Shown here: positions 1 to 64,000 of the stretch, piece after piece
Layout: every line of letters begins with the position of its first letter
Position numbering within the stretch: position 1 is the first letter of the stretch
From: Candidatus Omnitrophota bacterium
GTDB taxonomy: Bacteria > Omnitrophota > Gorgyraeia > Gygaellales > Profunditerraquicolaceae
Direction: 5' to 3'
Assembly (NCBI GenBank): GCA_023227985.1
Contig: JALOCB010000002.1
Span: forward strand, 10,956-74,955
DNA length: 64,000 nucleotides
The notes under the pieces: model-generated
Told to the model about the DNA's origin: nothing
The model's input: the letters and a program-made list of their open reading frames with translations, nothing else
Databases searched by the model: none
Made by a program: the position numbers and the translations under genes

Positions 1-1743
1 GGTAAGATTGAGCGGTATTCGGGAAAACTGCAAATGAACGCGCCGGAATTCGAGGTTGTCTCCGGGGAAAGCGAGGGATCGCTTAATTCCGGCAGGATCG
101 TCCCGGTTTATTCTTTGCCCCAAGGCCTGGGCCAGCGCAGTTTCCGCAAGATGATCCGGATGGCCCTGGATAAATATTTAAGCCAGGTCATAGATTTTAT
201 GCCGTTCGATGTAAAGCGGAACCACAAACTGCTTGATCTGGCGCAGAGCATTTTGAATATTCATTTCCCGGAGAATGACGGCCTGCAGAAGGATGCTTAT
301 GCCAGACTGGCTTTCGAGGAATTCCTGTTTTTTCAACTGCCGCTTATATTGAGAAAACAAAAAAGGAAAGAGAAGGCAGGGATCGCGCATAAAGTAGAGG
401 GCCGTCTGTTGAATGATTTCCTGGCAAAACTTCCGTTCGAGCTTACCGAGGGCCAGAAAACCGTGATCGCAGAGATAAAGGCGGATATGGCCAAGCCTGA
501 AGCCATGCAAAGGCTGCTTCAGGGGGACGTGGGCTCGGGAAAAACAGTAGTGGCTGCCGGCGCCTGTATGATCGCTATTCAGGGGGGTTTTCAGGCGGCG
601 ATAATGGCTCCAACGGAGATACTGTCCAGGCAGCATTTTGAAAAAATAAACTCCCAGCTTTCCGGCTTGAGATCACAGCGGAATAAGATCAAAGTCGGCC
701 TGCTTACCAGCTCCGGACTGAGAAAACAGAAGGATAAGATGATCCGGGATATTAAAGAAGGAAAGGTCGACCTGGTGATCGGCACGCATGCCTTGCTTGA
801 AGAGAACGTGCAGTTCAAGAGCCTCGGTTTGGCGGTGATCGATGAGCAGCATAAATTCGGCGTAGGCCAAAGGGCCCTGCTGCCGGCTAAAGGGAAAAAT
901 CCGGATATATTGATAATGACCGCCACGCCTATACCCCGGACATTGGCTATAACCCTTTACGGCGACCTGGATGTTTCGGTGATCCGGCATTTGCCTCCGG
1001 GCAGGGGCAGGATCAAGACGCTCTATTTCACCCGGGAGAAACAAGCGCAGGCTTACGCCATTGCCAAAGAGCAGATGGCGGCCGGAAATCAGGCGTATAT
1101 TGTTTATCCGGTGATCGAGGAATCTTATGCCCTGGATATTGCCGGCGCGGAAAAGATGTACGAACAGTTCAAAAAAGGGGAATTCCGGCAGTTCAGGCTG
1201 GGGTTGATCCATGGCAGGATGAAGCATGATGAGCAGGAAGCGGTTATGCTTAAATTCAAGAACAAGGAATTGGACGCTCTGGTATCGACCACTGTTTTGG
1301 AGGTAGGGATAGACGTGCCTTCGGCTACCTGTATGATCGTCGAGCATGCCGAACGTTTCGGATTGAGCCAGCTGCATCAACTTCGCGGCAGGGTAGGCCG
1401 GGGCGCTATAGAATCATTTTGCGTGCTGGTTTCCGGCGCGGTAACTGAAACCAGCCGGGCCAGGATGCTGGCAATGGCCAGTTACAGCGATGGTTTCAGG
1501 ATCGCGGAAGAGGACCTTAGAATACGCGGCCCTGGAGAGTACTTCGGCAGCAGGCAGCACGGTTTGACCGGGTTGAGGATCGCCAATCCTTTGACCCAGC
1601 TGCAGCTTTTGAAGTCAGCCAGGGAAGAGGCGGTCAATATAGTGGCTCAAGACCCGGGGCTGGGATCCCGGCAGAACGTTTTATTGAAGGAAAAGCTCTT
1701 GCAGCGCTTTCCGGAATACGAAAAAGTTATGGTGGTGGGCTAA
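1..1743 (+). CDS. recG: ATP-dependent DNA helicase RecG (5' partial, reading frame open to window start; first in-window ATG at 34)
   Basis: Walker A GDVGSGKT, DEQH box (VIDEQHKFGV), helicase C motifs QLHQLRGRVGRG; no stop codon upstream of 34 in frame. Confidence 0.85.
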   Translation, partial: GKIERYSGKLQMNAPEFEVVSGESEGSLNSGRIVPVYSLPQGLGQRSFRKMIRMALDKYLSQVIDFMPFDVKRNHKLLDLAQSILNIHFPENDGLQKDAYARLAFEEFLFFQLPLILRKQKRKEKAGIAHKVEGRLLNDFLAKLPFELTEGQKTVIAEIKADMAKPEAMQRLLQGDVGSGKTVVAAGACMIAIQGGFQAAIMAPTEILSRQHFEKINSQLSGLRSQRNKIKVGLLTSSGLRKQKDKMIRDIKEGKVDLVIGTHALLEENVQFKSLGLAVIDEQHKFGVGQRALLPAKGKNPDILIMTATPIPRTLAITLYGDLDVSVIRHLPPGRGRIKTLYFTREKQAQAYAIAKEQMAAGNQAYIVYPVIEESYALDIAGAEKMYEQFKKGEFRQFRLGLIHGRMKHDEQEAVMLKFKNKELDALVSTTVLEVGIDVPSATCMIVEHAERFGLSQLHQLRGRVGRGAIESFCVLVSGAVTETSRARMLAMASYSDGFRIAEEDLRIRGPGEYFGSRQHGLTGLRIANPLTQLQLLKSAREEAVNIVAQDPGLGSRQNVLLKEKLLQRFPEYEKVMVVG

Positions 1744-1748
1744 AGAAT

Positions 1749-2294
1749 ATGCGCATAATATCGGGGCAATATAAGAGCAGGATCATTCAGGTCCCGGAAG
1801 GCATAAGGCCGACAGAGGACCGGGTAAAAAAGGCTTTTTTTGATATTATGGGAGATGTTTCCGGTTTATCCTGCCTGGAATTGTTCGCCGGTTCGGGTTC
1901 TGTGGGCCTGGAGGCGTTGTCTTTAGGCGCAGGGTCGATGGTTTTTGTGGAGATAAGCCGGGCCTGCGTAAAGTCGATCCAGGATAATGTCAAAGTCTTC
2001 GGCTTGGAAGATAAGGTAATGGTGCTTGCCAAAGACAGCTTAGAGGCTATAAAGCAGCTTTATGCCAGCCAAAAGAAATTTGATCTGATCTATCTTGATC
2101 CTCCGTATTATAAGGGGATATCAGAAAAAGCCTTGCAAATCCTGGCTGATTGTGATATATTACTGCCTTCCGGGTATATAGGGGTGCAGCACTTTAAGAA
2201 AGACCCTTTGCCTGAGAAACAAGGAGACCTGTCCAGGTTCAGGCAGTCCAAGTACGGTGATTCCGTGCTTTCTTTTTATAAGAAGGGAATTTAG
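1749..2294 (+). CDS. rsmD: 16S rRNA (guanine966-N2)-methyltransferase RsmD
   Basis: 181 aa, SAM-MTase with DPPY motif (LDPPYYKG), conserved pairing with coaD downstream. Confidence 0.8.
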   Translation: MRIISGQYKSRIIQVPEGIRPTEDRVKKAFFDIMGDVSGLSCLELFAGSGSVGLEALSLGAGSMVFVEISRACVKSIQDNVKVFGLEDKVMVLAKDSLEAIKQLYASQKKFDLIYLDPPYYKGISEKALQILADCDILLPSGYIGVQHFKKDPLPEKQGDLSRFRQSKYGDSVLSFYKKGI

Positions 2295-2303
2295 CCCAAG
2301 AAT

Positions 2304-2795
2304 ATGCGTCAAAAAGCCATATACCCCGGTACATTCGACCCGGTCACCTTCGGTCATATTGACATAATTAAACGGGCTCAAGAGATATTCTCCGAGGTTA
2401 TTGTCGCCGTAGCGCATAATCCCAGGAAATCGCCGTTTTTTACCGTTCCGGAAAGGGTCGCTTTGCTTAAAAAAGCTACTTCCGGAATGAAAGGCGTCAC
2501 TGTTTGCGATTTCAGGGGCCTGGTAGTGGATTTTGCCCGCAAGAACAGATCGCCGGTATTGATCCGGGGATTAAGGATGCTTTCGGATTTTGAATATGAA
2601 TTCCAGATGGCTTTGACCAATAGAAAGCTGGCCCAGGATATCGAAACCATATTCCTGATGCCGCATGAGTCTTACAGCTATATTTCGTCAAAGCTTTTGA
2701 AAGAAGTAGCATTTTTAGGCGCGGATTTATCCCCGTTCCTCCCTGATTTCGTGGAAACCGCATTGAAATCTAAGATCAGACGAAAAAACAAGTAA
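2304..2795 (+). CDS. coaD: phosphopantetheine adenylyltransferase
   Basis: 163 aa; AIYPGTFDPVTFGHIDI nucleotidyltransferase H/T-x-G-H motif typical of CoaD. Confidence 0.9.
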   Translation: MRQKAIYPGTFDPVTFGHIDIIKRAQEIFSEVIVAVAHNPRKSPFFTVPERVALLKKATSGMKGVTVCDFRGLVVDFARKNRSPVLIRGLRMLSDFEYEFQMALTNRKLAQDIETIFLMPHESYSYISSKLLKEVAFLGADLSPFLPDFVETALKSKIRRKNK

Positions 2796-3211
2796 TGAAG
2801 ATAAATGTAAATCACATCCTTCCCCTAGGGACGGTATTTGAAGAGGATATCTCCGCGGAGGCGCTGGAGGCGGGGACTGATATAACAAAGTTCAAAAGCC
2901 CGGTGCATGTTAAGGCCCGGCTGGAAAAAATAACCAACGCGGTAATCGCCGAACTGGAGATAACCGCGCGCGTCAGCCAGGTCTGCGGGCGTTGCCTGAA
3001 AGAATTTGACCAGCTCCTGGATAGGAAGTTAAGGTTGAGTTTCGCTTTGGACCGCGGTATTTACGAACTTGACCTGGATCCGGATATCCGGGAAGATATA
3101 ATCCTGTGGTATCCTTTGCAGCCTTTGTGCAAACCGGATTGCCTGGGATTATGCCCCGGATGCGGGGTGAATCTTAATGAGGCAAAATGCGGTTGTGGGG
3201 ATAAGAAGTAA
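2795..3211 (+). CDS. yceD: YceD/DUF177 family protein (large-subunit rRNA accumulation protein)
   Basis: 138 aa acidic protein with C-terminal CxxC...CxCG cysteine pairs, located immediately upstream of rpmF-plsX as in many bacteria. Confidence 0.7.
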   Translation: MKINVNHILPLGTVFEEDISAEALEAGTDITKFKSPVHVKARLEKITNAVIAELEITARVSQVCGRCLKEFDQLLDRKLRLSFALDRGIYELDLDPDIREDIILWYPLQPLCKPDCLGLCPGCGVNLNEAKCGCGDKK

Positions 3212-3422
3212 ATATCAGGATGTTATGCCCGAAGATAAGCCGGGTATTTATTAACCGTTTTGCCCCTTGCTTAGACGCTTTGTAATTTTCAGCGCTTCGC
3301 GACTGAAATTACATACGCAAGCTGCGGGGTTAATTCGCAGACGCTTCGACGTATGTCGAAGCCCTGAGTTGCGTCGCTCCGGCGGAGTTTTCGTAACTCA
3401 GCTGCTCATTAAGGAGATTAAA
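3212..3422 (+). promoter_or_regulatory. structured ~210 nt leader between yceD and rpmF (multiple stem-loops; candidate promoter/processing/regulatory leader of the rpmF-plsX-fab operon)
   Basis: Hairpins TGTAATTTTCAG/CTGAAATTACA, GCTTCGAC-gtat-GTCGAAGC, CTGAGTT...AACTCAG with inner CTCCG/CGGAG. Confidence 0.45.
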
Positions 3423-3626
3423 ATGCCTTTACCAAAGCAACGACATTCGCATACCCGCGGGAAAAAACGCAGGACCCATTGGAAAGTAATCCCGGCCGGC
3501 CTTATCGCCTGTCCGCAATGTAAATCATTAAAGAGGCCGCATCGTGTATGTCCGGTTTGCGGGAACTATGATGGAAAGCAGGCAGTGGCGATCAAAGTAA
3601 AAAAAGACAAAAAGAAGGCCGCTTAA
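3423..3626 (+). CDS. rpmF: 50S ribosomal protein L32
   Basis: MPLPKQRHSHTRGKKRRTHWK... with CPxC...CPxCG zinc ribbon; AGGAGA SD 6 nt upstream of ATG 3423; longer ORF from 3267 judged N-terminal over-extension. Confidence 0.85.
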   Translation: MPLPKQRHSHTRGKKRRTHWKVIPAGLIACPQCKSLKRPHRVCPVCGNYDGKQAVAIKVKKDKKKAA

Positions 3627-3656
3627 CTAAATCCTATCAGACAGGATCAAGAATAA

Positions 3657-4697
3657 ATGAAGATAATTGTTGATGCTATGGGCGGCGACTATGCCTCTGA
3701 TGTGGTGGTTGACGGAGCGATAGCCGCGGTTAAAGAATATCAGGTAGGGGTTGTCCTGGTCGGAGATGAAGCAAAGATACGCATGCGTATCAGAAAAATG
3801 AAGTTCGATTCCAAGCTTCTTTCGGTATATCCCGCATCCGAAGTCATTGAAATGCATGATTCTCCGGCTACCAGCGTCAGGAGGAAGCGTAATTCTTCTA
3901 TTGTGCTGGGCCTGAAATTGGTGCGCGACGGCCAGGGGGACGCGTTTTTCAGCGCCGGAAATACCGGGGCTGTTGTTTGCGCGTCCACGTTGACTTTAGG
4001 GATGCTGCCCGGCATCGAGCGGCCGGGTATCGCTACGTTAATGCCCAGCCTGAAAGGCGTTTCCCTGATTATCGACGTAGGGGCGAATATTGACCCTAAA
4101 CCCTTGCATATTTTGCAGTACGCGGTAATGGCAGATGCCTATGCACGTTATATCCTGCATAATCCCAATCCCAGGGTAGGCCTCTTGAACGTGGGCGAGG
4201 AGGAAAGCAAAGGGACCGTGCTTCTCAAGGATATCCATGAATCGTTATCCAAGACCCATCTGAATTTTATCGGCAACGTTGAAGGCAGGCATTTGTTCTC
4301 CGGAGATTGCGACATTATTGTCTGCGACGGGTTCGTGGGCAATGTCGCGTTAAAGGTTACGGAAAGCCTGGCTGAGGCGATGCAGATCTCTCTGAAAAAG
4401 CATATTTTTAGCAATCCCCTTGGTATTATCGGAGGCTTGCTTTTGCGGTCGAGCTTCAGGGCGTTTAAAAAAGAGATAGATTATTCTGAATACGGCGGGG
4501 CGCCTCTTTTAGGCGTCAACGGAGTATCGATAATCGGCCACGGCAGGTCGAATGCCAAAGCGATCAAGAACGCGATCCGGGTGGCCAAGGAGGAAGTGGA
4601 GAACAGGTTCAACGAGAAGGTCTTGGAGGCGATAAATTTGGAAGGATTGGTTCAAACTAAAGAAAATAACCCTCAAGTTGCGCCGTTAGACAAGTAA
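3657..4697 (+). CDS. plsX: phosphate acyltransferase PlsX
   Basis: 346 aa; MKIIVDAMGGD start and rpmF-plsX-fabH synteny. Confidence 0.9.
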   Translation: MKIIVDAMGGDYASDVVVDGAIAAVKEYQVGVVLVGDEAKIRMRIRKMKFDSKLLSVYPASEVIEMHDSPATSVRRKRNSSIVLGLKLVRDGQGDAFFSAGNTGAVVCASTLTLGMLPGIERPGIATLMPSLKGVSLIIDVGANIDPKPLHILQYAVMADAYARYILHNPNPRVGLLNVGEEESKGTVLLKDIHESLSKTHLNFIGNVEGRHLFSGDCDIIVCDGFVGNVALKVTESLAEAMQISLKKHIFSNPLGIIGGLLLRSSFRAFKKEIDYSEYGGAPLLGVNGVSIIGHGRSNAKAIKNAIRVAKEEVENRFNEKVLEAINLEGLVQTKENNPQVAPLDK

Positions 4698-4718
4698 TCC
4701 TTTAACAGAAAGAACTCA

Positions 4719-5696
4719 ATGAAAAAAGTAGGCGTATTGGGATTAGGGAAATACATACCGGAGAAGGTCCTGACCAACGCAGACCTGGAAAAGATGGTCG
4801 ACACCTCCGATGAATGGATCACTACCCGCACCGGCATTAAAGAGCGACATATAGCCGCTAAAGATGAAGCTACCAGCGACCTGGCCACTAAAGCCGCCAG
4901 GCAGGCTTTGAAAGCTGCTTCCCTGGAGCCACAGGATCTGGATATGATAATAGTGGCTACGGTTACTCCGGATATGCAGTTTCCGTCTACGGCTACTTTT
5001 GTCCAGGCGAATCTTGGGGCAAAGAAGGCTTTTTGTTTTGATATCTCGGCGGCCTGCGCGGGGTTCATTTACGGGATAACCATTGCCCAGCAGTTTATCG
5101 CCCGCGGAACGGTCAAGAACGCGCTGGTCATCGGCGCGGAGACCCTTACCCGGATAACCGATTGGCAGGACCGGAATACCTGCGTTCTTTTCGGGGACGG
5201 CGCCGGCGCAATGGTCCTGGGGGAGAGCACAGGTTCCGAGATCCTTTCGGCTTATCTGGGTTCAGACGGGTCCAACACGGGGTTGTTGAATATGCCGGGC
5301 GGAGGCTCGCGTAATCCGGCTACAGCCCAGACCGTTCAGGACAGGCTGCATTACATCAAGATGGACGGAAATGCGCTTTTTAAGATCGCGGTCACCAGTA
5401 TGGCTGACGCCGCGTTAATGGCTCTGAAAAACGCCGGGCTTAAATGCGCGGAAGTGAATTGGATCATCCCGCATCAGGCTAATCTGAGGATCATCAACGC
5501 TGTAGCGAAGAGGCTGGGATTCGTCAACGCGCAGGTTTATCTTAATATTGAGAAATACGGGAATATGTCCAGCGCCTGCGTGGCTATAGCTTTATGCGAG
5601 GCTGTCCAGGAAGGCAAGATCAAAAAAGGCGATATTGTGCTTCTGGACGCGTTCGGGGGCGGGTTGGTTTGGGGCGCGGTGATTATTAAGTGGTGA
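4719..5696 (+). CDS. fabH: 3-oxoacyl-ACP synthase III
   Basis: 325 aa; active-site Cys context FDISAACAGF, C-terminal HQAN and GGG motifs. Confidence 0.9.
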   Translation: MKKVGVLGLGKYIPEKVLTNADLEKMVDTSDEWITTRTGIKERHIAAKDEATSDLATKAARQALKAASLEPQDLDMIIVATVTPDMQFPSTATFVQANLGAKKAFCFDISAACAGFIYGITIAQQFIARGTVKNALVIGAETLTRITDWQDRNTCVLFGDGAGAMVLGESTGSEILSAYLGSDGSNTGLLNMPGGGSRNPATAQTVQDRLHYIKMDGNALFKIAVTSMADAALMALKNAGLKCAEVNWIIPHQANLRIINAVAKRLGFVNAQVYLNIEKYGNMSSACVAIALCEAVQEGKIKKGDIVLLDAFGGGLVWGAVIIKW

Positions 5697-5721
5697 TCTA
5701 AACTAAAACATAAAGGGTTCG

Positions 5722-6636
5722 ATGGATAAATACGGATTTTTATTCGCAGGCCAGGGAAGCCAGTATGTCGGAATGGGCAAGGATCTATGCGAGGCTTTTC
5801 CTGAAAGTAAAGCGGTGTTTGAAAAGGCGGAAGAGACCCTGGGTTTGGATCTCAGAAAGTTGTGCTTTGACGGACCGGAAGCCAGTCTTAAGCCGACGAA
5901 TGTTTCCCAGCCGGCTATTGTCAGCGTGACCCTGGCGGCTTTCGAGGCGTTCCAAGCCCAACACAACATAAAACCCGCTTTTGCCGCCGGCCTTAGCCTG
6001 GGTGAGTATTCCGCTTTGATCGCTTTGCGCGCTTTTGAGTTCAAGAACGGCATGAAATTGATCCATAAAAGAGGCCGGATAATGGAAGAGGCTGCCCAAA
6101 AAAGGCCCGGCAAGATGGTGGTTATACTGGATCTTTCTATGGACAGGGTCAGGGATATATGCAGAAAAACCGAGTCTGAAATAGCCAATCTTAATGCCCC
6201 GGGACAAATCGTTATTTCCGGTTTCGCGGAAAATGTGGAGATGGCAAAGGTGCGTTGCCTGGCCGCCGGAGCTAAGAAAGCCATTGACCTGCCGGTAAGC
6301 GGGGGATTTCATTCCCTTTTGATGTTCGAGGCATCGGGCGCGTTAAAGAAAATCTTGGACGATCTGCCTATGTTTATGCCTAAAGCTCCGGTTATCAGCA
6401 ATTATACTGCGCTACCTATGTACAGGACCGCGGATATAAAGCTGAATCTGGTTTACCAGATATATTCAGCGGTAAGATGGGAAGAGTCAATGAGATATAT
6501 GCTTAGCCAGGGGGTGACCAAGTTTATCGAATTCGGACCGGGCAAGGTGTTAAGAGGCCTGATGCGCAAGATTGAACCTTCCGCGCAGGTGTTCAACATA
6601 GAAAAAGCCGCGGATATCGCTAATTTTGTCAAATAG
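5722..6636 (+). CDS. fabD: malonyl CoA-ACP transacylase
   Basis: 304 aa; FAGQGSQ and GLSLGEYSA active-site serine motif. Confidence 0.9.
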   Translation: MDKYGFLFAGQGSQYVGMGKDLCEAFPESKAVFEKAEETLGLDLRKLCFDGPEASLKPTNVSQPAIVSVTLAAFEAFQAQHNIKPAFAAGLSLGEYSALIALRAFEFKNGMKLIHKRGRIMEEAAQKRPGKMVVILDLSMDRVRDICRKTESEIANLNAPGQIVISGFAENVEMAKVRCLAAGAKKAIDLPVSGGFHSLLMFEASGALKKILDDLPMFMPKAPVISNYTALPMYRTADIKLNLVYQIYSAVRWEESMRYMLSQGVTKFIEFGPGKVLRGLMRKIEPSAQVFNIEKAADIANFVK

Positions 6637-6658
6637 GAACATTAACGGAGGTAAAATA

Positions 6659-7402
6659 ATGCGTTTAGAAGGGAAAGTGGCTTTGGTTACCGGAGGAGGC
6701 AGAGGCATAGGCAAGGAAATATCCCTGTTATTTGCCAGGGAAGGCGCGGATATCGTGATCTGGGATGTTAATCCTCAGGATGCGGATAATACCTGTAAAG
6801 AGATCGAGGCTTTAGGCAGGAAGACTTTATCCGGGCAGGTGGATGTCACCGATTATGCCAAGGTAGAAGAAGCGGTCAACAAAATTCTTGACAAATTCAA
6901 CAAGATTGATATATTAGTTAACAATGCCGGGATCACTAAAGACAATCTGCTTTTGCGGATGAGCCAGGCAGAATGGGATGCGGTCATAAATGTCAACCTT
7001 AAAGGGACATTTAACTGCACCAAAGCCTGCGCCAGGCCCCTGATAAAGCAGCGCCAGGGTAAGATTGTCAACATTGCATCGATCATTGGGATAATGGGAA
7101 ATGCCGGACAGGCAAACTATGCAGCTTCTAAGGCCGGGATAATCGCCTTGACTAAGACCTCGGCCAGGGAAATGGGAAGCCGGAATATCAATGTCAATGC
7201 CATAGCCCCTGGATTTATCCAGACGGCTATGACCGACAAGCTTCCCGAAGAAATAAAACAGAAGATGCTGGCTAACATTCCCTTAGGTAAGTTAGGGACC
7301 CCTAAGGATGTGGCTAATGCCTGTTTATTCCTGGCCTCGGAGGAGGCGCATTATATAACAGGACAGACCATAGTAGTGGATGGCGGAATGGTGATGGTAT
7401 AA
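6659..7402 (+). CDS. fabG: 3-oxoacyl-ACP reductase FabG
   Basis: SDR with TGGGRGIG Rossmann motif and NAG, YAASKAG catalytic motifs; start moved to ATG 6659 with GGAGG SD, after the fabD stop. Confidence 0.9.
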
Positions 7403-7490
7403 TCGGCGGTTTACAACATATCCCCGCTGTTTCGCGGCGCGCAGCGCAAAGCGAAAACAGGTTCTGGGGATCATTCAAGGAGGAAATAGA

Positions 7491-7730
7491 ATGGCAGTTG
7501 AAGAGAAAGTAAAAGCTATAATCGCAGAACAACTTGGCGTAAAACCGGAGGAAGTTACCGCAGAGGCGTCGTTCGTGGATGACCTGGGCGCTGATTCCCT
7601 GGATACCGTAGAGCTGGTTATGGCTTTTGAAGAGGAATTCGGTATCGAGATCCCGGATGAGGATGCGGAAAAGATCACCACTGTGAACGAGGCGATTAAA
7701 TACATCGACGAAAAAACTGCTAATAAATAA
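7491..7730 (+). CDS. acpP: acyl carrier protein
   Basis: 79 aa; [21 protein letters not shown] phosphopantetheine attachment serine motif. Confidence 0.92.
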
Positions 7731-7761
7731 TATAATGCCGTATTTTGCAGGTTGAATACTA

Positions 7762-7796
7762 CCCCGCCATTTTCACTAGGCGGGGTAAGTTTTAAT
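7762..7796 (+). terminator. hairpin attenuator/terminator between acpP and fabF
   Basis: CCCCGCC-N10-GGCGGGG stem followed by aagTTTTaa. Confidence 0.5.
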
Positions 7797-7829
7797 AAAC
7801 CAATTAATAATTCATTCAGGTAAAGGATA

Positions 7830-9080
7830 ATGAAGAGCCAGGAAAATAGAGTTGTGGTAACGGGTTTAGGCGTAGTTTCGCCTTTGGGCAACGATATTTC
7901 TTCTTTCTGGAGCAGCCTTCAGGCCGGAAAATCGGGGGTGGGTCAGCTTACCACGTTCGATGCCTCGGGATTTGACTGCCATATCGCCGCCGAGGTCAAG
8001 GGGTTCGACCCGCAGGCCTTTGGCCTGACCAGGAAAGAAGCTATGCGTATGGAGAAATTCGTCCAATACTCGCTGGCCTGCACTAACCAGGCGGTCAAGA
8101 ATTCCGGCCTGGACCTTGAGAAAGTTGACAAGGAGCGCGCGGGCGTTATAGTAGGCTCCGGCATAGGCTCTTTGCGGATCATAGAAGAAGAATATAAGGT
8201 TTATTTAAAAGGCGGCGCTTCGCGCATTTCGCCTTTTCTTATCCCCAGCCTGATAATCAATGAGGCATCCGGGCATATCGCGATAAAATACGGTTTTAAC
8301 GGCCCTAATCTGGCGGTGACCACTGCCTGCGCTTCCGGCTCTCATGCTATAGGTAACGCGGTGCGGATCATCCAGCGCGGCGACGCGGATATTATGATCA
8401 GCGGAGGCACGGAAAGCTGCGTTACTGCTTTAGGTGTCGGCGGTTTTTGCGCGCTTAAGGCCTTATCTGTGCGTAATGACGAACCGGAGAAAGCCAGCCG
8501 GCCGTTCGACGCCCAGCGCACCGGGTTTGTTATGGGTGAAGGCTGCGGCATAGTGATCCTGGAATCACTGGAACACGCCCAAAAAAGAGGGGCGCATATA
8601 TACTGCGAAGTGCCCGGATTCGGCGCTTCCTGCGACGCCTATCATATAACCGCGCCTGACCCTGACGGCCACGGCGCGTCTTTGGCTATAAAATGGGCGT
8701 TAAAAGACAGCGGGCTTAATCCGGAAGATGTGGATTATATAAATGCCCACGGTACATCCACTAAAATGAACGATAAGGTGGAGACCATGGCGATAAAACG
8801 GGCGTTGGGCGACCACGCCAAGAAAGTTATGGTAAGTTCGACCAAGTCGATGACCGGACATTTATTGGGCGCGGCAGGCGGTGTGGAGTTTATAGTTTGC
8901 TGCCTTGCCATAAAAGATAGTGTTGTCCCTCCCACGATCAACTACGAGTTCCCGGACCCGGACTGCGACCTGGATTATGTCCCGAACGCGGCGCGTAAGG
9001 CCGAGGTCGATGTCTGCATCTCAAATTCCCTCGGATTCGGCGGGCATAACGCTACCCTGGTTGCCAAGAGATTCAAATAA
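7830..9080 (+). CDS. fabF: 3-oxoacyl-ACP synthase II
   Basis: 416 aa KAS II; active-site Cys (TTACASG), His-His (AHGTST, GHLLGAAG) motifs. Confidence 0.9.
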   Translation: MKSQENRVVVTGLGVVSPLGNDISSFWSSLQAGKSGVGQLTTFDASGFDCHIAAEVKGFDPQAFGLTRKEAMRMEKFVQYSLACTNQAVKNSGLDLEKVDKERAGVIVGSGIGSLRIIEEEYKVYLKGGASRISPFLIPSLIINEASGHIAIKYGFNGPNLAVTTACASGSHAIGNAVRIIQRGDADIMISGGTESCVTALGVGGFCALKALSVRNDEPEKASRPFDAQRTGFVMGEGCGIVILESLEHAQKRGAHIYCEVPGFGASCDAYHITAPDPDGHGASLAIKWALKDSGLNPEDVDYINAHGTSTKMNDKVETMAIKRALGDHAKKVMVSSTKSMTGHLLGAAGGVEFIVCCLAIKDSVVPPTINYEFPDPDCDLDYVPNAARKAEVDVCISNSLGFGGHNATLVAKRFK

Positions 9081-9103
9081 AATAAGTTTAAGATAATAGG
9101 ATT

Positions 9104-10408
9104 ATGGCGCATACAATAGCGGAAAAAATATTATTGGCCCATACGGGCCTTGCCTACCGGCAGGCAGGCAAGAAGGATATCCGCCCGGGCGAATTCATCG
9201 AGGCTGATGTGGACGTGGCTTTAGGAAATGATATCACCGCGCCTATCGCCATTTCGGAATTCAAGAAAGCCGGATTTACCAGGGTCTTCGATAAGAATAA
9301 GATCGTCCTGGTTCCCGACCATTTCGCCCCGGCAAAAGACCTGAAAAGCGCCAATCAGTGCAAGGCGTTGGCTAATTTCGCCGAGGAACAGAAGATCAAG
9401 AATTATTTTGAAGTGGGGTGCATGGGCATAGAGCACGCGTTGCTTCCGGAAAAAGGCATAGTCCTGCCCGGGATGCTGGTCATCGGCGCGGATTCGCATA
9501 CCTGCACTTACGGCGCCTTAGGCTGTTATTCCACCGGTTTAGGCTCTACTGACCTGGCCAGGGCTTTTGTGGACGGTAAATGCTGGTTCAAGGTCCCGGA
9601 GAGCATAAAGTTCATATATAAAGGAAAGCCGAATAAATGGATCTCGGGAAAAGACCTGATCCTTTATACTATCGGCCGGATCGGGGTTGACGGGGCTTTG
9701 TATTGCGCGATGGAATTTACCGGCCCGGTGATCAAAAAGCTGCCGATGGATGGCCGGTTCTCTATGTCTAATATGGCGATCGAGGCGGGAGCCAGGGCAG
9801 GGATAATCGAAACGGATGAGACTACGCTGGATTATGTAAGATCGACCGGAAAGAAGATCGGCTCTGATTTGAGGAAGAAGTGGCTTAGCCTTAAGGCTGA
9901 TCCGGACGCGGCATATCAAAAAGTATATGAATGGGATGTTACGGGCCTTAAGCCGCAGGTGGCTTGCCCGCATCTTCCCAGCAATGTAAAACCCGCGGCT
10001 GAACTGGGCAATGTCAAGCTTGATCAGGTGGTCATCGGTTCCTGCACCAACGGCAGGATCTCGGACCTGCGGATAGCCGCCAAGATATTAAAAGGCAAGA
10101 AGGTTGCCCCGGGATTGCGCTTGATCGTCATCCCGGCGACCCAGAAGATATACCGGGAATGCCTTAAAGAAGGCCTGGCTAAAATTTTCATCAAGTCCGG
10201 AGGGGTATTCTCCACTCCGACCTGCGGCCCGTGCCTGGGCGGACATATCGGTATACTTACAGAAGGCGAGACCTGCCTGGCTACCACCAACAGGAATTTT
10301 ATCGGCAGGATGGGGTCGCCTAAATCATTCGTTTATTTGTCCAGCCCGGCAGTAGCCGCGGTTTCGGCGATCACCGGAAGGATCACTGATCCTAACGAGG
10401 TTATATGA
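9104..10408 (+). CDS. leuC: 3-isopropylmalate/homoaconitate dehydratase large subunit (aconitase family, short LeuC type)
   Basis: 434 aa aconitase catalytic domain with Cys ligands (GSCTNGR, TCGPCLG); overlaps leuD. Confidence 0.85.
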
Positions 10409-10890
10409 TACTTAAAGGTAAAGCCCATAAATTCGGCGAGGATGTCAATACCGACGATATAATTTCGGCGAAATACCTGGTTTCCACGGATGCCAAGGAA
10501 TTGGGCAGCCGCTGTATGGAAGCGATCAGCCCGGATTTCGTCAAAAAGGTCCAGCCCGGGGATATTATCGTGGCCGGCAAGAATTTCGGCTGCGGGTCGT
10601 CCCGCGAGCACGCGCCTCTGGCGATAAAAGGATGCGGCATCTCGGCTGTTCTTGCCCCGAGTTTCGCGGCGATCTTTTACCGCAATGCCATAAATATCGG
10701 GTTGCCGTTCTTGACCCTGCCGGATACGAGCAGGATCAATGAAGGCGATGAGGTGCAGATCGACCTGAATAACGGCCTGATCAGGAATCTTACCCGAAAC
10801 GAAGAATATAAGACCCAGCCTTTCCCCCGGTTCCTGCAGGAGCTGGTTGCCAAAGGCGGGTTGATGAATTATATAAAAGAGCGTCGGTAA
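10405..10890 (+). CDS. leuD: 3-isopropylmalate dehydratase small subunit
   Basis: 161 aa aconitase swivel domain ([14 protein letters not shown]); 4-nt overlap with leuC. Confidence 0.85.
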
Positions 10891-10911
10891 TACAAACCTA
10901 ATGAGGAAAAT

Positions 10912-11961
10912 ATGTATAAAATAGCGGTAATACCCGGAGACGGGACAGGTCCGGAAGTGGTCGCGGAAGGGATGAAAGTCCTGGACGCGGCTTCAAAAAA
11001 GTTCGGTTTCAAATATGAATCCAAGGCCTTTGATCTCGGCGGGACGCGTTATTTAAAGACCGGCAAGACCGTTGAAGATGCGGATGTCGAAGAGTTGAAG
11101 AAATATTCGGCGATATTCCTGGGGGCTATCGGCCATCCTGAAGTAAAACCCGGGATACTGGAAACCGGCGTGCTTTTGAAATTACGCTTCGCACTGGACC
11201 AGTATATCAACCTGCGCCCGGTGAAATTGTACAATCCTGCGTATTGCCCGCTTAAAGATAAGAAGCCTGAAGACATCGATTTTGTGGTCGTGCGCGAGAA
11301 TTCCGAAGGCCTGTATAAAGGGATGGGCGAGTTCAAGGATAAAGGGACCATGGATGAAGTGGCTATCCAGATATCCTATAATACCCGCAAGGGCGTGGAG
11401 CGCTGCATCCGTTACGCCTTTGAGTTCTGCCGCAAACGCAATAAAAGGAAGAAGCTGACCCTGTGCGGTAAGACCAATGTTTTGACCTATGCCTGGGATC
11501 TCTGGGAAAGGACCTTTAACGAGGTGGCCAAGGAATACAAAGATATTACCACTGATTACGCGCATGTGGACGCCACAACTATGTGGTTCGTGAAGAATCC
11601 CGAATGGTTTGACGTGATCGTTACCGATAATATATTCGGGGACATAATCACCGATCTGGGCGCGATGATCCAGGGCGGAATGGGCATTGCCGCGGGCGGG
11701 AATATCAATCCCCAGGGCGTTTCTATGTTCGAGCCTATCGGAGGCTCTGCTCCTAAATATACCGGCAAAAACGTGATCAATCCTCTGGCGGCCATCTGCG
11801 CCGCAGGGATGTTGTTGGAGAACCTGGGCGAGGTAAAAGCCGCCAAGGCTATCGAGGATGCGGTGATCGGCATCTGCAATAAAGACCTGAAATCTCTGGC
11901 CGCCGGTAAAATGGGTTATTCCACACAGGAGATCGGCGACCTGGTCGTAAAAAAATTATAG
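10912..11961 (+). CDS. leuB: 3-isopropylmalate dehydrogenase (isocitrate/isopropylmalate dehydrogenase family)
   Basis: 349 aa; [14 protein letters not shown]-terminus, [12 protein letters not shown] motif; follows leuCD. Confidence 0.8.
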
Positions 11962-11981
11962 AGATAAAAGGGGAAACACAT

Positions 11982-13007
11982 ATGAAAAAGAAGGAAAAAT
12001 ATAATATTGCGGTAGTGGGCGCGGGCGCGGTGGGTATAGAGATGCTGCGCTGCCTGAAGGATCGTAAATTCCCGGTTGACCGGTTAAAGATACTGGCGCG
12101 CTCTTCACGGGAGATGGAAGTGGACGGCGCGAAATACCAGGTGTCCGCGATATCCCCGGAAGCCTTTGAGGGAGTTGATATCGCGTTGTTCGCCGGCACT
12201 GAGGGCGAAAAAGGCGCGTCAGTCACCTATGCGGTCGAGGCGGTAAAAAGAGGCGCGGTGGTGATCGATAACGGAGCGGATTTCCGGATGGACCCGGATG
12301 TGCCTTTGGTCGTCCCCGAGGTGAACGCCAAGGATATCAAGAGGCATAAAGGCATAATCGCCAATCCCAATTGTTCGACTATCCAGATGGTCGTGGCTTT
12401 AAGCCCGATCCATAAGAAGGCCGGCATTAAAAGGGTCATAGTTACGACCCTGCAGGCTGCATCAGGAGCGGGAAAGGCTGCAGTAGAGCAGTTAAAAGAT
12501 GAATTAAAGCAGATCGCCGGCAGTGATTACCGGAATATTCAGGCGGATGTCGCCAGTAAAGTTATGCCGCAGCAACTAGCTTATAATGTGTTTCCCCAGA
12601 TCGGCGGGTTCGCGGATTTTGATTTTACCAGCGAGGAATGGAAACTGGTCAAAGAGACCCATAAGATAATGGGCGATAAAAAGATCAAGGTCTCGGCTAC
12701 CACTGTAAGGGTGCCGGTGCGCATAGGGCATTCCGAGGCTGTCTATATCGAGACTAAAAAGACGATCGCGCCTGAGGCGGTCAAGGAGCTGCTTTCCAAT
12801 TCTCCGGGCATTGTCGTGATTGACGATTCCAGGAAGAGCCTTTATCCTATGCCTAAGGATGTAGAAGGCAAGTATGATACTTATGTCGGCCGCATCCGCC
12901 AGGATCCGTTCGTCAAGAACGGCCTTTGGTTATGGGTGGTCGCGGATAACCTTTTAAAAGGCGCGGCTTCCAACACCATTCAGATCGCTGAAGAACTGAT
13001 CCGTTAA
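11982..13007 (+). CDS. asd: aspartate-semialdehyde dehydrogenase
   Basis: 341 aa; NAD-binding VVGAGAVG, active site ANPNCST. Confidence 0.9.
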   Translation: MKKKEKYNIAVVGAGAVGIEMLRCLKDRKFPVDRLKILARSSREMEVDGAKYQVSAISPEAFEGVDIALFAGTEGEKGASVTYAVEAVKRGAVVIDNGADFRMDPDVPLVVPEVNAKDIKRHKGIIANPNCSTIQMVVALSPIHKKAGIKRVIVTTLQAASGAGKAAVEQLKDELKQIAGSDYRNIQADVASKVMPQQLAYNVFPQIGGFADFDFTSEEWKLVKETHKIMGDKKIKVSATTVRVPVRIGHSEAVYIETKKTIAPEAVKELLSNSPGIVVIDDSRKSLYPMPKDVEGKYDTYVGRIRQDPFVKNGLWLWVVADNLLKGAASNTIQIAEELIR

Positions 13008-13010
13008 AAT

Positions 13011-13088
13011 CCGGGACGGTTCTCAACTGCATCTAAAAGTGTTCCCCCTATGGGGACAGTTTTGTTTGGGTTTGAGGACCGTCCCTGC
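13011..13088 (+). repeat. family C palindromic element (short copy) with GGGACGGTTC terminal inverted repeats, asd-truA spacer
   Basis: CCGGGACGGTTCTCAA ... TTGAGGACCGTCCCTG (1 mismatch) flanking 50 bp. Confidence 0.6.
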
Positions 13089-13094
13089 TAAATT

Positions 13095-13835
13095 ATGCGT
13101 AATATAAGCCTTACTCTGCAATATGAGGGGACAAGGTATAACGGCTGGCAGCGCCAGCGCAATACGCGTAATACTATCCAGGAGATAGCCGAGAAAACTC
13201 TTTCCCGGATACTGCAATCAAAAATATCTTTGATCGCCTGCGGCAGGACGGACGCCGGGGTGCATGCCCAACAGCAAACCGTTAATTTCAAGACTAAGAA
13301 TCCTATCCCCTTAAACAATCTCAAAAAGGCTTTAAATTCGCTTTTGCCTGACGATATAAAAGTCAGCGCTGCGCGGATTGTCCCCGCGGATTTCCACAGC
13401 CAGTATTCCTGCCTTTCCAAAACATACTGTTATACCATTCTAAACCGCGATCATCCTGACGTATTCCAGCGCGGCCGGGTTTACTTTTATCCGCACCGCC
13501 TTGATTTCGCGGCGATGCGCAAGGCCAGCCGGTTCCTGGCCGGGAAACACGATTTTTCTTCTTTTAAGAAAACAGAGATCAGAGGGCCTAAGACCAATGT
13601 GCGCGATATCCGCAGCATCCGCTTGAAGAAAAAGAACGGGTTTATCTATATTGAGATCACCGCCAAGGGTTTTTTGTATAATATGGTCCGGAATATAGCC
13701 GGGACTCTTATTGAGGTCGGCAGGGGTAAAATACGGATAAGCGACCTGCCCGGGATATTATCCGCTAAGGACAGGAGCGCTGCCGGGCCTACTGCCCCGG
13801 CCTGCGGTTTATGTTTGATTAAAGCGAGGTTTTAA
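13095..13835 (+). CDS. truA: tRNA pseudouridine(38-40) synthase TruA
   Basis: 246 aa; YEGTRYNGWQRQ and GRTDAGVHA catalytic Asp motif. Confidence 0.85.
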   Translation: MRNISLTLQYEGTRYNGWQRQRNTRNTIQEIAEKTLSRILQSKISLIACGRTDAGVHAQQQTVNFKTKNPIPLNNLKKALNSLLPDDIKVSAARIVPADFHSQYSCLSKTYCYTILNRDHPDVFQRGRVYFYPHRLDFAAMRKASRFLAGKHDFSSFKKTEIRGPKTNVRDIRSIRLKKKNGFIYIEITAKGFLYNMVRNIAGTLIEVGRGKIRISDLPGILSAKDRSAAGPTAPACGLCLIKARF

Positions 13836-13880
13836 TATATAATAAACCCGTGTTTCGCGCGTTCGATCACTTTATCCTGA

Positions 13881-15122
13881 ATGAAAATGAAAAATAATGT
13901 TTTGACATTTATTATGGCCGGAGGCAAGGGGGAAAGGCTTTGGCCTTTGACCAAAGACCGGACCAAGCCCGCTGTGCCTTTCGGGGGGATATACCGGATA
14001 ATCGATTTTCCTTTGAGCAACTGCATTAATTCCGGCCTGCGCAAGGTTTACGTGCTTACCCAGTATAAATCCGCTTCTTTACAACGGCATATACGTCTGG
14101 GCTGGAATATCCTTTCTTCGGAATTGAACGAATATATCGAACTCCTGCCGGCGCAGCAGCGGGTAGGAGATACCTGGTATCTGGGAACGGCTGACGCGAT
14201 ATACCAGAACCTGAATACCATGGATATCGACCGGCCGGATGATGTGTTGATCCTTGCCGGAGACCATGTTTACAAGATGAATTATTCGGCAATGGTCGAT
14301 TTTCACCGCCAGTCCAAGGCGGACATTACCTTGAGCGTGGTCGAGATGGATCAGGCAAAATCCGAACACTTCGGCGTGGTGGAGGTGGACAACCAGTCAA
14401 GGGTGTGCGGTTTTCAGGAAAAACCCCATTCCCCTCATACGATCCCCGGACAGCCGGGAAAGATATACGCTTCTATGGGTATATATATATTCCGGCATCA
14501 GGCGCTTAAAGAGGAGCTTTTAGAGGACGCGCATATGGATAATTCCCAGCATGATTTCGGCAAAGATATCATACCCCGGATGGTCAAGAAGGGCGCGAAG
14601 GTTATGGCGTATAATTTTATAGATGAGAACAGGAAAGAAGCCAAATACTGGCGGGATATCGGTGCTATCGACGCCTATTACGAGGCGAATATGGACTTGA
14701 TCGATGTTGCCCCGGTTTTTAATCTCTATGATAAAAACTGGCCTATCCGCACTTATCAGGAACAGTTCCCCCCGGCCAAGACCGTGTTTGCCGGGGAGGA
14801 GATCACCGGCAGGGTGGGGCTTGCCCTGGATTCCCTGGTTTCCGGAGGGAGCATAATCAGCGGCGGCCAGGTAAAACGCTCGATACTTTCCCCTAATGTG
14901 AGGATCAACAGCTTTTGCCGGGTGGACGATTCCATATTGATGGAAGGGGTGAATGTCGGCAGGTACGCCAGGATAAAGCGCAGCATAATCGACAAGGACG
15001 TGAATATCCCCGAAGGAACGGTAATAGGTTACGATCCGGATGAGGACCGCAAGCGGTTCTATGTCACTGAATCCGGCATTGTGGTGGTGGCCAAGAAAAC
15101 CGAGATAAGGGAGAGAGAATGA
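13881..15122 (+). CDS. glgC: glucose-1-phosphate adenylyltransferase
   Basis: 413 aa; IMAGGKGERLWPLT nucleotidyl-transferase motif, C-terminal left-handed beta-helix region. Confidence 0.85.
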   Translation: MKMKNNVLTFIMAGGKGERLWPLTKDRTKPAVPFGGIYRIIDFPLSNCINSGLRKVYVLTQYKSASLQRHIRLGWNILSSELNEYIELLPAQQRVGDTWYLGTADAIYQNLNTMDIDRPDDVLILAGDHVYKMNYSAMVDFHRQSKADITLSVVEMDQAKSEHFGVVEVDNQSRVCGFQEKPHSPHTIPGQPGKIYASMGIYIFRHQALKEELLEDAHMDNSQHDFGKDIIPRMVKKGAKVMAYNFIDENRKEAKYWRDIGAIDAYYEANMDLIDVAPVFNLYDKNWPIRTYQEQFPPAKTVFAGEEITGRVGLALDSLVSGGSIISGGQVKRSILSPNVRINSFCRVDDSILMEGVNVGRYARIKRSIIDKDVNIPEGTVIGYDPDEDRKRFYVTESGIVVVAKKTEIRERE

Positions 15123-15586
15123 AAAACGCGCAGGTGAGGAAGGCGAATATAAAGGATATAAAGCAGATACAGGGGTTGATAAATTATTTTGCTAAGCATG
15201 ACCTGATGCTGCCCCGTTCGTTGAATGAGTTGTACGAGAATATACGGGATTTCTGGGTCATCGACCTCAAAGGAAAGATCCTGGGCTGCGCCGCGGTGCA
15301 TATATCCTGGGATGATCTGGTGGAGATCAAGTCGGTGGCAGTGGATAAGGATCACCATAAGAAAGGCCTGGGCTTGCTGCTTTTAGGCGAATGCTTAAAG
15401 GAATCAAGGTCCCTGGGAGCCAAAAGGGTGTTTGTCCTGACCTATGCCCCGGATTTTTTCCGCAAGGCCGGATTCCGCAAGATCGAGCATTCGGCGCTGC
15501 CGCATAAGATATGGGCCGAATGCATCAACTGCCCGAAATTCCCGGATTGCAAGGAGACCGCGCTTTTAAAAAATATTGCAAAATAG
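15119..15586 (+). CDS. GNAT family N-acetyltransferase (short N-acetylglutamate-synthase-like)
   Basis: 155 aa; acetyl-CoA-binding Q/RxxGxG/A-like segment HKKGLGLLLL and a C-terminal CxxCxxxxxC cluster; overlaps glgC stop. Confidence 0.55.
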   Translation: MKNAQVRKANIKDIKQIQGLINYFAKHDLMLPRSLNELYENIRDFWVIDLKGKILGCAAVHISWDDLVEIKSVAVDKDHHKKGLGLLLLGECLKESRSLGAKRVFVLTYAPDFFRKAGFRKIEHSALPHKIWAECINCPKFPDCKETALLKNIAK

Positions 15587-15663
15587 AACAGGTATAGTAT
15601 AATTAAGTGTTTTTATATCAAAAGTGTTATGGGGTTGGGATTTGAGGCGGTATTAATATGACT

Positions 15664-15808
15664 GACACCCGCGCAATGGCACCCGACTTTATTGGAATAA
15701 GTCGGTGTGTGCTCGGTAGCACAGAATATGTGCCGGTGTGGTATCTTGAAAAATAGACACCCGGACCAATCGGAATATGGTCCGGTGTCGCATAGGTATG
15801 CGAGGAGG
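15664..15808 (+). repeat. family A palindromic units (ACACCCGN...caatNggaat...NCCGGTGT) ending in GCATAGGTATGC hairpin + GAGGAGG SD upstream of the acyl-CoA dehydrogenase gene
   Basis: GACACCCGGACC-aatcggaatat-GGTCCGGTGTC then GCATaggtATGC, GAGGAGG, ATG 15814; related half-units further upstream. Confidence 0.65.
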
Positions 15809-15813
15809 TTTGA

Positions 15814-16968
15814 ATGTTGGATTATTTGTTGACTGATGAACAGAAAATGATCAAGGAACTGGCCCATAAGATCGCCGAGGAAAAGGTCAGGCCGGTGGCA
15901 GCAAAGCACGATAAAACCGAGGAATTCCCCTGGGAGATTTTGAAGGTTATCGGGGAATCCGATCTTTTCGGATTGTTCATTCCCGAGGAATACGGCGGGA
16001 TGGGCGTTAATGTGCTCAACCTTTGTCTGGCTACCGAAGAATTATCCCGCGCCTGCGGCGGCATCGCGGTCTGCTATGCGGCTTCGGCTTTGGGGACATT
16101 CCCGATAGTATTGTTCGGCAATGACGAGCAGAAAAAGAAATACCTGCCGGACCTGGCCAGGGGGACCAAGATAGCGGCATTCGGCCTTACTGAGCCTGAG
16201 GCGGGTTCAGATGCCGGCGCGATCAAGACCACTGCCAGAAAAGAAGGCGATCATTACGTATTGAACGGGACAAAGCATTTTATCACCAACGGCGGCGAGG
16301 CTCAGACTTATACCGTGGTGGCGATGACCAATAAGGCTAAAGGGGCTCGCGGGGCCAGCGCTTTTATCGTGGAAAAAGGGACTAAAGGATTTACCTTCGG
16401 CAAGAAAGAAGATAAGATGGGTATCCGCGCCTCGATCACCCAGGAACTGGTCTTTAACGAATGCAAGATTCCCAAAGAGAACCTGCTTTCCAAGGAAGGC
16501 ATGGGTTTTATCGTGACAATGAAAACATTCGATATGTCCCGCCCCGGCGTTGCGGCGCAGGCCTTAGGTATAGCGCAGGGCGCGATGGAGCTGGCGGTAA
16601 AGTATGCCAAGCAAAGGCACCAGTTCGGCAAATCCATCTCCAGTTTTCAGGGGATACAGTGGATGCTGGCGGATATGGCCACTGAGATAGAGGCGGCCAG
16701 GGCATTGGTTTATTCTTCGGCCAGGATGGTGGACGCCGGAGTAAAAGACGTGGGCAGCGCCTCGGCGATGGCCAAGCTTTACGCCTCGGACGTGGCTATG
16801 AGGGTGACTAACGACGCTATCCAGATATTCGGCGGGTACGGTTATATGAAGGATTATCCGATCGAAAAATATATGCGTGACGCGAAGATCACTCAGATAT
16901 ACGAGGGTACCAACCAGATCCAGCGCAATATCATCGGTCTGCAGTTGATAAAAGATCTGGCCAAGTGA
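15814..16968 (+). CDS. acyl-CoA dehydrogenase (butyryl-CoA dehydrogenase-like)
   Basis: 384 aa ACAD fold; GFGLTEPEAGSD, catalytic Glu near C-terminus (IYEGTNQIQR); followed by etfBA. Confidence 0.85.
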   Translation: MLDYLLTDEQKMIKELAHKIAEEKVRPVAAKHDKTEEFPWEILKVIGESDLFGLFIPEEYGGMGVNVLNLCLATEELSRACGGIAVCYAASALGTFPIVLFGNDEQKKKYLPDLARGTKIAAFGLTEPEAGSDAGAIKTTARKEGDHYVLNGTKHFITNGGEAQTYTVVAMTNKAKGARGASAFIVEKGTKGFTFGKKEDKMGIRASITQELVFNECKIPKENLLSKEGMGFIVTMKTFDMSRPGVAAQALGIAQGAMELAVKYAKQRHQFGKSISSFQGIQWMLADMATEIEAARALVYSSARMVDAGVKDVGSASAMAKLYASDVAMRVTNDAIQIFGGYGYMKDYPIEKYMRDAKITQIYEGTNQIQRNIIGLQLIKDLAK

Positions 16969-16981
16969 TCCAAGGAGGGTA

Positions 16982-17356
16982 ATGGATAACGTACCCGAAA
17001 GAAGGAAATTCACCAGGGCGCTTTTATTCGCGGAGATCATCTTTAAGCGCAGGAAAACGCCGGATGAACCCGGACAGGTTTCAATAACCCGGAATATCGG
17101 CCGGGGAGGGTTGTGCATTATTTCCAGTATCAAGCTGGATGACGGAGAGATATTGGACCTGAGCATATCACTGCCTCAGGAAGATAAAGCGATCGAGGTC
17201 GCCAGCAGGGTGGTCTGGGTAAAAGAGTATACAATAAGCGAGACTATACAGGCAAAAAGATATACTGTGGGGGTGGAGTTTTTTGGCGGCAGCGAGCTGG
17301 CGATGGAAAAGATCGACCGCTATATAGCCAGCCACAACAACCCGGGAAAATCATGA
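16982..17356 (+). CDS. PilZ domain protein (putative c-di-GMP receptor)
   Basis: 124 aa; RRKFTR (RxxxR) and NIGRGG (D/N-x-S/G-x-G-G) PilZ signature motifs; 4-nt ATGA overlap with etfB start. Confidence 0.65.
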   Translation: MDNVPERRKFTRALLFAEIIFKRRKTPDEPGQVSITRNIGRGGLCIISSIKLDDGEILDLSISLPQEDKAIEVASRVVWVKEYTISETIQAKRYTVGVEFFGGSELAMEKIDRYIASHNNPGKS

Positions 17357-18150
17357 ACATAATCATTTGCATCAAGCAGGTTCCGGAAACAACAGAGGTC
17401 AGGATCAATCCCCAGACCAATACCTTGATCCGTGACGGGGTCAAATCAATTATCAACCCTTTTGATATGTACGCCATCGAAGAAGGCGTGCGGCTTAAGG
17501 AGCGGTTCGGCGGAAAGATCGTGGTGGTAACTATGGGCCCGCCGCAGGCTGAAGCCGCTTTGCGCGAAGCCATATCTATGGGCTGCGACGAGGCTATTCT
17601 GGTATCCGACCGCGCGTTCGCAGGAAGCGATACCTGGGCTACCAGCTATACCTTATCCTGCGCCATAAAAAGGATCGCCAAAGAGGCCGGCGGCATGGAC
17701 CTGGTGATCTGCGGAAAGCAGGCGTCCGACGGTGACACGGCGCAGGTAGGGCCGGGGATCTCCACGCACCTGGACATCCCCCAGATAACCTATGTCAAGA
17801 AGATCGAAGAGATAAAAGAAAAAAAGGCGCGGGTGGAAAGAATGACCGAAGAAGGCTATGACGTAATGGAAGCCCCCCTCCCGGCATTATTTACGGTAGT
17901 CAAAGAGATCAATCAGCCGCGCATACCTTCTTTGAAAGGGATGATGAAGGCCAAATCCGCGAAGATTACCCATTGGACGGCCAAGGATATTGACGCGGAT
18001 CCCCAGAACCTGGGGCTTTCCGGATCGCCTACGAACGTGGTAAGGATATTCACTCCGCCGCAGCGCCAGGGCGGCCAGATGCTTGCCGGGGAGACTCCGG
18101 AAATTGTTGAGAAACTGGCGGGATTAATCAAAAGCGAGATAATAGGGTAA
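17353..18150 (+). CDS. etfB: electron transfer flavoprotein beta subunit
   Basis: 265 aa; MNIIICIKQVPET start and EtfB fold motifs. Confidence 0.85.
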   Translation: MNIIICIKQVPETTEVRINPQTNTLIRDGVKSIINPFDMYAIEEGVRLKERFGGKIVVVTMGPPQAEAALREAISMGCDEAILVSDRAFAGSDTWATSYTLSCAIKRIAKEAGGMDLVICGKQASDGDTAQVGPGISTHLDIPQITYVKKIEEIKEKKARVERMTEEGYDVMEAPLPALFTVVKEINQPRIPSLKGMMKAKSAKITHWTAKDIDADPQNLGLSGSPTNVVRIFTPPQRQGGQMLAGETPEIVEKLAGLIKSEIIG

Positions 18151-18159
18151 ATAAAAACT

Positions 18160-19362
18160 ATGGGAATCCAGATCATCGATGATAAGTGCGTGGGATGCGG
18201 TTTGTGCGTTAAGGCCTGCCCGTTCGGGGCCGTTACTTCCGTAAACAAGAAAGCGATTATCGACCTGCATAAATGCAATCTCTGCGGGGCGTGCGTGCCG
18301 GCCTGCAAGTTCAAGGCCATATTGCTGGAAAAGCCTCAGGCTGTCCAGGCCAAGAAAGACCTCAGCGTTTATAAAGGGGTATGGGTGTTTGCCGAGCAGA
18401 AAAAGGGCAAAGTCCAGTCGGTTTCTTTTGAGCTGGTAGGCAAGGCCAGGGAGTTGGCGCAGAAATTGAATACCAGCGTTTCGGCGGTTCTTTTAGGAAG
18501 CAATGTCGAGATGGGCGCGCAGGAATTGATCGCCGGCGGCGCGGATAATGTTTACCTGGTGGATTCCCCGGAGTTGGCAAATTTCCTGGATGAGCCGTAT
18601 ACCAACGTATTGGTGAAATTGATCCAGAAATACAAACCGGAGATCGTCTTAAGCGGGGCTACGATAATCGGCAGGTCGCTGATGTCCAGGATCGCCATTA
18701 AGATCGACGCCGGGCTTACCGCGGATTGCACCGGATTGGATATTGATCCGGACAGGAAACTGCTTTTGCAGACCAGGCCTGCTTTCGGCGGAAACATTAT
18801 GGCTACGATCATCAGCCCGAATCACCGGCCGCAGATGTCCACGGTAAGGCATAAGGTTTTTGTCCAGCCGGCATTAGAGAAGCAGAGAAAAGGCAAGGTT
18901 ATTAAAGAGTCATTCCCGATCTCGGAATTTTCTTCCCGGACCTCGCTCATCGATGTCATTGAGGAAGTGGAGAACCTGGTGAATTTATCCGAAGCGGATA
19001 TCATAGTTTCCGGAGGAAGGGCCCTGGGCGGCCCGGATAATTTTCAGATGTTAAGGGACCTGGCCCAGGTATTAGGCGCGGCAGTGGGCTCTTCGCGCGC
19101 GGCGGTGGATGCCGGATGGATACCATATTCCCATCAGGTCGGCCAGACCGGAAGGACCGTGGCCCCTAAGCTTTATTTCGCCTGCGGTATATCCGGACAG
19201 ATCCAGCATCTGGTAGGTATGCAGTCCTCCAAGGTGATCATTGCGATCAATAAAGATCCTGATGCGCCTATATTCAAAGTGGCTACGTATGGTATTGTGG
19301 GGGACATCTTCGAGATAGTGCCGGCTTTGACCAAAAAATTCAAGGAAGTCTTGAGAAAATAA
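18160..19362 (+). CDS. etfA: electron transfer flavoprotein alpha subunit with N-terminal 2x[4Fe-4S] ferredoxin domain
   Basis: 400 aa; two CxxCxxCxxxCP motifs (CVGCGLCVKACP, CNLCGACVPAC) followed by EtfA FAD-binding domain (SGQIQHLVGM). Confidence 0.85.
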   Translation: MGIQIIDDKCVGCGLCVKACPFGAVTSVNKKAIIDLHKCNLCGACVPACKFKAILLEKPQAVQAKKDLSVYKGVWVFAEQKKGKVQSVSFELVGKARELAQKLNTSVSAVLLGSNVEMGAQELIAGGADNVYLVDSPELANFLDEPYTNVLVKLIQKYKPEIVLSGATIIGRSLMSRIAIKIDAGLTADCTGLDIDPDRKLLLQTRPAFGGNIMATIISPNHRPQMSTVRHKVFVQPALEKQRKGKVIKESFPISEFSSRTSLIDVIEEVENLVNLSEADIIVSGGRALGGPDNFQMLRDLAQVLGAAVGSSRAAVDAGWIPYSHQVGQTGRTVAPKLYFACGISGQIQHLVGMQSSKVIIAINKDPDAPIFKVATYGIVGDIFEIVPALTKKFKEVLRK

Positions 19363-19521
19363 TCCCGTCTAACGCCTCAATCCTGTAAAACCCTTCATGT
19401 AGTGATCTGCACACCTTTGCATATTTTAGCATAATTATGTTCTGTTATAGCTAACTATGGCTATAATGTGTCCTTTAAGCTTCTGGTTGTATGTCTATGT
19501 TAAGATATGTAAATATTTTCC

Positions 19522-19550
19522 TTGACAAAAAACATCTTTTTCTTTATAAT
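19522..19550 (+). promoter_or_regulatory. sigma70-type promoter, exact consensus TTGACA-17-TATAAT, driving the small HTH gene (and possibly smc)
   Basis: TTGACA 19522-19527, 17-nt spacer, TATAAT 19545-19550, in an AT-rich spacer. Confidence 0.7.
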
Positions 19551-19577
19551 TGAAACAAGTAAGTTTTGTTTAAACGT

Positions 19578-19652
19578 GACACCCAACTTAATCGGCACCT
19601 TGCCTTAGGGTATAGGCAAGTATCCCGCTCTCTGCGGGAAAAAGTTGGTGTT
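19578..19652 (+). repeat. family A-type structured element in the 5' leader of the HTH gene
   Basis: Outer stem ACACCCAACTT/AAGTTGGTGTT enclosing AATCGG, CCTTGCC/GGCAAG and CCCGC-tctct-GCGGG hairpins. Confidence 0.55.
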
Positions 19653-19675
19653 AAGTCCGTACTTAAGGAAAACAT

Positions 19676-19852
19676 ATGTTCGCGAATGACCTGATGACAA
19701 TAGAAGACTTGGCAGCTTACCTTAAAGTAAGCCGCCGGACTATTTATGAATGGCTCAAGCAGAATAAGGTCCCGGCGTTAAAGATCGTCGGGCAATGGCG
19801 TTTTAAAAAAGATAAAATAGATTCATGGATGGAAGCGCAGGCCCATGCATAG
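19676..19852 (+). CDS. small helix-turn-helix DNA-binding protein (excisionase/MerR-like HTH_17 family)
   Basis: 58 aa below the ORF-track cutoff; LMTIEDLAAYLKVSRRTIYEWLKQNKVPALKIVGQWRF matches excisionase-family HTH; AAGGAA SD 7 nt upstream; exact consensus promoter upstream. Confidence 0.6.
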   Translation: MFANDLMTIEDLAAYLKVSRRTIYEWLKQNKVPALKIVGQWRFKKDKIDSWMEAQAHA

Positions 19853-19904
19853 ATCATATCCGGATAACGGAATACGCGTTTTTAATTTTAATTAGGGAGG
19901 GATA

Positions 19905-22900
19905 ATGTATTTTAAAAGATTAGAGATCGTAGGGTTCAAATCGTTTATGGATAAGACTGTTTTGAATTTTGAGCCCGGGGTGACCGCGGTGGTCGGCCCG
20001 AACGGCTGCGGAAAATCCAATATCTTCGACAGCATACGCTGGGTGCTGGGAGAGCAGTCTGCCAAATCCCTGCGCGGCTCGGCGATGGAAGACGTGATCT
20101 TCAACGGTACGGATACCAAGCCGGCGCTGGGTATGGCTGAGGTCAGCCTGACCTTTGACAATGAGCAGCGGCATTTTAATGTGGACCAGGATGAGGTGGT
20201 CATCACCCGCAGGATCTTCCGTTCCGGGGAAAGCGAATACCTGCTGAATAAAAATCTGGGCAGGTTGAAGGATATCCAGGACCTTCTTTTAGGCACGGGT
20301 ATCGGCGCGGAGAGCTATTCCATTATCGCCCAGGGAAAGATCGACCTGATCTTGAGCTCGCGCCCGGAAGACCGGCGCATGGTTTTTGATGAGGCGTCGG
20401 GGATCACCAGGTATAAATCCCAGAAAAGAGAGGCCTTGCGCAGGCTGGAAGAGACCGAACAAAATCTGCTCAGGCTTAATGATATTATAGTGGAAGTAAA
20501 ACGCTCTATCGGCTACCTGGAGAGGCAGGCGAACAAGGCCCGCAGGTTCCAGATCTGTTTTGATGAATTGAAAGCCAAGGAGATAAAGCTGGCCCTGGCG
20601 CAGAAGAAGAATTTGATACAAGAGATCTCCGGGATCACTATATATCTGGACAGCCTGCGTAACAGGGAAGAGGCGTTATTGGCCCAGATAAAAGCGGACG
20701 AGAACAACATTGGCCAGCGCAATATGGAATTGAAGGGGCTGGAGGCGGATCTCGCCAATATGAAGAACGCGATCATGAATTCCGAGAACCTCATCGAGCG
20801 CAACCGGCAGCATACCTCTTTTAACCACGAGCGGATCAAAGAGCTGGGCAATACCAAGACCTATCTTGAATCCCAGATACTGCAGACCCGGGAGCGCGTG
20901 GTTAAGGACGAGGAGAAGCTTAAAGGCCTCAAGGAAGAGCAGGAAGCCATCCGCAAGAGTTTTGAGGAGAAATCTCTGATCTTAAAGACCCATGAAGACA
21001 AGCTTAATGATCTGGTTGGCGGCATAAAGAGGTCTCATGACATTATCGCCCAGGACAAAAAGAACATTATGGACCTGGCTAATATGACCACCCAGGTGAA
21101 GAACGAGCTTACTGATTTTGCTTCCCGGGAACAGGTTTTTATCGCCAGGCAGAAAAGGCTGGACCTGGAAAAGGCCAAGATCGCCGAGGAAAGATCCCAG
21201 GTGGAGGGCAATCTCACGGAATTGGATAAAGAGTTGATGGCCGGCGAAAGCCTGCACCAGGAGCTTTGCGCCAGGATCGCGGCGGCCAAGGCTGAGCTGG
21301 ACGCGGAAACCCTGAAATTAAAACAGGCGGAAGAGGAATTAGAGACCCTGGAAAGGCAGAAGACCGGGCTTATATCGCAGAAGGAATTCTTGGAGAAGCT
21401 GAAGAGCCAGTACGAGGATATCAGCGAATCGATGAACGCGACGATCTATCTGGATAAGCTCCCGGCTGAGACTATCACCGGGCTGGTGGTAAAGCTTAAA
21501 GCCGTGCAGGGCGGCCCTGACCCGGTGAATAACGATCTGTCCGCCCAGGGATACAAAATGTCCGGCGAGGCCAAGCCTATCGACCTGGACGCGCAGAGGG
21601 TTAATGATAAGATTAAGGAGATCGAGGAAAAGATTTTAGGGTTGGCCGGGACTAAACTCCTTCTGGAAACCCGGATCAAGGAATTGACTGCTTCCAACCA
21701 GGCGCTCGATCAGCAGGAGCAGGACCAGGAAATGGCCCTGGCTAACAAGAAGACCGTGCACCACACGATCCTCGAGCAATTCAATAAGATCAAGGAAGAA
21801 GAGGAGCTTATTGCTTTGGAGCTGTCCGATGTCCTGGCGGAATTGAAGAGCCTGGAAGAAAAGATACTGGGACTTAAGGCCAGATTGGCCGGGTTGGAAA
21901 ATAAAGACCGGGAGTTGGAGGCTTCTATACACGCGGAGCAGGAAAGCATCAGCCATAATTCGCGGATAAAAGAAGAAGTCCTGGTGGAGATGACCCAGGT
22001 CAAGACCGTATTGGAGAATCTCGGCCAGCGCCTGAATTCCGAAGATGAAACTTTAAAGGCTTTGGAAGACGCCTGCCGCCAGGGTAACGAGGATATACAT
22101 AACCAGGAGAACAAGATCAAGGAAACTGTTTCCCGGCAGCAGGGTCTGGAAGAGGAGATTAAGAACCTGGACTCGGAGAATCTGGTGCTGGTAAAAGAAA
22201 TAGACGCTCAACGCAATACCCTTTCCGAAGCCGATAAGAAATACGCGGCGATGTCGGAGAGCGTGAACGGCATAATCTCCCGGATCGACGCCAAAAGAAA
22301 CGACCATGAGATATTAAAAGAGAATATTTATTCGGAACAGATGCGCCAGAAAGACATAGAGTTCAAATACCAGACCATAAAAGATAGGATGAACTCGGCA
22401 TATAAGATAGACCTGGACAGGCCGGAGACGATCAGTGCCGCGGATAGCGCTCTGCAAGTTGTGCCTGTTGAGCAAGCCCCTGTTTCCGCGGCTGCGCCGG
22501 AGGATAATAGCCGGGATCAGGCAGATGTCGTTTTTCCTGTTGTCACAGACCCGGTATTATTGTTAACCGGGCCGTCAGCGCCGCAGGAACCGGTAGAGGA
22601 AGAGGTGATTGATGAGGGGCTGTTGTCCGAGGAGATCGAAAAACTTAAAGAGCGCATTGATTCCTACGGCACGGTCAACCTGGTGGCTATAGCCGAATAC
22701 GATGAATTAAAGAAGCGTTATGATTTTCTGAATCAGCAGCAGGCTGATCTTGCCGGGGCTAAGGAATCGTTGCAGGAAGCGATCCGCAAGATCAACCATA
22801 CCACCAAGAAAATGTTTATGGAGACGTTCGAGAAAGTGCGCGAGGAATTCCGCAATTATTTCAAGATGCTCTTTAACGGGGGGGACGCGCAGGTTTACCT

Positions 22901-23303
22901 GATCGATGAGAATGATCCGCTGGAATCCGGCATAGAGTTGGTCTGCCGGCCTCCGGGGAAGAAGCTGCAGAATGTCCTGCTGCTTTCCGGCGGCGAAAAA
23001 TCGCTTTCGGCTATCGCGCTGATCTTCGCCATATTCAAGGTCAAGCCCGCGCCTTTCTGCATCCTTGACGAGATCGACGCCGCGCTGGATGAGTCCAACG
23101 TGGACCGCTTCAGCAGGATGTTCTCGGAATTCACCGGGACCTCGCAGTTCATAGTGATAACTCATAATAAAAGGACGATCGCCAATGCCAATGTAATGTA
23201 CGGTATTACTATGCAGGAATCCGGCGTGTCCAAGATAGTATCGGTTAAGTTCGCGGAATCAAAAACAAAGAGTGAACCCGCGCCCCAGCCAGTCGCCGCT
23301 TAG
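19905..23303 (+). CDS. smc: chromosome segregation protein SMC
   Basis: 1132 aa; N-terminal Walker A GPNGCGKSN, long coiled coils, hinge, C-terminal LSGGEKSL signature and Walker B ILDEIDAALD. Confidence 0.92.
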   Translation: MYFKRLEIVGFKSFMDKTVLNFEPGVTAVVGPNGCGKSNIFDSIRWVLGEQSAKSLRGSAMEDVIFNGTDTKPALGMAEVSLTFDNEQRHFNVDQDEVVITRRIFRSGESEYLLNKNLGRLKDIQDLLLGTGIGAESYSIIAQGKIDLILSSRPEDRRMVFDEASGITRYKSQKREALRRLEETEQNLLRLNDIIVEVKRSIGYLERQANKARRFQICFDELKAKEIKLALAQKKNLIQEISGITIYLDSLRNREEALLAQIKADENNIGQRNMELKGLEADLANMKNAIMNSENLIERNRQHTSFNHERIKELGNTKTYLESQILQTRERVVKDEEKLKGLKEEQEAIRKSFEEKSLILKTHEDKLNDLVGGIKRSHDIIAQDKKNIMDLANMTTQVKNELTDFASREQVFIARQKRLDLEKAKIAEERSQVEGNLTELDKELMAGESLHQELCARIAAAKAELDAETLKLKQAEEELETLERQKTGLISQKEFLEKLKSQYEDISESMNATIYLDKLPAETITGLVVKLKAVQGGPDPVNNDLSAQGYKMSGEAKPIDLDAQRVNDKIKEIEEKILGLAGTKLLLETRIKELTASNQALDQQEQDQEMALANKKTVHHTILEQFNKIKEEEELIALELSDVLAELKSLEEKILGLKARLAGLENKDRELEASIHAEQESISHNSRIKEEVLVEMTQVKTVLENLGQRLNSEDETLKALEDACRQGNEDIHNQENKIKETVSRQQGLEEEIKNLDSENLVLVKEIDAQRNTLSEADKKYAAMSESVNGIISRIDAKRNDHEILKENIYSEQMRQKDIEFKYQTIKDRMNSAYKIDLDRPETISAADSALQVVPVEQAPVSAAAPEDNSRDQADVVFPVVTDPVLLLTGPSAPQEPVEEEVIDEGLLSEEIEKLKERIDSYGTVNLVAIAEYDELKKRYDFLNQQQADLAGAKESLQEAIRKINHTTKKMFMETFEKVREEFRNYFKMLFNGGDAQVYLIDENDPLESGIELVCRPPGKKLQNVLLLSGGEKSLSAIALIFAIFKVKPAPFCILDEIDAALDESNVDRFSRMFSEFTGTSQFIVITHNKRTIANANVMYGITMQESGVSKIVSVKFAESKTKSEPAPQPVAA

Positions 23304-23304
23304 T

Positions 23305-23459
23305 AGGGGACGGTTCCTGCGATCATTATTCATTGCGGCGTAATAAGTTGCAATAAGGCATTTGTCAAGTCCGCAGGAAATGATTTACAATAAATTTGTC
23401 AATAGGCTTGTTGTAATTCGTTGGAGGGTAGTTAGTTAGAGCAAGAGGAACCGTCCCCT
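23305..23459 (+). repeat. family C element: 155 bp bounded by 14-15 bp TIR (T)AGGGGACGGTTCCT / AGGAACCGTCCCCT, between smc and the convergent GGDEF gene
   Basis: Perfect inverted repeat seen directly; internal near-direct repeat TTGCAATAAGGCATTTGTCAA / TTACAATAAATTTGTCAAT. Confidence 0.7.
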
Positions 23460-23464
23460 TTGTT

Positions 23465-24664
23465 TTAGCCGCAGGTGTTGTTCTTGCCTTTTTTCTTCGC
23501 TTCGTAGAGCGCTTTGTCTGAATAAGATCCGAGTTCCGCGGCAGTGTTGCCGTTCTCCGGGAATGTGGCCAGCCCAAGGCTGGTAGTGATGGTCTTTTGG
23601 GGAAGGTTCTCCTGATGGATGAAGGGGTGCTTGGCGATATTCTCCCTGAACCTCTCGGCGATCATAAACGCCTCTTTTTTATCGGTATAAGGCAGGATGA
23701 TCGCGAATTCTTCTCCGCCATAACGGCAGACATAATCCATTTTTCTGGATTGATTCTTGAGCAGGTTGGCCATTTCTTTGAGGATATGATCGCCGGCCTG
23801 GTGGCCGAAGGTGTCGTTGTATACCTTGAAATCGTCGATATCCAGCATAAGCAGGCTGAACTGGGTGGATGTGGCTTTGCTTTTTTCCACTTCCACGCCC
23901 AGCAGGTATTGGAAGTACCCGTGGTTCCAAAGGTTGGTCAGGGAGTCCAGGTGCACCCGGATAACGGTCTTTTCATATAACTGGGAATTTTCGATAGCCA
24001 GGCCTGCCTGGTTGGCGAGCATTCGCAGCATCCGCAGCTCGTCTTTGCCGATAGGTTTATGGGTGATGAAATTATCCGCCATAATGATACCGTTGACCTT
24101 GTCTTTGGCTTTCAGCGGGACCAGGACCACTTCGTCGGACTTAAGGATCTGTATGACCGGGTCATTCCGGTAGTTCTGAATGGTCTCCTGGGTCAGGTGC
24201 AAAGGCATTCCTTCCGTCACGCATAAAGAAAGAAGGTTGTTTTTTTGTTCGCTTAACGGCATTTTGATCAACTGGACCTGTTGGCTAAAACCGGATTTTG
24301 GGGTATTATCCGATACCTTGTAGGCGTTGATCAGGTCTTCCATATCCATTTTTTCCTGTTCGACATAGTTCCAGACCCGGTTGGCTTCTTCCCCTGATTC
24401 CGGGCCGATCGCGGTTTTTCCCTCAATGATATTTTCTTTTTCGTTGACCAGGAAGAGGACCGCCCGGTTGAATCCCAGGCCGATGTGTGCGGTTACCCCG
24501 GTAAGGATGATGTAAAGGATCTCATCCAGTTTGAGGGTGGTGCGCATAGCGTTGGAGATCTCGTAAAGGATCGTCAGCTCGGATTTTGTGCGTTCCAATT
24601 CCTGCTTTATTTTGGCTAATTCGTCCATTGGTTTAAATTTAACACAATTTTGCCTGGCTGTCAA
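23465..24664 (-). CDS. diguanylate cyclase, coiled-coil + GAF + GGDEF domains
   Basis: 399 aa; GGEEF active site (RYGGEEFAI), upstream GAF-like region; only sizeable minus-strand gene in the window. Confidence 0.85.
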   Translation of the reverse strand: MTARQNCVKFKPMDELAKIKQELERTKSELTILYEISNAMRTTLKLDEILYIILTGVTAHIGLGFNRAVLFLVNEKENIIEGKTAIGPESGEEANRVWNYVEQEKMDMEDLINAYKVSDNTPKSGFSQQVQLIKMPLSEQKNNLLSLCVTEGMPLHLTQETIQNYRNDPVIQILKSDEVVLVPLKAKDKVNGIIMADNFITHKPIGKDELRMLRMLANQAGLAIENSQLYEKTVIRVHLDSLTNLWNHGYFQYLLGVEVEKSKATSTQFSLLMLDIDDFKVYNDTFGHQAGDHILKEMANLLKNQSRKMDYVCRYGGEEFAIILPYTDKKEAFMIAERFRENIAKHPFIHQENLPQKTITTSLGLATFPENGNTAAELGSYSDKALYEAKKKGKNNTCG

Positions 24665-24689
24665 CCTAAGCTGAAATATGTTAGAAATC

Positions 24690-24982
24690 CCGGTAAATTA
24701 CGTCTATTATATATAGAGAACCAATCCAATTGGAGGCATTGGAATGCAGGATTATCGGCACCCAACCTAAATCATCCGCCATATAAGAATGGCGGGTGTG
24801 TCGCTATTTACGCCAGGAAAGGTTGGTGTCGCAACCGTATGTTAAACCCGATCTTATTGGCGCCTGCCATTTTTGGATATGGCAGCATACGCTTTTGCGT
24901 TAATAGATCGGTGTTGCATCCGTATATTACACCCGATCTTATTGGATAGATCGGTGTTGCATCCGTATGCAAGGGGGGGGGT
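24690..24982 (+). repeat. cluster of family A palindromic units in the divergent GGDEF/recA intergenic region, ending in TGCATCCGTATGCAAGG + G9 tract
   Basis: CCGCCATATAAGAATGGCGG palindrome; two copies of AGATCGGTGTTGCATCCGTAT and CACCCGATCTTATTGG; G-homopolymer 24973-24981. Confidence 0.6.
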
Positions 24983-24992
24983 GATTATTTGT

Positions 24993-25021
24993 TTGACAGC
25001 CAGACGGCTGTGGGATATAAT
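24993..25021 (+). promoter_or_regulatory. recA promoter, exact consensus TTGACA-17-TATAAT, with palindrome CAGCCAGACGGCTG in the spacer (candidate operator)
   Basis: TTGACA 24993-24998, TATAAT 25016-25021; inverted repeat CAGCC-agac-GGCTG between them. Confidence 0.7.
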
Positions 25022-25068
25022 ATTTTCTCTAAAACTATATAAAATACGCTACGTAAATGGAGGCAGGA

Positions 25069-26127
25069 ATGGCAAAAGACCCGAAATCCGGCACTAAAGA
25101 TGAAGAAGCTGTTTTGAATGATAAAAAGGAGCTTTCCGACCGTCAAAAAGCCCTGGAATTGGCGCTTTCGCATATTGAAAAGCAGTTTGGCAAAGGCTCG
25201 ATAATGAAATTAGGCGGTAAGATCAAGATTGATGTCGAGGTCATTCCCACCGGCGCGCTTACTTTGGATTCCGCTTTGGGCGTAGGCGGTTTTCCCCGGG
25301 GCAGGGTCATTGAAATATTCGGCCCCGAGGCCTCAGGTAAAACTACTCTTACTTTGACCGCCATAAGGGAGATCCAGAAAAAAGGCGGGGTCGCCGCTTT
25401 TATTGACGCGGAACACGCCTTTGATTCTACTTACGCTAAAAAAATAGGCCTGAACCTGGATGACCTGCTTATTTCACAGCCGGATACCGGTGAGCAGGCT
25501 TTAGAGATCACCGAGACCCTGGTCCGTTCCAACGCGGTTGACCTGGTCGTGGTTGATTCAGTCGCGGCTTTGACGCCCCGGGCTGAGATCGAAGGTGAAA
25601 TGGGCGATTCGCATATGGGCCTGCAGGCCAGGCTTATGTCCCAGGCTATGCGTAAATTGACCAGCGCGATCAGCAAATCCCGGACCAGCGTTATCTTTAT
25701 CAATCAGATCCGCGAGAAGATCGGGGTGATGTTCGGCAATCCCGAAACTACTCCCGGCGGCAGGGCTTTGAAATTCTATTGTTCGGTCAGGCTGGATGTG
25801 CGCAGGATCGCTTCGCTTAAGGCCGCGGATAATACGGTTTTTGGCGGCAGGGTCAGGGTTAAAGTGGTCAAGAATAAAGTCGCTCCGCCGTTCAGAGAGG
25901 CGGAGTTCGATATACTGCATGATGAAGGAATTTCCAAGGCGGGAAGCGTAATCGACGCCGGTCTGAAATTAGAGTTACTGCAGAAATCCGGGACATGGAT
26001 ATCTTTCCAGGACCAGAAGCTCGGCCAGGGCAGGGACGCTGCGGTTAAGACTTTGAAGGAACAGCCGAAACTGCAGGACAGCATTGAGAAAGAGATCAGG
26101 AAGAAGATCACCGCGGGATTGGGATAA
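25069..26127 (+). CDS. recA: recombinase RecA
   Basis: Walker [11 protein letters not shown]1/L2 loops; start set at ATG 25069 with GGAGG SD (the ORF-track start at 25057 is 4 codons further upstream). Confidence 0.95.
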
Positions 26128-26175
26128 GGGAAGGGTGTTGTGTAACTTGTTGCCACCCTGCGCAGATCGGTTTTG

Positions 26176-26297
26176 CGCCGGTGTTGACTAGGTAGTCACA
26201 CCCAATTTGATTGGTAAGGTTGGTGTTGGGCAAGTAATGCACACCCGGCGCCAATGGGAATTGCGCCGGTGTTGCATTCGTATGCAAGGAGGGTTGG
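26176..26297 (+). repeat. family A palindromic units ending in TGCATTCGTATGCA hairpin + AGGAGGgttGGAGG SD directly upstream of htrA
   Basis: CACACCCGGCGC-caatgggaatt-GCGCCGGTGTTG then GCATtcgtATGCAAGGAGGG, ATG 26301; additional ACACCCAA...TTGGTGTTG unit upstream. Confidence 0.65.
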
Positions 26298-26300
26298 AGG

Positions 26301-27854
26301 ATGAAAGCGAAGAGGTTGGGATGGGCTTTAATGACTTTATCTGTTGGTCTGGTCATCGGGTTGTGCATTGCCGCGGGGTTGAACATGCCGCAAAAGGCGC
26401 ACAGCCAGGCTGCGAAGCAGGATCGGGTCGTTAGCCTGCAGCCGCAGACAGTCCCTTCTTTGGATGGTTCGCGCATGGAAGACGCAATCATTAACGTCGC
26501 CGGCACAGTCGGCAAGGCTGTGGTCTCCATAACGGCGGAGCACATTACTAAGTTCCCCGGGACGACCAGAAGGTTTTATTTCCGCAGCCCGGAGGGCGGC
26601 GATAAACCATCTTTCGGAGAGGATGACCCTTTCAGCAAGTTCTTCGACGAATTTTTCGGTGAGATGCCGGAAAGGGAATACCGCCAGGCCGGTGTTGGGT
26701 CAGGGGTGATCGTCGATCACCGCGGATATATCCTGACCAATCAGCATGTTATCGCCGACGCGGACAAGCTTAGCATAGTCCTTCCTGACGGCCGGGAATT
26801 CAAAGGTGAGGTAACCGGGCAGGACAGCCGTTCAGACCTGGCGATCGTCAAGATCGACGCGGCTAATTTGCCTGTAGCTGTTATGGGGGATTCCGACAGC
26901 CTCAGGATCGGGCAATGGGTAGTAGCTATCGGAAATCCTTTTGGTTTTTCGATGCAGAATCCCGAGCCCACTGTGACTACCGGCGTGATCAGCGCCCTGC
27001 ACCGGACCTTGGGCAGGACTTTGTCCCGCAGCCGGGATTATAATGACCTTATTCAGACCGACGCGGCGATAAACCCGGGTAATTCCGGTGGCCCGTTGGT
27101 CAATCTTAAAGGCGAGATTGTGGGGATCAACGTCGCCATATTTTCCACCTCCGGCGGCAGCCAGGGCATAGGTTTTGCCATACCTTCAAATAACGCCAAA
27201 CGGATCGTCTCCCTGTTGATCGAAGGCAAGAAGGTGAAGTACGGGTGGCTGGGCATCGCGGTGCAGGATCTGACCGAAGACCTGGTTAAATATTTTAAAT
27301 TGGCCGACAAGAACGGCGCTATGGCGATCAAGGTGCTCAAGGGCAGCCCCGCGGAAAAGGCCGGGATAAAGGCCAATGACGTGATCCGGCAGTTCGACAA
27401 TACGCGGATCAATACGGTCAAAGAGCTGTTAAGCGCGGTGAATAAGGCGGAAGTGGGTAAGAAGGTCAAGGTTGCCTTGATCCGCGATAAAAAAGATATG
27501 ACCCTGGATATTATCGTTGAAGAGCGGCCTGCGGATCAGGATGACGCTGAGCCGGGAACCGCCGAACAGGTTAAGCCGGGAAGCTGGAGAGGCATGGATA
27601 TCGCCGAGCTTGATTCCGCTTCCGGCAAAAGGTTTAGGTTAAGGGACAGCGAAGGCGTGGTAGTTACGAATGTCGAGCCGAACAGCCCGGCGGATGACGC
27701 GGGGATCGTACCCGGGGATGTTATCCTGGAAGTTAATGAACAGCCGGTGAGCAACAGCGCCGATTTTAAGAAGGCGGTCCAGGGGCTGAAAGGCGCGGTG
27801 TTGGTTTCCTTGAACCGCGGCTACTTGATCATCAAAGAAAAAAGTGAGAAATAG
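26301..27854 (+). CDS. htrA: periplasmic serine endoprotease DegP/HtrA (trypsin domain + 2 PDZ)
   Basis: 517 aa; N-terminal membrane anchor, catalytic His/Asp/Ser (GNSGGPL), two PDZ domains. Confidence 0.85.
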   Translation: MKAKRLGWALMTLSVGLVIGLCIAAGLNMPQKAHSQAAKQDRVVSLQPQTVPSLDGSRMEDAIINVAGTVGKAVVSITAEHITKFPGTTRRFYFRSPEGGDKPSFGEDDPFSKFFDEFFGEMPEREYRQAGVGSGVIVDHRGYILTNQHVIADADKLSIVLPDGREFKGEVTGQDSRSDLAIVKIDAANLPVAVMGDSDSLRIGQWVVAIGNPFGFSMQNPEPTVTTGVISALHRTLGRTLSRSRDYNDLIQTDAAINPGNSGGPLVNLKGEIVGINVAIFSTSGGSQGIGFAIPSNNAKRIVSLLIEGKKVKYGWLGIAVQDLTEDLVKYFKLADKNGAMAIKVLKGSPAEKAGIKANDVIRQFDNTRINTVKELLSAVNKAEVGKKVKVALIRDKKDMTLDIIVEERPADQDDAEPGTAEQVKPGSWRGMDIAELDSASGKRFRLRDSEGVVVTNVEPNSPADDAGIVPGDVILEVNEQPVSNSADFKKAVQGLKGAVLVSLNRGYLIIKEKSEK

Positions 27855-28320
27855 CCGGGACCCGGAAAGCCAGGAGCAGGCCAGGGAATACGCGTTCTTT
27901 CTGCTAAAGTTTCGGCTGCGCACGGAAAAAGAGCTTTACCAGAGGCTGAAGAGAAAGAGCTTTTCCGAGGGCTGCGTAAATAAGACCCTGGAGTTCTTAA
28001 AGGCAAAGAGATTTATAGACGACCGTTTGTTCGCCAAGGCCTGGGTGGAAAGCAGGCTGAAAAAACCGTTGGGATTGCGAAGGCTGGCGGCGGAATTGAA
28101 GATAAAAGGCGTGGCCGAGGAGATCATCAACAGCCGGCTAAATGAAGCGAAAAAAGGTTATTCCGAAGAAGATGTAGTAAAAGAGATAATCAGGCAAAAA
28201 CAGGAAAAGACAAGAGGCATCGATCCTCTGAAGGCAAAAAAACGCATTTATTCTTATCTGTTGCGTAGGGGTTTCTCGCCGGAAGTAGTAATCGATAGCA
28301 TCTCCCGACTAAAAATATGA
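27844..28320 (+). CDS. recX: recombination regulator RecX
   Basis: 158 aa three-repeat helical protein; conserved position immediately upstream of alaS. Confidence 0.75.
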   Translation: MRNSRDPESQEQAREYAFFLLKFRLRTEKELYQRLKRKSFSEGCVNKTLEFLKAKRFIDDRLFAKAWVESRLKKPLGLRRLAAELKIKGVAEEIINSRLNEAKKGYSEEDVVKEIIRQKQEKTRGIDPLKAKKRIYSYLLRRGFSPEVVIDSISRLKI

Positions 28321-30947
28321 ACGCAGACATCATCCGACAAAAATACCTGGATTTTTTTCGCAGCCGCAGGCATAAGGTGGCGGAAAGCGATTCGCTGGTC
28401 CCCAAAGAGGACCCTACGGTCTTATTCACTCCCGCCGGGATGAACCAGTTCAAGAAACAGTTCCTGGGGATGATCACGGATTTCAGCCGGGCAGCCAGTT
28501 CTCAGCGTTGCCTGCGCACCGATGATCTGGATAAGGTGGGCAAGACCGATTGCCACCATACCTTCTTCGAGATGCTCGGCAATTTTTCCTTCGGCGATTA
28601 TTTCAAAGAGGACGCGATAATCTGGGCCTGGGAGTTTTTGACCCGGGAGATGGGGATAAAACCGGAAAAGCTATGGGTCTCGGTTTATAAGGATGACGAC
28701 GAAGCGTATAACATCTGGAAGGATCGCGTGAATTTTCCGGCGAAAAAGATCGTCCGGTTAGGTGATAAGGAAAATTTCTGGCCTTCCGACGCCAAGGAAA
28801 AAGGGCCTAACGGGCCGTGCGGGCCGTGCTCCGAGATATTCTTTGACCTCGGAACGGATGTGGGATGTAAGAAGCCGGAATGTTCGCCTGCCTGCAGCTG
28901 CGGAAGGTTCATCGAGATATGGAACCTGGTATTTACCCAGTATAACCGCAAGGACAATGGGGCACTTGAGCCTTTGCCGCAGAAGAATATTGATACCGGG
29001 ATGGGCCTGGAAAGGATCGCCGCTGTAATGCAGGGGGTGACCAATAATTTCCAGACCGATCTGTTCCAGCCGATCATCAAAGAGGTTCTGGCCGGCGCGG
29101 AAAAAAGAGGGCACAGCAACCAGGATGTTTACGCCGTCGCCGACCATATCCGGGCGATAGTTTTTTCCATATTCGACGGGATCATCCCTTCGAATGAAGG
29201 AAGAGGATATGTCGTGCGCAAACTGATCCGCAAGAGCTCAATGCACCTGCGGACCATAGGTATCAAAGAGCCGTTCTTATACAAGCTTGTGCCCATAGTG
29301 GCGCAGGTAATGAAGGGCCATTGCCCGGAATTGACCGGCCGCAGGGAGAATATAGCGGATTTGGTCCTGGCGGAAGAGAAAAACTTCTGGGCGATACTTA
29401 AGTCCAGCGATAGATTTCTGAAAGAAAAATTCGGCCAATCTATGGCCCTTTTGGATCCGGCAATGAGCGCCGAAGCGGTCTTTGAGCTTTACGATACGCA
29501 CGGCCTGCCTTTTGAAATAATTATGGAATGGCTGGAAAAACACAGCTTTAAATTCCCCGCGAAGGCGCAGGAACTTCTGGATAAAAGGATCGAAGAACAG
29601 AAATCCCGTTCGAAATCCGGCTCAGCTATGCAGGGCGATGTTTTTAGCGTCAAGGAACTGGAATTGAAGGATGTCCCGGAAACTAAATTTCTGGGATATG
29701 AAAAGACAGAGACATCAGCCAGGATCCTGAAGATCCTGAAGGGTGATAAAGAGGTTAATGAGACCTCTGCCGGGGAAGATTTCCGGATCGTATTGGACCA
29801 GACAGCTTTTTACGCGGAATCCGGCGGCCAGGCAGGCGACAAAGGAAAGATCAACAGCAATGTAAATTCGTTTGAGGTTTTTGACACTCAAAAAGTCAAT
29901 AAAGTTATCGTGCATACCGGCAGGATCAAGCACGGTGTTTTGCGCAAAGGCGATACGGTTCAGGCTGAGGTGGATAAAGAAAGGCGAATGTCCATTGCCC
30001 GTAACCACACTGCCACGCATCTTCTCCAGGCGGCCCTGCGCAAGGTATTAGGGGCGCACGTCCAACAGCAGGGCTCTCTGGTGGCTGAAGACCGGCTGCG
30101 TTTTGATTTTACCCATTTTAAAGGGATATCCCGGGAAGAGCTTAACCGGGTCGAAGAGGTGGTGAATAGTTTTGTTATTTCCAACGCTCTGGTGGCCAAG
30201 AAAGAAATGACCCTGGAGGAAGCCAGGAAAGAAGGGGCGTTGGCTTTTTTCGCCGAGAAATATGAGGAATCGGTGCGGGTGGTTTCAGTGGACGGCATCT
30301 CCAAGGAATTCTGCGGGGGCACGCACCTGGATAATACCGCGACTATAGGCCTGTTCAAGATAATCCACGAGAGTTCCATTGCCAGCGGTATCCGCAGGAT
30401 TGAAGGCCTGACAGGAATTTTCGCCTACGCCAAACTCAAGGATGAGGAAGCAACTCTCAAGGAAGTAAGCGAGCTTTTGAAGGTCCCGGAGGATAAGCTG
30501 GTCGAGGAACTGGATAAACGCTTAAAATACATAAAAGAGCTGGAAAAACAATTGGTCGCCCATAGATTTAACGCGGTAAAGTCTTCAGTGGATGATTGGA
30601 TCGCCGAGGCGCAGATAATGAACGGGGTAAAGGTGCTCTGCAAGGAGATAGACGGCGCGGATAATGATCTTTTGCGCAAGGCAGCTGATCTGATCAAGCA
30701 GAAGGCGCCGAAAGTGGTTATGGCCCTGGGTTCAAAGAATTCATCCGGTGACGGAGCGGCTTTAGTCACAGCCTCGAACCTTCCGGCTGTTGACGCCGGG
30801 GCATTGATCAAAGAGATCGCGCCTGAGATAGGCGGTTCAGGGGGGGGGCGGAAGGATTTTGCTCAAGCTGGAGGGAATAAGCCGGAGAATCTGGAAAAGG
30901 CTTTTATTAAATTTGCCGGGTCAGTCGAGAAACTAATCGGGAAATAA
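28317..30947 (+). CDS. alaS: alanine--tRNA ligase
   Basis: 876 aa; class II motifs, FTPAGMNQFK, editing-domain HxxxH...CGGTH zinc motif, C-terminal DHHA1. Confidence 0.95.
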   Translation: MNADIIRQKYLDFFRSRRHKVAESDSLVPKEDPTVLFTPAGMNQFKKQFLGMITDFSRAASSQRCLRTDDLDKVGKTDCHHTFFEMLGNFSFGDYFKEDAIIWAWEFLTREMGIKPEKLWVSVYKDDDEAYNIWKDRVNFPAKKIVRLGDKENFWPSDAKEKGPNGPCGPCSEIFFDLGTDVGCKKPECSPACSCGRFIEIWNLVFTQYNRKDNGALEPLPQKNIDTGMGLERIAAVMQGVTNNFQTDLFQPIIKEVLAGAEKRGHSNQDVYAVADHIRAIVFSIFDGIIPSNEGRGYVVRKLIRKSSMHLRTIGIKEPFLYKLVPIVAQVMKGHCPELTGRRENIADLVLAEEKNFWAILKSSDRFLKEKFGQSMALLDPAMSAEAVFELYDTHGLPFEIIMEWLEKHSFKFPAKAQELLDKRIEEQKSRSKSGSAMQGDVFSVKELELKDVPETKFLGYEKTETSARILKILKGDKEVNETSAGEDFRIVLDQTAFYAESGGQAGDKGKINSNVNSFEVFDTQKVNKVIVHTGRIKHGVLRKGDTVQAEVDKERRMSIARNHTATHLLQAALRKVLGAHVQQQGSLVAEDRLRFDFTHFKGISREELNRVEEVVNSFVISNALVAKKEMTLEEARKEGALAFFAEKYEESVRVVSVDGISKEFCGGTHLDNTATIGLFKIIHESSIASGIRRIEGLTGIFAYAKLKDEEATLKEVSELLKVPEDKLVEELDKRLKYIKELEKQLVAHRFNAVKSSVDDWIAEAQIMNGVKVLCKEIDGADNDLLRKAADLIKQKAPKVVMALGSKNSSGDGAALVTASNLPAVDAGALIKEIAPEIGGSGGGRKDFAQAGGNKPENLEKAFIKFAGSVEKLIGK

Positions 30948-30949
30948 AA

Positions 30950-32176
30950 ATGAAGATAATCCGTTTTAACAGCAAGAAGCTGGAGAAGATCTATAACAGG
31001 GGTTTTTCCAGGTCCAAGCGAGTGGAGGAGAAGGTCCGGCAGATCATCGACGATGTGCGCACCTGCGGTGATGAGGCGGTATTGAAATATACCCGCAAGT
31101 TCGACCAGGTAAAGATGACCGTCAAGCAGCTCAGGGTCGCCCAGACCGAGTTGAGCGGCGCTTACCAGAACATCAGCCCGGATTTTGTCGCCAACCTGAA
31201 GATCATAATCGAGAATATCAACCGCTTTTACAGGAAGACCATTAAAAAGTCCTGGAAGATCTCAGCCGGCGACGGCTTGATACTGGGGGAGAATTATCAC
31301 CCGCTGGAAAAAGTCGGCATTTATATCCCGGCAGGCACGGCGCCTTTGGTTTCCACGGTATATATGTCGGTATTGCCGGCGAAGATCGCCGGTGTAAAAA
31401 ATATAGTGCTGATCAGCCCCCCGGATAAGAACGGTTATATCAATCCGCATATCCTGGTAGTGGCTGACCTGTTAAAGGTGGATGAGATCTACCGGGTCGG
31501 CGGAGCGCAGGGCGTTGCCGCTCTGGCTTACGGGACAAAGACAATCCCTAAGGTGGATAAGATCGTAGGCCCCGGGAATATGTATGTCTCCGAGGCAAAA
31601 CGCCAGGTCTTCGGCCAGGTGGATATCGATATGATCGCCGGGCCGACTGAGTTGGTGATTATCGCCAACCGTTTCAGCGATCCGAAGTATATAATCGCCG
31701 ACCTTAAGGCGCAGGGAGAGCATTCCGGCGGCCTGGCTATATTGATCACCAATTCCAAGTCCCTGGCCAAGGAAGTAAGATCGCAGCTTTTGAACGTCAA
31801 CGGGTTTATTATCCTGACCCAGAATCTGGCTCAGGCAGTGGAGATAACCAATAAGATAGCGCCCGAGCATCTGGAGATAATGGTCAAGAACCCGCGCAAG
31901 CTGGTCAAGGACATCAAGAACGCCGGAGCGATTTTTCTGGGGCCGTTCAGCCCCACGGCAGTAGGCGATTATGTAGCCGGCCCGAGCCACGTGCTTCCGA
32001 CCAACGGAACAGCGCGGTTTTTCTCCGGGCTTTCAGTGTGCGATTTCATCAAGAGCAGCCATATTATCAGTTATTCCAAGAAGGCCCTGGAAAATATTAA
32101 AGGCCCGTTGGAGAAAGTCGCGGCCATTGAGGGGTTAAGCCAGCATCTTGATTCGGTAAAGGTCAGGTTCGAATAA
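30950..32176 (+). CDS. hisD: histidinol dehydrogenase
   Basis: 408 aa; GPGNMYV and conserved His/Glu zinc ligands region. Confidence 0.9.
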   Translation: MKIIRFNSKKLEKIYNRGFSRSKRVEEKVRQIIDDVRTCGDEAVLKYTRKFDQVKMTVKQLRVAQTELSGAYQNISPDFVANLKIIIENINRFYRKTIKKSWKISAGDGLILGENYHPLEKVGIYIPAGTAPLVSTVYMSVLPAKIAGVKNIVLISPPDKNGYINPHILVVADLLKVDEIYRVGGAQGVAALAYGTKTIPKVDKIVGPGNMYVSEAKRQVFGQVDIDMIAGPTELVIIANRFSDPKYIIADLKAQGEHSGGLAILITNSKSLAKEVRSQLLNVNGFIILTQNLAQAVEITNKIAPEHLEIMVKNPRKLVKDIKNAGAIFLGPFSPTAVGDYVAGPSHVLPTNGTARFFSGLSVCDFIKSSHIISYSKKALENIKGPLEKVAAIEGLSQHLDSVKVRFE

Positions 32177-32188
32177 ACGGAGAAGAAT

Positions 32189-32797
32189 ATGAAAAAAAGG
32201 GCCGCAGTAATAAAAAGGAAGACCAGAGAGACCGATATTGCCGTTAAGCTGAATGTTGACGGCAGCGGGAAAAGCAAGATAAATACCGGGATCGGCTTCC
32301 TGGACCATATGCTCGAGCTATTCGCTTTTTGGGGATTGTTCGACCTGGAGATTTCCACCGGTAAATGCGATCTGAAAGTGGATATCCACCATACCAACGA
32401 GGATGTAGGCATCGTTCTGGGCCAGGCTTTCCGGAAGGCGCTGGCAGACAAAAAAGGGATCCGTCGCTTCGGCTATGCCGGCGTGCCTATGGAAGAGGTG
32501 GTGGGCAAGGTTGTGCTGGATATCAGCGGCAGGGGCTTCTTCGACATAAAAACCAGCATCGCGGGCACAAAATTCATACCTTCAGAAGGCTATCGCTTCG
32601 AATACGCCGGACATTTTTTTGACGGCTTGGCCAAGAACCTGGGAATGAACTTGAATGTACGCATAGAGTACGCTAACCGGGATCTTCACGCGGCTTTAGA
32701 GCCGGCATTCAAGGCTTTAGGCATTGCTTTAGACCAGGCCACTCAAATCGACCCGCGGAGAAAAGGTGTTCCTTCAACCAAGGGTGTAATAGATTAA
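32189..32797 (+). CDS. hisB: imidazoleglycerol-phosphate dehydratase
   Basis: 202 aa; GIGFLDHML and HHTNED metal-binding motifs. Confidence 0.9.
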   Translation: MKKRAAVIKRKTRETDIAVKLNVDGSGKSKINTGIGFLDHMLELFAFWGLFDLEISTGKCDLKVDIHHTNEDVGIVLGQAFRKALADKKGIRRFGYAGVPMEEVVGKVVLDISGRGFFDIKTSIAGTKFIPSEGYRFEYAGHFFDGLAKNLGMNLNVRIEYANRDLHAALEPAFKALGIALDQATQIDPRRKGVPSTKGVID

Positions 32798-32815
32798 GCG
32801 TAAATTCATGTAAGT

Positions 32816-32949
32816 TTAAGTCAGCGGAGGCTGTGTCACAAAGCGAGTTCCGCAGGCCGAAGGGCCGTACCGGACGTTCCTATAAATCCGGGTGCAGGCC
32901 GGGAGGCCGAGGATTGTTCGAGCGACGGACACAGCCGCAGATGACTTAA
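32816..32949 (-). repeat. family B MITE-like element (inverted orientation), hisB-hisH spacer
   Basis: TIRs TTAAGTCAGCGGAGGCTGTGTC ... GACACAGCCGCAGATGACTTAA; internal sequence is the reverse complement of the 45713 and 46924 copies. Confidence 0.7.
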
Positions 32950-32975
32950 TATTTTATAGAATCAGCAAAGAGAAT

Positions 32976-33584
32976 ATGATCGCGATAATCGATTACGGAA
33001 TGGGCAATATTCACAGCGTGAAGAAAGCGCTGGACGCTATGGGCGCCAAGACCGTAGTCACCAATAAAGCCGAGGATATCAAGAAAGCCGCTAAGGTAGT
33101 CCTTCCCGGCGTAGGCGCTTTCGGCGATGCTATGGCCGAGATAGAAAAACAGGGATTATCCGGCGCTGTTGAGGAGCATATAAAAGCGAAGAAGATATTC
33201 CTGGGCATATGTTTAGGGATGCATATGCTTTTTGACTCCAGCGAGGAATCGCCTAAGGCCAAAGGTTTGGGTATATTGCGGGGAACGGTAAAGAAGTTCG
33301 ACTTTACCCTCGGGCTGAAAATACCGCATATGGGATGGAACCAGATAAAGATCAGAAAGATGAATTGTCCGGTTTTTAATGGCCTGAAAGACGGCAGTTC
33401 GGTTTATTTCTGCCACTCTTATTATCCTCAGCCGGCCCAACAGGAGATTATAGCCGCTTCCACTGAATACGGCAGGGATTTTGCCTCGATCATCTGGCAG
33501 GATAATATATTCGCTATGCAGTTCCATCCGGAGAAAAGCCAGGCGGCAGGTTTGAAGATGCTGGAAAATTTTTTGAGAGCTTAA
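32976..33584 (+). CDS. hisH: imidazole glycerol phosphate synthase, glutamine amidotransferase subunit
   Basis: MIAIIDYGMGN start, catalytic GICLGMH, HPEKS; ORF-track start at 32892 rejected because it runs through a repeat element. Confidence 0.85.
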   Translation: MIAIIDYGMGNIHSVKKALDAMGAKTVVTNKAEDIKKAAKVVLPGVGAFGDAMAEIEKQGLSGAVEEHIKAKKIFLGICLGMHMLFDSSEESPKAKGLGILRGTVKKFDFTLGLKIPHMGWNQIKIRKMNCPVFNGLKDGSSVYFCHSYYPQPAQQEIIAASTEYGRDFASIIWQDNIFAMQFHPEKSQAAGLKMLENFLRA

Positions 33585-33590
33585 GGATAA

Positions 33591-34337
33591 ATGTTAATAA
33601 TACCGGCGATCGACTTAAAAGGCGGGAATGTGGTCAGGCTCTTCCAGGGCAAAGGGGAAGAGACCGTGTATTCGCGCAATCCGGTCGTTTTCGCCAGGCA
33701 CTGGCAGAAACAGGGGGCAGGGCTTATCCATGTGGTTGACCTGGACGGCGCGTTCAGCGGTAAGCCGCAGAACCTGGCCGCGGTGAAAAAGATCGTCGAG
33801 GCCGTGGATACCCCGATAGAGTTCGGCGGCGGCGTGCGCGATGAGAAGACCATCAAGGATATCTTCGCCATCGGTGTAAGCCGGATCGTGCTGGGTACCA
33901 GGGCGGTAGAGGACAGTCAATTCCTCAAGGATATGCTCGCAAAATACGCCGAAAAGATCATCGTCAGCATCGACGCCAAGAACGGCGTGGTTATGACCGA
34001 AGGATGGCAGTCAGCCAGCCAGGGTAAATTAGGCGCGATAGATTTTGCCAAAGCACTGGAAGATGCGGGTTTTAAGCAGGTAATTTACACCGATACATCC
34101 AAAGACGGGACTTTAAGAGGCCCGGATATTGGCGGTATAGCTCAGATCCTGAAAGATACAGGACTGAATGTTGTCGCTTCCGGGGGCATATCCTGCCTTG
34201 AGGACCTGAACAAGCTTTACAGCCTTGATCCGAAAAGGGTCTGCGGGGTGATTATCGGCAAGGCTTTGTACGAAGAGAAATTCACTTTAAAAGAGGCGAT
34301 AAAATTAACCGGGGGAAGCCTGCAGGATGCAGGCTGA
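33591..34337 (+). CDS. hisA: 1-(5-phosphoribosyl)-5-[(5-phosphoribosylamino)methylideneamino]imidazole-4-carboxamide isomerase
   Basis: 248 aa; MLIIPAIDLKGG start, (beta/alpha)8 HisA/HisF family. Confidence 0.85.
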   Translation: MLIIPAIDLKGGNVVRLFQGKGEETVYSRNPVVFARHWQKQGAGLIHVVDLDGAFSGKPQNLAAVKKIVEAVDTPIEFGGGVRDEKTIKDIFAIGVSRIVLGTRAVEDSQFLKDMLAKYAEKIIVSIDAKNGVVMTEGWQSASQGKLGAIDFAKALEDAGFKQVIYTDTSKDGTLRGPDIGGIAQILKDTGLNVVASGGISCLEDLNKLYSLDPKRVCGVIIGKALYEEKFTLKEAIKLTGGSLQDAG

Positions 34338-34359
34338 GCTCAAATTTGAGGAGGTTCGG

Positions 34360-34812
34360 ATGAAGGCAGGGGTCTTGGTTATAAGCGGGATATTCCTGGT
34401 TTGCTTGAGCGGATGCGCGACTATGAGCAATAAAAGCCGGTTGGATATGGAAGCCTTACAAGACAGGGTAAGCGGCCTGGAGTTGCAGCTTCAGCAGAAG
34501 ACCGCCGAAGTGGGCAGTTTAAGGATAGCCTTGGCTAAAAAGACCGAGGAAGTTGCTTTGGCCCGGCAGGCCAAGGAACCTCAGTCTTTTTCGAAAGAGG
34601 ATGTTGGCAAGCCTTCGGTGAAGCAGATACAAAGGGCTTTGAAGAACGCCGGTTTTAATCCCGGCCCGGTTGACGGCCGCAGAGGCACCCAGACCAGGCT
34701 GGCGATAAAAGAATTTCAGAAGGTGAACAATCTTACTGCCGACGGCAAAGTCGGGAAGCTGACTTGGTCCGTGTTGGAACCGTATTTGAACAAAGAAGCG
34801 TCTAACGAATAA
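34360..34812 (+). CDS. lipoprotein with peptidoglycan-binding (PG_binding_1-like) domain
   Basis: Signal peptide with lipobox LSGC; coiled-coil segment; C-terminal VKQIQRALKNAGFNPGPVDGRRGTQTRLAIKEFQKVNNLTADGKVG PG-binding repeat; GAGGAGG SD before ATG 34360. Confidence 0.6.
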   Translation: MKAGVLVISGIFLVCLSGCATMSNKSRLDMEALQDRVSGLELQLQQKTAEVGSLRIALAKKTEEVALARQAKEPQSFSKEDVGKPSVKQIQRALKNAGFNPGPVDGRRGTQTRLAIKEFQKVNNLTADGKVGKLTWSVLEPYLNKEASNE

Positions 34813-34833
34813 TCCGTACAACAGTAATAAAAT

Positions 34834-35619
34834 ATGCTGAATAAAAGGATCATCCCCTGCCTGGATATTAAAGACGGCCGGGTGGTAAAAGGGGTAAAGT
34901 TTTTAGGATTAAAAGACGCCGGAGACCCGGTCGAGGTCGCCAAGCTCTATGACCGGCAAAGAGCGGATGAGTTGGTTTTTCTGGATATAACCGCCAGTTT
35001 TGAAAAAAGAAAGACACTGGTAAAGCTGGTCCGGGAGATCGCCGGGAATATCTTTATGCCTTTTACCGTAGGCGGAGGGATAAGCGATACAACCGATATC
35101 CGCAACTTGCTTAATGCCGGGGCGGATAAGGTTTCGCTGAACACCGCGGCGGTAAAATTCCCGGAATTGATCTCCGATAGCTCTAAAAAATTCGGCAACC
35201 AGTGCATTGTGGTGGCCATTGACGCGAAGAAGACTTATAATGACCTGGGGTCAGCGGATTTCTACTGGCAGGTTTTCATCAACGGCGGAAGGACGCCTAC
35301 AGAGCTTGACGCGGTAGAGTGGGCGGCGGAGGCCGCAAGGCTGGGAGCGGGAGAGATCCTTCTGACCAGCATGGATTGCGACGGGACCAAGGATGGTTAT
35401 GACCTGGGATTGACCAAAGCCGTAGCGGAAAAAGTGAATATCCCGGTGATCGCCTCGGGCGGCGCCGGCAAGGTCGAGCATTTTTACAATGTATTAACTG
35501 AAGGAAAGGCTGACGCGGCTTTGGCCGCATCGCTTTTTCACTACGGTGAACTTTCCGTGAAACAGGTTAAAGAATACCTGGATAAAAAAGGAGTGCCTGT
35601 CCGTTATGAAGAAGACTAA
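34834..35619 (+). CDS. hisF: imidazole glycerol phosphate synthase cyclase subunit
   Basis: 261 aa; [15 protein letters not shown] start, typical HisF barrel. Confidence 0.9.
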
Positions 35620-35938
35620 GTTTAGCGTGAGATCTTTGAAGTTCGATAAGAAGGGGCTTATTCCGGCGATCATTCAGGATTATAAAAAGAACGATGTCCT
35701 GATGCTGGCGTATATGAACGCTGAATCGGTAAAAAGGACCATTAAGCTGGGAAAGACCTGTTTCTGGTCGAGGTCGCGCAAGGAATACTGGGTCAAGGGC
35801 GAGACTTCCGGCAATTTCCAGTTTGTTAAGTCGCTCGCCTATGACTGCGATATGGACGCGTTATTGATCAAGGTGCGCCAGGTAGGCGTCGCCTGCCATA
35901 CCGGGAACCGCTCGTGTTTTTACAGAAAGGCTGTTTAA
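35606..35938 (+). CDS. hisI: phosphoribosyl-AMP cyclohydrolase
   Basis: 110 aa; GLIPAIIQD...[20 protein letters not shown] motif; no fused HisE portion. Confidence 0.85.
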
Positions 35939-35939
35939 A

Positions 35940-37436
35940 TTGTATCAACCGTCTTTAAAAGAATTCCTGAAATTATCGGCTAAGTCCAATGTGATCCCGG
36001 TTTACAAAGAGATCAGCGCTGACCTGGATACCCCGGTATCGAGTTTCCTCAAACTTAAGAAGGACGATTACGCGTTCCTGCTGGAATCCGTGGAAGGGCA
36101 GGAAAAGATCGCCAGGTATTCTTTTTTGGGAAGCCGGCCCAGCCTTGTCTTCAAGTCCAAAGGCAAAGTAGTCGAGATGATCGGCCAGAACAATGAGAAA
36201 GCCTCGCGCCGGTTCATAACCGCGATTGACCCGGTAGGCGAGATGGCTCGGATCATGAAGGGCTTTGTCCCCGCTCAGGTAAAAGGCCTGCCTCGGTTTT
36301 ACGGCGGATTTGTGGGGTATATGGGCTATGATATGGTCAGGTTCTTTGAGAAGATCCCGGACAAGAACCCGGCTGATTTCGATTACCCGGATTCATTATT
36401 CATCCTTACCGACACGATCCTGGCTTTTGACCATATAAATCACACGATCAAGATCATCGCCAACTGCCTTTTGCCGAGATCCGGATCCGGGGCCAAGCTT
36501 TCCATCTCCCAAAGAAAACGCATCTACGGCCAGGCAATAAGAAAGATCGAGCGGCTGCAGAAGGATTTTGAGGCGCCTTTAACGGTTAAGCCGGAAAAAG
36601 AGCGGGAGAAACGCAAAAAGATAAAAATAACATCTAATTTTGCGAAATCGGGATTTTGTGGTATAGTTAATAAAGCCAAAGAGCACATAAGAAGAGGCGA
36701 TATCATTCAGGTAGTGCTTTCGCAGAGGTTTCAGGCTCAGATCGAGAGGGAGCCTTTTAATATTTACCGTTCTTTGAGGAGTTCCAATCCTTCGCCGTAT
36801 ATGTTCTACTTGAAACTCGGCGATATCACCTTGATCGGCTCTTCCCCGGAATTGCTGGTCCGCTGCGAGGACGGGGTCATCCAGACCCGGCCGATCGCCG
36901 GCACCCGAAAAAGAGGATCTACCGAAGCTGAGGATAAGAAGCTGGCGCGGGAGCTTTTGAACGACCCGAAGGAAAAGGCCGAGCATTTGATGCTGGTTGA
37001 CCTTGGCAGGAACGACCTGGGCAGGGTGGCGAAACTCGGGAGCGTCAAGGTCAACGAGTTCATGAAGGTGGAGAAATATTCCCACGTTATGCACCTGGTC
37101 AGCGATGTGACTGCCTTGCTGGACAAAAAATACAATAGTTTCGACGTTTTAAGGGCCTGTTTCCCGGCCGGGACCTTGAGCGGCGCTCCCAAGGTCAGGG
37201 CGATGGAGATAATCGAGGAGCTGGAAAATTCCCGCCGCGGCACGTACGCCGGATGCGTGGGGTATTTCAGCTTTTCCGGGAACCTGGATACCGGGATCAC
37301 TATCCGGACGATCTGCGTCAAGGGCAAGACCGCGTATATCCAGGCCGGAGCCGGCATAGTCGCGGATTCGGTCCCGCAGAAAGAATACACGGAGACCGTG
37401 AACAAAGCAAAAGCTTTAATGGAAGCGATCATTTAA
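35940..37436 (+). CDS. anthranilate synthase component I / aminodeoxychorismate synthase component I (TrpE/PabB family)
   Basis: 498 aa chorismate-binding enzyme (PIAGTRKRG, GAGIVADS); no adjacent amidotransferase partner, so TrpE versus PabB not resolved. Confidence 0.75.
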   Translation: MYQPSLKEFLKLSAKSNVIPVYKEISADLDTPVSSFLKLKKDDYAFLLESVEGQEKIARYSFLGSRPSLVFKSKGKVVEMIGQNNEKASRRFITAIDPVGEMARIMKGFVPAQVKGLPRFYGGFVGYMGYDMVRFFEKIPDKNPADFDYPDSLFILTDTILAFDHINHTIKIIANCLLPRSGSGAKLSISQRKRIYGQAIRKIERLQKDFEAPLTVKPEKEREKRKKIKITSNFAKSGFCGIVNKAKEHIRRGDIIQVVLSQRFQAQIEREPFNIYRSLRSSNPSPYMFYLKLGDITLIGSSPELLVRCEDGVIQTRPIAGTRKRGSTEAEDKKLARELLNDPKEKAEHLMLVDLGRNDLGRVAKLGSVKVNEFMKVEKYSHVMHLVSDVTALLDKKYNSFDVLRACFPAGTLSGAPKVRAMEIIEELENSRRGTYAGCVGYFSFSGNLDTGITIRTICVKGKTAYIQAGAGIVADSVPQKEYTETVNKAKALMEAII

Positions 37437-37455
37437 TAACAAAAAAGGAGAGAAA

Positions 37456-37713
37456 ATGGCAGTACGCATACGTATGAGAAGGATCGGGAAAAATCCGATA
37501 AAGAAGCCGCATTTCCGTATTTCAGTTTTTGACGAGCGCACGACCCGCGACGGCAGGTTTATCGAAGAGCTGGGTTTTTACAACCCGGTATCCAAAGCCG
37601 TCAAAGTCGATGAGGCCCGTATCGCTTACTGGGTAAGCAAAGGCGCGAAGCTAACGCCCAGCGTTGTCAACGCCATCAAAAGGTCAAAGTTAACCGCAAA
37701 GAAGGAGGGATAA
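37456..37713 (+). CDS. rpsP: 30S ribosomal protein S16
   Basis: 85 aa; MAVRIRMRRIGKNPIKKPHFRI. Confidence 0.9.
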   Translation: MAVRIRMRRIGKNPIKKPHFRISVFDERTTRDGRFIEELGFYNPVSKAVKVDEARIAYWVSKGAKLTPSVVNAIKRSKLTAKKEG

Positions 37714-37714
37714 G

Positions 37715-38020
37715 ATGCCCCCGCAAACAGCTCAGTCAGGTTCATTGATCAGCGGCATTCTGCCTTTCGTTTTGGTGATCGGCATCTTTTATTTTATGGT
37801 GATCCGGCCGCAGAAAGCGGAGCAGAAGAAACATCAGCAGATGCTTGAAGCTTTGGGAAAGAACGACGAGGTTGTCACTTCCGGCGGCGTCCACGGCACC
37901 GTGGTCGCAGTCAAGGATAAAGTGGTCACCCTTCGGGTCGATGAGAACGTGAAGATCGATGTGGAAAAGAACTGCGTGGCGCGCGTGGTCAAGAAACAAA
38001 GCGCCAATCAGGGGAATTAA
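37715..38020 (+). CDS. yajC: preprotein translocase subunit YajC
   Basis: 101 aa; single TM then VIRPQ...GDEVVTSGG motif; upstream of secDF. Confidence 0.8.
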   Translation: MPPQTAQSGSLISGILPFVLVIGIFYFMVIRPQKAEQKKHQQMLEALGKNDEVVTSGGVHGTVVAVKDKVVTLRVDENVKIDVEKNCVARVVKKQSANQGN

Positions 38021-38021
38021 G

Positions 38022-40226
38022 ATGGATAGAAGACTTTTGACAAAGATAGCGGTTATCCTGGGTATTGTGGGCCTCTGCGCGTATTACTCTTTTCCTTTGG
38101 AGAAAAGGATCAATCTGGGGTTGGACTTGCAGGGGGGTATGCATCTTTTGCTCAAGGTCGATACCTCAAAGCTTTCCGGCAAGGCTAAGGATGACGCCGG
38201 AGACAGGGCGATCGAGGTCATCCGCAACAGGGTCGACCAGTTCGGCGTGCGCGAGCCTACGATCCAGAAACAGGGCGAAGACGAGATAGTTGTCCAGCTC
38301 CCCGGGATAACTGACCGCGACCGGGCGATCGAGCTTATCGGACAGACCGCGCTTCTGGAATTCAAACTGGTCAGCGCTGAAGCGGATAAATTAGGCGAGG
38401 CGTTGGCGGGCAAAGTCCCGGAAGGCTATGAGTTGAAATACACGGTTGATGACAATGACCCGTTGTTGGTCGAGCAGAACGCCGTGCTTGCCGGAGACTC
38501 GCTTACCGACGCAATGGTCCAGTTCAGCTCCGGCGCTTTCAATGAGCCGGCGGTCAGCCTCAAATTCAACGCCGAAGGCGCGAAGAAATTCGCCGAGATC
38601 ACCGCAGCCAATGTCGGAAGGAGGCTGGCGATCGTATTGGACGGCAAGGTCCAGTCGGCCCCGAACATCCGCGAGCCCATCCCTTCGGGAGAGGCGCAGA
38701 TCACCGGCCGGTTCACTATGGACGAGGCGCAGGACCTGGCGATCATCTTAAGGGTAGGCGCTTTGCCCGCCCCGATGTATGTGGAAGAGGAACGGACTGT
38801 CGGGCCTTTGCTCGGACAGGATTCCATAAACAGCGGGATCAAGGCCAGCCTTATCGGGATACTGCTGGTATTCGCGGCAATGGCTGTTTATTACCTTTTA
38901 GCCGGTGTCGTTTCGGTTTTTGCGCTGGTGTTCAATCTTTTGATAACTGTAGGGACATTAGGCCTGCTTCCTTTATTATTTCCGGATTTTTCCGCGACCT
39001 TGACTTTGCCGGGTATCGCCGGTATCGTTTTATCATTAGGTATGGCGGTTGACGCCAACGTCCTGATCAATGAAAGGATCAGGGAAGAGCTGGCCGCGGG
39101 AAAAGGTTTGAAGGCGGCTTTAGCCAACGGTTATGACAAGGCCTTCAGCGCCATATTTGATTCCAACCTGACTACCTTGATCGCGGCGTTCTTGCTCTTT
39201 CAGTTCGGTACAGGTCCGATCCGCGGTTTCGCGGTCACTTTGACCATAGGCCTTATGGCCAGTATGTTTACCGCTATAGTGGTTACCCGGACCATATTCG
39301 AAGTCTTGCTGCATTTCAAGCTGATAAAATCCCTGCCTATGCTCAATTTGATCAGGCCGACCAAAGTGGATTTTATAGGCCATCGCCGGATATTCTACGT
39401 GATCTCCGCGGTAGTGATAATCGCAGGTTTGTTCGTTTTCTTCAAGAACGGCAAAAAGTCTTTCGGCATAGATTTTGCCGGCGGACAGGTCCAGGAATTC
39501 AGCTTTAAGAATCCGGTGCACGCTGATAGGGTGCGCGAGGCGCTTAAAGACCTGGATATGGCCGACGCTTCCATCCAGCAGTTCAGGGATAAGCCTAATG
39601 TCATTCTTATCCGCACTGCCCAGGATAAAAGCAAGGAGATGGTGGCGAGGCTGAAATCGGTTTTTCCCGCTGAGGATGTCCAGGTGCTCAAGATCGAAAG
39701 GGTAGGCCCGGTTGCCGGGAAGCATTTAAAAGGCAAGGCCGTGAATGCTTTGATTTGGTCATTGATTGGCATACTGATCTATGTGGGATTCCGGTTTAAA
39801 CATGTTAATTTCGCTATTGCCGGCATCATCGCGCTTTTCCATGACGTGCTGGTGGCGTTCGGGTTCCTGGCGATGACCGGAAGGCAGATCGACCTTTTAT
39901 CGGTCACGGCTTTCCTGACCATTATCGGTTTTTCGATCAACGATACTATCGTTATATATGACCGGGTCAGGGAGAACAGCCGTTTGTACCGCAAGTTAAG
40001 CCTGCGTGAGCTGATCAATCTGAGCGTGAATCAGACGCTTTCCAGAACGATCCTTACTTCCGGCATAACCTTATTGGTGGTATTGGCGATATTCTTCTAT
40101 GGCGGCGAGGTGCTCAGCAATTTCGCGTTCACCTTGATCGTAGGGTTTGTCTCCGGTGTTTACTCCACTATATTCATCGCATCTCCGTTGGTGCTTGCCT
40201 GGAGTAAGAGAGGAAACGCCAAGTAA
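38022..40226 (+). CDS. secDF: protein translocase subunit SecDF (fused)
   Basis: SecD periplasmic domain and TM bundle followed by SecF (FGIDFAGG) domain in one frame; start at ATG 38022 (MDRRLL) rather than the ORF-track start inside yajC. Confidence 0.85.
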   Translation: MDRRLLTKIAVILGIVGLCAYYSFPLEKRINLGLDLQGGMHLLLKVDTSKLSGKAKDDAGDRAIEVIRNRVDQFGVREPTIQKQGEDEIVVQLPGITDRDRAIELIGQTALLEFKLVSAEADKLGEALAGKVPEGYELKYTVDDNDPLLVEQNAVLAGDSLTDAMVQFSSGAFNEPAVSLKFNAEGAKKFAEITAANVGRRLAIVLDGKVQSAPNIREPIPSGEAQITGRFTMDEAQDLAIILRVGALPAPMYVEEERTVGPLLGQDSINSGIKASLIGILLVFAAMAVYYLLAGVVSVFALVFNLLITVGTLGLLPLLFPDFSATLTLPGIAGIVLSLGMAVDANVLINERIREELAAGKGLKAALANGYDKAFSAIFDSNLTTLIAAFLLFQFGTGPIRGFAVTLTIGLMASMFTAIVVTRTIFEVLLHFKLIKSLPMLNLIRPTKVDFIGHRRIFYVISAVVIIAGLFVFFKNGKKSFGIDFAGGQVQEFSFKNPVHADRVREALKDLDMADASIQQFRDKPNVILIRTAQDKSKEMVARLKSVFPAEDVQVLKIERVGPVAGKHLKGKAVNALIWSLIGILIYVGFRFKHVNFAIAGIIALFHDVLVAFGFLAMTGRQIDLLSVTAFLTIIGFSINDTIVIYDRVRENSRLYRKLSLRELINLSVNQTLSRTILTSGITLLVVLAIFFYGGEVLSNFAFTLIVGFVSGVYSTIFIASPLVLAWSKRGNAK

Positions 40227-40248
40227 AAAGTTTTTGATATCGATGTAT

Positions 40249-40296
40249 CCGCCGCCCACTGGAGCTTTAACGCGAAAGTGGGCGGTTGTATTTTAT
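40249..40296 (+). terminator. putative intrinsic terminator after secDF
   Basis: CCGCCCACT-N16-AGTGGGCGG followed by TTGTATTTTATT. Confidence 0.5.
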
Positions 40297-40302
40297 TCAT
40301 TT

Positions 40303-40356
40303 CAAGACCCGGTCTTGTAAGTAATTAGCCGGCAACAAGTTGCGAGATCGGGTCTT
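40303..40356 (+). repeat. family D element CAAGACCCGGTCTTG-N26-GAGATCGGGTCTT, 12 nt upstream of mfd start
   Basis: Seen directly; reverse-complement copy at 60700-60752. Confidence 0.6.
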
Positions 40357-40368
40357 AAGAGGATAAAA

Positions 40369-42261
40369 ATGTTTAAATCGCTGAAGATATATACCGGACA
40401 AACGGTCAGCATTGAATACCTGGCTGAGAGTTTTGTCCGCTTTGGTTACCATCGCCAGTCAGCGGTGGCCGACGAAGGCGATTTCAGCGTGCGCGGCGGG
40501 ATAATCGATATATTCCCGGTTACCTTTGAACTGCCGGTCAGAATAGACCTGGACGCGGAGAAGATCGTTTCCATAAAAAGTTTTGACCCGCTTAAAGGCA
40601 CCAGCCTCTGGGAACACACCATAGCCATAATCATCCCTTTCAAAAAAGCCAAAAGCGTTACCCAGCCTTCTTTTAACGAGAAATTCCCCCTGGAGAATTT
40701 CGTCGATATTAATATCGGCGATTACGTGGTGCACAACCAGTACGGTATCGGCAGGTTCAAGGGCCTGCAGAAGATAAAAACCGGGGAAAAGGCCCAGGAT
40801 AACTTAGTCATTGAATACGACGCCGGAGAAAAGCTGTTTGTGCCGGTGGACCAGATGCACCTGGTTCAGAAATACATCTCTTTCCATATAAGAAGGCCGA
40901 AACTCTTCCGGCTGGGATCAAAGGAATGGGAACGGATCAAAAACCGGGCCAGGAAGGGCATTGAGAAGCTGGCCTGGGACCTTTTGTCCCTTCAAGCAAT
41001 GCGGCTCTCTGCGGATGGGTTCGCGTTTTCCGCAGACACTGAACTGCATAAAGAATTCGCCGAAACTTTTCCTTACACCGAAACAGTTGACCAGGTAAAA
41101 GCGCTTATGGATGTGACGGCTGATATGGAAAAGGCTAAGACTATGGACCGCCTGCTTTGCGGGGACGTGGGCTACGGCAAGACCGAGGTGGCCATGCGCG
41201 CAGGATTCAAGGCTGTGGTGAATAATAAGCAGGTGGCTTATCTTGTCCCGACCACTATCCTGGCTGAACAGCATTTTCAGAATTTCTCCAAGAGGCTGGA
41301 GAACTTTCCGGTGATCGTGGAGATGCTTTCCCGTTTCCGCACGCCCGGTCAGCAGGCGGATATCATTAAAAGGGTCAGGGATGGCAAAGTGGATATAGTT
41401 ATCGGCACTCACCGGTTATTGTCGGATGACGTTATTTTCAAGGATCTGGGCCTGGTGATAATCGATGAGGAGCAGCGTTTCGGGGTTAAGGCCAAGGAAA
41501 AGCTCAAGGCCTTGAGGCTGACTACCGATGTGCTGACGCTGACCGCGACCCCCATACCCAGGACTTTGTATATGAGCCTGATGGGCGCCAAAGACCTGTC
41601 GGTCATCGATTCTCCGCCGGAAAATAGATTGCCTATCAAGACTGTCGTGGTAGAATATGATGAAGACCTGCTTCGGCAGGCGATTTTGCGGGAGTTGAAC
41701 CGCAAAGGCCAGGTTTTTTTCCTGCATAACCGCATAGAGGACCTGGAGCGTGTTCAGGAAAAGATCAGCCGCTTATTGCCTAAAGGCGCAAGATTGGCTA
41801 TAGGCCACGGTCAGATGCCTGCCAGGGAACTGGAACAGGTGATGTCCGCCTTCATAAAAGGCGATATCGATATCCTGTTATCGACTATGATCATTGAGTC
41901 CGGCATAGACATACCGAACGCCAATACGATCATAGTCAATAACGCCAATACCTTCGGTCTTTCCGACCTGCACCAATTAAGGGGCAGGGTAGGCAGGTTC
42001 AACCGTTCGGCTTACGCTTATTTCGTGGTCCCCCGGTCGGGGATTTTATCAGCCATATCCCAAAAAAGGCTTTCCGCGTTGCAGGAATATAGCCACCTTG
42101 GCGCGGGGTTCAAGATCGCTATGGAAGACCTTGAGATCCGCGGCGCAGGCAACCTCTTAGGCGTCCAACAGCACGGCTTCGTCAACGCGGTGGGTTTTGA
42201 CCTTTACTGCCGGCTCTTGAAAGAAGCTATAAATACGCTTCAAAAAATACCGAAAGGATGA
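40369..42261 (+). CDS. mfd: Mfd-like transcription-repair coupling factor, compact form (RNAP-interaction domain + SF2 translocase; lacks N-terminal UvrB-like D1a/D2 and C-terminal D7)
   Basis: 630 aa; RGGIIDIFP motif, RID-like DYVVHNQYGIGRFKGL, Walker A GDVGYGKTEV, DEEQ box, QLRGRVGR; only 142 nt intergenic upstream so no room for the missing ~400 aa. Confidence 0.75.
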   Translation: MFKSLKIYTGQTVSIEYLAESFVRFGYHRQSAVADEGDFSVRGGIIDIFPVTFELPVRIDLDAEKIVSIKSFDPLKGTSLWEHTIAIIIPFKKAKSVTQPSFNEKFPLENFVDINIGDYVVHNQYGIGRFKGLQKIKTGEKAQDNLVIEYDAGEKLFVPVDQMHLVQKYISFHIRRPKLFRLGSKEWERIKNRARKGIEKLAWDLLSLQAMRLSADGFAFSADTELHKEFAETFPYTETVDQVKALMDVTADMEKAKTMDRLLCGDVGYGKTEVAMRAGFKAVVNNKQVAYLVPTTILAEQHFQNFSKRLENFPVIVEMLSRFRTPGQQADIIKRVRDGKVDIVIGTHRLLSDDVIFKDLGLVIIDEEQRFGVKAKEKLKALRLTTDVLTLTATPIPRTLYMSLMGAKDLSVIDSPPENRLPIKTVVVEYDEDLLRQAILRELNRKGQVFFLHNRIEDLERVQEKISRLLPKGARLAIGHGQMPARELEQVMSAFIKGDIDILLSTMIIESGIDIPNANTIIVNNANTFGLSDLHQLRGRVGRFNRSAYAYFVVPRSGILSAISQKRLSALQEYSHLGAGFKIAMEDLEIRGAGNLLGVQQHGFVNAVGFDLYCRLLKEAINTLQKIPKG

Positions 42262-43178
42262 TTATGTCAGCCAGAGATTTATTCTTGAAGTCAGCATTAA
42301 CGGTGATAAGTTTATCGGTTCTGATATCTCCAGCCGCGGCGCAGGATAAAATAGTGGCTGTGGTCGGTAATGAGGTCATTACCCAGACCGACCTGGATAA
42401 TTTTGTAAATTTTACCCGCATACAAATGGCGGATAAGTTGAGCGGCAGCCAGCTTGAAGAAAAAATAACCGGTATGAAGGCGGGCCTTTTACAGCGGCTT
42501 ATCGAGGATAAGCTTATTTTGCAGGAGGCTAAAAAGAACGGCGTCAGGGCCGATGAATCCCGGGTAAACTCCCGGATAACCGAGATAAAGCGGCGTTATC
42601 CGTCCGAGAAGCATTTTCGCAGCGCGTTAGCTGAAGACGGCATGGTCGAGGCCAACCTGGTCACTAAGATAAGGGACCAGATGCTGATGTATAACATCAT
42701 CGACAGCAAGGTCAGGTCAAAAATCGTGGTAAATCCTGTTGAGATCACGGATTTCTACAACCGGAATATGTCTTTGTTCAAGACCAGGGAAGAGCGCAAA
42801 TTTCAGTCTTTACTTTTTGAAAGCCAGGATCTGGCTAAGAGCGTATATAAGCAGTTGAAAGACGGCCTGGATATTAATGAGGCGGCGAAAAAATACTCGC
42901 TTACCTTGAGCGACCTTGATGCCCGCAAGACGGAATTGAGGAAAGAGATCGAGGATGTCTTGTTCAATCTCCAGGTCGGCGAGATATCCCAGCCTGTGGC
43001 AAACCTGGGCAAGTTCTATCTGCTTAAACTTAGTGCTATAATCCCGCCGCGTCAGCAGACCTTAGCCGAGGTCAGGGAGCAGATAAATAACAGCTTGCTC
43101 GAGCGGAAGATGCAGGAGGCTTTGGTTAAATGGGTGGATGGGCTTAAGAAAACCGCGTATATAAAGATAATGCCGTAA
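42258..43178 (+). CDS. surA: SurA-like periplasmic chaperone / peptidyl-prolyl isomerase (PpiC type)
   Basis: 306 aa with signal peptide, SurA N-terminal chaperone region and one parvulin domain; surA-pdxA-ksgA order. Confidence 0.7.
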   Translation: MIMSARDLFLKSALTVISLSVLISPAAAQDKIVAVVGNEVITQTDLDNFVNFTRIQMADKLSGSQLEEKITGMKAGLLQRLIEDKLILQEAKKNGVRADESRVNSRITEIKRRYPSEKHFRSALAEDGMVEANLVTKIRDQMLMYNIIDSKVRSKIVVNPVEITDFYNRNMSLFKTREERKFQSLLFESQDLAKSVYKQLKDGLDINEAAKKYSLTLSDLDARKTELRKEIEDVLFNLQVGEISQPVANLGKFYLLKLSAIIPPRQQTLAEVREQINNSLLERKMQEALVKWVDGLKKTAYIKIMP

Positions 43179-43189
43179 GGATAACGAAT

Positions 43190-44140
43190 ATGGCTTTAAG
43201 ATCATCGAGAATAAGTATCGGCATTACCATAGGGGATCCGGCTGGCATCGGGCCTGAGGTAGTTGCCAAGGCCTTGGGGTATCGCTATAACGCGAAGATA
43301 ACCGTTATAGGCGATAAACGGGTTTTTGATAAATATGGCCGCAAGGCTAAAGGATTTGAGTTCATTGACCTGAATAATGTAAAGCGCGGCGGTTTTAAAC
43401 CCGGACAGGTTAAACCTGCTTATGGCCGGGCATCAATGGAATATCTGGACCTGGCTATGGATCTGTTGAAGTTCGGCTCAATTCACAGCCTGGTCACCGC
43501 TCCGATATCCAAAGAGGCGATAAACCTGGCGGGTTATCATTATTCCGGGCACACCGAATATCTGGAAAAGCAAAGCCGTGTTCCTCATTCGGTAATGATG
43601 CTTTTGAATGATAAATTCCGTTTCAGCCTGGTCACCCGGCATATACCTCTAAAAGATGCGGCATCCCGGATCAGCGCTAAGTCAATAGAAGAGACTATTG
43701 CCATAACTTATAATTCCCTGAAGAATATCTTTGGCGTATCGTATCCCAGGATCGTGGTCTGCGGTATCAATCCGCATGCCTCGGATAACGGCTTGATCGG
43801 TGATGAAGAGAACCGGATCATTATTCCCTGCCTTAAGCGTTTAAGCAAAAAGATCAAGGGAATAGCCGGGCCTCTGCCCGCTGATATTGCCATAGCCAGG
43901 GCTGCCAAAGGCAAATTTGACGCGGTTATCGCTATGTTCCACGACCAGGCGCTTATCCCTTTGAAACTGACCGGTGATCAAAGCGGGGTGAATATAACCC
44001 TGGGGCTTAATTTCATCCGGACTTCGCCTCTACACGGCACTGCCTTTGATATCGCCGGCAAAGGCAAGGCTGATCCGGGCTCAATGATCTCTGCCATAAA
44101 ACTCGCCTTAGAATGCACAGCAAACCAAAAAAAAGCTTAG
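43190..44140 (+). CDS. pdxA: 4-hydroxythreonine-4-phosphate dehydrogenase
   Basis: 316 aa; IGITIGDPAGIGPE start and GHTEYL, metal-binding His motifs. Confidence 0.85.
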   Translation: MALRSSRISIGITIGDPAGIGPEVVAKALGYRYNAKITVIGDKRVFDKYGRKAKGFEFIDLNNVKRGGFKPGQVKPAYGRASMEYLDLAMDLLKFGSIHSLVTAPISKEAINLAGYHYSGHTEYLEKQSRVPHSVMMLLNDKFRFSLVTRHIPLKDAASRISAKSIEETIAITYNSLKNIFGVSYPRIVVCGINPHASDNGLIGDEENRIIIPCLKRLSKKIKGIAGPLPADIAIARAAKGKFDAVIAMFHDQALIPLKLTGDQSGVNITLGLNFIRTSPLHGTAFDIAGKGKADPGSMISAIKLALECTANQKKA

Positions 44141-44898
44141 GACAGAACTTTCTGGTTGACCGGAATATCCAGCGCAAGCTGGTGGAATTCTGCGATTTCA
44201 GCCGATCTGATAGTGTATTAGAGATCGGCTCAGGCCAGGGCGCAATGACCGGCTTGATCGCCGACAAGGTAAAGAAATTATTCGCCCTGGAGATCGACAG
44301 CTCGCTTATCCCGATCCTCAAAGAGTCTTTGGCCGGCCGCGACAATGCCGAGGTGATCCATCATGATATACTTAAATTCGATATTAAACAGCTTGGCGAG
44401 AAAAAGATCAAAGTCTTTGGCAACATTCCTTATTACATTACTTCGCCGATAATCGAGCGCCTCTTGAATTATAAGGAAATGATCTCGGAGATATTCCTGA
44501 CTGTGCAGAAAGAATTCGGCCAGAGGATCGCTGCCAGCCCGGGGTCAAAGGAATACGGGTCTTTCAGCTGTTTTACCCAGTATTATCTTGAGCCGAAGAT
44601 ACTGTTTACGGTCAAGAAAAACAGCTTTCACCCGGTCCCCAAAGTGGATTCCTGTTTTTTGCGGCTTTTGGTCAGGAAAACCCCGGCGGTAGATGTTCGG
44701 GATGAACAGCTGTTGTTCAAGATCATCCGTACTTCATTCCAGCAAAGAAGGAAGACCCTGCGCAACAGCCTGGCGGATGTTGTTTCTAAGGAAAAACTGG
44801 AAGAATTCTTCGCGAAATATAAAATTAACCCCAAGATCAGGCCGGAAGAGCTTAGTTTGCAGCAATTTGCGTATCTAGTAAATCAGGAACGCTTCTGA
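44113..44898 (+). CDS. rsmA: 16S rRNA (adenine1518/1519-N6)-dimethyltransferase
   Basis: 261 aa; KKSLGQNFL start, SAM motif LEIGSGQG, NIPY motif. Confidence 0.85.
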   Translation: MHSKPKKSLGQNFLVDRNIQRKLVEFCDFSRSDSVLEIGSGQGAMTGLIADKVKKLFALEIDSSLIPILKESLAGRDNAEVIHHDILKFDIKQLGEKKIKVFGNIPYYITSPIIERLLNYKEMISEIFLTVQKEFGQRIAASPGSKEYGSFSCFTQYYLEPKILFTVKKNSFHPVPKVDSCFLRLLVRKTPAVDVRDEQLLFKIIRTSFQQRRKTLRNSLADVVSKEKLEEFFAKYKINPKIRPEELSLQQFAYLVNQERF

Positions 44899-44969
44899 AC
44901 TCAAAGCGGAAACTGGGCGGGGATTAAAGGGAGAAGTGTATTGAACTCAACCGGAGAAGTGTATTACCT

Positions 44970-45344
44970 ATGATAAAATTCCTTTATTTGATCGTTGGCG
45001 GCGCAGTAGGCACGGTGGCGCGTTATTTTTTATCCGGTCTTGTTTACCGGATCGCCGGCGCGGCTTTCCCTTATGGCACATTAGTAGTTAACCTGGTTGG
45101 ATGTTTTATAATCGGTTTTCTGGTCTCGATCTCCGATAATAAGTTCATGCTGGGCACCAACGCTAAATTATTACTGATGATCGGTTTCTGCGGCGCGTTC
45201 ACCACGTTTTCGGCATTGATCATGGAAACTAACGGTTTGATCAAAGACGGGGAAAGCCTCAGGGCTTTTATGAACGTGTTGGTCAGCGTGGTATTCGGTT
45301 TTATCGTATTCCGGCTGGGTGTTCTATTAGGCGAAGCTATATAA
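44970..45344 (+). CDS. crcB: fluoride ion channel CrcB/Fluc
   Basis: 124 aa four-TM protein with GxxGxxxTFSxF-like signature (GFCGAFTTFSALI). Confidence 0.8.
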   Translation: MIKFLYLIVGGAVGTVARYFLSGLVYRIAGAAFPYGTLVVNLVGCFIIGFLVSISDNKFMLGTNAKLLLMIGFCGAFTTFSALIMETNGLIKDGESLRAFMNVLVSVVFGFIVFRLGVLLGEAI

Positions 45345-45363
45345 ATTAAAATAGGGAGGCGTT

Positions 45364-45693
45364 ATGAAACTTCCGGCTGAAGGAAAATTACTTAGGATAT
45401 TCATCGGTGAAGCGGATAAATGGCAGGGCAAGCCTCTTTATGAGGAGATAATCTTTCTGGCGAAGCAAAATGGAATGGCAGGAGCGACCGCTATTAAAGG
45501 CTTTATGGGGTTCGGCTGCAAAAGCCATATGCATACAGCCAAGATAATGCGGCTTTCCGAGGACCTGCCCATAATAATAGAGATCGTGGACAGTGAAGAG
45601 AAGATCTCCGCGTTTATTCCCAGTTTGGATGAAATGGTTAAGGAAGGCTTGATCACCCTGGAAAAAGCTAACGTGATAATGTACCGCGCTTGA
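45364..45693 (+). CDS. DUF190 (PII-like) protein, CrcB-associated
   Basis: 109 aa; LRIFIGEADKWQGKPLYEEI... typical DUF190, frequently adjacent to crcB. Confidence 0.7.
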   Translation: MKLPAEGKLLRIFIGEADKWQGKPLYEEIIFLAKQNGMAGATAIKGFMGFGCKSHMHTAKIMRLSEDLPIIIEIVDSEEKISAFIPSLDEMVKEGLITLEKANVIMYRA

Positions 45694-45712
45694 TTTTACG
45701 TTAATCGAGGCG

Positions 45713-45885
45713 TTAAGTCAGTGAGGACTGTGTCAGTCGCTCGAACAGTCCTCGACCTTCCGGCCTGCACCCGGGCGTATGGCACCTCGCCATATAGGAG
45801 TGGCGAGTATGTCGCTTTCTGCGTCAGAACGTCCGGTGTGGCCCTGTGGCCAACGAAACTCGCTTTGTGACACAGCCCGCACTGC
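45713..45885 (+). repeat. family B MITE-like element (long copy, ~173 bp) with a nested family A-like insert, followed by a T-run; DUF190-SPFH spacer
   Basis: TTAAGTCAGTGAGGACTGTGTCA...TGACACAGCCCGCACTG; internal CACCCGGGCGTATGGCACCTCGCCATATAGGAGTGGCGA resembles family A units. Confidence 0.7.
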
Positions 45886-46016
45886 TTTTTTCGGTCAAAT
45901 ATACTCGCCTTCCACAAAATCAGAATATTTTTAGGGCGCTAATGTGTTTGCAATCCATGGTTCTGTGGTACAATATCATTCAAGGTTGGTTTTATTAAAA
46001 TAACAGGAGGAGAAAA

Positions 46017-46820
46017 ATGGAACAGCGGGATACAATTAATTTTGCGATAAATTGGTTGATCAAAACCGGGGTCTTTGTCGTGGCTTTAGTAATCTTCTTT
46101 GGAAGTTTTTATGTAATAGGCGTCGGCCAGGTAGGCGTAATATTTAATCAGGCTACGGGGCAGACTAAATCGGTTCAATCGGGGTTCAACTTGAAAATGC
46201 CGGTCATTGAACAGCTCAGTGTATTTGATATCAGAACGCAGCGGATCGATATAGTGGAAGATTGCGCTTCCAAAGATCTGCAGCTGGTTAGGATGAAAAC
46301 CGTAATAAACTACCATCTTGATTATACCAAAGTAAATGAAATATTCACAAAAGTAGGCAGGGATTATACGGATAAGATCATCATCCCTATAACCAATGAG
46401 ATCGCCAAGTCTTTAGTATCTCAATACACTGTGGAGAATATTATTGTAAAGCGCGCGGAATTGAAAGATGCTATTGAAGTGGCCTTGCGTGTAAAATTAG
46501 GCGAGTATTTTATCGTAATCGAGAGTGTTAATTTAGTGAATGTGGATTTCACCCCGGAATTCAACCGGATAGTTGAGGCGAAACAGATCGAAGAGCAGAA
46601 GATCAAAACAGCTGAGTATAAGAAGATGCAGGCCGCTCAAAACAAAGAAGCGGTTATTTTAGAAGCCGAGGGGGAATCCAAACGGCAGGAATTGATCAAG
46701 GCAACGGTTAATCCGCAGATCGTTTCTTTGGAATGGATCAAAAAATGGGATGGCAAGCTCCCGGTCACTATGTTAGGGGATAAAACAGTAATGATGGTTA
46801 ATCAGGATGAAAACAAATAA
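46017..46820 (+). CDS. SPFH/band 7 (prohibitin-like) membrane protein
   Basis: 267 aa; N-terminal TM, SPFH core (GQVGVIFN...), C-terminal coiled-coil; own promoter-like site and AGGAGG SD. Confidence 0.75.
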   Translation: MEQRDTINFAINWLIKTGVFVVALVIFFGSFYVIGVGQVGVIFNQATGQTKSVQSGFNLKMPVIEQLSVFDIRTQRIDIVEDCASKDLQLVRMKTVINYHLDYTKVNEIFTKVGRDYTDKIIIPITNEIAKSLVSQYTVENIIVKRAELKDAIEVALRVKLGEYFIVIESVNLVNVDFTPEFNRIVEAKQIEEQKIKTAEYKKMQAAQNKEAVILEAEGESKRQELIKATVNPQIVSLEWIKKWDGKLPVTMLGDKTVMMVNQDENK

Positions 46821-46843
46821 AGCTTTTTAAGCAGATCCCAAAA

Positions 46844-46874
46844 GGGCTGGACTTGATCGTCCAGCCCTTTTTTA
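46844..46874 (+). terminator. rho-independent terminator after the SPFH gene
   Basis: GGGCTGGAC-ttgatc-GTCCAGCCC followed by TTTTTTATT. Confidence 0.75.
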
Positions 46875-46923
46875 TTACTGATTTTGCGGGTCCTGGCCTG
46901 CCGGCAGGCAGGCTGTCGAGCCG

Positions 46924-47008
46924 TTAAGTTAGTGAGGCCTGTGTCAGTCGCTCGGACAGTCCTCGGCCTTTGGCCTGCGGAACTCGCTTTGTGACACAGC
47001 CCTCACAT
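46924..47008 (+). repeat. family B MITE-like element (short ~85 bp copy), just upstream of the HicAB islet
   Basis: TTAAGTTAGTGAGGCCTGTGTCAGTCGCTCGGACAGTCCTCGGCC...GGAACTCGCTTTGTGACACAGCCCTCAC; matches the ends and core of the 45713 copy, lacks its middle segment. Confidence 0.7.
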
Positions 47009-47135
47009 GTATTTGCCGAAAATCTCCTGATTGTGCGCTCCAGCAAACCCGCAAGGCTAATCTTGTTATCTTGATTTTTTTGTGTTTCACTAAACAGGAT
47101 GAAAACAAAAATTTTACTTGACAGTGATACCGGAT

Positions 47136-47190
47136 ATGGTACCATAAATTTCGATATGGACTTGAAAAATGGTTCCAGATATGGTATCAT
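47136..47190 (+). promoter_or_regulatory. candidate HicB operator: palindromes ATGGTACCAT (47136-47145) and ATGGTATCAT (47181-47190) within GATATGGTAYCAT direct repeats in the hicA promoter region
   Basis: Perfect 10-bp palindrome plus a near-copy about 45 bp apart, downstream of TTGACA 47118 and 16 nt upstream of hicA ATG. Confidence 0.5.
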
Positions 47191-47205
47191 TGTGATGGAG
47201 AGAAG

Positions 47206-47466
47206 ATGCCGGATATCTTCAAAATTTATGAAAAGGCTTGTGCTTCTTCGAATAATCTTTCTTTTCTAGAGTTATGTAACTTAGTAGAAGGAGCGGGTTT
47301 CGTTTTTGATAGGCAGAAAGGTACATCGCATAAGATTTACAAGCATCCATTAATACGGGATAGGATAGATGCAATGGTTAATATACAAGATGTACATGGC
47401 AAAGCTAAAAGCTGGCAAGTGAAAGTAGTCTTAGATTTGATCGAAAAATACGGCTTAATAAAATAA
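47206..47466 (+). CDS. hicA: HicA-like toxin (type II TA mRNA interferase), N-terminally extended
   Basis: 86 aa; DRQKGTSHKIYKHP matches HicA GSHxxxxHP core; AT-rich; first gene of the pair as in hicAB. Confidence 0.55.
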   Translation: MPDIFKIYEKACASSNNLSFLELCNLVEGAGFVFDRQKGTSHKIYKHPLIRDRIDAMVNIQDVHGKAKSWQVKVVLDLIEKYGLIK

Positions 47467-47493
47467 TAAAGAATAAAAAAGGGGGCGGGCGCC

Positions 47494-48006
47494 ATGGGGA
47501 AATATTCAATTAATATTGTTTGGAGTGATGAGGATGCTGGATTCATTGCTACTATCCCTGAATTTAAGAATTTGTCAGCTTTTGGAAATACTTATGAAGA
47601 GGCTCTGAAAGAAGCTGAAACTGTTCTAGAAGGCTATATTGAATCTCTGAAAGCCGAGAATGTACCCTTACCAGAACCACACAAGATATCAGAATATAGT
47701 GGACAAACTCGTTTAAGAATGCCACGTGATTTACATCAGGCAATAGCGTTAGGAGCGCAAAGACAAGGGGTGTCCCAAAATACTTATATGGTAATGCTTC
47801 TTTCAATGAATTATACGATTAATTCCATGTTGCCAATAATTGAACACGCAGGAGAACATATATTTATAACTCGTGTAAGTTCCCGGGGCGTTGATAATGA
47901 CAAAACATATTATAACCCGCTAGTAGCTCATCGGAATAATTTAGTAACAAATGATAATACAATTGAAGTCAAAGGGTTGAATAATATTGTGAGAGGTGAT
48001 TTATGA
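47494..48006 (+). CDS. hicB: HicB-like antitoxin (HicB N-terminal RNase-H-fold domain + RHH-like DNA-binding segment, C-terminal extension)
   Basis: 170 aa; KYSINIVWSDEDAGFIATIPEFKNLSAFGNTYEEALKEAETVLEGYIESL matches UPF0150/HicB; RLRMPRDLHQAIALGAQRQG RHH-like. Confidence 0.6.
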   Translation: MGKYSINIVWSDEDAGFIATIPEFKNLSAFGNTYEEALKEAETVLEGYIESLKAENVPLPEPHKISEYSGQTRLRMPRDLHQAIALGAQRQGVSQNTYMVMLLSMNYTINSMLPIIEHAGEHIFITRVSSRGVDNDKTYYNPLVAHRNNLVTNDNTIEVKGLNNIVRGDL

Positions 48007-48398
48007 TTAAAAATATTTGGACGGTGTTAGCATCTAATATTATAACTGATAAAGAAACAAATATGGTAAGTTATGTTAATTGTATTGAAATAGTTATAAC
48101 TAAAGGTTTACCAGCGAAAATGCCAACTATTGGTATTGGCACTCTTTGGGAAAAAGAAACTGATCAAGATAATTCCTTAATGGTTAAAATAACATTAATT
48201 TCGCCCTCGGGGAAAATCAAAGATGTTTTTAAAACCGACAGTATACCTTTACCAGTTCGCCGACATCGGTTAAACATAATTGCTGGTAATTTGGTAGCTG
48301 AAGAAGAAGGTGAATATAAGATTCGAGTCGAGGTTATGGGTTTGGATAAATGGATTATTGCGAATGAAGTTCCATTTGTTGTTACGGTAAGAAAATAA
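48003..48398 (+). CDS. hypothetical protein, translationally coupled to hicB (no recognisable domain)
   Basis: 131 aa ORF overlapping hicB stop by ATGA; AT-rich codon usage like hicAB; no motif recognised. Confidence 0.4.
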   Translation: MIKNIWTVLASNIITDKETNMVSYVNCIEIVITKGLPAKMPTIGIGTLWEKETDQDNSLMVKITLISPSGKIKDVFKTDSIPLPVRRHRLNIIAGNLVAEEEGEYKIRVEVMGLDKWIIANEVPFVVTVRK

Positions 48399-48722
48399 AA
48401 GACAATAAGTAGAGTAATTAAATAATTAGCTAATTTGGAATGCCAATAAAAGAATTTGGCGGGAGTGCGAGCGAATGGAGATTTTAGCCAAAGCAGCTTG
48501 AGTATTTTGGGTATCCCGGCGGAGCGTAGCGACAACACCGGGACAGCGAGGATGTTAAGGAGCATTTGTTAGAATAAATGCGACGAGTTCCGCAACTGCC
48601 AAAATGCGAAAGACCTTTGGCGGCTCGATAGGGTAAAATCGACTTTGAGCGAACAACCCGGCAAATTCATTAAAATACCTTCCTATATCCGCTATCCGCA
48701 AAGCCGCAAGACCAGAAAATCT

Positions 48723-48751
48723 TTTGACAAATTAGCCAATTTCGTATATAT
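48723..48751 (+). promoter_or_regulatory. sigma70-like promoter for pgk (TTGACA-17-TATATT)
   Basis: TTGACA 48723-48728, TATATT 48746-48751, GGAGGA SD before ATG 48779. Confidence 0.6.
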
Positions 48752-48778
48752 TAATACTTTCTAATACTGGAGGAAAAG

Positions 48779-49962
48779 ATGGCAAAATTGACTGTAAAAG
48801 ACCTGGATTTGAAGAACAAAACTGTATTAATGAGAGCGGATTTTAATGTTCCGCTGGACGCTAACCTCAACATTACTGACGATACCCGCATCCGCGAAAC
48901 TTTACCCACGATCAAGTTTATCCTTGAAAAAGGCGCAAAAAAGCTCGTTCTGATGAGCCATTTAGGCAGGCCGGACGGCAAAAGAGTGGATAAATACAGC
49001 TTGAAACCGGTAGCAGCCAAGCTGGAAGAATTACTCAAAGAAAAAGTAAATTTCCTGAATGATTGCGTTGGCCCGGAAGTCAAGGCCGGAGTGATCAATT
49101 CTAAGGAAAGGATTGTCCTTTTAGAGAACCTTAGATATCACGCAGAAGAAGAGGGCAATAACGCGGATTTCAGCCAGCAGTTAGCCGCATTAGGCGAAGT
49201 TTTCGTTAATGACGCCTTTGGCACAGCGCACCGCGCTCACGCTTCCACAGCCGGAGTGACAGATTCCTTAAATCCGCCGCTGGTTTCCTGCTGGAAAAAG
49301 AGATCAAATATTTAGGCGACGCGGTAAGCAATCCCCAGAAGCCTTTTATGGTCATCCTGGGCGGGGCTAAAGTTTCCGATAAGATCGGGGTTATTGAGAA
49401 TTTACTGCCAAAATGCGAGGCTATTATCATCGGCGGCGGCATGGCTTATACCTTCCTGAAAGCCCAGGGCAAGGCTATCGGTAATTCCAAATTAGAGAAA
49501 GACAAGCTGGACCTGGCTAAATCCATCCTGGATAAAGCCGGCTCTTTGAAGAAAGAGATCGTTCTGCCGGTGGATCATGTGGTAGTTGAGACTGTGGACG
49601 CCAACGCCAAGTTCGAGATCACCTTGACAGACGCGATCCCTGATGGAAAGATCGCAGTGGATATCGGCCCGAAAACCATAGAATTGTTCAATTCCAAATT
49701 AAGCACGGCAAAAACCATTGTCTGGAATGGCCCGCTGGGTATCTTTGAGATGGACGCGTTCAGCAAAGGCACCTCTGAAGTAGGCAAATGCCTGGCAGGG
49801 CTTAAGGCAGTCACTATTATTGGCGGCGGTGATACCGCGGCCGCAGTGGCTAAATTCAAATTACAGGATAAGATGACCCATATTTCCACGGGCGGCGGAG
49901 CAAGCCTGGAATTCTTAGAGGGCAAGAATCTTCCCGGGATCGAGGCATTAACTGATAAATAA
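48779..49962 (+). pseudogene. pgk: phosphoglycerate kinase, interrupted by an apparent single-nucleotide deletion (frameshift near 49262-49267); could be a sequencing artefact
   Basis: ORF 48779-49315 ends ...[23 protein letters not shown]. The -1 frame reads [42 protein letters not shown] and continues into ORF 49348-49962. Canonical Pgk needs GVTD-FLKS, i.e. gatTtcc where the sequence has gattcc. Confidence 0.8.
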
Positions 49963-49974
49963 GATGTAGGGAGT

Positions 49975-50040
49975 TCTCATTCCGACTCGTAGGCATGCCG
50001 AAATGTATTTCGGCATACTCCTCGGAATCTCACTCCAAAT
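49975..50040 (+). repeat. extended imperfect palindrome between pgk and tpiA
   Basis: ATGCCGAAAT-gt-ATTTCGGCAT core with outer TTCCGA...TCGGAA and GAGTTCTCATTCCG...CGGAATCTCACTCC arms; no T-run. Confidence 0.5.
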
Positions 50041-50058
50041 AAAAACATAAGGAGTTCG

Positions 50059-50832
50059 ATGCGAAAAACTATTATAGCGGGTAACTGGAAGATGTATAAG
50101 ACCATAGGCCAGGCAATAGAATTGGCTAATGGTTTAAAGAGAGAACTTTTCAAAGTAGATGCCGCGAAAATAGATATCGTGATCTGCCCGGTGTTCACCG
50201 CGTTAAGCGAGACCGCTGAGGTGGTCGTTAATTCCAATATCGCTTTAGGCTGCCAGGATGTTTATTGGCAGGATGAAGGCGCGTTCACCGGTGAGGTATC
50301 GGTGCCGATGGCAAAGGACGCCGGATGCAAATACGTGATCATCGGGCATTCCGAGCGCAGGCAGTTCTTCGCAGAGACCAATGAGACAGTGAATAACAAG
50401 GTAAAGGCGGTATTAAAGCACGGGCTTACCCCGATCATCTGCTGCGGCGAATTACTGGCGGAGCGGGAGGGCAACAAGACTTTTGATGTTTTGACCGACC
50501 ATATCCAGAACGGCCTTAAAGGCCTGAGCGCTGATGACGCCTTGAAATGCGTTATCGCCTATGAACCGGTTTGGGCGATCGGCACCGGAAAGACCGCTAC
50601 CCCGGAGCAGGCCCAGGAAGCGCATAAATTTATCCGCGGTTTGCTGGAAAAGATGTATAATAAACAAACAGCTGACGCCATAAGGATACAATACGGCGGA
50701 AGCGTTAAGCCTGAGAATATCACGGAGTTAATGAGCCAGCCTGATGTTGACGGCGCCCTGGTGGGCGGCGCCAGCCTGAAGGTGGAGTCGTTCTCTGAAA
50801 TTATCAAACAGGCAGAAAAGGTGAATAAATAA
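50059..50832 (+). CDS. tpiA: triosephosphate isomerase
   Basis: 257 aa; AGNWKMYK, IGHSERR, AYEPVWAIGTG motifs. Confidence 0.92.
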   Translation: MRKTIIAGNWKMYKTIGQAIELANGLKRELFKVDAAKIDIVICPVFTALSETAEVVVNSNIALGCQDVYWQDEGAFTGEVSVPMAKDAGCKYVIIGHSERRQFFAETNETVNNKVKAVLKHGLTPIICCGELLAEREGNKTFDVLTDHIQNGLKGLSADDALKCVIAYEPVWAIGTGKTATPEQAQEAHKFIRGLLEKMYNKQTADAIRIQYGGSVKPENITELMSQPDVDGALVGGASLKVESFSEIIKQAEKVNK

Positions 50833-51242
50833 TGACTATAATTCTCTGGATCCATCTTATTGCTTGCTTTGCGCTGATCGCTCTTATACTTGTTCAAAGA
50901 GGAAGAGGCGGCGGGTTCGTGGATAGCTTCTCCAATCTTGAATCAATGTTCGGCACCAAAACCAGCTCGTTTTTGACCAAATTGACCACAGGCGCGGCAA
51001 TAACTTTTTTTCTGACCTGCCTGATACTTACCGGCCTGTCTTTGAAGCAGAGCCGTTCTTTGATGCGCGATGTTAAGAGCAAGCCGAAAGCGAGCGCGGC
51101 TGCTGCGGCGACTCCCGTGGCAAACGCCACTGCCGCTGCTCCGGCCGGACATACGCCTGCTGCTGCGAGCGCGGTGACTGAACAAAAGGCTCCGGCACCG
51201 GAAAAGGCCGCGGAAGAGACTAAGCCAGCGGTTAATAAATAA
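50832..51242 (+). CDS. secG: preprotein translocase subunit SecG with Ala/Pro-rich C-terminal tail
   Basis: 136 aa; two-TM SecG core (LILVQRGRGGG) then low-complexity AAAAATPVANATAAAPAG tail; pgk-tpiA-secG order is common. Confidence 0.7.
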   Translation: MTIILWIHLIACFALIALILVQRGRGGGFVDSFSNLESMFGTKTSSFLTKLTTGAAITFFLTCLILTGLSLKQSRSLMRDVKSKPKASAAAAATPVANATAAAPAGHTPAAASAVTEQKAPAPEKAAEETKPAVNK

Positions 51243-51253
51243 ACATAAACTCA

Positions 51254-52879
51254 GTGGGCAATGTAATTCCTAAAAATATTGTTATCATAAGAAAGCTGCC
51301 AATCATACTGGTAGCTTTTTTATTTGTTTTGCTTGCCGGGCTGGCTTTCGGCCAGGATAGAGGGGATGCCGTTGTCAGCGCTTCCATAGCCGACGCCCGC
51401 AATCTCCTTCCTATGCTGGCTTCGGACAGCTCTTCCAGCGAGGTAAGCGGGATGATCTTTAACGGCCTGGTCAAATACGATAAAGACCTGAATTTGACCG
51501 GAGACCTGGCGCAAAGCTGGGAGGTGCTGGAAGGCGGTCTGGTCATTATTTTCCATCTCAGAAAGAACATTGTCTGGCAGGACGGGGTCCCTTTTACCGC
51601 TGCTGATGTGGAATTCACCTATAACAAGATGATTGATCCGCAGGTCCGGACTCCATACGGCGGTGATTTTGAGCGGGTCAAGTCCCTGGAAGTCCTGGAC
51701 GACCATAATATCAAGGTAACTTATAAGGAGCCTTTTGTCCCGGGACTGGCCAGTTGGGGGATGTCCATAATCCCAAAGCATCTATTGGAAAAAGAGGACC
51801 TTAATGATACCAAATTCAGCCGTAACCCGGTGGGGACTGGCCCGTATAAATTAAAATCCTGGAAGCCGCAGGAAAAGATTGAGCTGACAGCCAACCCGAG
51901 GTATTTCGAGCATCAGCCGTATATCGACCGGGCAATTACCCGGGTTATCCCTGATGAATCCACGATATTTCTGGAACTGCAGACCCAGGGCGTTGATTCC
52001 TCAGGCCTGAGCCCTTTGCAATACAGCCGCCAGACTGACAGCGAGTTTTTTATAAAATATTACCGTAAGTTCCGGCTGCCGGGTTTTAATTACACATATC
52101 TGGGGTATAATCTGCGCGATTCCAGATTTTCGGACAAGCGGATCAGGCAGGCCTTGAATTACGCGGTGGATAAGAAAGAGATAATTGATATGGTCTTATT
52201 GGGATTCGGCAATATCGCCACCGGTCCGTATGTCCAGCAGTCCTGGGCGTATAACCGGTCGGTGAGCCCGGTGCCTTTCGATCCTAAAAAAGCTAAGCAA
52301 TTGCTCAAGCAGGCTGGCTGGGCAGACAGTGAAAGAAGCGGCTGGCTTGAAAAGAACGGGAGGATCTTTGAGTTTACCATTGTCACCAACCAGGGCAATG
52401 AAGAGCGCTTGAAGGTCGCGGAAATAATCCAGCGCAGGCTTAAGGATATCGGCATCCGGGTAAAGATCAAGGTGGTGGAATGGAGCGTTTTCCTTTCGGA
52501 GGTGATCGATAAAAAGAATTTTGAGGCGATCCTTCTGGGCTGGAGCGTGCCCAGGGAGCCGGATAATTTCGATATTTGGCATTCTTCCAAGACCAGGGAA
52601 GGGGAATTCAATTTCATCGGTTACAAGAATGAAGAGGTGGATAAGCTCCTTCTGGAAGGCCGCAGGACCTTTGACCAGCAGGAAAGGCGCAAGATATACA
52701 ATCGGATCCATACTATAATTTATGATGAACAACCGTATATGTTCCTGTTCACTTCGGAGAGTTTGTCCATACTGCATAAGCGCTTCCAGGGTATCAAGCC
52801 GGCTCCGGCGGGCATTGGCTATAATTTCATCGACTGGTGGGTCAAAACTGCCGATCAGAAATACCGAATAATTAAATAG
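51254..52879 (+). CDS. oppA: ABC transporter substrate-binding protein, family 5 (oligopeptide/dipeptide-type)
   Basis: 541 aa with signal peptide, SBP_bac_5 architecture; GTG start; followed by two permeases and two ATPases. Confidence 0.8.
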   Translation: MGNVIPKNIVIIRKLPIILVAFLFVLLAGLAFGQDRGDAVVSASIADARNLLPMLASDSSSSEVSGMIFNGLVKYDKDLNLTGDLAQSWEVLEGGLVIIFHLRKNIVWQDGVPFTAADVEFTYNKMIDPQVRTPYGGDFERVKSLEVLDDHNIKVTYKEPFVPGLASWGMSIIPKHLLEKEDLNDTKFSRNPVGTGPYKLKSWKPQEKIELTANPRYFEHQPYIDRAITRVIPDESTIFLELQTQGVDSSGLSPLQYSRQTDSEFFIKYYRKFRLPGFNYTYLGYNLRDSRFSDKRIRQALNYAVDKKEIIDMVLLGFGNIATGPYVQQSWAYNRSVSPVPFDPKKAKQLLKQAGWADSERSGWLEKNGRIFEFTIVTNQGNEERLKVAEIIQRRLKDIGIRVKIKVVEWSVFLSEVIDKKNFEAILLGWSVPREPDNFDIWHSSKTREGEFNFIGYKNEEVDKLLLEGRRTFDQQERRKIYNRIHTIIYDEQPYMFLFTSESLSILHKRFQGIKPAPAGIGYNFIDWWVKTADQKYRIIK

Positions 52880-53022
52880 GGGACGGTTCCTCGTTATCTA
52901 ACCTATTAGCAGATATTGAGATATAAGAAGGCTCTTAGCAGGCGAAATGGCATTATTTTTGGCAATTGCGTGGTTGTAACTTAAGGAGTGGGAAGCGGTT
53001 CGGAAGCAAGGAACCGTCCCCT
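52878..53022 (+). repeat. family C element: 145 bp bounded by perfect 15-bp TIR TAGGGGACGGTTCCT / AGGAACCGTCCCCTA, filling the oppA-oppB spacer
   Basis: Left TIR begins within the oppA stop codon TAG; right TIR ends 4 nt before oppB ATG. Confidence 0.7.
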
Positions 53023-53025
53023 AAG

Positions 53026-53997
53026 ATGAGCAAATATATTCTAAAAAGATTATTAGGGATGATACCGGTGCTCTTTGGGATCACTATTATCAGTTTTACC
53101 CTGATACATTTAGCCCCGGGAAAACCGACTACCCTTGACCAGGCGCTGAACCCTAAGGTCTCGCCGGAGATCCGGCTGAAGATGGTTAAGCTCTACGGTT
53201 TGGATAAACCTTTGGTCAGCCAGTACCTGGATTGGGTGAAGAGGCTTTGCGTTCTTGATTTGGGCCGTTCTTTCGGGGATAACCGGCCGGTCCTGGATAA
53301 GATCGTGGAAAGGATCCCTTTGACCCTGGCCATAAATATAAGTTCTTTGATCTTTGTTTTTCTGGTAGCCATACCTGTCGGCATAAAAGCCAGCCTTAAG
53401 CCGGGAAAGGGATTCGATAATTTTACCACTTTCCTGGGGTTTATTCTTTTCGCCATGCCGACTTTCTGGCTGGCTTTGCTGTTGATGCAGTTGCTATGCA
53501 TAACTTTGGGCTGGCTGCCGATCTCCGGGATAAAATCCCTGGACTATGAGTATTTCACTTTAGCGCATAAAGTCTGGGACCGGGTATGGCATTTGATCCT
53601 GCCGGTATTTGTTTCCAGCCTGGGAAGCCTGGCAGTCATCTCGCGTTATATGCGCTCAAGCATGATGGAGGCCTTGAGCCAGCCATATATTTATACTGCC
53701 AGGGCTAAAGGCCTGCCGGAAAGCAAAGTTGTTTATAAGCACGCTTTGCGCAACGCCAGCCTTCCCATAGTCACGATCATCGGTCTTTCCATACCCGGGC
53801 TCTTGGGAGGGAGCGTTATTTTTGAATCGCTCTTCGCCTTGCCCGGTTTGGGCAGGCTGTTCTATGAAGCGGTAATGATGCGGGACTACCCCTTGATCAT
53901 GGCAGAGGTGGCTCTGGGCGCTGTTCTGACTATGCTGGGTAACCTGATCGCGGATATAAGTTACGCTTACGTTGACCCGAGGATACGCTATAAATGA
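53026..53997 (+). CDS. oppB: ABC transporter permease (OppB/DppB type)
   Basis: MSKYILKRLLGMIPVLFGITIISF N-terminus typical of DppB/OppB; start at ATG 53026; ORF-track start at 52966 lies inside a repeat element. Confidence 0.8.
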   Translation: MSKYILKRLLGMIPVLFGITIISFTLIHLAPGKPTTLDQALNPKVSPEIRLKMVKLYGLDKPLVSQYLDWVKRLCVLDLGRSFGDNRPVLDKIVERIPLTLAINISSLIFVFLVAIPVGIKASLKPGKGFDNFTTFLGFILFAMPTFWLALLLMQLLCITLGWLPISGIKSLDYEYFTLAHKVWDRVWHLILPVFVSSLGSLAVISRYMRSSMMEALSQPYIYTARAKGLPESKVVYKHALRNASLPIVTIIGLSIPGLLGGSVIFESLFALPGLGRLFYEAVMMRDYPLIMAEVALGAVLTMLGNLIADISYAYVDPRIRYK

Positions 53998-54788
53998 AAA
54001 ATAATCCATATCTTATCTGCGGGATATTCATCATCGGCATTCTCAGCCTGGCCGCGATATTCGCTCCCTTGATCAGCTCTTATGATCCTTCGCAGATAGA
54101 TAGCCGGAGTTTATTGAGTTCGCCTTCTTCAGCGCATTGGCTGGGCACGGACAGCCTGGGCAGGGACCTGTTCAGCAGGATGATCTGGGGGGCGCGGATA
54201 TCTTTGTGCATCGGGATCATTGCAGTGGGCATATCCACTTTTTTAGGGCTGTTCCTGGGCGCTCTTGCCGGGTTCTACGGCAGGTTCATTGATACTTTGA
54301 TCATGCGTTTTTGCGATATCATGTTATGTTTTCCCACGTTCTTTCTGATCCTGGCTGTAGTGGCGATATTAGAGCCGTCCATCTTCAATATTATGATCAT
54401 TATCGGTTTGACCAGCTGGATGGGGCCGGCCAGGCTGGTCAGGGGAGAGATCTTGTCTTTGAAAGAGCGGGAATTTATCCAGGCGGAAACCGCGATAGGT
54501 TGCTCCGACCTGCGCATTATTGTCCGGCATCTGATACCCAATGCCGCGGGCCCGGTTTTGGTCAACGCTACCCTGGGTATTGCCGGAGCGATCCTGTTGG
54601 AATCCGGTTTAAGCTTTTTAGGCCTGGGCGTGCAGCCGCCTATGCCAAGCTGGGGAAACATCCTTATTGAATCCAAATCCACGCTGGGAATAGCCTGGTG
54701 GATAACTGTGTTCCCCGGGCTGGCTATTTTGATCACCATCCTGGGGTTTAATTTTATCGCCGAAGGGTTGAAGAAAGTCATCGGGTAA
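53994..54788 (+). CDS. oppC: ABC transporter permease (OppC/DppC type)
   Basis: 264 aa; EAA-like loop, overlaps oppB stop. Confidence 0.8.
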   Translation: MKNNPYLICGIFIIGILSLAAIFAPLISSYDPSQIDSRSLLSSPSSAHWLGTDSLGRDLFSRMIWGARISLCIGIIAVGISTFLGLFLGALAGFYGRFIDTLIMRFCDIMLCFPTFFLILAVVAILEPSIFNIMIIIGLTSWMGPARLVRGEILSLKEREFIQAETAIGCSDLRIIVRHLIPNAAGPVLVNATLGIAGAILLESGLSFLGLGVQPPMPSWGNILIESKSTLGIAWWITVFPGLAILITILGFNFIAEGLKKVIG

Positions 54789-54793
54789 GTATT

Positions 54794-55588
54794 ATGGATA
54801 AACTGCTGGAAGTTAAAAATCTGAAAGTCGAATTCCGGGTGGAAGATAAGTTCATCCACGCTGTTGCCGGCGTCGATCTGCAGGTCAATGCGAATGAAAT
54901 AGTGGTCCTGGCAGGGGAATCCGGCTCAGGCAAGAGCGCGACTGCGCTGGCTTTGACCAGGATACTTCCGGCCAACGCCAGGATAACTTCCGGGGAGGTT
55001 GTTTTTCAAGGAAGGGATATCCTGGGGCTTACGGAAAAAGAACTGATAAATATCCGGGGCAAAGACATATCTTATATATTCCAGGAGCCGGCAAGTTATT
55101 TGAATCCGGTTTACACTATCGGCAGCCAGATATCCGAGGTGATTGTTCTGCATCAGCACAAGAGCAGGAAAGAGGCGGATGAATTGGCCCTGGGATTGCT
55201 GGAGCAGGTCAGGATAACCGAGCCCAAGAGGGTTTTCTTCAGCTATCCGCATCAGCTTTCCGGGGGGATGAACCAGCGGGCTTTTATCGCTATGAGCCTG
55301 GCGGGCAACCCAAAGCTTTTGATCGCCGATGAGCCGACCACTGCCCTGGATGTCACTATAGAGGCGCAGATACTGGAATTGCTTTCGCAATTGCAGCAGC
55401 GGATGAAGTTTTCAATGGTCTTTATCACCCACAACCTGTCCATTGCCCGCAGGATCAGCCGGCGGGTTATTGTTATGTATCAGGGGAAGATCGTTGAGCA
55501 GGCGGACACGGCGGCTATATTTAAGTCGCCGGAGCATTTTCATACCAAAGAGCTGATCGCAGCTTATGAAAAGATCGGAAGGATTTAG
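54794..55588 (+). CDS. oppD: ABC transporter ATP-binding protein (OppD/DppD type)
   Basis: Walker A GESGSGKS, signature LSGGMNQR, Walker B LIADEPTTALD. Confidence 0.85.
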   Translation: MDKLLEVKNLKVEFRVEDKFIHAVAGVDLQVNANEIVVLAGESGSGKSATALALTRILPANARITSGEVVFQGRDILGLTEKELINIRGKDISYIFQEPASYLNPVYTIGSQISEVIVLHQHKSRKEADELALGLLEQVRITEPKRVFFSYPHQLSGGMNQRAFIAMSLAGNPKLLIADEPTTALDVTIEAQILELLSQLQQRMKFSMVFITHNLSIARRISRRVIVMYQGKIVEQADTAAIFKSPEHFHTKELIAAYEKIGRI

Positions 55589-55590
55589 AA

Positions 55591-56364
55591 ATGATCCTGG
55601 AGCTTAAGAACGTCACCAAGTCATTTCCCGGCCAGCAGGGGCTTATTAGCCGGCCGGGCCGGGTGTTCAATGCCTTGGACAATGTCAGCTTTAAGGTCGA
55701 TGAATTTACCACGCTGGGGATTGTGGGAGAGTCGGGTTCAGGCAAGACCACTTTAGCCAAGATAATACTGGATCTTATCCCTTTGACTTCAGGCGAGGTT
55801 ATTTTTAACCGGGAATTGATAGGTGATTTCCGCAAGGACGTGCAGATCATTTTTCAGAACCCGTATAACAGTCTTGACCCCAAGATGCGGATAAAGGAAA
55901 TGCTCTTTGAGCCGTTATCAATCCATAAGATAGCGCACGGCAGTGCCCGGTTAAAGAAAGCGATAGAACTATTGCAAATGGTGGAAATGGATGAGACTGC
56001 TTTGAACCGTTATCCTGCGGAATTCTCCGGAGGCCAGAGGCAGATGATCTGCATTGCCCGGGCATTGGCCAGCGAGCCGCGGCTGTTGGTCTTGGATGAG
56101 CCGGTGTCATCTTTGGACCTGACCATTCAGGCCAGGATATTGGAGCTGTTAGCCAGGCTGAAACAGAAGTTCCGGCTTACCTATATATTCATCAGCCATA
56201 ATCTGGGGGTCGTTAAATATATGGCGGATTCGGTGGCGGTGATGCGCGAAGGCAAAGTTGTGGAGTTAGCCAAGGCAGGGGATATATTCAGCAGCCCGGG
56301 GCAGGATTATACAAAAAGGCTGTTGGAGGCGGCTGCGCTGTCCCCATCAGTTGTGGCCTCATGA
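55591..56364 (+). CDS. oppF: ABC transporter ATP-binding protein (OppF/DppF type)
   Basis: Walker A GESGSGKTT, signature FSGGQRQ, Walker B LVLDEPVSSLD. Confidence 0.85.
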   Translation: MILELKNVTKSFPGQQGLISRPGRVFNALDNVSFKVDEFTTLGIVGESGSGKTTLAKIILDLIPLTSGEVIFNRELIGDFRKDVQIIFQNPYNSLDPKMRIKEMLFEPLSIHKIAHGSARLKKAIELLQMVEMDETALNRYPAEFSGGQRQMICIARALASEPRLLVLDEPVSSLDLTIQARILELLARLKQKFRLTYIFISHNLGVVKYMADSVAVMREGKVVELAKAGDIFSSPGQDYTKRLLEAAALSPSVVAS

Positions 56365-56384
56365 AAATTATTTTAAAAAAATGT

Positions 56385-56412
56385 TTGACAGAATTGCAAA
56401 GTATGATATACT
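56385..56412 (+). promoter_or_regulatory. sigma70-like promoter for rplM-rpsI (TTGACA-16-TATACT)
   Basis: TTGACA 56385-56390, TATACT 56407-56412. Confidence 0.55.
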
Positions 56413-56421
56413 TTTAAAACT

Positions 56422-56859
56422 ATGCAAAAAACCTATTTACCTAAAGAAAGTGAAATTCAGAGAAAGTGGTTCCTGGTAGATGCTTCGGATCAGATCCTGG
56501 GCAGGCTTGCCTCGCGCATTGCCATGATATTGAGAGGAAAACACAAGGCTATTTTTACCCCGCATATGGACACAGGAGACGGGGTCATAGTCATCAACGC
56601 CTCAAAGATCAAGGTTACCGGAAAGAAGCTCTCGGATAAGGTTTATCAGAGATATTCCGGATATCCCGATGGCCAAAAAAGGATCACCATGGATACTATG
56701 CTGGCTAACAGGCCCGAGACAGTGATGAAGCTGGCTGTGCAAAGAATGCTGCCTAAAGGGGCTTTAGCCGAGAAGCAGATAAAGAAATTAAAAATATATG
56801 CGGGCGGTGATTATCCGCATGCGGGTTTAAAACCGGAAAAGGTGGAATTGGTCAAATAA
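56422..56859 (+). CDS. rplM: 50S ribosomal protein L13
   Basis: 145 aa; [20 protein letters not shown]. Confidence 0.9.
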
Positions 56860-56860
56860 T

Positions 56861-57259
56861 ATGGATAGCATAATCAAACATAACGCGGTTGGAAGACGTA
56901 AAGAAGCGGTTGCCAGGGTATTCCTTATCCCGGGCGGAAAAGGCAACATCACGGTTAACGGTGTGGCCGCGGATTCATATTTTCCCAGGGAGACCGACAG
57001 GATCATCATCAGGCAGCCGTTGCGGTTGACCAATACTATTGCTAAATACGATGTAGTGGTGAATATCCGCGGAGGCGGAATTACCGGGCAGGCCGGCGCT
57101 TTAAGGCACGCCATATCCAGGACTTTAGTGCTCGCAGAGCCGGAGTTGAAGGATATGCTGCGCAAAAACGGATACCTGACCCGCGACCCCCGTATGAAGG
57201 AGCGCAAGAAGTACGGATTGAAGGGGGCACGTAAACGCTTCCAGTGGACAAAGAGGTAA
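56861..57259 (+). CDS. rpsI: 30S ribosomal protein S9
   Basis: 132 aa; C-terminal [14 protein letters not shown]. Confidence 0.9.
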
Positions 57260-57307
57260 AGCATATTTAAAAAGATTCGCAAATACATTTAGTAAAGGCC
57301 ATAAAGG

Positions 57308-57337
57308 TCCCGCTGGAAACAGCGGGATTTTTTTTTA
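57308..57337 (+). terminator. rho-independent terminator after rpsI
   Basis: TCCCGCTG-gaaa-CAGCGGGA followed by TTTTTTTTTT. Confidence 0.8.
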
Positions 57338-57588
57338 ATGAGCGCATAATTTATGGAGCTGCCGTCGGTAAGTTGGCAGAGCGACATAAATTATATGCGC
57401 GAATTAATCCAGGATGCACGCAAACCAGGCGTCCTGGAGAGGCCGTGAAACGGTTGTTTGTGGACGAGCTAAGCCGTTTGGCCGAAAAATCCGGCAGATA
57501 CGAGCGCATCTGCGCGAAGTGTCTATCTGACGGGATAATACGACTGTTTTGTCGAGAAGGGCTATTTTAGCTTCCGACGAGAAAATAC

Positions 57589-57617
57589 TTGAAAATATTT
57601 TTTATTACAGGTATAAT
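57589..57617 (+). promoter_or_regulatory. sigma70-like promoter for the arg operon (TTGAAA-17-TATAAT)
   Basis: TTGAAA 57589-57594, TATAAT 57612-57617, GAGGAGAGA SD before argC ATG. Confidence 0.6.
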
Positions 57618-57652
57618 GAATACCTGATTATAAAAAAATCCGAGGAGAGAAA

Positions 57653-58681
57653 ATGAATATAACTGTGGATATCGTCGGGGCGACAGGCTACACCGGACAG
57701 GAATTGATCGGGATACTGCTGCGCCATCCCAATGTCCGGATCGGCCGCCTTTATTCTACCACCGACGAGCCGAAGAAACTTTCGGAGCTTTTGCCGCGGT
57801 TCAATAATAAGACGGACCTGGTCTGCCAGAAGCTGGATAAAAAAGCGCTGGCCTCAAGCGACGCCGATCTGGTCTTCCTGGCTATGCCGCATACTTATTC
57901 CATGGCGATCGTCCCCGAGCTGCTTAAGGCCGGTAAACGAGTGATCGACCTGGGAGCGGATTTCCGGATCAAGGATGCCAGGGTCTATGAGGAGTATTAC
58001 GACGTCAAACATACGGATAGAGGGCTGCTTAACCAGGCGGTTTACGGCCTTCCGGAGATGAACCGGCAGAAGATCAAGAAGGCCAAGCTTATAGCCAATC
58101 CCGGATGCTATCCGACCGCGGCTATCCTGGGGCTGTCGCCTCTTTTGAGAGCCGGCTGCGTAGGCCTGGATTCTATAATAATTGACGCCAAGTCCGGGAC
58201 CAGCGGCGCGGGCAAAAAAGCGGTGAAGGATTTTCTCTTTACCGAGGTGGATGAGGATTTCCGGGCTTATAAAATAAACAGGCATCAGCATATGCCGGAG
58301 ATAAAACAGGAACTGTCAAGGCAGGCCGATAAGGAGATCCAGATAACCTTTGTTCCGCATTTATTGCCTTTGAAGCGGGGGATACTGGAGACCATATATG
58401 TAAAGAGCAACGCCAGCAGAAAACCCGATACGCAGGATATTATATCTTTGTATAAAAGGTTTTACCAGAATGAGCCTTTTGTGCGGATCAGGGAAGAAGG
58501 CCATTTCCCGACCTTAAAGGACGTGGTCGGCACCAATTACTGCGATATCGGCATAAGCGTGTCCGGCAAGGATATAATAATCATCGCGGTCATCGATAAT
58601 CTGTTAAAAGGCGCTTCCGGACAGGCTGTCCAGAATATGAATATTATGTTCCGTTTTCCGGAAGAAGCAGCGTTAATATAA
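57653..58681 (+). CDS. argC: N-acetyl-gamma-glutamyl-phosphate reductase
   Basis: 342 aa; VGATGYTGQEL NAD(P) motif, catalytic Cys in ANPGCYPTA. Confidence 0.9.
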   Translation: MNITVDIVGATGYTGQELIGILLRHPNVRIGRLYSTTDEPKKLSELLPRFNNKTDLVCQKLDKKALASSDADLVFLAMPHTYSMAIVPELLKAGKRVIDLGADFRIKDARVYEEYYDVKHTDRGLLNQAVYGLPEMNRQKIKKAKLIANPGCYPTAAILGLSPLLRAGCVGLDSIIIDAKSGTSGAGKKAVKDFLFTEVDEDFRAYKINRHQHMPEIKQELSRQADKEIQITFVPHLLPLKRGILETIYVKSNASRKPDTQDIISLYKRFYQNEPFVRIREEGHFPTLKDVVGTNYCDIGISVSGKDIIIIAVIDNLLKGASGQAVQNMNIMFRFPEEAALI

Positions 58682-58691
58682 GGGGATTTTC

Positions 58692-59828
58692 GTGCGGATA
58701 ATCAAGAAGGCTATTTTACCTGCGGGTTTCGCGGCCAACGGCATTAACTGCGGATTGAAAAAGTCCGGCAAGCCGGATCTGGCGGTTTTTTATTCCGTTG
58801 TCCGGGCTAAGGCCGCGGGTATGTTCACTACCAATAAAATAGCCTCGCCGGCAGTGGCGTTGTGCAAGAGTTACCTTAAATCCGGTAAAGGTTTTCACGC
58901 GGTCATCGCCAATTCCGGCAACGCCAATTGTTTCACCGGAAAACAGGGGATGTCTGACGCGGTCAAGGTGACCGCTGAGTCAGGCAAAATATTTAAGATC
59001 GGCAAAAGCGCGGTTTTTCCGGCATCTACCGGGATCATCGGAAAGCGGCTGGATGTAACCAAGATTACCAAGGCTTTGCCGGGTTTGATCAGCGGCGCGT
59101 CCGCCGCAGGCATAGAAAAGGCCAAACTGGCGATAATGACCACGGATAAATTTCCCAAAGAGGTTACCGCTAAGCTCAAGATAGGCGGTAAAGTAGTTAC
59201 GATCTGCGGGGTAGGCAAAGGCGTGGGGATGATCTCCCCGAAAATGGCGACTATGCTGGTCTTTATTTTTACCGACGCGGCTATCTCGCAAAGGGCTTTG
59301 AAAAAATCCCTGACCGGCGCGGTGGAGCGCTCTTTCAACTGCATAACCGTTGACGGATGTATGAGCACTAATGATACGGTGATCCTGATGGCCAATTCCT
59401 GCGCCGGAAATAAGATTATTACTGAGACCGCGAATTTCAGGCCTTTCAGCGCTGCGTTGGATATTATCTGCCTGGAACTGGCTAAACTTATGGTCAAAGA
59501 CGGCGAAGGAGCGAGCAAGCTGATCGAGATAAGGGTCAAGGGGGCGCGGAATGGGAGCCAGGCGAAGTCAGCTGCTTTGGCGGTCGCCAATTCCAACCTT
59601 TTCAAGACCGCGATATACGGAGAAAATCCGAATTTCGGCAGGGTGGTTGCGGCTGTGGGAGCAAGCGGGGCTGAGGTCAAAGAGGAAAAATTGAAGGTAA
59701 AGCTTGGGCCCCTGAATAAGAAGGAAGTCCGGGTTGATGTGGATCTGGGCCTGGGTAAAGGCGGGTGCGTTGTTTACACCTCGGACCTTACCCCTGAATA
59801 TATCAAGATAAACGCGGCGTACAATTAG
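58692..59828 (+). CDS. argJ: bifunctional ornithine acetyltransferase / N-acetylglutamate synthase ArgJ
   Basis: 378 aa; GTG start; autoproteolytic ATML site (KMATMLVFIFTD). Confidence 0.85.
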   Translation: MRIIKKAILPAGFAANGINCGLKKSGKPDLAVFYSVVRAKAAGMFTTNKIASPAVALCKSYLKSGKGFHAVIANSGNANCFTGKQGMSDAVKVTAESGKIFKIGKSAVFPASTGIIGKRLDVTKITKALPGLISGASAAGIEKAKLAIMTTDKFPKEVTAKLKIGGKVVTICGVGKGVGMISPKMATMLVFIFTDAAISQRALKKSLTGAVERSFNCITVDGCMSTNDTVILMANSCAGNKIITETANFRPFSAALDIICLELAKLMVKDGEGASKLIEIRVKGARNGSQAKSAALAVANSNLFKTAIYGENPNFGRVVAAVGASGAEVKEEKLKVKLGPLNKKEVRVDVDLGLGKGGCVVYTSDLTPEYIKINAAYN

Positions 59829-59841
59829 AAAAGGGTGATAA

Positions 59842-60696
59842 ATGGAAGAAGCGATAAAGAAAGCTGAAGTTCTTATAGAAGCCCTGCCGTATATCAGGCA
59901 GTTCAAGGATAAGATCATCGTGATCAAATACGGCGGCAGTATCCTGGGCGAGGAGAAGATCAGGGAAGGCGTGCTCGAGGATATAGTTTTCCTGAATTTC
60001 ATGGGGCTTAAGCCTGTTCTGGTCCACGGCGGCGGGCCGAACATCAGCGGCAGGATGCGGGCTACCGGCAAGAAGACGGACTTTGTGGACGGGATGCGCG
60101 TGACCGACGAAGAGACGCTGATGCTGGTCGAGGAAGAGCTGAAGAAATTGAACGACCTGATTGTTGGCGAGATCAAAGATCTGGGCGCGAAGGCGGTGGG
60201 TTTGAACGGCAGGGACAAGAATCTTATCCAGACTGAAAAGAAGAAGGCCAAGATCGACTTGGGCCTGGTAGGCCATATCGTGGGAGTGAACAGCAAGGCG
60301 ATAAACGACGAATTACAGCATAACCATGTCCCGGTGATCATACCGATGGGCATAGGCCAGGATAAAAAGACTTACAACGTGAACGCGGATGAGGCGGCGG
60401 CGAGCATAGCCGCCGAGCTTAAAGCGGAAAAGCTGGTTCTTCTGACCAACGTCAAAGGGATCATGCGCGACGCCGAAGACCCGCATTCATTTATCTCCAC
60501 GCTGACCGGCGAGTCAGCCAAGGCGTTGATCGAGCAGAAAGTCATACAGACAGGGATGATCCCGAAAGTAATGGCTTGTATGGATTCGTTGAGCAGAGGG
60601 GTAAAGAAAACACATATGGTTGATGCCTGTATTCCACACGCGCTGCTTCTGGAGATATTCACCGATAAAGGCATCGGCACTGAAATCGTTTTATAG
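59842..60696 (+). CDS. argB: acetylglutamate kinase
   Basis: 284 aa; KYGGS, VHGGGP motifs. Confidence 0.9.
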   Translation: MEEAIKKAEVLIEALPYIRQFKDKIIVIKYGGSILGEEKIREGVLEDIVFLNFMGLKPVLVHGGGPNISGRMRATGKKTDFVDGMRVTDEETLMLVEEELKKLNDLIVGEIKDLGAKAVGLNGRDKNLIQTEKKKAKIDLGLVGHIVGVNSKAINDELQHNHVPVIIPMGIGQDKKTYNVNADEAAASIAAELKAEKLVLLTNVKGIMRDAEDPHSFISTLTGESAKALIEQKVIQTGMIPKVMACMDSLSRGVKKTHMVDACIPHALLLEIFTDKGIGTEIVL

Positions 60697-60699
60697 ATC

Positions 60700-60752
60700 G
60701 AGACCCGATCTCCTAAATCGTTGGGGGATGAAGCGTTAGAAGACCGGGTCTT
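60700..60752 (-). repeat. family D element (reverse-complement orientation), argB-argD spacer, 12 nt upstream of argD start
   Basis: GAGACCCGATCTC-N27-AAGACCGGGTCTT equals the reverse complement of the mfd-upstream element. Confidence 0.6.
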
Positions 60753-60764
60753 GAGAAAGATGGG

Positions 60765-61949
60765 ATGAAATTGCAGGAGATATTCGATACATATAAAGAT
60801 TATGTGGCGCCCAGTTACACCAAGGTGCCGCTGATATTCGTCAAAGGAAAGGGCAGTTTCCTTTGGGATATCCACGGCAAGAAATATTTGGATTTCTTCC
60901 CCGGCTGGGGAGTAGGGTCTTTGGGGCATTGCCATCCCGGGGTAATGAATGCGGTCAGGGACCAGATATCCAAACTGATCTTTGTCCCCAATAATTATTA
61001 CAATCTTCCGCAGGCTAAGTTGGCCAAAGAGTTGAATTACTGGACCCGGCAGGATTTTAAAGTGTTCTTCGCCAATTCCGGGGCAGAGGCTAACGAAGCG
61101 GCGATAAAGCTTTCCCGGAAATACGGCAACGGACGCAATGAGATCATCACCTTCGAGAATGCCTTTCACGGACGGACCACCGGCGCTTTAGCCGCCACCG
61201 GCCAGGAAAAATACATGCAGGGATTTAAGCCCCTGCTGGAGGGGTTCAAACAGGTAAAATTCAATGACCTGGACGCGGTAAAAAAGGCTGTATCCGAAAA
61301 GACCGTGGGGATAATGCTTGAACTGGTCCAGGGCGAGGGCGGGATAAATATCGCGGATAAGAATTTCGTGGCTGGTCTGCGCAAGCTTTGCGATGAGAAG
61401 AAGCTCCTGTTGATCATCGATGAAGTGCAGACAGGCATCGGCAGGACCGGAAAGATGTTCTGTTGGCAGAATTACGGGATCGTCCCGGATATCTTCGTCC
61501 TGGCCAAGGCTTTGGCCGGCGGATTGCCGATCGGTGTGATGCTTGCCAGGAAAGAGCTGGCTGACTTGTTTACTCCGGGCACGCACGCTTCTACTTTTGG
61601 CGGCGGACCGGTGATCTGCAAGGCGGCTCTGGCTGTTTTGACCGCGGTACAGAAAGAGAAGATGCTGTATAATGCCAATAGTATGGGAGGGCATCTTCTG
61701 AATAAATTAAATCTTTTAAAAGAAAAATACCCGGTGATCAAGGATGTCCGGGGAATGGGGCTGATGTGCGGGGTGGAATTATCCATACCCGGTAAACCGA
61801 TAGTCGAGGCCTGCGTCAAAGAAGGGCTTTTGATCAACTGCACGCATGACAGCGTGCTCCGGGTAATGCCGGCTTTGAACGTGACTATCGGACAGATAAA
61901 CACAGCGGTAAAAATAATGGAAAAAGCAATCAAAGAGGCGAAACTATGA
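60765..61949 (+). CDS. argD: acetylornithine aminotransferase
   Basis: 394 aa class III aminotransferase; PLP Lys in FVLAKALAGGLP context, DEVQTGIGRTG. Confidence 0.85.
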   Translation: MKLQEIFDTYKDYVAPSYTKVPLIFVKGKGSFLWDIHGKKYLDFFPGWGVGSLGHCHPGVMNAVRDQISKLIFVPNNYYNLPQAKLAKELNYWTRQDFKVFFANSGAEANEAAIKLSRKYGNGRNEIITFENAFHGRTTGALAATGQEKYMQGFKPLLEGFKQVKFNDLDAVKKAVSEKTVGIMLELVQGEGGINIADKNFVAGLRKLCDEKKLLLIIDEVQTGIGRTGKMFCWQNYGIVPDIFVLAKALAGGLPIGVMLARKELADLFTPGTHASTFGGGPVICKAALAVLTAVQKEKMLYNANSMGGHLLNKLNLLKEKYPVIKDVRGMGLMCGVELSIPGKPIVEACVKEGLLINCTHDSVLRVMPALNVTIGQINTAVKIMEKAIKEAKL

Positions 61950-62860
61950 AGAGAGACCTGATATCCATAAAGACATTAACCTTGGAGCAGATCAAGGATA
62001 TATTCGATCTGACACATAAGATCAAGAAGAGCCCGAAAAGGTTCACCGGTGTACTTAAAGGCAAGACCCTGGCTTTGATCTTTGAGAAGCCTTCCAACCG
62101 GACCTATGTTTCATTCCAGGTGGGGATGTATGAATTGGGCGGCAACTCCGTATATCTCGGCCCGGCGCAGATCAAGCTTGGGGTGAGGGAAACCATTCAT
62201 GACGTGGCCAAGACCCTGAGCCGGTATGTTGACGGAATTGTCCTGCGTACTTTCGCTCATCAGAACGTCCTGGATATGGCTAAATACGCCGGCGTGCCGG
62301 TGATCAACGGGCTTTCGGACTTGTCGCATCCCTGCCAGGCATTGGCCGATACCTTTACCATAAAGGAGAAATTCGGAGGCTTCAAAAATATCACCGTGGC
62401 TTATATAGGAGACGGCAACAACGTCTGTAATTCCCTGCTTTACGCCTGCGCTAAGTTGGGAGTAAATATCAATGTGGCGACGCCTCAGGGTTACGACCCG
62501 GACGCGGATATGGTCCTGGGCGCAAAGTCCGCCGCGGAGAAGACCGGTTCCAGGATAAGTCTTTTTCATAAGGCGCAGACCGCGGTGCAAGGGGCCAACG
62601 TGATCTATACCGATGTCTGGGCCTCAATGGGCCAGGAAAGCGAAGCGCAAAAACGCAAGCAGGATTTTAAGGACTATCAGGTGAATAAGAAACTGTTATC
62701 TCTGGCGGATAAGAATTGCCTGGTTATGCATTGTTTGCCGGCGCACCGCGGCGAAGAGATCTCGGATGAAGTCATTGACGGGGATAATTCCATAATATTT
62801 GACCAGGCGGAGAACCGGCTGCACGTGCAGAAGGCGATACTGGTGAAACTGTTAAAATAA
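61946..62860 (+). CDS. argF: ornithine carbamoyltransferase
   Basis: 304 aa; carbamoyl-phosphate motif (SNRT variant of STRTR), HCLPAHRGEE ornithine-binding motif; inside arg cluster. Confidence 0.85.
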   Translation: MKRDLISIKTLTLEQIKDIFDLTHKIKKSPKRFTGVLKGKTLALIFEKPSNRTYVSFQVGMYELGGNSVYLGPAQIKLGVRETIHDVAKTLSRYVDGIVLRTFAHQNVLDMAKYAGVPVINGLSDLSHPCQALADTFTIKEKFGGFKNITVAYIGDGNNVCNSLLYACAKLGVNINVATPQGYDPDADMVLGAKSAAEKTGSRISLFHKAQTAVQGANVIYTDVWASMGQESEAQKRKQDFKDYQVNKKLLSLADKNCLVMHCLPAHRGEEISDEVIDGDNSIIFDQAENRLHVQKAILVKLLK

Positions 62861-62877
62861 ATGTCTGAGGTGGTATA

Positions 62878-64000
62878 GTGAAAAAGATCGTGTTGGCGTA
62901 TTCTGGCGGGTTGGATACATCCTGCGCCATAAAATGGCTCAAGGATAAAGGTTTTGACGTGGTCTGTTTTATCGCCGACCTGGGCCAGGGCGAGGATTTT
63001 CAGAAGATCGAGGAGCGCGGCCTGGCTGCCGGCGCTTCCAAGGTCTATATCAAAGACCTGCAGGATGAATTCATCAAGGATTTCATTGTTCCGTCATTAA
63101 AGGCCAACGCCGTATATGAGGGGAAATATTTCCTGGCTACGGCTTTGGGCAGGCCGCTGATCGCCAAGTATCTGGTAGAGGTGGCGCATAAAGAAAAGGC
63201 CGAGTACGTCGGCCACGGCTGCACCGGAAAAGGCAATGACCAGGTCAGGCTGGAGGTCACTACCGCCATACTCGACCCGAAACTGCAGATTATCGCGCCT
63301 TTAAGGGACTGGGAATTCAAATCCCGGGAAGAGGAGATCGAATACGCTTTGAAGAATAACATACCGATCGACGTCACCAAGAAAAAACCGTACAGCCTGG
63401 ACCGGAATATCTGGGGGATCAGTATTGAGGCCGGGGTATTGGAGAACCTGGACCAGGAGCCGCCGGAAGACGCTTATATCATGACTAAGAGCCCGAGCGG
63501 AGGGTCCACTTATCCTAAATACATAGAGATCGCCTTTGAAAAAGGCGTGCCTAAGAAATTAGACGGAAAGACCTATAAGCTCAAGGAGATGATCGAGGAG
63601 CTTAACCGGATCGGCGGGGCTTTCGGCATCGGCAGGTACGATATGGTGGAGAACAGATTAGTCGGGATAAAATCCCGCGAGATATACGAGGCTCCTGCCG
63701 GGACCATACTTTATACCGCGCATAAAGAATTGGAGAGCCTGGTCCTGGACCGGGAAGTCGCCCATTTCAAGGAAATCGTCTCATTGAAATATTCGGAGCT
63801 GGTGTATTACGGGTTATGGTATTCTCATCTTAAGCAGGCCCTGGACAGCTTTGTGGAATCCACCCAGAAACACGTCACCGGCACGATCCGCTTGAAGCTG
63901 TTCAAAGGGAATTGCGCGGCGGTAGGCAGGAAATCAACGCACTCGCTGTATAAAAAAGAGCTGGCCACTTATGGCGCCGAGGACAAATTCGACCAGAAGC
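62878..64000 (+). CDS. argG: argininosuccinate synthase (3' partial, runs off window end)
   Basis: GTG start; VLAYSGGLDTS PP-loop, GCTGKGNDQVR; not in the ORF track because no stop is reached. Confidence 0.85.
   Translation, partial: MKKIVLAYSGGLDTSCAIKWLKDKGFDVVCFIADLGQGEDFQKIEERGLAAGASKVYIKDLQDEFIKDFIVPSLKANAVYEGKYFLATALGRPLIAKYLVEVAHKEKAEYVGHGCTGKGNDQVRLEVTTAILDPKLQIIAPLRDWEFKSREEEIEYALKNNIPIDVTKKKPYSLDRNIWGISIEAGVLENLDQEPPEDAYIMTKSPSGGSTYPKYIEIAFEKGVPKKLDGKTYKLKEMIEELNRIGGAFGIGRYDMVENRLVGIKSREIYEAPAGTILYTAHKELESLVLDREVAHFKEIVSLKYSELVYYGLWYSHLKQALDSFVESTQKHVTGTIRLKLFKGNCAAVGRKSTHSLYKKELATYGAEDKFDQK

Follow-up and report, generated by a model that had tools for sequence, protein, structure and literature searches.

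RAYT-like Y1 transposase genes with terminal inverted repeats that share the octamer GGGGWSAS are known as TIRtrons, and the corresponding transposases as TIRYTs; the associated repeat families are moderately abundant (Di Nocera et al. 2013, PMC3733652). TIRYTs are the TnpA_REP proteins of subclass 2.1, having a C-terminal HTH, and no REP-like sequences were found near the genes of this subclass (Quentin et al. 2018, PMC6006769). The TIRYT class probably corresponds to RAYT Group 1, which is widely distributed and for which moderately frequent flanking 16-mers are described (Bertels et al. 2017, PMC5581495). The biochemistry of the TIRYTs (subclass 2.1) and their DNA targets are essentially uncharacterised, and only the 8-nt consensus has been published.

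The window, which is the whole analysed stretch of 64,000 nucleotides from a Candidatus Omnitrophota MAG, contains intergenic elements that resemble the TIRtron repeats. The latter start with GGGG[AT][CG], bound on either side a Y1 gene that encodes a C-terminal HTH, and are scattered as singles and dimers, with a moderate copy number and a wide, patchy distribution over phyla. There are also differences with the published TIRtrons. The core found here, GGGGACGGTTC[CT], agrees with GGGGWSAS in 7 of the 8 positions and is invariant over 11-12 nt. In Bacillota this core is at the apex of a genome-specific hairpin, whereas Quentin et al. report no REP-like sequences. In the window the cores are separated by 117-127 nt, with unrelated interiors, and a cognate gene is not seen in the approximately 82 kb that were read.

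The elements can also be compared with three other described systems. The REPINs (RAYT Groups 2 and 3) are likewise paired, inverted short repeats generating a long hairpin, being non-autonomous, extragenic and presumably mobilised by a single-copy Y1 transposase. However, the conserved GTAG of these repeats is absent here (the smc copy alone has GTAG before its core, at 23303-23306), the spacers in the window are long and not shared by the copies, unlike the spacer that is copied within a REPIN family, and the class of the transposase is different. The Correia elements (NEMIS) of Neisseria, which have no known transposase, are similar in size (about 100-155 bp), in having terminal inverted repeats, in being intergenic and co-transcribed, and in forming long hairpins that affect mRNA processing, possibly with promoter-like hexamers; they differ in their shared interior, 26-bp terminal repeats and TA duplication, and their sequences are unrelated to the window elements. 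The PATEs of the IS200/IS605 family are non-coding derivatives of Y1 elements for which no target duplication is expected, but these end in subterminal hairpins that are dissimilar and directly oriented, and not in inverted repeats.

Inverted-repeat elements of the window

The features of the three sites are the following (coordinates refer to the window):

13013-13085, + strand: older, degenerate member, a single long imperfect hairpin between asd (stop codon 13005-13007) and truA (ATG at 13095)
19905-23303, + strand: smc, whose 3' end adjoins the smc/GGDEF element
23304-23318, + strand: left arm of the smc/GGDEF element, TAGGGGACGGTTCCT, beginning 1 nt past the TAG (23301-23303) that ends smc
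23319-23445, no strand: interior ("cargo") of the smc/GGDEF element, 127 nt, non-coding, 38% G+C
23446-23459, - strand: right arm, AGGAACCGTCCCCT, the inverted copy, followed by TTGTTTT, with the GGDEF stop codon 5 nt further
23465-24664, - strand: GAF-GGDEF gene, convergent with smc (stop codon 23465-23467), whose 3' end adjoins the element
51254-52879, + strand: gene of an oppA-like substrate-binding protein (SBP_bac_5 in the orthologues)
52877-52891, + strand: left arm of the oppA/oppB element, TAGGGGACGGTTCCT, whose bases 1-3 form the stop codon of oppA
52892-53008, no strand: interior of the oppA/oppB element, 117 nt, 42% G+C, unrelated to the smc/GGDEF interior
53009-53023, - strand: right arm, AGGAACCGTCCCCTA, ending 2 nt before the oppB ATG
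53026-53997, + strand: gene of an oppB-like permease

The smc/GGDEF and oppA/oppB elements have perfect arms. Direct reading and a pattern search show that all 14 nt of AGGGGACGGTTCCT at 23305-23318 are complementary to 23446-23459 without mismatch, the arms being 127 nt apart, and no other perfect pair of at least 14 nt whose arms are separated by more than 100 nt is among the inverted repeats listed; the opp arm pair is absent from that listing and was established by eye and by a pattern search. In the opp pair (52877-52891 and 53009-53023) the complementarity of TAGGGGACGGTTCCT is perfect over 15 nt, with 117 nt between the arms. The perfect inverted termini that the first-pass annotation had assigned to the two long copies are thereby confirmed. 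Its description of three copies sharing 12-15 bp termini holds for these two copies, but the third copy is degenerate, older and common to relatives. The window holds two perfect dimers and one degenerate dimer, all intergenic, with element sizes of 147-156 nt for the perfect ones. The exact 12-mer GGGGACGGTTCC is present four times in the window, whereas by our own arithmetic about 0.008 occurrences of any one 12-mer would be expected when both strands of 64 kb are counted.

At the asd/truA site the left arm, CGGGACGGTTCT, has two mismatches and the right arm, GGACCGTCCC, has lost one base. The outer arms of this hairpin are GGGACGGTTCTCAA and TTGAGGACCGTCCC, and its apex reads GTTCCCC-CTATG-GGGGACAG, in which GGGGACAG (13052-13059) matches GGGGWSAS in all eight positions. 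In the arms of the perfect copies the corresponding octamer, GGGGACGG, matches in 7 of 8, having a G and not an A at position 7.

The two interiors cannot be aligned with each other, as their local alignment score of 20 is within the range of shuffled sequences (16.1 +/- 2.1, maximum 22), in agreement with the earlier view that the centres of the long copies are not homologous. The similarity extends beyond the arms at one end only, where the reverse complement of 23435-23459 equals 52878-52902 at 22 of 25 positions. Both interiors are A+T-rich when compared with the 49.7% G+C of the whole window. The smc/GGDEF interior contains the near-direct repeat with -35-like TTGTCA motifs that had been noticed before (23348-23368 and 23385-23403), and a sigma-70-like TTGTCA-18-TACAAT (23362-23391, + strand) is within this region. 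A run of UUUGUUUU is found 3' of the right arm at this site. When the full elements were compared by BLAST with the loci L001-L211, the arms alone matched, and remnants of a transposase gene were rejected as the source of the interiors, tblastn with four Y1 proteins being negative in and near the elements. TGGCAT-N-TTGGCA in the opp interior was also rejected as a sigma-54 promoter, because its spacing is wrong (GG-N11-GC).

If transcribed, both long copies are predicted to fold as stem-closed structures, as the first-pass annotation had anticipated: the arms are paired in the minimum-free-energy folds (z-scores of -3.4 to -4.2), and the arm duplex alone amounts to -28 to -29 kcal/mol. Every arm is within 5 nt of a stop codon, in sense orientation for each adjacent gene, and the only Shine-Dalgarno-like sequence 5' of the oppB ATG, AGGA, is in the opp right arm. 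With the arms 117-127 nt apart these elements are not canonical intrinsic terminators; the terminator scan of the smc copy finds only a small hairpin inside the left arm, with a weakly T-rich tail, and nothing is reported for the opp copy. Rfam gives no family at the gathering score for the window, and no match at E <= 1 for either element.

The conserved inverted ends with unrelated interiors give these elements a superficial likeness to gene cassettes, and it had been suggested that they resemble attC sites of integrons, with variable cargo. Such a site, or another site of a tyrosine recombinase, is highly implausible: the arms lack RYYYAAC/GTTRRRY core sites (R' and R''), the elements are single, between housekeeping genes and not in a cassette array, and no integrase was noticed in the window, where the Pfam matches of selected ORFs are to housekeeping genes.

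The window has other repeats as well. A different hairpin repeat, GGTGTTG...(C)ACACC(C), forms clusters at 24820-24978 and 26134-26293 and is also found at 15783-15809. The clusters are upstream of recA (25057) and of an HtrA-like protease gene (26301), and the last unit, TTGCATNCGTATGCAAGG, precedes the ribosome-binding site, being immediately in front of the AGGAGG in the case of 26301 and some 80 nt ahead of the start codon in that of recA. A second doublet family (40302-40355 and 60701-60754) has the arms AAGACCCGGTCTT and AGACCCGATCT, each being a small palindrome, in inverted order between the two sites and with unrelated spacers of about 28 nt, a design like that of the smc and opp elements. 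A Band_7/SPFH gene and a gene of a HicB-like antitoxin are flanked by a longer intergenic repeat family, with copies of about 55-130 nt that are 83-97% identical and occur in either orientation (32822-32949, 45705-45884 and 46916-47006), in a region where the genes of the relatives differ. Finally, the phosphoglycerate kinase gene (48779-49962) is split into two ORFs by a frameshift near 49268-49275; the two ORFs cover Pfam PGK positions 1-158 and 185-379, and the other frame reads straight through, so that either the MAG is misassembled here or an essential gene is truly frameshifted.

The three sites in relatives

The convergent arrangement of smc and the GGDEF gene is kept in nine metagenomic relatives, in which the SMC C-terminus is 53-83% identical. 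The distance between the two stop codons is -22 to +35 nt in these relatives, compared with 161 nt in the window, where the element accounts for about 156 nt between smc and the diguanylate-cyclase gene. At the opp site, oppA and oppB overlap by ATGA in the relatives with 95% and 88% identical OppB, and no motif copy is found in 20 kb of their syntenic DNA. Since close relatives have short or overlapping junctions without copies, this sequence comparison shows that both perfect copies are lineage-specific insertions, and the smc-site element is a recent, non-coding one. This is also in agreement with the earlier suggestions of a MITE or of a site recognised by a protein.

The asd/truA hairpin has another history. 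Two relatives, whose TruA is 80% and 84% identical, have a hairpin in the corresponding position, which makes three species in all, and in one of these relatives the arms are altered on both sides (GGGGACGCTTCCC and GGGAAGCGTCCCC); judged from its distribution, this hairpin is old, unlike the two perfect copies. Contigs encoding an identical TruA have a 100% identical asd/truA spacer, such that the comparison at strain level is uninformative, and an apparent indel of 33 nt after truA only reflects differing gene-start calls.

The bases that flank the copies bear on the type of insertion. The opp copy has TA on both sides (TA...TA), a junction compatible with insertion into the TA of an ancestral ...AAATAAGATG. 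In the smc copy the flanks are TA...TT, such that a putative TA duplication is seen at only one of the two perfect copies. L134, L136, L010, L021 and L029 also contain related dimers, and the copies of the relatives L134 and L136 have no flanking dinucleotide in common. The size, the terminal inverted repeats, the intergenic position and the TA flanks of the opp copy would suit a classical MITE of an IS with a DDE transposase (for example, IS630/Tc1-like, with TA duplication), the arms being its terminal inverted repeats and the enzyme being encoded elsewhere in the genome. We regard this as distinctly unlikely in view of the flanks of the smc, L134 and L136 copies and of the unrelated interiors; in addition, no DDE transposase gene is beside the motif copies examined, versus the seven core-bounded Y1 loci described below.

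It is also conceivable that the structure of the RNA is what is selected, for mRNA stabilisation, termination or as an RNase III site, and that the arms are shared through conversion or convergence. This would fit with the position and orientation of the arms at the stop codons, with the UUUGUUUU run at the smc site and with the conservation of the asd/truA hairpin in three species, including its compensatory arm changes, as well as with the sense bias near stop codons in other genomes (see below). As an explanation of the elements it is nevertheless unlikely: at two of the three sites close relatives are without any spacer, no Rfam family is matched even at E <= 1, and an identical 14-mer at unlinked sites and at the ends of transposase genes of other phyla is not expected from selection on pairing alone. 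A role of the RNA as a secondary, exapted function is compatible with insertion by a TIRYT, as preferred below.

Two further relatives are relevant for the smc/GGDEF junction. L128 has a perfect hairpin at this junction (3119-3220), with 28-nt arms, AAAAACGGGGTCAGAATTATTTATTTCC, that start with GGGGTCAG, the published TIRYT motif; the convergent-gene junction has thus been colonised independently. The closest relative by SMC (L139, 83%) has a partial, different Y1_Tnp gene (1900-2462) with the HUH motif MPTHIHLVL. This gene is some 1.6 kb 3' of smc and has palindromes of its own on the upstream side, CCTCCACCG...CGGTGGAGG, such that RAYT-like genes do exist among the relatives, together with different repeat families.

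In the metagenome 3300037067, three contigs from this organism (L216, L122 and L219) break in or near oppC, smc and YceD, respectively, which may reflect assembly trouble around repeats.

The core motif and Y1 transposase genes

The species-representative genomes contain at least 120 loci that match AGGGGACGGTTCCT exactly. Many of the single 14-mer matches outside the Bacillota look like chance occurrences inside coding sequence, but the structured motif is present in Bacillota, some Actinomycetota, a cyanobacterium and a gammaproteobacterium. The first-pass annotation had allowed for the case of only three copies in paralogous contexts; instead, the motif family is widespread across phyla. 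The copies are mostly intergenic.

In these genomes some of the exact copies are at the apex of a hairpin: a directly flanking Watson-Crick stem of at least 5 bp is present in 51 of 196 exact copies, whereas among 2400 control positions there are 34 with such a stem. These hairpins conform to stem-A-GGGGACGGTTC[CT]-T-stem', with a core that is invariant over 11-12 nt in the Bacillota and in the Omnitrophota genome. The stems are alike within a genome and unlike between genomes (GTGAGTCA, CAGACAA, TGGAATA, GTGAACG and others), and the covariation score is 0.82 on 35 distinct hairpins versus 0.10-0.15 for slid controls; the outer pairs of these 35 hairpins are mostly paired, even though they were not used in the hairpin selection. 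The arms in the window are without such local genome-specific stems, and their core is at the base of a long-range stem and not at a hairpin apex. The bases before the core are ACAG, TCAG, CAAG and others in Bacillota, and ATAG in the opp copy; a variant core, GGGGACAGTTC, occurs in L214 and L010. For the hairpins that are no more than about 30 nt from a stop codon, sense orientation prevails by 13:3 (p = 0.02), a bias that is only suggestive, being based on crude ORF calls.

These hairpins do not correspond to canonical terminators, as most of those in Bacillota are without a T run and the loop would be 13 nt, nor to CGTC- or GTAG-tagged REPs, which have a terminal tag and loops of 4-5 nt, the CGTC families being in other phyla and the conserved GTAG being absent here. 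CsrA or anti-Shine-Dalgarno decoys, K-turns, SECIS elements, self-cleaving ribozymes and operators (CIRCE, Rex) were rejected, as either the sequence did not fit or the variable stems spoke against them. For 15 motif loci Rfam gives nothing at the gathering score apart from an unrelated cobalamin riboswitch. A literature search for the motif string found nothing relevant, and the RepRanger paper contains no matching consensus.

In all seven loci examined (L050, L101, L114 and L212-L215) the core flanks genes of IS200-like and RAYT-like Y1 transposases with a C-terminal HTH, in line with the lead to an HUH nuclease that had been proposed from the window alone. Three of these loci (L050, L101 and L114) were selected by the motif, and the other four by protein similarity alone (homologues of Sporomusa, Petroclostridium, Geosporobacter and a Desulfitobacteriaceae member). 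The proteins of the three motif-selected loci match Pfam PF01797 (Y1_Tnp; E values of 1e-15 to 4e-19) and the NCBIfam family REP_Tyr_transpos (66-87 bits); HTH matches are weak in L101 and L050, and none is reported for L114. The motif is about 35-45 nt upstream of the start codon in L050 and L114 and about 300 nt upstream in L101, and in L050 and L101 it is also present just 3' of the stop codon.

The geometry of the four similarity-selected genes is very similar. All four have an upstream sense hairpin, stem-[AG]GGGACGGTTC[CT]-stem, in which some copies have up to 2 mismatches to the 12-mer, and all four have an inverted hairpin downstream, with the core 3 nt after the stop codon and the stop codon itself within the outer stem. 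In L213-L215 the 3' stem of the upstream hairpin runs into the TTGAC -35 box of a sigma-70-like promoter. L212 has three gene copies, each bounded by the core. In this genome, Sporomusa acidovorans, a hairpin-gene-hairpin unit of 881 nt is present three times within 10 kb, at 98.8-99.1% identity, and the identity ends exactly at the outer foot of both hairpins; no target duplication is found at the three copies. From these sharp-ended, near-identical copies it follows that the bounded unit itself is mobile. Homologues on plasmids of Sporomusa termitida and Rhodospirillum rubrum have inverted repeats of the GGGGTCAG type.

As a separate observation, the region 1-13100 of L212 (CP155571.1) contains the three TIRtron copies and several solo hairpins, TGAGTCAAGGGACGGTTCCTTGACTCA, among gene fragments with filamentous-haemagglutinin repeats, which suggests that the TIRtron was at some time active inside, or has rearranged, this haemagglutinin-repeat array.

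In the window itself, tblastn with the four Y1 proteins gives no match, and in about 18 kb beyond the window ends there is no motif copy and the genes called there are without a Y1_Tnp domain.

Proposed mobilisation in trans and predicted effects on the mRNA

It is probable, although by no means certain, that the smc and opp elements are miniature, gene-less derivatives of TIRtrons, which have been moved in trans by a TIRYT. This is the most economical reading because the layout is the same, with a core in forward orientation at one end and an inverted core at the other, enclosing 117-127 nt of non-coding DNA instead of a gene. The 14-15 nt arms correspond to the conserved core at the ends of the gene of this transposase class. 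Enzymes of the IS200/IS605 and RAYT families act on single-stranded DNA, and by analogy the arms would pair with each other on the single strand, or each arm would fold into a small AGGGG/TTCCT hairpin; a TIRYT acting in trans would cut and rejoin at the arms, such that the DNA between the inverted cores is moved without target duplication. We infer that a TIRYT has acted in this way on the window copies in this genome.

Several observations weigh against this reading. No Y1 gene is found in the window or in about 18 kb beyond its ends, the arms are without the genome-specific stems of the Bacillota, GGGGACGG agrees with GGGGWSAS in only 7 of 8 positions, and the TA flanks of the opp copy might instead be the target duplication of a DDE-type element. 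The Y1 gene of L139, which is the only one seen in the relatives, is bounded by a different palindrome, and the interiors are unrelated, unlike those of REPINs and classical MITEs, which copy the interior. The unrelated interiors could be accounted for if the two elements are deletion derivatives of different parents, if arbitrary DNA was captured, or if the elements were assembled stepwise.

When transcribed, the arms would form a stem of about -28 kcal/mol, closing the spacer directly after the upstream stop codon, and this stem would protect the 3' ends of mRNAs. At the smc/GGDEF site it would be directly after the stop codon for both convergent genes, and together with UUUGUUUU it may aid termination. 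At the opp site the insertion would supply the oppA stop codon, and the 15-bp stem would sequester the AGGA before oppB. As the only AGGA upstream of oppB is inside this stem, the oppB start region would be opened by ribosomes that terminate on the left arm. The translation of oppB would then depend on ribosomes finishing oppA, replacing the ancestral ATGA coupling.

A wider, doubtful proposal is that GGGGACGGTTC[CT] is the site of one TIRYT clade that has spread between phyla and moves any short DNA between inverted cores, the hosts keeping the resulting cargo-variable elements as modules for 3' ends and translational coupling. If so, these would be portable elements bringing their own stop codon (TAG), a Shine-Dalgarno-like AGGA and a closing stem, and the spread of the clade would cover Bacillota, Omnitrophota, Actinomycetota, Cyanobacteria and Proteobacteria.

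The elements are well explained as belonging to a known, little-studied kind, the TIRYT-associated inverted-repeat elements, and not to a new system. Modestly new is the candidate recognition site, being an invariant core of 11-12 nt that is at the apex of a co-varying stem and bounds the gene across Bacillota. The architecture of the gene with its ends is also defined, with an upstream hairpin that overlaps the -35 box and a stop codon in the downstream outer stem, and Sporomusa acidovorans provides a system in which the whole unit is multi-copy. The comparison extends this repeat class to Candidatus Omnitrophota, and it explains the two odd long spacers of the window as recent insertions, with a prediction on the coupling of oppA and oppB.

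Follow-up and report, generated by a model that had tools for sequence, protein, structure and literature searches.

A family of intergenic palindromes with an invariant internal loop, probably MITE-like mobile DNA, in Candidatus Omnitrophota

Introduction

Among the described systems close to the one reported here are the ERIC elements, whose size variants arise from internal insertions. ERIC elements are imperfect palindromes of about 100–130 bp that lie in transcribed spacers in either orientation, and for which a TA duplication has been reported; they are kept across genera, their copy number is low to moderate depending on the lineage, and they can affect the fate of mRNA (PMC10969869). 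Correia (CREE) elements of Neisseria are RNase III substrates once transcribed, and the small pneumococcal repeats BOX, RUP and SPRITE cluster and insert into each other (PMC10969869).

No paper on REP or MITE elements, or on any other repeat-element family, in Omnitrophota was found in the searched literature. Here a 64-kb stretch of Omnitrophota DNA (the window) was analysed, in which a repeat family designated B occurs three times. Family B is undescribed; it is a known sort of selfish DNA with an unusual build and not a new biological system. On balance it is judged to be a non-autonomous, repeatedly inserted mobile palindrome of Candidatus Omnitrophota, of the MITE, ERIC or REP kind.

Results

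Copies in the window

A repeat search and motif matches evaluated against shuffles placed three copies at the coordinates and in the orientations given in a preliminary description of this DNA, the inverted copy between hisB and hisH included.

45713–45885, + strand: B1, 173-bp long form; begins 19 nt downstream of the DUF190 stop codon, on the left margin of the islet described below
45728–45875, + strand: core of B1 (P1 and loop segments)
45728–45735, + strand: 5′ strand of P1 in B1, CTGTGTCA
45736–45747, + strand: 5′ loop of B1, GTCGCTCGAACA
45857–45867, + strand: 3′ loop of B1, AACTCGCTTTG
45868–45875, + strand: 3′ strand of P1 in B1, TGACACAG
45886–45891, + strand: run of six T abutting the closing stem of B1; putative intrinsic-terminator tail for crcB-DUF190
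46924–47008, + strand: B2, short form, 85 bp, core 46939–46999; between the SPFH and HicAB modules; 85.5 bits, E = 2e-17
32816–32949, − strand: B3, intermediate form, 134 bp, core 32831–32934; antisense in the hisB/hisH spacer

The repeat search paired B1 with B2 in direct orientation, over 55 nt (91%) and 40 nt (88%), and matched B3 to them in inverted orientation, over 62 nt (84%), 58 nt (83%) and 35 nt (97%). The conserved halves CTGTGTCAGTCGCTCGAACAGTCCTCG and GGAACTCGCTTTGTGACACAGCC each had three matches in the window at ≤3 mismatches (0.00 expected from 100 shuffles), and a covariance model run with filters off found no fourth copy in the 64 kb. Length differences among the copies are entirely internal in the alignment. 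An additional 8 nt upstream (TCGAGSCG, from 45705 and 46916) is common to B1 and B2. Coding overlap is confined to spurious antisense ORFs, and the gene labels around the copies proved correct: CrcB, DUF190, SPFH/Band_7, HicA, HicB, HisB (IGPD) and HisH (GATase).

Shared terminal inverted repeats had been claimed for the three copies; they are present, and the TTAAGTCA/TGACTTAA end pair is complete in B3, but the right ends of B1 and B2 are degenerate. The termini are defined with a reservation: TTAA as the end is uncertain, because the inverted repeat runs further in B1, B2 and a remnant in the related locus L072. The arms of B1 are mismatched (GTGAGGA vs CCCGCAC). A Campbell-type hybrid origin of B1 and B2 was considered; the mismatched-arm pattern does not match a simple single crossover.

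Core, stems and covariation

All B copies contain a core of about 60 nt. The 10-bp core stem (GGCTGTGTCA/TGACACAGCC) is almost invariant across copies, and the internal loop, which is non-complementary, is invariant (GTCGCTCRRACA on the 5′ side, AACTCGCTTTG on the 3′ side). The apical hairpin is free in sequence with pairing kept and covarying (at least six variants), and the outer inverted arms are specific to the clade and add up to about 20 bp of pairing beyond the 10-bp stem. The half-element motifs are CTGTGTCAGTCGCTCG (5′ half) and CTCGCTTTGTGACACAG (3′ half).

Paired cells make up 84% of the B alignment vs 70% in shuffles, and double changes occur in 22 of the 31 pairs; none of 500 shuffles reached either value. 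Pairing dropped to 35–46% when the 3′ partner was slid, and identical helices were recovered independently by RNAalifold. About 20 loop nucleotides are constant in lineages whose stems were replaced several times. Mismatch types in the stems are balanced (23 G-U vs 19 A-C), which argues against a function limited to one RNA strand; strand-specific RNA selection was rejected on this test, which gave no asymmetry. The GC content of B is 50–66%, vs 42–52% for the loci (genome about 47–50%). Relative to normal transposon ends the conservation is reversed, with clade-variable termini and an invariant interior loop. This build (invariant unpaired loop, covarying stems, swappable termini) points to a putative structure-recognising partner.

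Nested hairpins

Size differences among the copies had been ascribed to nested family-A material, and this was confirmed by alignment of the B1 apex and by a short A-type hairpin in B3.

45767–45841, + strand: long family-A unit nested in the B1 apex; GCACCC-stem, then two inner hairpins with GTAT between them, then stem-GGTGTGG
32865–32895, − strand: short A-type hairpin nested in the apex of B3; GCACCCGG-ATTTATAGGAACGT-CCGGTACGG

Over its entire length the unit in B1 aligns to the long family-A units at 19581–19655 and 24757–24832. The short module of B3 recurs in L008 and L016, again at the apex, and in L002, where it stands 3′ of P2. Family-A modules are placed differently inside B across lineages, which indicates independent nesting events. 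The apical hairpin can hold nested modules of both family A and family C. Family-A units are sense-oriented 5′-UTR hairpins with GGA in the loop.

Copies beyond the window

Genome and metagenome scans found copies with a common core beyond these loci, about 25 in number, on Omnitrophota genome and metagenome contigs. One match lies in a GTDB Omnitrophota MAG, 15 metagenome loci with B were genuine, and 23 covariance-model matches on the forward strand scored 64–107 bits. Two contigs, of 1.87 Mb and 788 kb, each contain the exact B 19-mer two times, and copy number appears to be low. Contig L018 ends inside B1.

All copies are strictly intergenic, in either orientation (relative to co-directional flanking genes, about five loci sense and six antisense), and the flanking genes are unrelated housekeeping genes. 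Pairs of B copies ≤1.3 kb apart, three of them direct, were found in four loci (the window and three others), where they enclose one or two small low-GC accessory genes; the enclosed segment lies 6–10 GC points below its flanks in three of the four. In the L017 pair both members carry self-complementary arms, each of a separate type, and are therefore not recombination hybrids. B was kept at the orthologous TPP enzyme/glyoxalase junction (L001/L015 vs L005), where its outer stem shows two double substitutions that are compensatory.

Gain and loss at orthologous junctions

Comparison with syntenic relatives gave presence/absence polymorphism of B at four gene junctions, two of which are without B in the window.

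10405–10408: empty leuC/leuD-type site; the genes for the aconitase-family large and small subunits overlap
44899–44969: ksgA/crcB spacer without B

At hisB/hisH only the window has B3. The empty sites sought in relatives were found at this junction in three of them, L081, L069 and L070 (spacers of 4, 18 and 32 nt), and L066–68 hold a different palindrome; B3 is shown to be a lineage-specific insertion into the his operon. At leuC/leuD, L014 carries a B copy inside a 107-nt spacer, and at ksgA/crcB the relative L077/L079 alone has a full short copy (L077 225–315). At the site downstream of DUF190 the window carries a complete B1, and L072/L077 carry a solo 3′ half. TA lies on both sides of B3, of the L077 copy and of L017a (right arm irregular), and at the left ends of B1, B2 and L016m. 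Filled and empty spacers are too diverged (hisB/hisH, leuC/leuD) or replaced (ksgA/crcB) for junction alignment.

The 3-kb islet

45695–48715: variable AT-rich islet, 3,021 bp, with B1, SPFH, B2, HicA, HicB and ORF131
45998–46872, + strand: SPFH module, gene 46017–46820 with its own terminator 46840–46871

Synteny with L072, a relative of about 87% identity, ends at 45694/45695, exactly at B1, and restarts at 48716 (blastn); the integration hotspot suggested earlier was in this respect borne out as a variable locus. The GC content is 30–43% in the islet vs 47–50% in its flanks. Close relatives have 671 bp at this position, with ORF157 and a solo 3′ half of B, and L077 has a third arrangement; in L072/L077 the 3′ half of B on one side and a residual 5′ arm on the other enclose ORF157. 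B1 and B2 are shown to stand at the module junctions of this acquired islet downstream of DUF190.

The SPFH module is the only part homologous to the SPFH loci of relatives. SPFH orthologues (83–88% identity) are found elsewhere in settings that lack B, and B is therefore not linked to SPFH as its cargo. Excision or inversion of the SPFH gene by the flanking copies, as envisaged in the preliminary description, found no support: the longest stretches over which B1 and B2 agree exactly measure 16 and 22 nt, a poor substrate for homologous recombination, no SPFH-deletion junction was present in the same-species contigs L018–L021, and inversion is ruled against because direct repeats cannot invert the segment between them. 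That B1 may double as the terminator of crcB-DUF190 is plausible, as B1 is a long hairpin with TTTTTT immediately behind it, 19 nt past the DUF190 stop codon. A simple terminator scan did not flag B1, because the loop is too large.

Searches for known families and partners

Rfam 15 gave no match at gathering score in the 64 kb; below threshold only generic long-hairpin (miRNA-precursor) matches appeared, far under the cut-off, and no fluoride riboswitch was detected upstream of crcB by Rfam at gathering-score or E-value thresholds. Relatives of B were not found in plasmids or phages, and a phage origin was rejected, the 36 pattern matches in viral contigs being chance by covariance model. A blastn search of B1 against 5,426 complete E. 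coli genomes, in which ERIC copies are present, gave no match. Self-cleaving ribozymes (hairpin, hammerhead, twister and pistol; cores compared by eye) were rejected: A|GUC is present, but the opposite strand and helices misfit. CRP-like and sigma-54-like sites in the core were rejected on spacing and bases (by eye only).

In the motif-scanned loci no autonomous element with B ends (an IS-sized pair of 5′ and 3′ halves) and no transposase with matching ends near B was found. The Y1_Tnp gene of L075, the single RAYT-like gene encountered, was rejected as a RAYT partner, being flanked by its own unrelated hairpins, and homologues of it were absent from the window and the other compared loci (tblastn). 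Those stretches of the window whose gene order matches housekeeping-annotated relatives showed neither an integrase nor a recombinase gene.

Discussion

Comparison with described repeats

The preliminary description had called B a MITE-like palindromic family with inverted termini, and this description holds for size, repeats and dispersed, polymorphic copies. Set against the criteria for prokaryotic MITEs (PMC10969869), the copies are non-coding and of 85–173 bp (limit 500 bp), have terminal inverted repeats (outermost ends differing by clade and degenerate at the right of B1 and B2) and are dispersed with insertion polymorphism at four junctions; however, they are GC-rich where AT-richness is expected.

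Like ERIC, B is an imperfect intergenic palindrome of comparable size, in either orientation and shared across genera, with low to moderate, lineage-dependent copy number and size variants from internal insertions, and it may likewise influence the fate of mRNA; unlike ERIC, it has clade-variable termini and an invariant asymmetric internal loop, and it belongs to another phylum and has no sequence similarity. With Correia elements B shares the build of a short palindromic MITE bounded by terminal inverted repeats, with long and short forms differing by an internal segment, and TA stands beside several B copies of the window clade; Correia elements, in contrast, number more than 120 copies, are species-restricted and carry promoters and an IHF site. 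REP/REPIN sequences are likewise GC-rich extragenic hairpins with pairing kept, and recognition of the folded strand is plausible for both, but the B consensus has no GTAG-type 5′ tetranucleotide, B does not occur in hundreds of copies, and no Y1 transposase homologue was found in the window or the compared B loci. The mutual insertion of BOX, RUP and SPRITE has a counterpart in B, which harbours nested modules of families A and C; B is unrelated to the pneumococcal repeats in sequence and phylum, and modules nest in it concentrically, close to or at the hairpin apex, and recur at positions that vary by lineage.

Proposed mechanism

If B is mobile, a trans-acting enzyme would recognise the invariant core, probably in the form of a folded hairpin, given that compensatory changes preserve the stem pairing and the loop bases never vary. 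This putative enzyme would insert B into short spacers, often ≤25 nt from a stop codon. Once inserted, B would be co-transcribed and form a stem of about 20–30 bp, which could terminate transcription (in B1 by means of the T6 tail) or form a processing or stabilising site within operons; the palindromes would also make their sites prone to rearrangement. Counting against mobility are the low apparent copy number, the GC-richness, the reversed conservation pattern, and retention at the TPP enzyme/glyoxalase junction with compensatory changes, as a selected structured element would show. It also counts against mobility that no target-site duplication was established and that neither an autonomous element nor a transposase with matching ends came to light in the loci scanned.

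Alternative explanations

An unlikely alternative is that B has a function as a structured motif, in RNA or in folded single-stranded DNA, whose invariant loop binds a host protein such as a nucleoid, processing or stability factor; B would then be kept for its function and not by selfish spread. The constancy of about 20 loop nucleotides despite stem replacement, the strong covariation, the compensatory changes at an orthologous junction (L001 vs L005), the low apparent copy number and the nesting of family-A units, themselves sense 5′-UTR hairpins with GGA in the loop, all suit such a motif. It fits poorly with an orientation that is random relative to transcription, with equal G-U and A-C mismatches, with the lack of a common gene neighbourhood or an Rfam relative, and with close relatives that readily do without B at the identical junction.

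Distinctly unlikely is a wider scheme that joins families A, B and C in one hairpin-in-hairpin mobile system, in which an enzyme would read the unpaired loop of the folded strand and insert modules into the hairpin apex or flank, and in which pairs of B cores would bound exchangeable cassettes (SPFH, HicAB, ORF6N, Smr).

It is very unlikely that the copies are structure-specific recombination sites (attC- or att-like) at which a putative recombinase inserts or exchanges small gene cassettes, those four among them. The four loci in which paired copies (direct in three cases) enclose one or two small low-GC accessory genes would agree with this, as would B1 at the synteny break, B2 between the SPFH and HicAB modules, and ORF157 between residual 5′ arm and 3′ half in L072/L077. 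Like integron attC sites, B is an imperfect hairpin with a variable apex, in which stem pairing is maintained by compensatory change over sequence, near small accessory and toxin–antitoxin genes. Identity with attC was rejected, since the order of the core sites is wrong: attC has R′′ (RYYYAAC) 5′ and R′ (GTTRRRY) 3′, whereas B ends in GTTAAGT...ACTTAAC, the reverse order. Moreover, the loop bases of B are invariant in sequence and those of attC are not; neither intI, a recombinase nor a cassette array was seen in the housekeeping-matched stretches of the window; the L017 pair members are not hybrids; SPFH orthologues elsewhere lack B; and most copies are single insertions inside core operons.

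Local duplication or a chance palindrome of this locus has next to no probability and is already refuted: only 1.2 kb separates B1 from B2, and the two have the 8 extra upstream bases in common, but zero chance matches are expected in shuffles, B3 lies 13 kb off in opposite orientation, and unrelated contigs carry over 20 additional copies with this core.

Conclusion

As far as the searched literature goes, B is the first repeat-element family for Omnitrophota, a large uncultivated phylum. It is a concrete marker of strain-level genome change, and it appears to break assemblies, as at the end of L018. Where B has entered core operons (his, leu), its 20–30 bp stem likely alters expression. The hairpin-in-hairpin system of families A, B and C, if true, would be an integron-like cassette platform without an integrase. 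The position of B at the junctions of acquired genes may offer a handle on the uptake of accessory genes by these small genomes.

Family B copies in the window

The palindromic intergenic repeat family B was recovered by repeat searching and half-motif matching at the three positions given in the preliminary description, and its labels for the adjacent genes (CrcB, DUF190, SPFH/Band_7, HicA, HicB, HisB and HisH) were correct:

45713–45885, + strand: B1, long form, direct-repeat partner of B2
46924–47008, + strand: B2, short form, direct-repeat partner of B1
32816–32949: B3, intermediate form in the hisB|hisH spacer, reverse-complement partner of B1 and B2

B1 and B2 match as direct repeats over 55 nt (91%) and 40 nt (88%), and the inverted matches of B3 comprise arms of 62, 58 and 35 nt (84–97%). 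With as many as three mismatches allowed, each conserved half gave exactly three matches in the window (0.00 expected by chance), and no fourth copy was found in the 64 kb by a covariance model run with filters off. In the alignment of the three copies the length differences are wholly internal, and the long hairpin fold of each was more stable than shuffled controls (z = -2.7 to -4.4, either strand). Copies of the window clade end in TTARRTYAGTGMGG...CCKCACTRAYYTAA, and TA adjoins several family B copies; this placement of the terminus, like a putative target duplication, is uncertain, because the inverted repeat runs ATCGAG further out in B1, B2 and the remnant in L072, a relative collinear with the window.

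A further hairpin repeat pair, TCAAGACCCGGTCT...AGATCGGGTCT (54 nt, 76% complementary), was observed in the SecDF|Mfd spacer (40302–40355) and in the 60696–60765 spacer (60701–60754); the former is kept at the same junction in L072 (4899–4961; weak model match).

Anatomy and covariation

All copies share one layout: outer arm, GGCTGTGTCA, GTCGCTCRRACA, apical stem-loop, AACTCGCTTTG, TGACACAGCC, outer arm complement. The loop strings GTCGCTCRRACA and AACTCGCTTTG are mutually non-complementary, both contain TCGCT in direct orientation, and they vary in no copy except at R positions. For the apical stem there are at least six versions, unrelated to one another but paired internally, most often with a tetraloop at the tip: TCCTCGGCC/GGCCTGCGGA, GCGCAGCCC/GGGCTGCGC, ATGAAGCCC/GGGCTTCAT, TGCAAAGCC/GGCTTTGCA, AATGCGCC/GGCGCAC and, in the copy L009, a family C hairpin (515–585) nested in the apex. 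The outer arms are wholly different from clade to clade, yet paired inside each copy.

In the 17-sequence alignment, 84% of cells were paired (70% in shuffles) and double changes occurred at 22 of the 31 pairs, values reached by none of 500 shuffles. Pairing fell to 35–46% when the 3′ partner was shifted by 1–3 columns, and RNAalifold, run independently, returned the same helices. In L017 the near-invariant stem, too, carries a single clear double compensation, GGTA/TACC. At the orthologous TPP enzyme/glyoxalase junction, L001 and L015 are distinguished from L005 by two compensatory double substitutions in the outer stem and by the type of apical stem.

Distribution

The exact 20-mer ACTCGCTTTGTGACACAGCC matched once among GTDB representatives, in a Candidatus Omnitrophota MAG. 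A 19-mer search of metagenomes matched 16 loci, 15 of which are genuine elements; locus L012, which has the 3′ motif only, was rejected as a chance match. The covariance model, trained on 17 short forms, detected 23 forward-strand copies (64–107 bits) and likewise the split B1. No relatives were found in Rfam 15, IMG/VR viral contigs, PLSDB plasmids, 5,426 E. coli genomes or GenBank phages, and the searched literature yielded no report of REP or MITE elements in Omnitrophota. Locus L004 carries a tandem array (13712–14154; 4.1 copies of a 107-bp unit consisting of B core and spacer, 93% matches); 3′ of it lie a truncated 5′ half of B and then a consensus-like promoter, TTGACA-17-TATACT.

Gain and loss at orthologous junctions

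The gene order recA-htrA-recX-alaS-hisDBHAFI is common to the window and the relatives compared at hisB|hisH. The hisB|hisH spacer measures 4 nt in L081, 18 nt in L069, 32 nt in L070 and 178 nt in the window, 134 nt of which are B3. Empty sites in relatives, proposed earlier as a check, were thus found here, and the window itself is empty at two other junctions. Its leuC and leuD overlap (10405–10408), and in L014, syntenic with the window at 68% nucleotide identity, a 107-nt spacer with a B copy lies between them. At ksgA|crcB a full short copy is present in L077/L079 (DUF190 97% identical) and absent from the window and L072. The site downstream of DUF190, described below with B1 and B2, is a fourth polymorphic junction. 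By parsimony these differences are insertions, which form the core evidence for mobility of family B; B3 is a lineage-specific insertion in the his operon.

At the same point of hisB|hisH, the L066–L068 lineage carries another palindrome, family C (10607–10745; ~120 nt, AT-rich, GGGGTCAGAATTATTTATT...AATAAATAATTCTGACCCC); its near-identical relative L069 is empty there. The SMC gene of this lineage (1–1650; 1,694 aa) contains an intein (Intein_splicing and LAGLIDADG), apparently missing from L070 (1–1640; 1,166 aa) and the window (19905–23303; 1,132-aa ORF). The ksgA/crcB spacer (44899–44969) holds a repeated string, GAAGTGTATT, common to the window and L072; a search of it for a fluoride riboswitch in front of crcB found none, although the E-value was set permissively.

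The B1/B2 locus

The window is collinear with L072 (~86–88% nucleotide identity) over 35462–45694 and from 48716 on; the L072 lineage includes a 1.87-Mb contig bearing the copies L007 and L008. The intervening 3,021 bp hold B1, SPFH, B2, HicA, HicB and ORF131 at 30–43% GC (flanks 47–50%). At this position L072 has 671 bp with ORF157 and then a solo 3′ half of B, and L077 has a third arrangement (ORF157, B remnant, DGC, AAA protein). SPFH orthologues (83–88% identity) occur in three other gene contexts, none with a B copy, and their homology to the window is limited to 45998–46872, the gene and its own terminator. The synteny break at B1, the differing relatives and the SPFH-only homology show that a hypervariable slot begins exactly at B1 on its left side and that B2 separates two acquired modules, in agreement with the hotspot suggested for this locus.

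ORF157, which matches no Pfam family, is bordered by a residual 5′ arm-like string, GTAGGTGAGGGG, and by the solo 3′ half of B (L072 10332–10875; L077 1053–1600); it looks as though the gene had taken the place of an ancestral copy's 5′ half at the DUF190 site. In the right part of the islet, 48448–48539 matches L007 11171–11264 in reverse orientation (94-nt segment, 88% identical); on the L007 side the segment is 60 nt from the B copy, and it has a family-A-like CCGGTGTTGTCGC on the reverse strand. The window pgk is broken at ~49280–49350 after ...HASTAGV and resumed in another frame (ORFs 48779–49315 and 49348–49962), by either an assembly frameshift or pseudogene formation; PGK of L072 is intact (394 aa).

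Further pairs at most 1.3 kb apart were found in L017 (direct, around an ORF6N gene), L013 (direct, around an 86-aa ORF) and L016 (inverted, around a 152-aa ORF and an Smr gene). Of the four paired loci, B1/B2 included, three have a bracketed segment 6–10 GC points below the flanking DNA. Against a background of few B copies per Mb, such close pairing goes far beyond chance. An att-like cassette site is a live alternative of low probability for family B. Inversion of the SPFH segment, envisaged in the preliminary description, is precluded by the direct orientation of B1 and B2. Its excision also found no support: the longest identical runs are only 16 and 22 nt, at or under the usual length for efficient RecA recombination, and the same-species contigs L018–L021 show the unchanged arrangement or end inside B1.

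TTTTTT directly follows the closing stem of B1, 19 nt past the DUF190 stop, and L008 shows this arrangement too, where a convergent gene ends. B1 was unscored in a simple terminator scan because its loop is large; judged by this arrangement, it may plausibly serve as the terminator after DUF190.

Nested families A and C

The following family A units, all sense and in 5′ UTRs, are present in the window:

15665–15790
19578–19652
24757–24980
26125–26295

They consist of ACACC-C-stem-loop-stem-GGTGT with GGA in the loop, often in tandem, with a promoter on one side and a ribosome-binding site on the other. The B1 apex (45767–45841) aligns full-length with the long units at 19581–19655 and 24757–24832 (CACCC-stem, two inner hairpins with a GT(A/G)T linker, stem-GGTGT), which upholds the nesting proposed earlier. 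A short A-type hairpin lies in the apex of B3, L008 and L016 and 3′ of the apical stem in L002, positions that indicate independent nesting events.

Family A had no match in Rfam; its GGA-in-loop arrays presumably resemble CsrA-type binding leaders. Four tandem units stand upstream of pgk in L072 (~11040–11245) and none in the window, so family A is polymorphic too. The 542-nt gap upstream of SMC contains a small excisionase/HTH-like ORF (19677–19853; MFANDLMTIEDLAAYLKVSRRTIYEWLKQNKVPALKIVGQWRFKKDKIDSWMEAQAHA), 5′ of which are a consensus-like promoter and a long family A unit.

Level of recognition

Between co-directional genes, family B is sense at about five loci and antisense at six; G-U and A-C mismatches in stems are equal (23 vs 19); and the genes beside it are unrelated (his, leu-type aconitase subunits, TPP enzyme/glyoxalase, tmk/cysS, guaA/dnaE, rpoN, TonB receptor, hydrogenase). 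These observations argue against a cis-regulatory RNA or a function limited to one RNA strand, and favour an element that is recognised as DNA or a hairpin that is active either way round. Invariant loops and covarying stems would also suit a structured motif with a host function, a live alternative that we consider unlikely.

Comparison with known repeats

Like ERIC, Correia-type MITEs and REP elements (summarised in PMC10969869), family B is an intergenic palindrome found in both orientations, with internal size variants and insertion polymorphism; its nesting recalls that of pneumococcal BOX, RUP and SPRITE in one another (PMC10969869). MITEs are AT-rich, whereas family B is GC-rich, and neither the GTAG motif nor the RAYT of REP elements was found, nor an autonomous partner in the loci scanned for the motif. 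On form and polymorphism it may be likened to MITE-type mobile repeats, although it departs from some criteria of the class. An attC identity was rejected, the order of core sites being wrong. L075 carries a RAYT-like Y1_Tnp gene (3845–4507; HIHLIL motif) inside a polyketide-type cluster; it was discarded as a link, its inverted REP-like flanking hairpins (CCTATTCCACC-CCCGC-GGTGGAATAGG) being unrelated to B.

Relative to ordinary transposon ends, conservation is reversed: the interior is unpaired and invariant, the stems covary and the termini are clade-specific. Family B is therefore rated more than one further MITE; its members are real, undescribed small palindromic repeats of mobile type that occur across Omnitrophota.

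Follow-up and report, generated by a model that had tools for sequence, protein, structure and literature searches.

The 64-kb window analysed here, the whole stretch of 64,000 nucleotides taken from a contig of a Candidatus Omnitrophota bacterium, contains a small islet (positions 47091-48398) with three genes on the plus strand: a hicA-like toxin gene, a hicB-like antitoxin gene with a long tail, and a gene whose product was assigned to the domain family DUF6941. With 34.8% GC, the islet is the lowest-GC stretch of the window, the mean of which is 49.7% (standard deviation 3.0 for windows of 1308 nt), and the sharp drop against about 50% elsewhere, pointed out in an earlier sequence-only reading, is therefore real. 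The GC content at third codon positions is likewise low in the three islet genes, 23-32% versus 49-52% in the SPFH gene and pgk. The locus is surrounded by housekeeping genes, and pgk shows a possible frameshift at 49265-49285.

The left edge of the islet is formed by a 19-nt sequence (47091-47109) that repeats the SPFH 3' end (46799-46817) at 18 of 19 positions, where 0.19 matches with up to three mismatches would be expected by chance; no third copy, a possible right-hand att site, was found. Native sequence, comprising the SPFH gene and its terminator, extends to about 46880, and a copy of the family B repeat (46916-47006) lies just 5' of the islet, so that the islet does begin directly after such a repeat, as had been stated. 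Further family B copies were located at 45705-45882 and 32829-32949 (minus strand). On the other side, about 320 bp of degenerate repeat remnants had been proposed for 48.4-48.72 kb. This interpretation was dropped, since a blastn comparison of region 48399-48778 with the window gave no significant repeats (best E = 0.02), and neither an Rfam match nor a tRNA was found in it. The closest SPFH relative on a long contig (L032, 86% identical) has the SPFH gene with its terminator in common with the window but other neighbours on both sides; in this empty-site comparison with a single relative, genes for a response regulator and for a type III restriction-modification system come next instead of pgk. 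An open reading frame of 56 codons extending over the promoter region (47099-47269) had no family match and was treated as spurious.

The first gene (47206-47466, plus strand) encodes a HicA-like protein of 86 residues with the segment GTSHKIYKHP, recognised by Pfam, PHROG and the alignment of its orthologues. Its HicA_toxin (PF07927) score of 27.0 bits (E = 4.8e-6) is just the gathering cut-off, 27, and thus borderline for the window protein itself; PF07927 is matched by six of the seven HicA orthologues (best E = 4.7e-11), and the HicA-like assignment of the earlier reading survives the profile searches in this form. The protein also matches phrog_353, annotated as 'toxin' (E = 2.6e-5). Gly39, Ser41 and His42, which make up the G-S-H motif, are invariant in the alignment, and the protein has the HicA domain and the motif of a HicAB type II toxin. 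The subfamily is divergent and has an additional N-terminal stretch of some 20 residues that is conserved, and its profile matches the HicA chains of the PDB weakly (E = 0.5-0.9).

The hicB gene (47494-48006, plus strand) follows hicA after a gap of 27 nt and, according to its reading frame and profile matches, codes for 170 residues arranged as an N-terminal domain, a ribbon-helix-helix (RHH) segment and a tail of 62 residues. The antitoxin core (47494-47817, plus strand), delimited by Pfam and PDB matches, consists of a UPF0150/HicB-like domain (residues 1-65) and the RHH (residues 68-108, approximately). It was assigned to HicB with 30.5 bits against PF05534 (cut-off 21), in line with what had been read from the sequence; the scores against UPF0150 (PF21748; 26.1 bits) and HicB_lk (PF15919; 25.6 bits) each fall slightly under the respective cut-off. 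Matches to phrog_497, 'HicB-like' (E = 9e-10), and to the HicB chains 6G1C and 6G1N of the PDB (E = 0.002) point in the same direction, and the protein has both the UPF0150-like N-terminal domain and the DNA-binding domain of a HicAB antitoxin. The tail (residues 109-170; 47818-48006, plus strand), at 62 residues as unusual as the earlier estimate of about 60 had implied, evolves fast, with a mean pairwise identity of 14% versus 65% for the core. It contains one short aliphatic/aromatic strand-like stretch, HIFITRV, at about residues 119-130. Its length varies from 44 to 68 residues in 26 relatives, and the tails of the Aminicenantes proteins (L008, L016) are without an obvious hydrophobic strand.

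The third gene (48003-48398, plus strand) overlaps hicB by ATGA, starting at 48003 where hicB ends at 48006, with the Shine-Dalgarno sequence GAGGTGAT inside the hicB end; the translational coupling already suggested for this pair fits that arrangement. Its product of 131 residues had been regarded as a protein of no recognisable family, which does not hold: on the evidence of profile searches, it is a divergent member of DUF6941 (PF22091), a family without a described function. The window protein itself scores 19.9 bits, under the gathering cut-off of 27 (E = 0.001), and homology is established at the level of the profile search, in which 101 of 120 aligned relatives match PF22091 with a best E of 1.8e-12. 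A profile made from the window protein and two homologues retrieved 640 cluster representatives at E<=1e-3 (clusters at 50% identity), and PF22091 is also listed for the third-gene orthologues in the neighbouring-gene tables of L003, L005, L006, L007 and L029. In both length and all-beta architecture the protein resembles the Pfam family. The AlphaFold2 model (pLDDT 97.2) predicts an all-beta sandwich of nine strands, for which the 50 best Foldseek matches in the PDB are generic Ig-like sandwiches only (TM 0.45-0.62); uncharacterised phage proteins have the same fold (TM 0.70-0.75). Positions conserved throughout the family are Asp16, Ser23, Pro37, Trp49, Pro68, Arg89 (in an R-H-R motif), Gly103 and Trp117. 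Profile and fold searches revealed no catalytic family or fold. SecB was matched in Pfam neither by the window protein nor by its 120 relatives, and was not among the 50 best PDB matches. Neither PADLOC nor NCBIfam yielded a useful match for the three islet proteins, DUF6941 is absent from PADLOC, and a literature search found no mention of the family. No member was matched in phage and plasmid collections (tblastn) or in viral contigs (patterns from a narrow alignment). Among longer members no convincing Rosetta-stone fusion with an antitoxin domain was seen; one of them (P0114) has an N-terminal extension of 74 residues. The sampled genome records with DUF6941 belong mostly to uncultivated lineages (Omnitrophota, Aminicenantes, Chloroflexota, a CPR bacterium and Deltaproteobacteria).

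Two promoter-like sites precede hicA on the plus strand, both with TG before the -10 hexamer. P1 (47118-47145; TTGACA, 16 nt, TACCAT) has an architecture also present in L001, L003, L006 and L027, and P2 (47162-47190; TTGAAA, 17 nt, TATCAT) is conserved in the same four loci and in L028. Each of them is overlapped by a candidate operator unit on the plus strand. Unit 1 (47125-47144), TGATACCG-GATA-TGGTACCA, comprises two 8-bp boxes, 12 bp apart from start to start, the second of which overlaps the P1 -10 hexamer; unit 2 (47170-47189), TGGTTCCA-GATA-TGGTATCA, overlaps the -10 hexamer of P2, and at its place L008 and L017 have TGGTACCA-AATA-TGGTACCA. The palindromes ATGGTACCAT (47136-47145) and ATGGTATCAT (47181-47190) had been described as lying inside direct repeats, and they are indeed enclosed by a 21-nt repeat (47125-47145 and 47170-47190) that is 81% identical between its copies. 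The pattern TGGTWYCA has 10 matches in the 64 kb, three of them within 53 nt of this promoter region. Furthermore, the paired boxes TGGTWCCA-N4-TGGTAYCA are conserved 5' of hicA in eight other loci, nine in total, the proteins of which are only 34-67% identical. The operators put forward earlier can thus be retained as predictions, with the spacing of the boxes corrected to the above value, and paired palindromic boxes overlapping -10 hexamers make the region a candidate for an autoregulatory operator.

The operon of hicA, long hicB and DUF6941 is found again, with changing neighbours, in genomes of Omnitrophica and Aminicenantes and on unbinned metagenome contigs (L001; L003 and L004; L005; L006, on one contig with L018; L007; L008, an Aminicenantes chromosome, and L014-L017; L029; and the P0065 locus), and the three-gene Hic-like module, suspected from this one islet to be a non-canonical toxin-antitoxin arrangement, is recurrent. 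In the three-gene arrays, the distance from the antitoxin stop codon to the DUF6941 start ranges from -8 to +20 nt, the exception being L015 with 112 nt, where hicB is frameshifted. DUF6941 also follows other pairs: a Gp49 toxin with an XRE-HTH antitoxin (L012, L019-L024), a DUF2283 pair (L011), and a CHAP/DUF7689-like protein with a long partner without recognisable domain (L010, L025); in L030 it follows an XRE-HTH protein, the gene 5' of which is cut by the contig end. The XRE-HTH and DUF2283 proteins have a long C-terminal extension past the DNA-binding domain, and in the identified DNA-binding antitoxins 5' of DUF6941 this extension measures 44-90 residues. In a locus sample that is small and partly biased, the search patterns favouring proteins with a MIKHIWT-like N-terminus, three-gene arrays account for 19 of 21 non-redundant loci and for 13 of 15 in the subset not selected via HicB. 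Two loci, L009 and L013, have a solo DUF6941 gene, so that the family may also act outside toxin-antitoxin pairs. When loci are compared two by two, the identity of the DUF6941 proteins follows that of the HicB core as closely (Spearman 0.83) as HicA identity does (0.80), and the three genes are therefore inherited as a unit. L006 is situated beside genes for a PIN-domain protein and a type I restriction HsdR, and L007 beside one for a PD-(D/E)XK protein. Several of the loci have an HTH_17/Xis-like gene in front of the module.

The antitoxin tail and the third gene occur together. Among loci found by HicB homology, DUF6941 lies downstream of all five long-tailed HicBs versus none of the eight short ones (our own Fisher estimate, ~8e-4). 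On viral contigs, HicB relatives have shorter ORFs of 63-114 residues, two of them stopping right after the RHH, and no DUF6941 was found downstream of these two-gene relatives. Elsewhere, short HicBs are confined to decayed loci; in L027 and L028, hicA was lost together with the tail and DUF6941. As judged from these alignments, the extension is poorly conserved and absent from two-gene relatives, with the exception of L015, in which a frameshift truncates the tail and hicA and DUF6941 are intact.

Compared with type II HicAB systems (PF07927 and PF05534; for example the Burkholderia pseudomallei HicAB structure 6G26), the islet shares the toxin-first gene order, the GSH motif of HicA, the UPF0150/partial RNase H-like N-terminal domain of HicB followed by an RHH, and the palindromic boxes in the promoter. 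It differs in the HicA extension and the weak match to solved HicA structures, in the additional HicB tail of 44-68 residues and in the obligatorily linked third gene. Such features recall the toxin-antitoxin-chaperone (TAC) systems, in which a SecB-like chaperone binds an aggregation-prone C-terminal antitoxin extension, the 'ChAD'; examples with SecB-like chaperones are HigBA1-SecB(TA) of Mtb, HicAB-SecB of Methylomonas methanica, E. coli HigBAC and CmdTAC. The published SecB systems use the same toxin-antitoxin families, HigBA and HicAB, with a non-conserved C-terminal ChAD extension (PMC5105189; bioRxiv 10.1101/2024.02.24.581848). The islet resembles them in the order of toxin, antitoxin and third gene, in the tight coupling, the third gene coming next after the antitoxin within one operon, in the non-conserved antitoxin extension, and in the combination of one third component with several families, including HicAB and HigBA-type pairs. 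However, its third protein is not a SecB homologue; DUF6941 is an all-beta sandwich of 130-150 residues, unlike SecB in both sequence and fold, and neither of the two sources (PMC5105189; bioRxiv 10.1101/2024.02.24.581848) names DUF2283 or CHAP/DUF7689-like proteins as TAC partners. In literature searches on HicB combined with a third gene, on tripartite modules and on chaperones, SecB was the only third component described for HicAB. In other tripartite modules, such as pasABC, paaR-paaA-parE, omega-epsilon-zeta and HipBST, the third protein modulates the toxin-antitoxin pair as a transcriptional regulator, a split toxin/antitoxin domain or an enhancer; we know of no relationship of any of these to DUF6941.

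The interpretation we favour, at a probability of about one half, is that the islet is a horizontally acquired, self-contained hicA-hicB-DUF6941 operon in which DUF6941 would be an integral, TAC-like component and the partner of the HicB tail. Because it also follows unrelated toxin-antitoxin pairs with long-tailed antitoxins, DUF6941 looks like a previously undescribed helper comparable to the SecB chaperone. From what is known of its family, HicA would be an mRNA-cleaving toxin, presumably neutralised by the N-terminal domain of HicB, while the RHH would repress the two tandem promoters through the paired 8-bp boxes over the -10 hexamers. DUF6941 would bind the fast-evolving tail, probably at its short hydrophobic strand and by beta-strand addition, and so control the solubility or stability of the antitoxin. 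If it does, the toxin would be released according to how much DUF6941 is available, and stress or a phage protein could titrate DUF6941. Counting against this interpretation are the dissimilarity to SecB, the Aminicenantes tails without the strand, the truncated tail of L015, the solo DUF6941 genes, the borderline HicA match and the small, partly biased sample of loci.

Other explanations place the third gene differently. That it is a spurious open frame can practically be dismissed: low GC favours long chance ORFs, and an antisense ORF of 133 codons overlaps the gene, but 640 homologous representatives, the pLDDT of 97, the conserved synteny and the strong Shine-Dalgarno sequence before the start codon speak for a genuine gene, and since it is conserved and syntenic, the doubt raised by the sequence-only reading is settled. 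It is also quite improbable that an ordinary two-gene HicAB merely shares small mobile islets with an unrelated passenger. The solo genes, and the HTH_17/Xis-like gene suggestive of mobile-element cargo, would suit such a passenger; yet in 19 of the 21 loci DUF6941 comes straight after the antitoxin on the same strand, often with an overlap, and it is combined with four unrelated antitoxin types, co-evolves with HicB and co-occurs with the tail.

Two further possibilities leave DUF6941 within the module. It might be no antitoxin chaperone but a second effector or toxin modulator neutralised by the tail, or an adaptor handing the antitoxin over to a protease. This is unlikely, although the likeliest of the alternatives: the conserved residues listed above could mark an active or binding site, and the fast evolution of the third component and the tail would also suit a conflict interface. 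Against it stands the failure of the searches to match a catalytic family or fold, and the joint loss of hicA, tail and DUF6941 in the two decayed loci is more readily explained by a DUF6941 at the service of the toxin-antitoxin pair than by one acting as a toxin in its own right. A refinement of our main explanation, which we consider rather improbable, is that the main task of DUF6941 is to sense phage or stress proteins in an abortive-infection defence module, antitoxin stabilisation being only its resting state. In SecB-type TAC systems the chaperone is the phage sensor (bioRxiv 10.1101/2024.02.24.581848), two of the loci lie near the nuclease and restriction genes mentioned, and phage proteins share the fold. 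Nevertheless, the family is missing from PADLOC and from the phage, plasmid and viral sequences searched, and the window locus sits among housekeeping genes.

More broadly, and more tentatively than for the islet itself, DUF6941 may represent a second, SecB-independent class of toxin-antitoxin 'chaperone' modules, a beta-sandwich repeatedly recruited by unrelated type II pairs (HicAB, Gp49/XRE, DUF2283 and CHAP-like) via fast-evolving antitoxin tails, and acting as a stability switch, possibly a phage or stress sensor, that decides on toxin release. To our knowledge, three-part TAC systems have so far been known only with SecB-like chaperones. For annotation, a long-tailed HicB or XRE antitoxin followed by PF22091 is a distinct three-gene architecture. 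If the proposal is true, it would provide a function for a domain of unknown function with about 640 clusters at 50% identity, as well as a new modular pair of tail and binder that is directly testable in E. coli, and it would mean that antitoxins came to be 'addicted' to helper proteins on more than one occasion in evolution, again via non-conserved tails and on the same kinds of toxin-antitoxin pairs.

The first gene of the islet (47206–47466, 86 aa) encodes a HicA-like protein that scores exactly at the gathering cut-off of Pfam HicA_toxin (27.0 bits, E = 4.8e-6) and also matches phrog_353 ('toxin'); six of seven HicA orthologues from related loci match the same Pfam family, with a best E of 4.7e-11. 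In the alignment of HicA-like proteins, residues G39, S41 and H42 are invariant and represent the HicA GSH motif, bearer of the catalytic histidine. This HicA subfamily is divergent: a conserved extension of ~20 aa is present at the N-terminus, and the subfamily profile matches solved HicA chains at E = 0.5–0.9 only. The profile of this alignment gives a better match to residues 54–110 of the LAGLIDADG homing endonuclease I-CreI (E = 0.016–0.03; 3.5e-5 for a tandem single-chain variant), a resemblance that is probably due to chance or to an analogous alpha-beta-beta-alpha likeness. The product of hicB (47494–48006, 170 aa) matches Pfam HicB with 30.5 bits (cut-off 21), UPF0150 and HicB_lk as well as the HicB structures 6G1C and 6G1N, with an N-domain followed by an RHH domain (aa ~68–108) and a 62-aa tail. 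The HicAB part of the islet adds a new member to an already known type.

The third gene (48003–48398, 131 aa) overlaps hicB by ATGA and has its Shine-Dalgarno sequence, GAGGTGAT, inside the final codons of hicB. Its protein alone scores 19.9 bits against DUF6941 (PF22091), below the cut-off of 27, and a word-indexed search found two homologues only, both 56% identical. An exhaustive search with a profile of these three sequences retrieved 640 cluster representatives at E ≤ 1e-3, of which 164 reach E ≤ 1e-10; almost all have 130–150 aa and align end to end. Of 120 aligned relatives, 101 match PF22091. The AlphaFold2 model based on the 120-relative alignment is all-beta with nine strands (mean pLDDT 97.2). 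Thus, the third ORF is genuine and belongs to a sizeable family, and the spurious ORF considered in the sequence-only reading is excluded by the 640 homologous representatives and the confident model. Foldseek against the PDB returned generic Ig-like sandwiches only (TM 0.45–0.62, E ~1e-4), namely UNC119, PDE6-delta, RhoGDI, the Fn3-like domain of GH3 enzymes and the Wzt carbohydrate-binding domain; a sequence-profile search of PDB chains gave no significant match, the PADLOC families none, and no mention of DUF6941 was found in the searchable literature. In BFVD, the fold is best matched by uncharacterised phage proteins of 134–164 aa (TM 0.70–0.75), A0A2H4JCJ7, A0A2P1JU14 (Anoxybacillus phage A403) and A0A8S5TTK3, and four of the 120 family members match phrog_5881.

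Upstream of hicA there are two sigma-70-like sites, TTGACA-16-TACCAT (47118–47145) and TTGAAA-17-TATCAT (47162–47190), each with TG before the -10 hexamer. Each holds a 20-bp unit of two 8-bp boxes 12 bp apart, TGATACCG-GATA-TGGTACCA (47125–47144) and TGGTTCCA-GATA-TGGTATCA (47170–47189), the second box overlapping the -10 hexamer in both units. The same arrangement is found 5' of hicA in eight related loci (L001, L003, L006, L007, L008, L017, L027 and L028). Selection thus acts on the DNA motif, as the boxes are kept although the encoded proteins are only 34–67% identical. An RHH repressor would be expected to bind paired short palindromes spaced by about one helical turn, from which we infer a candidate HicB operator.

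The islet is set in a long run of housekeeping genes on the + strand. At 34.8% GC, 47091–48398 is the lowest-GC stretch of the 64 kb (window mean 49.7%, sd 3.0, windows of equal size), and the GC3 of its three genes is 23–32% versus ~50% in pgk and the SPFH gene; in composition, this is a signature of horizontal acquisition. The upstream SPFH/prohibitin gene (46017–46820; Band_7, E = 4e-30) and its terminator hairpin (46840–46871) are native, since the 86%-identical relative L032 shares the gene end and the hairpin and then diverges. In this closest available relative (4357–9224), a response regulator comes after the SPFH gene, and then an HTH gene with type III-like restriction-modification (N6_N4_Mtase + ResIII). 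In this lineage, a variable hotspot may lie downstream of the SPFH gene. Downstream of the terminator lies an inverted-repeat-bounded family B repeat (46916–47006), further copies of which occur at 45705–45882 and 32829–32949 (minus strand); by appearance it is MITE/REP-like, a small element whose terminal inverted repeats are GTGAGGnCTGTGTCA ... TGACACAGCCCnCAC, and the copy adjoining the islet has lost ~90 nt internally. The last SPFH codons (46799–46817) are copied directly before the hicA promoter (47091–47109; 18/19 identical), and both the native terminator and the family B element lie between the two copies. The window has no third copy of this 19-nt repeat, which may have been left behind by recombination or integration. 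Beyond the islet, the pgk promoter (TTGACA-17-TATATT, 48724–48752) precedes pgk (48779–49962), which a frameshift near 49265–49285 divides into two ORFs (178 and 204 aa). There, by eye, one A seems absent from a short A run (ttaaatccgcc; ttaaaatccgcc would preserve the frame), through either a MAG assembly error or a genuine frameshift in an essential gene. Unconnected with the islet are two pairs of direct repeats at 24820–24945 and 26134–26274 (41–53 nt, 85–88 nt spacing, 74–85% identical), one of them including GGTGTTG...CGCCGGTGTTG.

The order hicA, long hicB and DUF6941 gene recurs in L001, L003, L006, L007, L008 and L029 and at the P0065 locus. L004 is a second contig carrying the module of L003, L006 and L018 are one contig, and L014–L017 are grouped as three-gene loci with L008, an Aminicenantes chromosome. 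Two more loci are incomplete: L002 is cut by a contig end, and in L005, which comes from another Omnitrophica MAG, hicA has a premature stop. Flanking genes vary between loci; L005, for instance, has nifU and an amino-acid permease, L006 a PIN-domain protein and type I HsdR, and L007 a PD-(D/E)XK protein. An HTH_17 (excisionase/AlpA-like, Xis-like) gene stands immediately before the module in four non-redundant loci (L001 21–221, L003 3426–3626, L005 1652–1813, L006 3415–3621) and is absent from the window; it encodes 53–68 aa (MEKLLT...YKLPKG...), the 53 aa being the ORF called in L005. It may be a fourth gene with a regulatory role, or the module may be carried by a small integrative element. 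Across eight HicB-linked loci, with pairs that are not independent, DUF6941 and the HicB core are correlated in pairwise identity (Spearman 0.83) much as HicA and the HicB core are (0.80), which indicates that the three genes are inherited as a unit. Decaying modules are seen in L005, L015, L027 and L028; in the last two, hicA is frameshifted or partly deleted and the hicB tail and DUF6941 are lost too.

DUF6941 is not specific to HicAB, as it directly follows the antitoxin in four other settings: a Gp49-family (HigB-type) toxin with an XRE-HTH antitoxin of 140–154 aa (L012, L019–L024), a 228-aa HTH_3 protein (L030, upstream gene cut by the contig end), a 135-aa DUF2283 protein (L011), and a CHAP/DUF7689-like protein (170 aa) with a 185–213-aa protein without family match or recognisable domain (L010 4312–5468, L025 1949–2991), a conserved pair that may be an undescribed toxin-antitoxin-like one. 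With near-identical loci collapsed, three-gene arrays make up 19 of 21 loci (partner HicB in 10, XRE-HTH in 6, DUF2283 in 1, the CHAP-like pair in 2) and 13 of 15 in the subset gathered other than through HicB, in a sample that is small and partly biased by collection route. In the two remaining loci, L009 (Solidesulfovibrio alcoholivorans) and L013, DUF6941 stands alone. DUF6941 sequences cluster by partner type, with one apparent swap, the HicB-linked L029 and XRE-linked L030 being mutually closest (37%).

Among 26 long HicBs, mean pairwise identity is 65% in the N-domain and RHH domain versus 14% in the tail, which is 44–68 aa long and mostly has one stretch of 5–7 aliphatic/aromatic residues (HIFITRV, HLFIAYV, KFFVLYK, IIVYYI, VFMVYL) followed by polar sequence. 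In the XRE-HTH and DUF2283 proteins, too, the DNA-binding/antitoxin domain stops 50–90 residues before the stop codon (~140 in L030). In loci found through HicB, DUF6941 is downstream of 5/5 long-tailed versus 0/8 short HicBs. HicB relatives on viral contigs are ordinary (ORFs of 69, 63, 114, 114 and 105 aa; 161 aa in L042, its HicB-like part read as ~120 aa), those of L039 and L040 stop right after the RHH domain, and DUF6941 is downstream of none. Among close homologues two HicBs are short, P0009 and P0011; both belong to decayed loci, with hicA frameshifted or deleted and DUF6941 missing or only a remnant. Counter-examples are L015, whose hicB tail is frameshifted while hicA and DUF6941 are intact, and the Aminicenantes tails without a clear hydrophobic strand. 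The tail of L014 HicB has a 12-aa deletion, and the DUF2283 antitoxin tail of L011 (5591–5998) contains an internal tandem duplication (…TTAGSSLGRPIQTFVTTVSGTAGSSLGRPIQTEVV…), which points to fast remodelling of the region proposed to contact DUF6941.

The closest counterparts of the whole three-gene arrangement are toxin-antitoxin-chaperone (TAC) systems, where a SecB-like protein encoded third binds the non-conserved, aggregation-prone C-terminal extension (ChAD) of HigA, MqsA or HicB antitoxins (PMC5105189) and doubles as a phage sensor (bioRxiv 10.1101/2024.02.24.581848). SecB homology, the defining trait of TAC, is absent from the third protein of the islet, which therefore is not TAC in the family sense. 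As rival readings, DUF6941 might be a second effector or adaptor, primarily a sensor, or a passenger gene. Going beyond gene content and comparative genomics, we infer by analogy that the islet plausibly works like a TAC system, in which DUF6941 would bind the antitoxin tail and thereby control antitoxin stability, a reading to which we give a probability of about 0.5.
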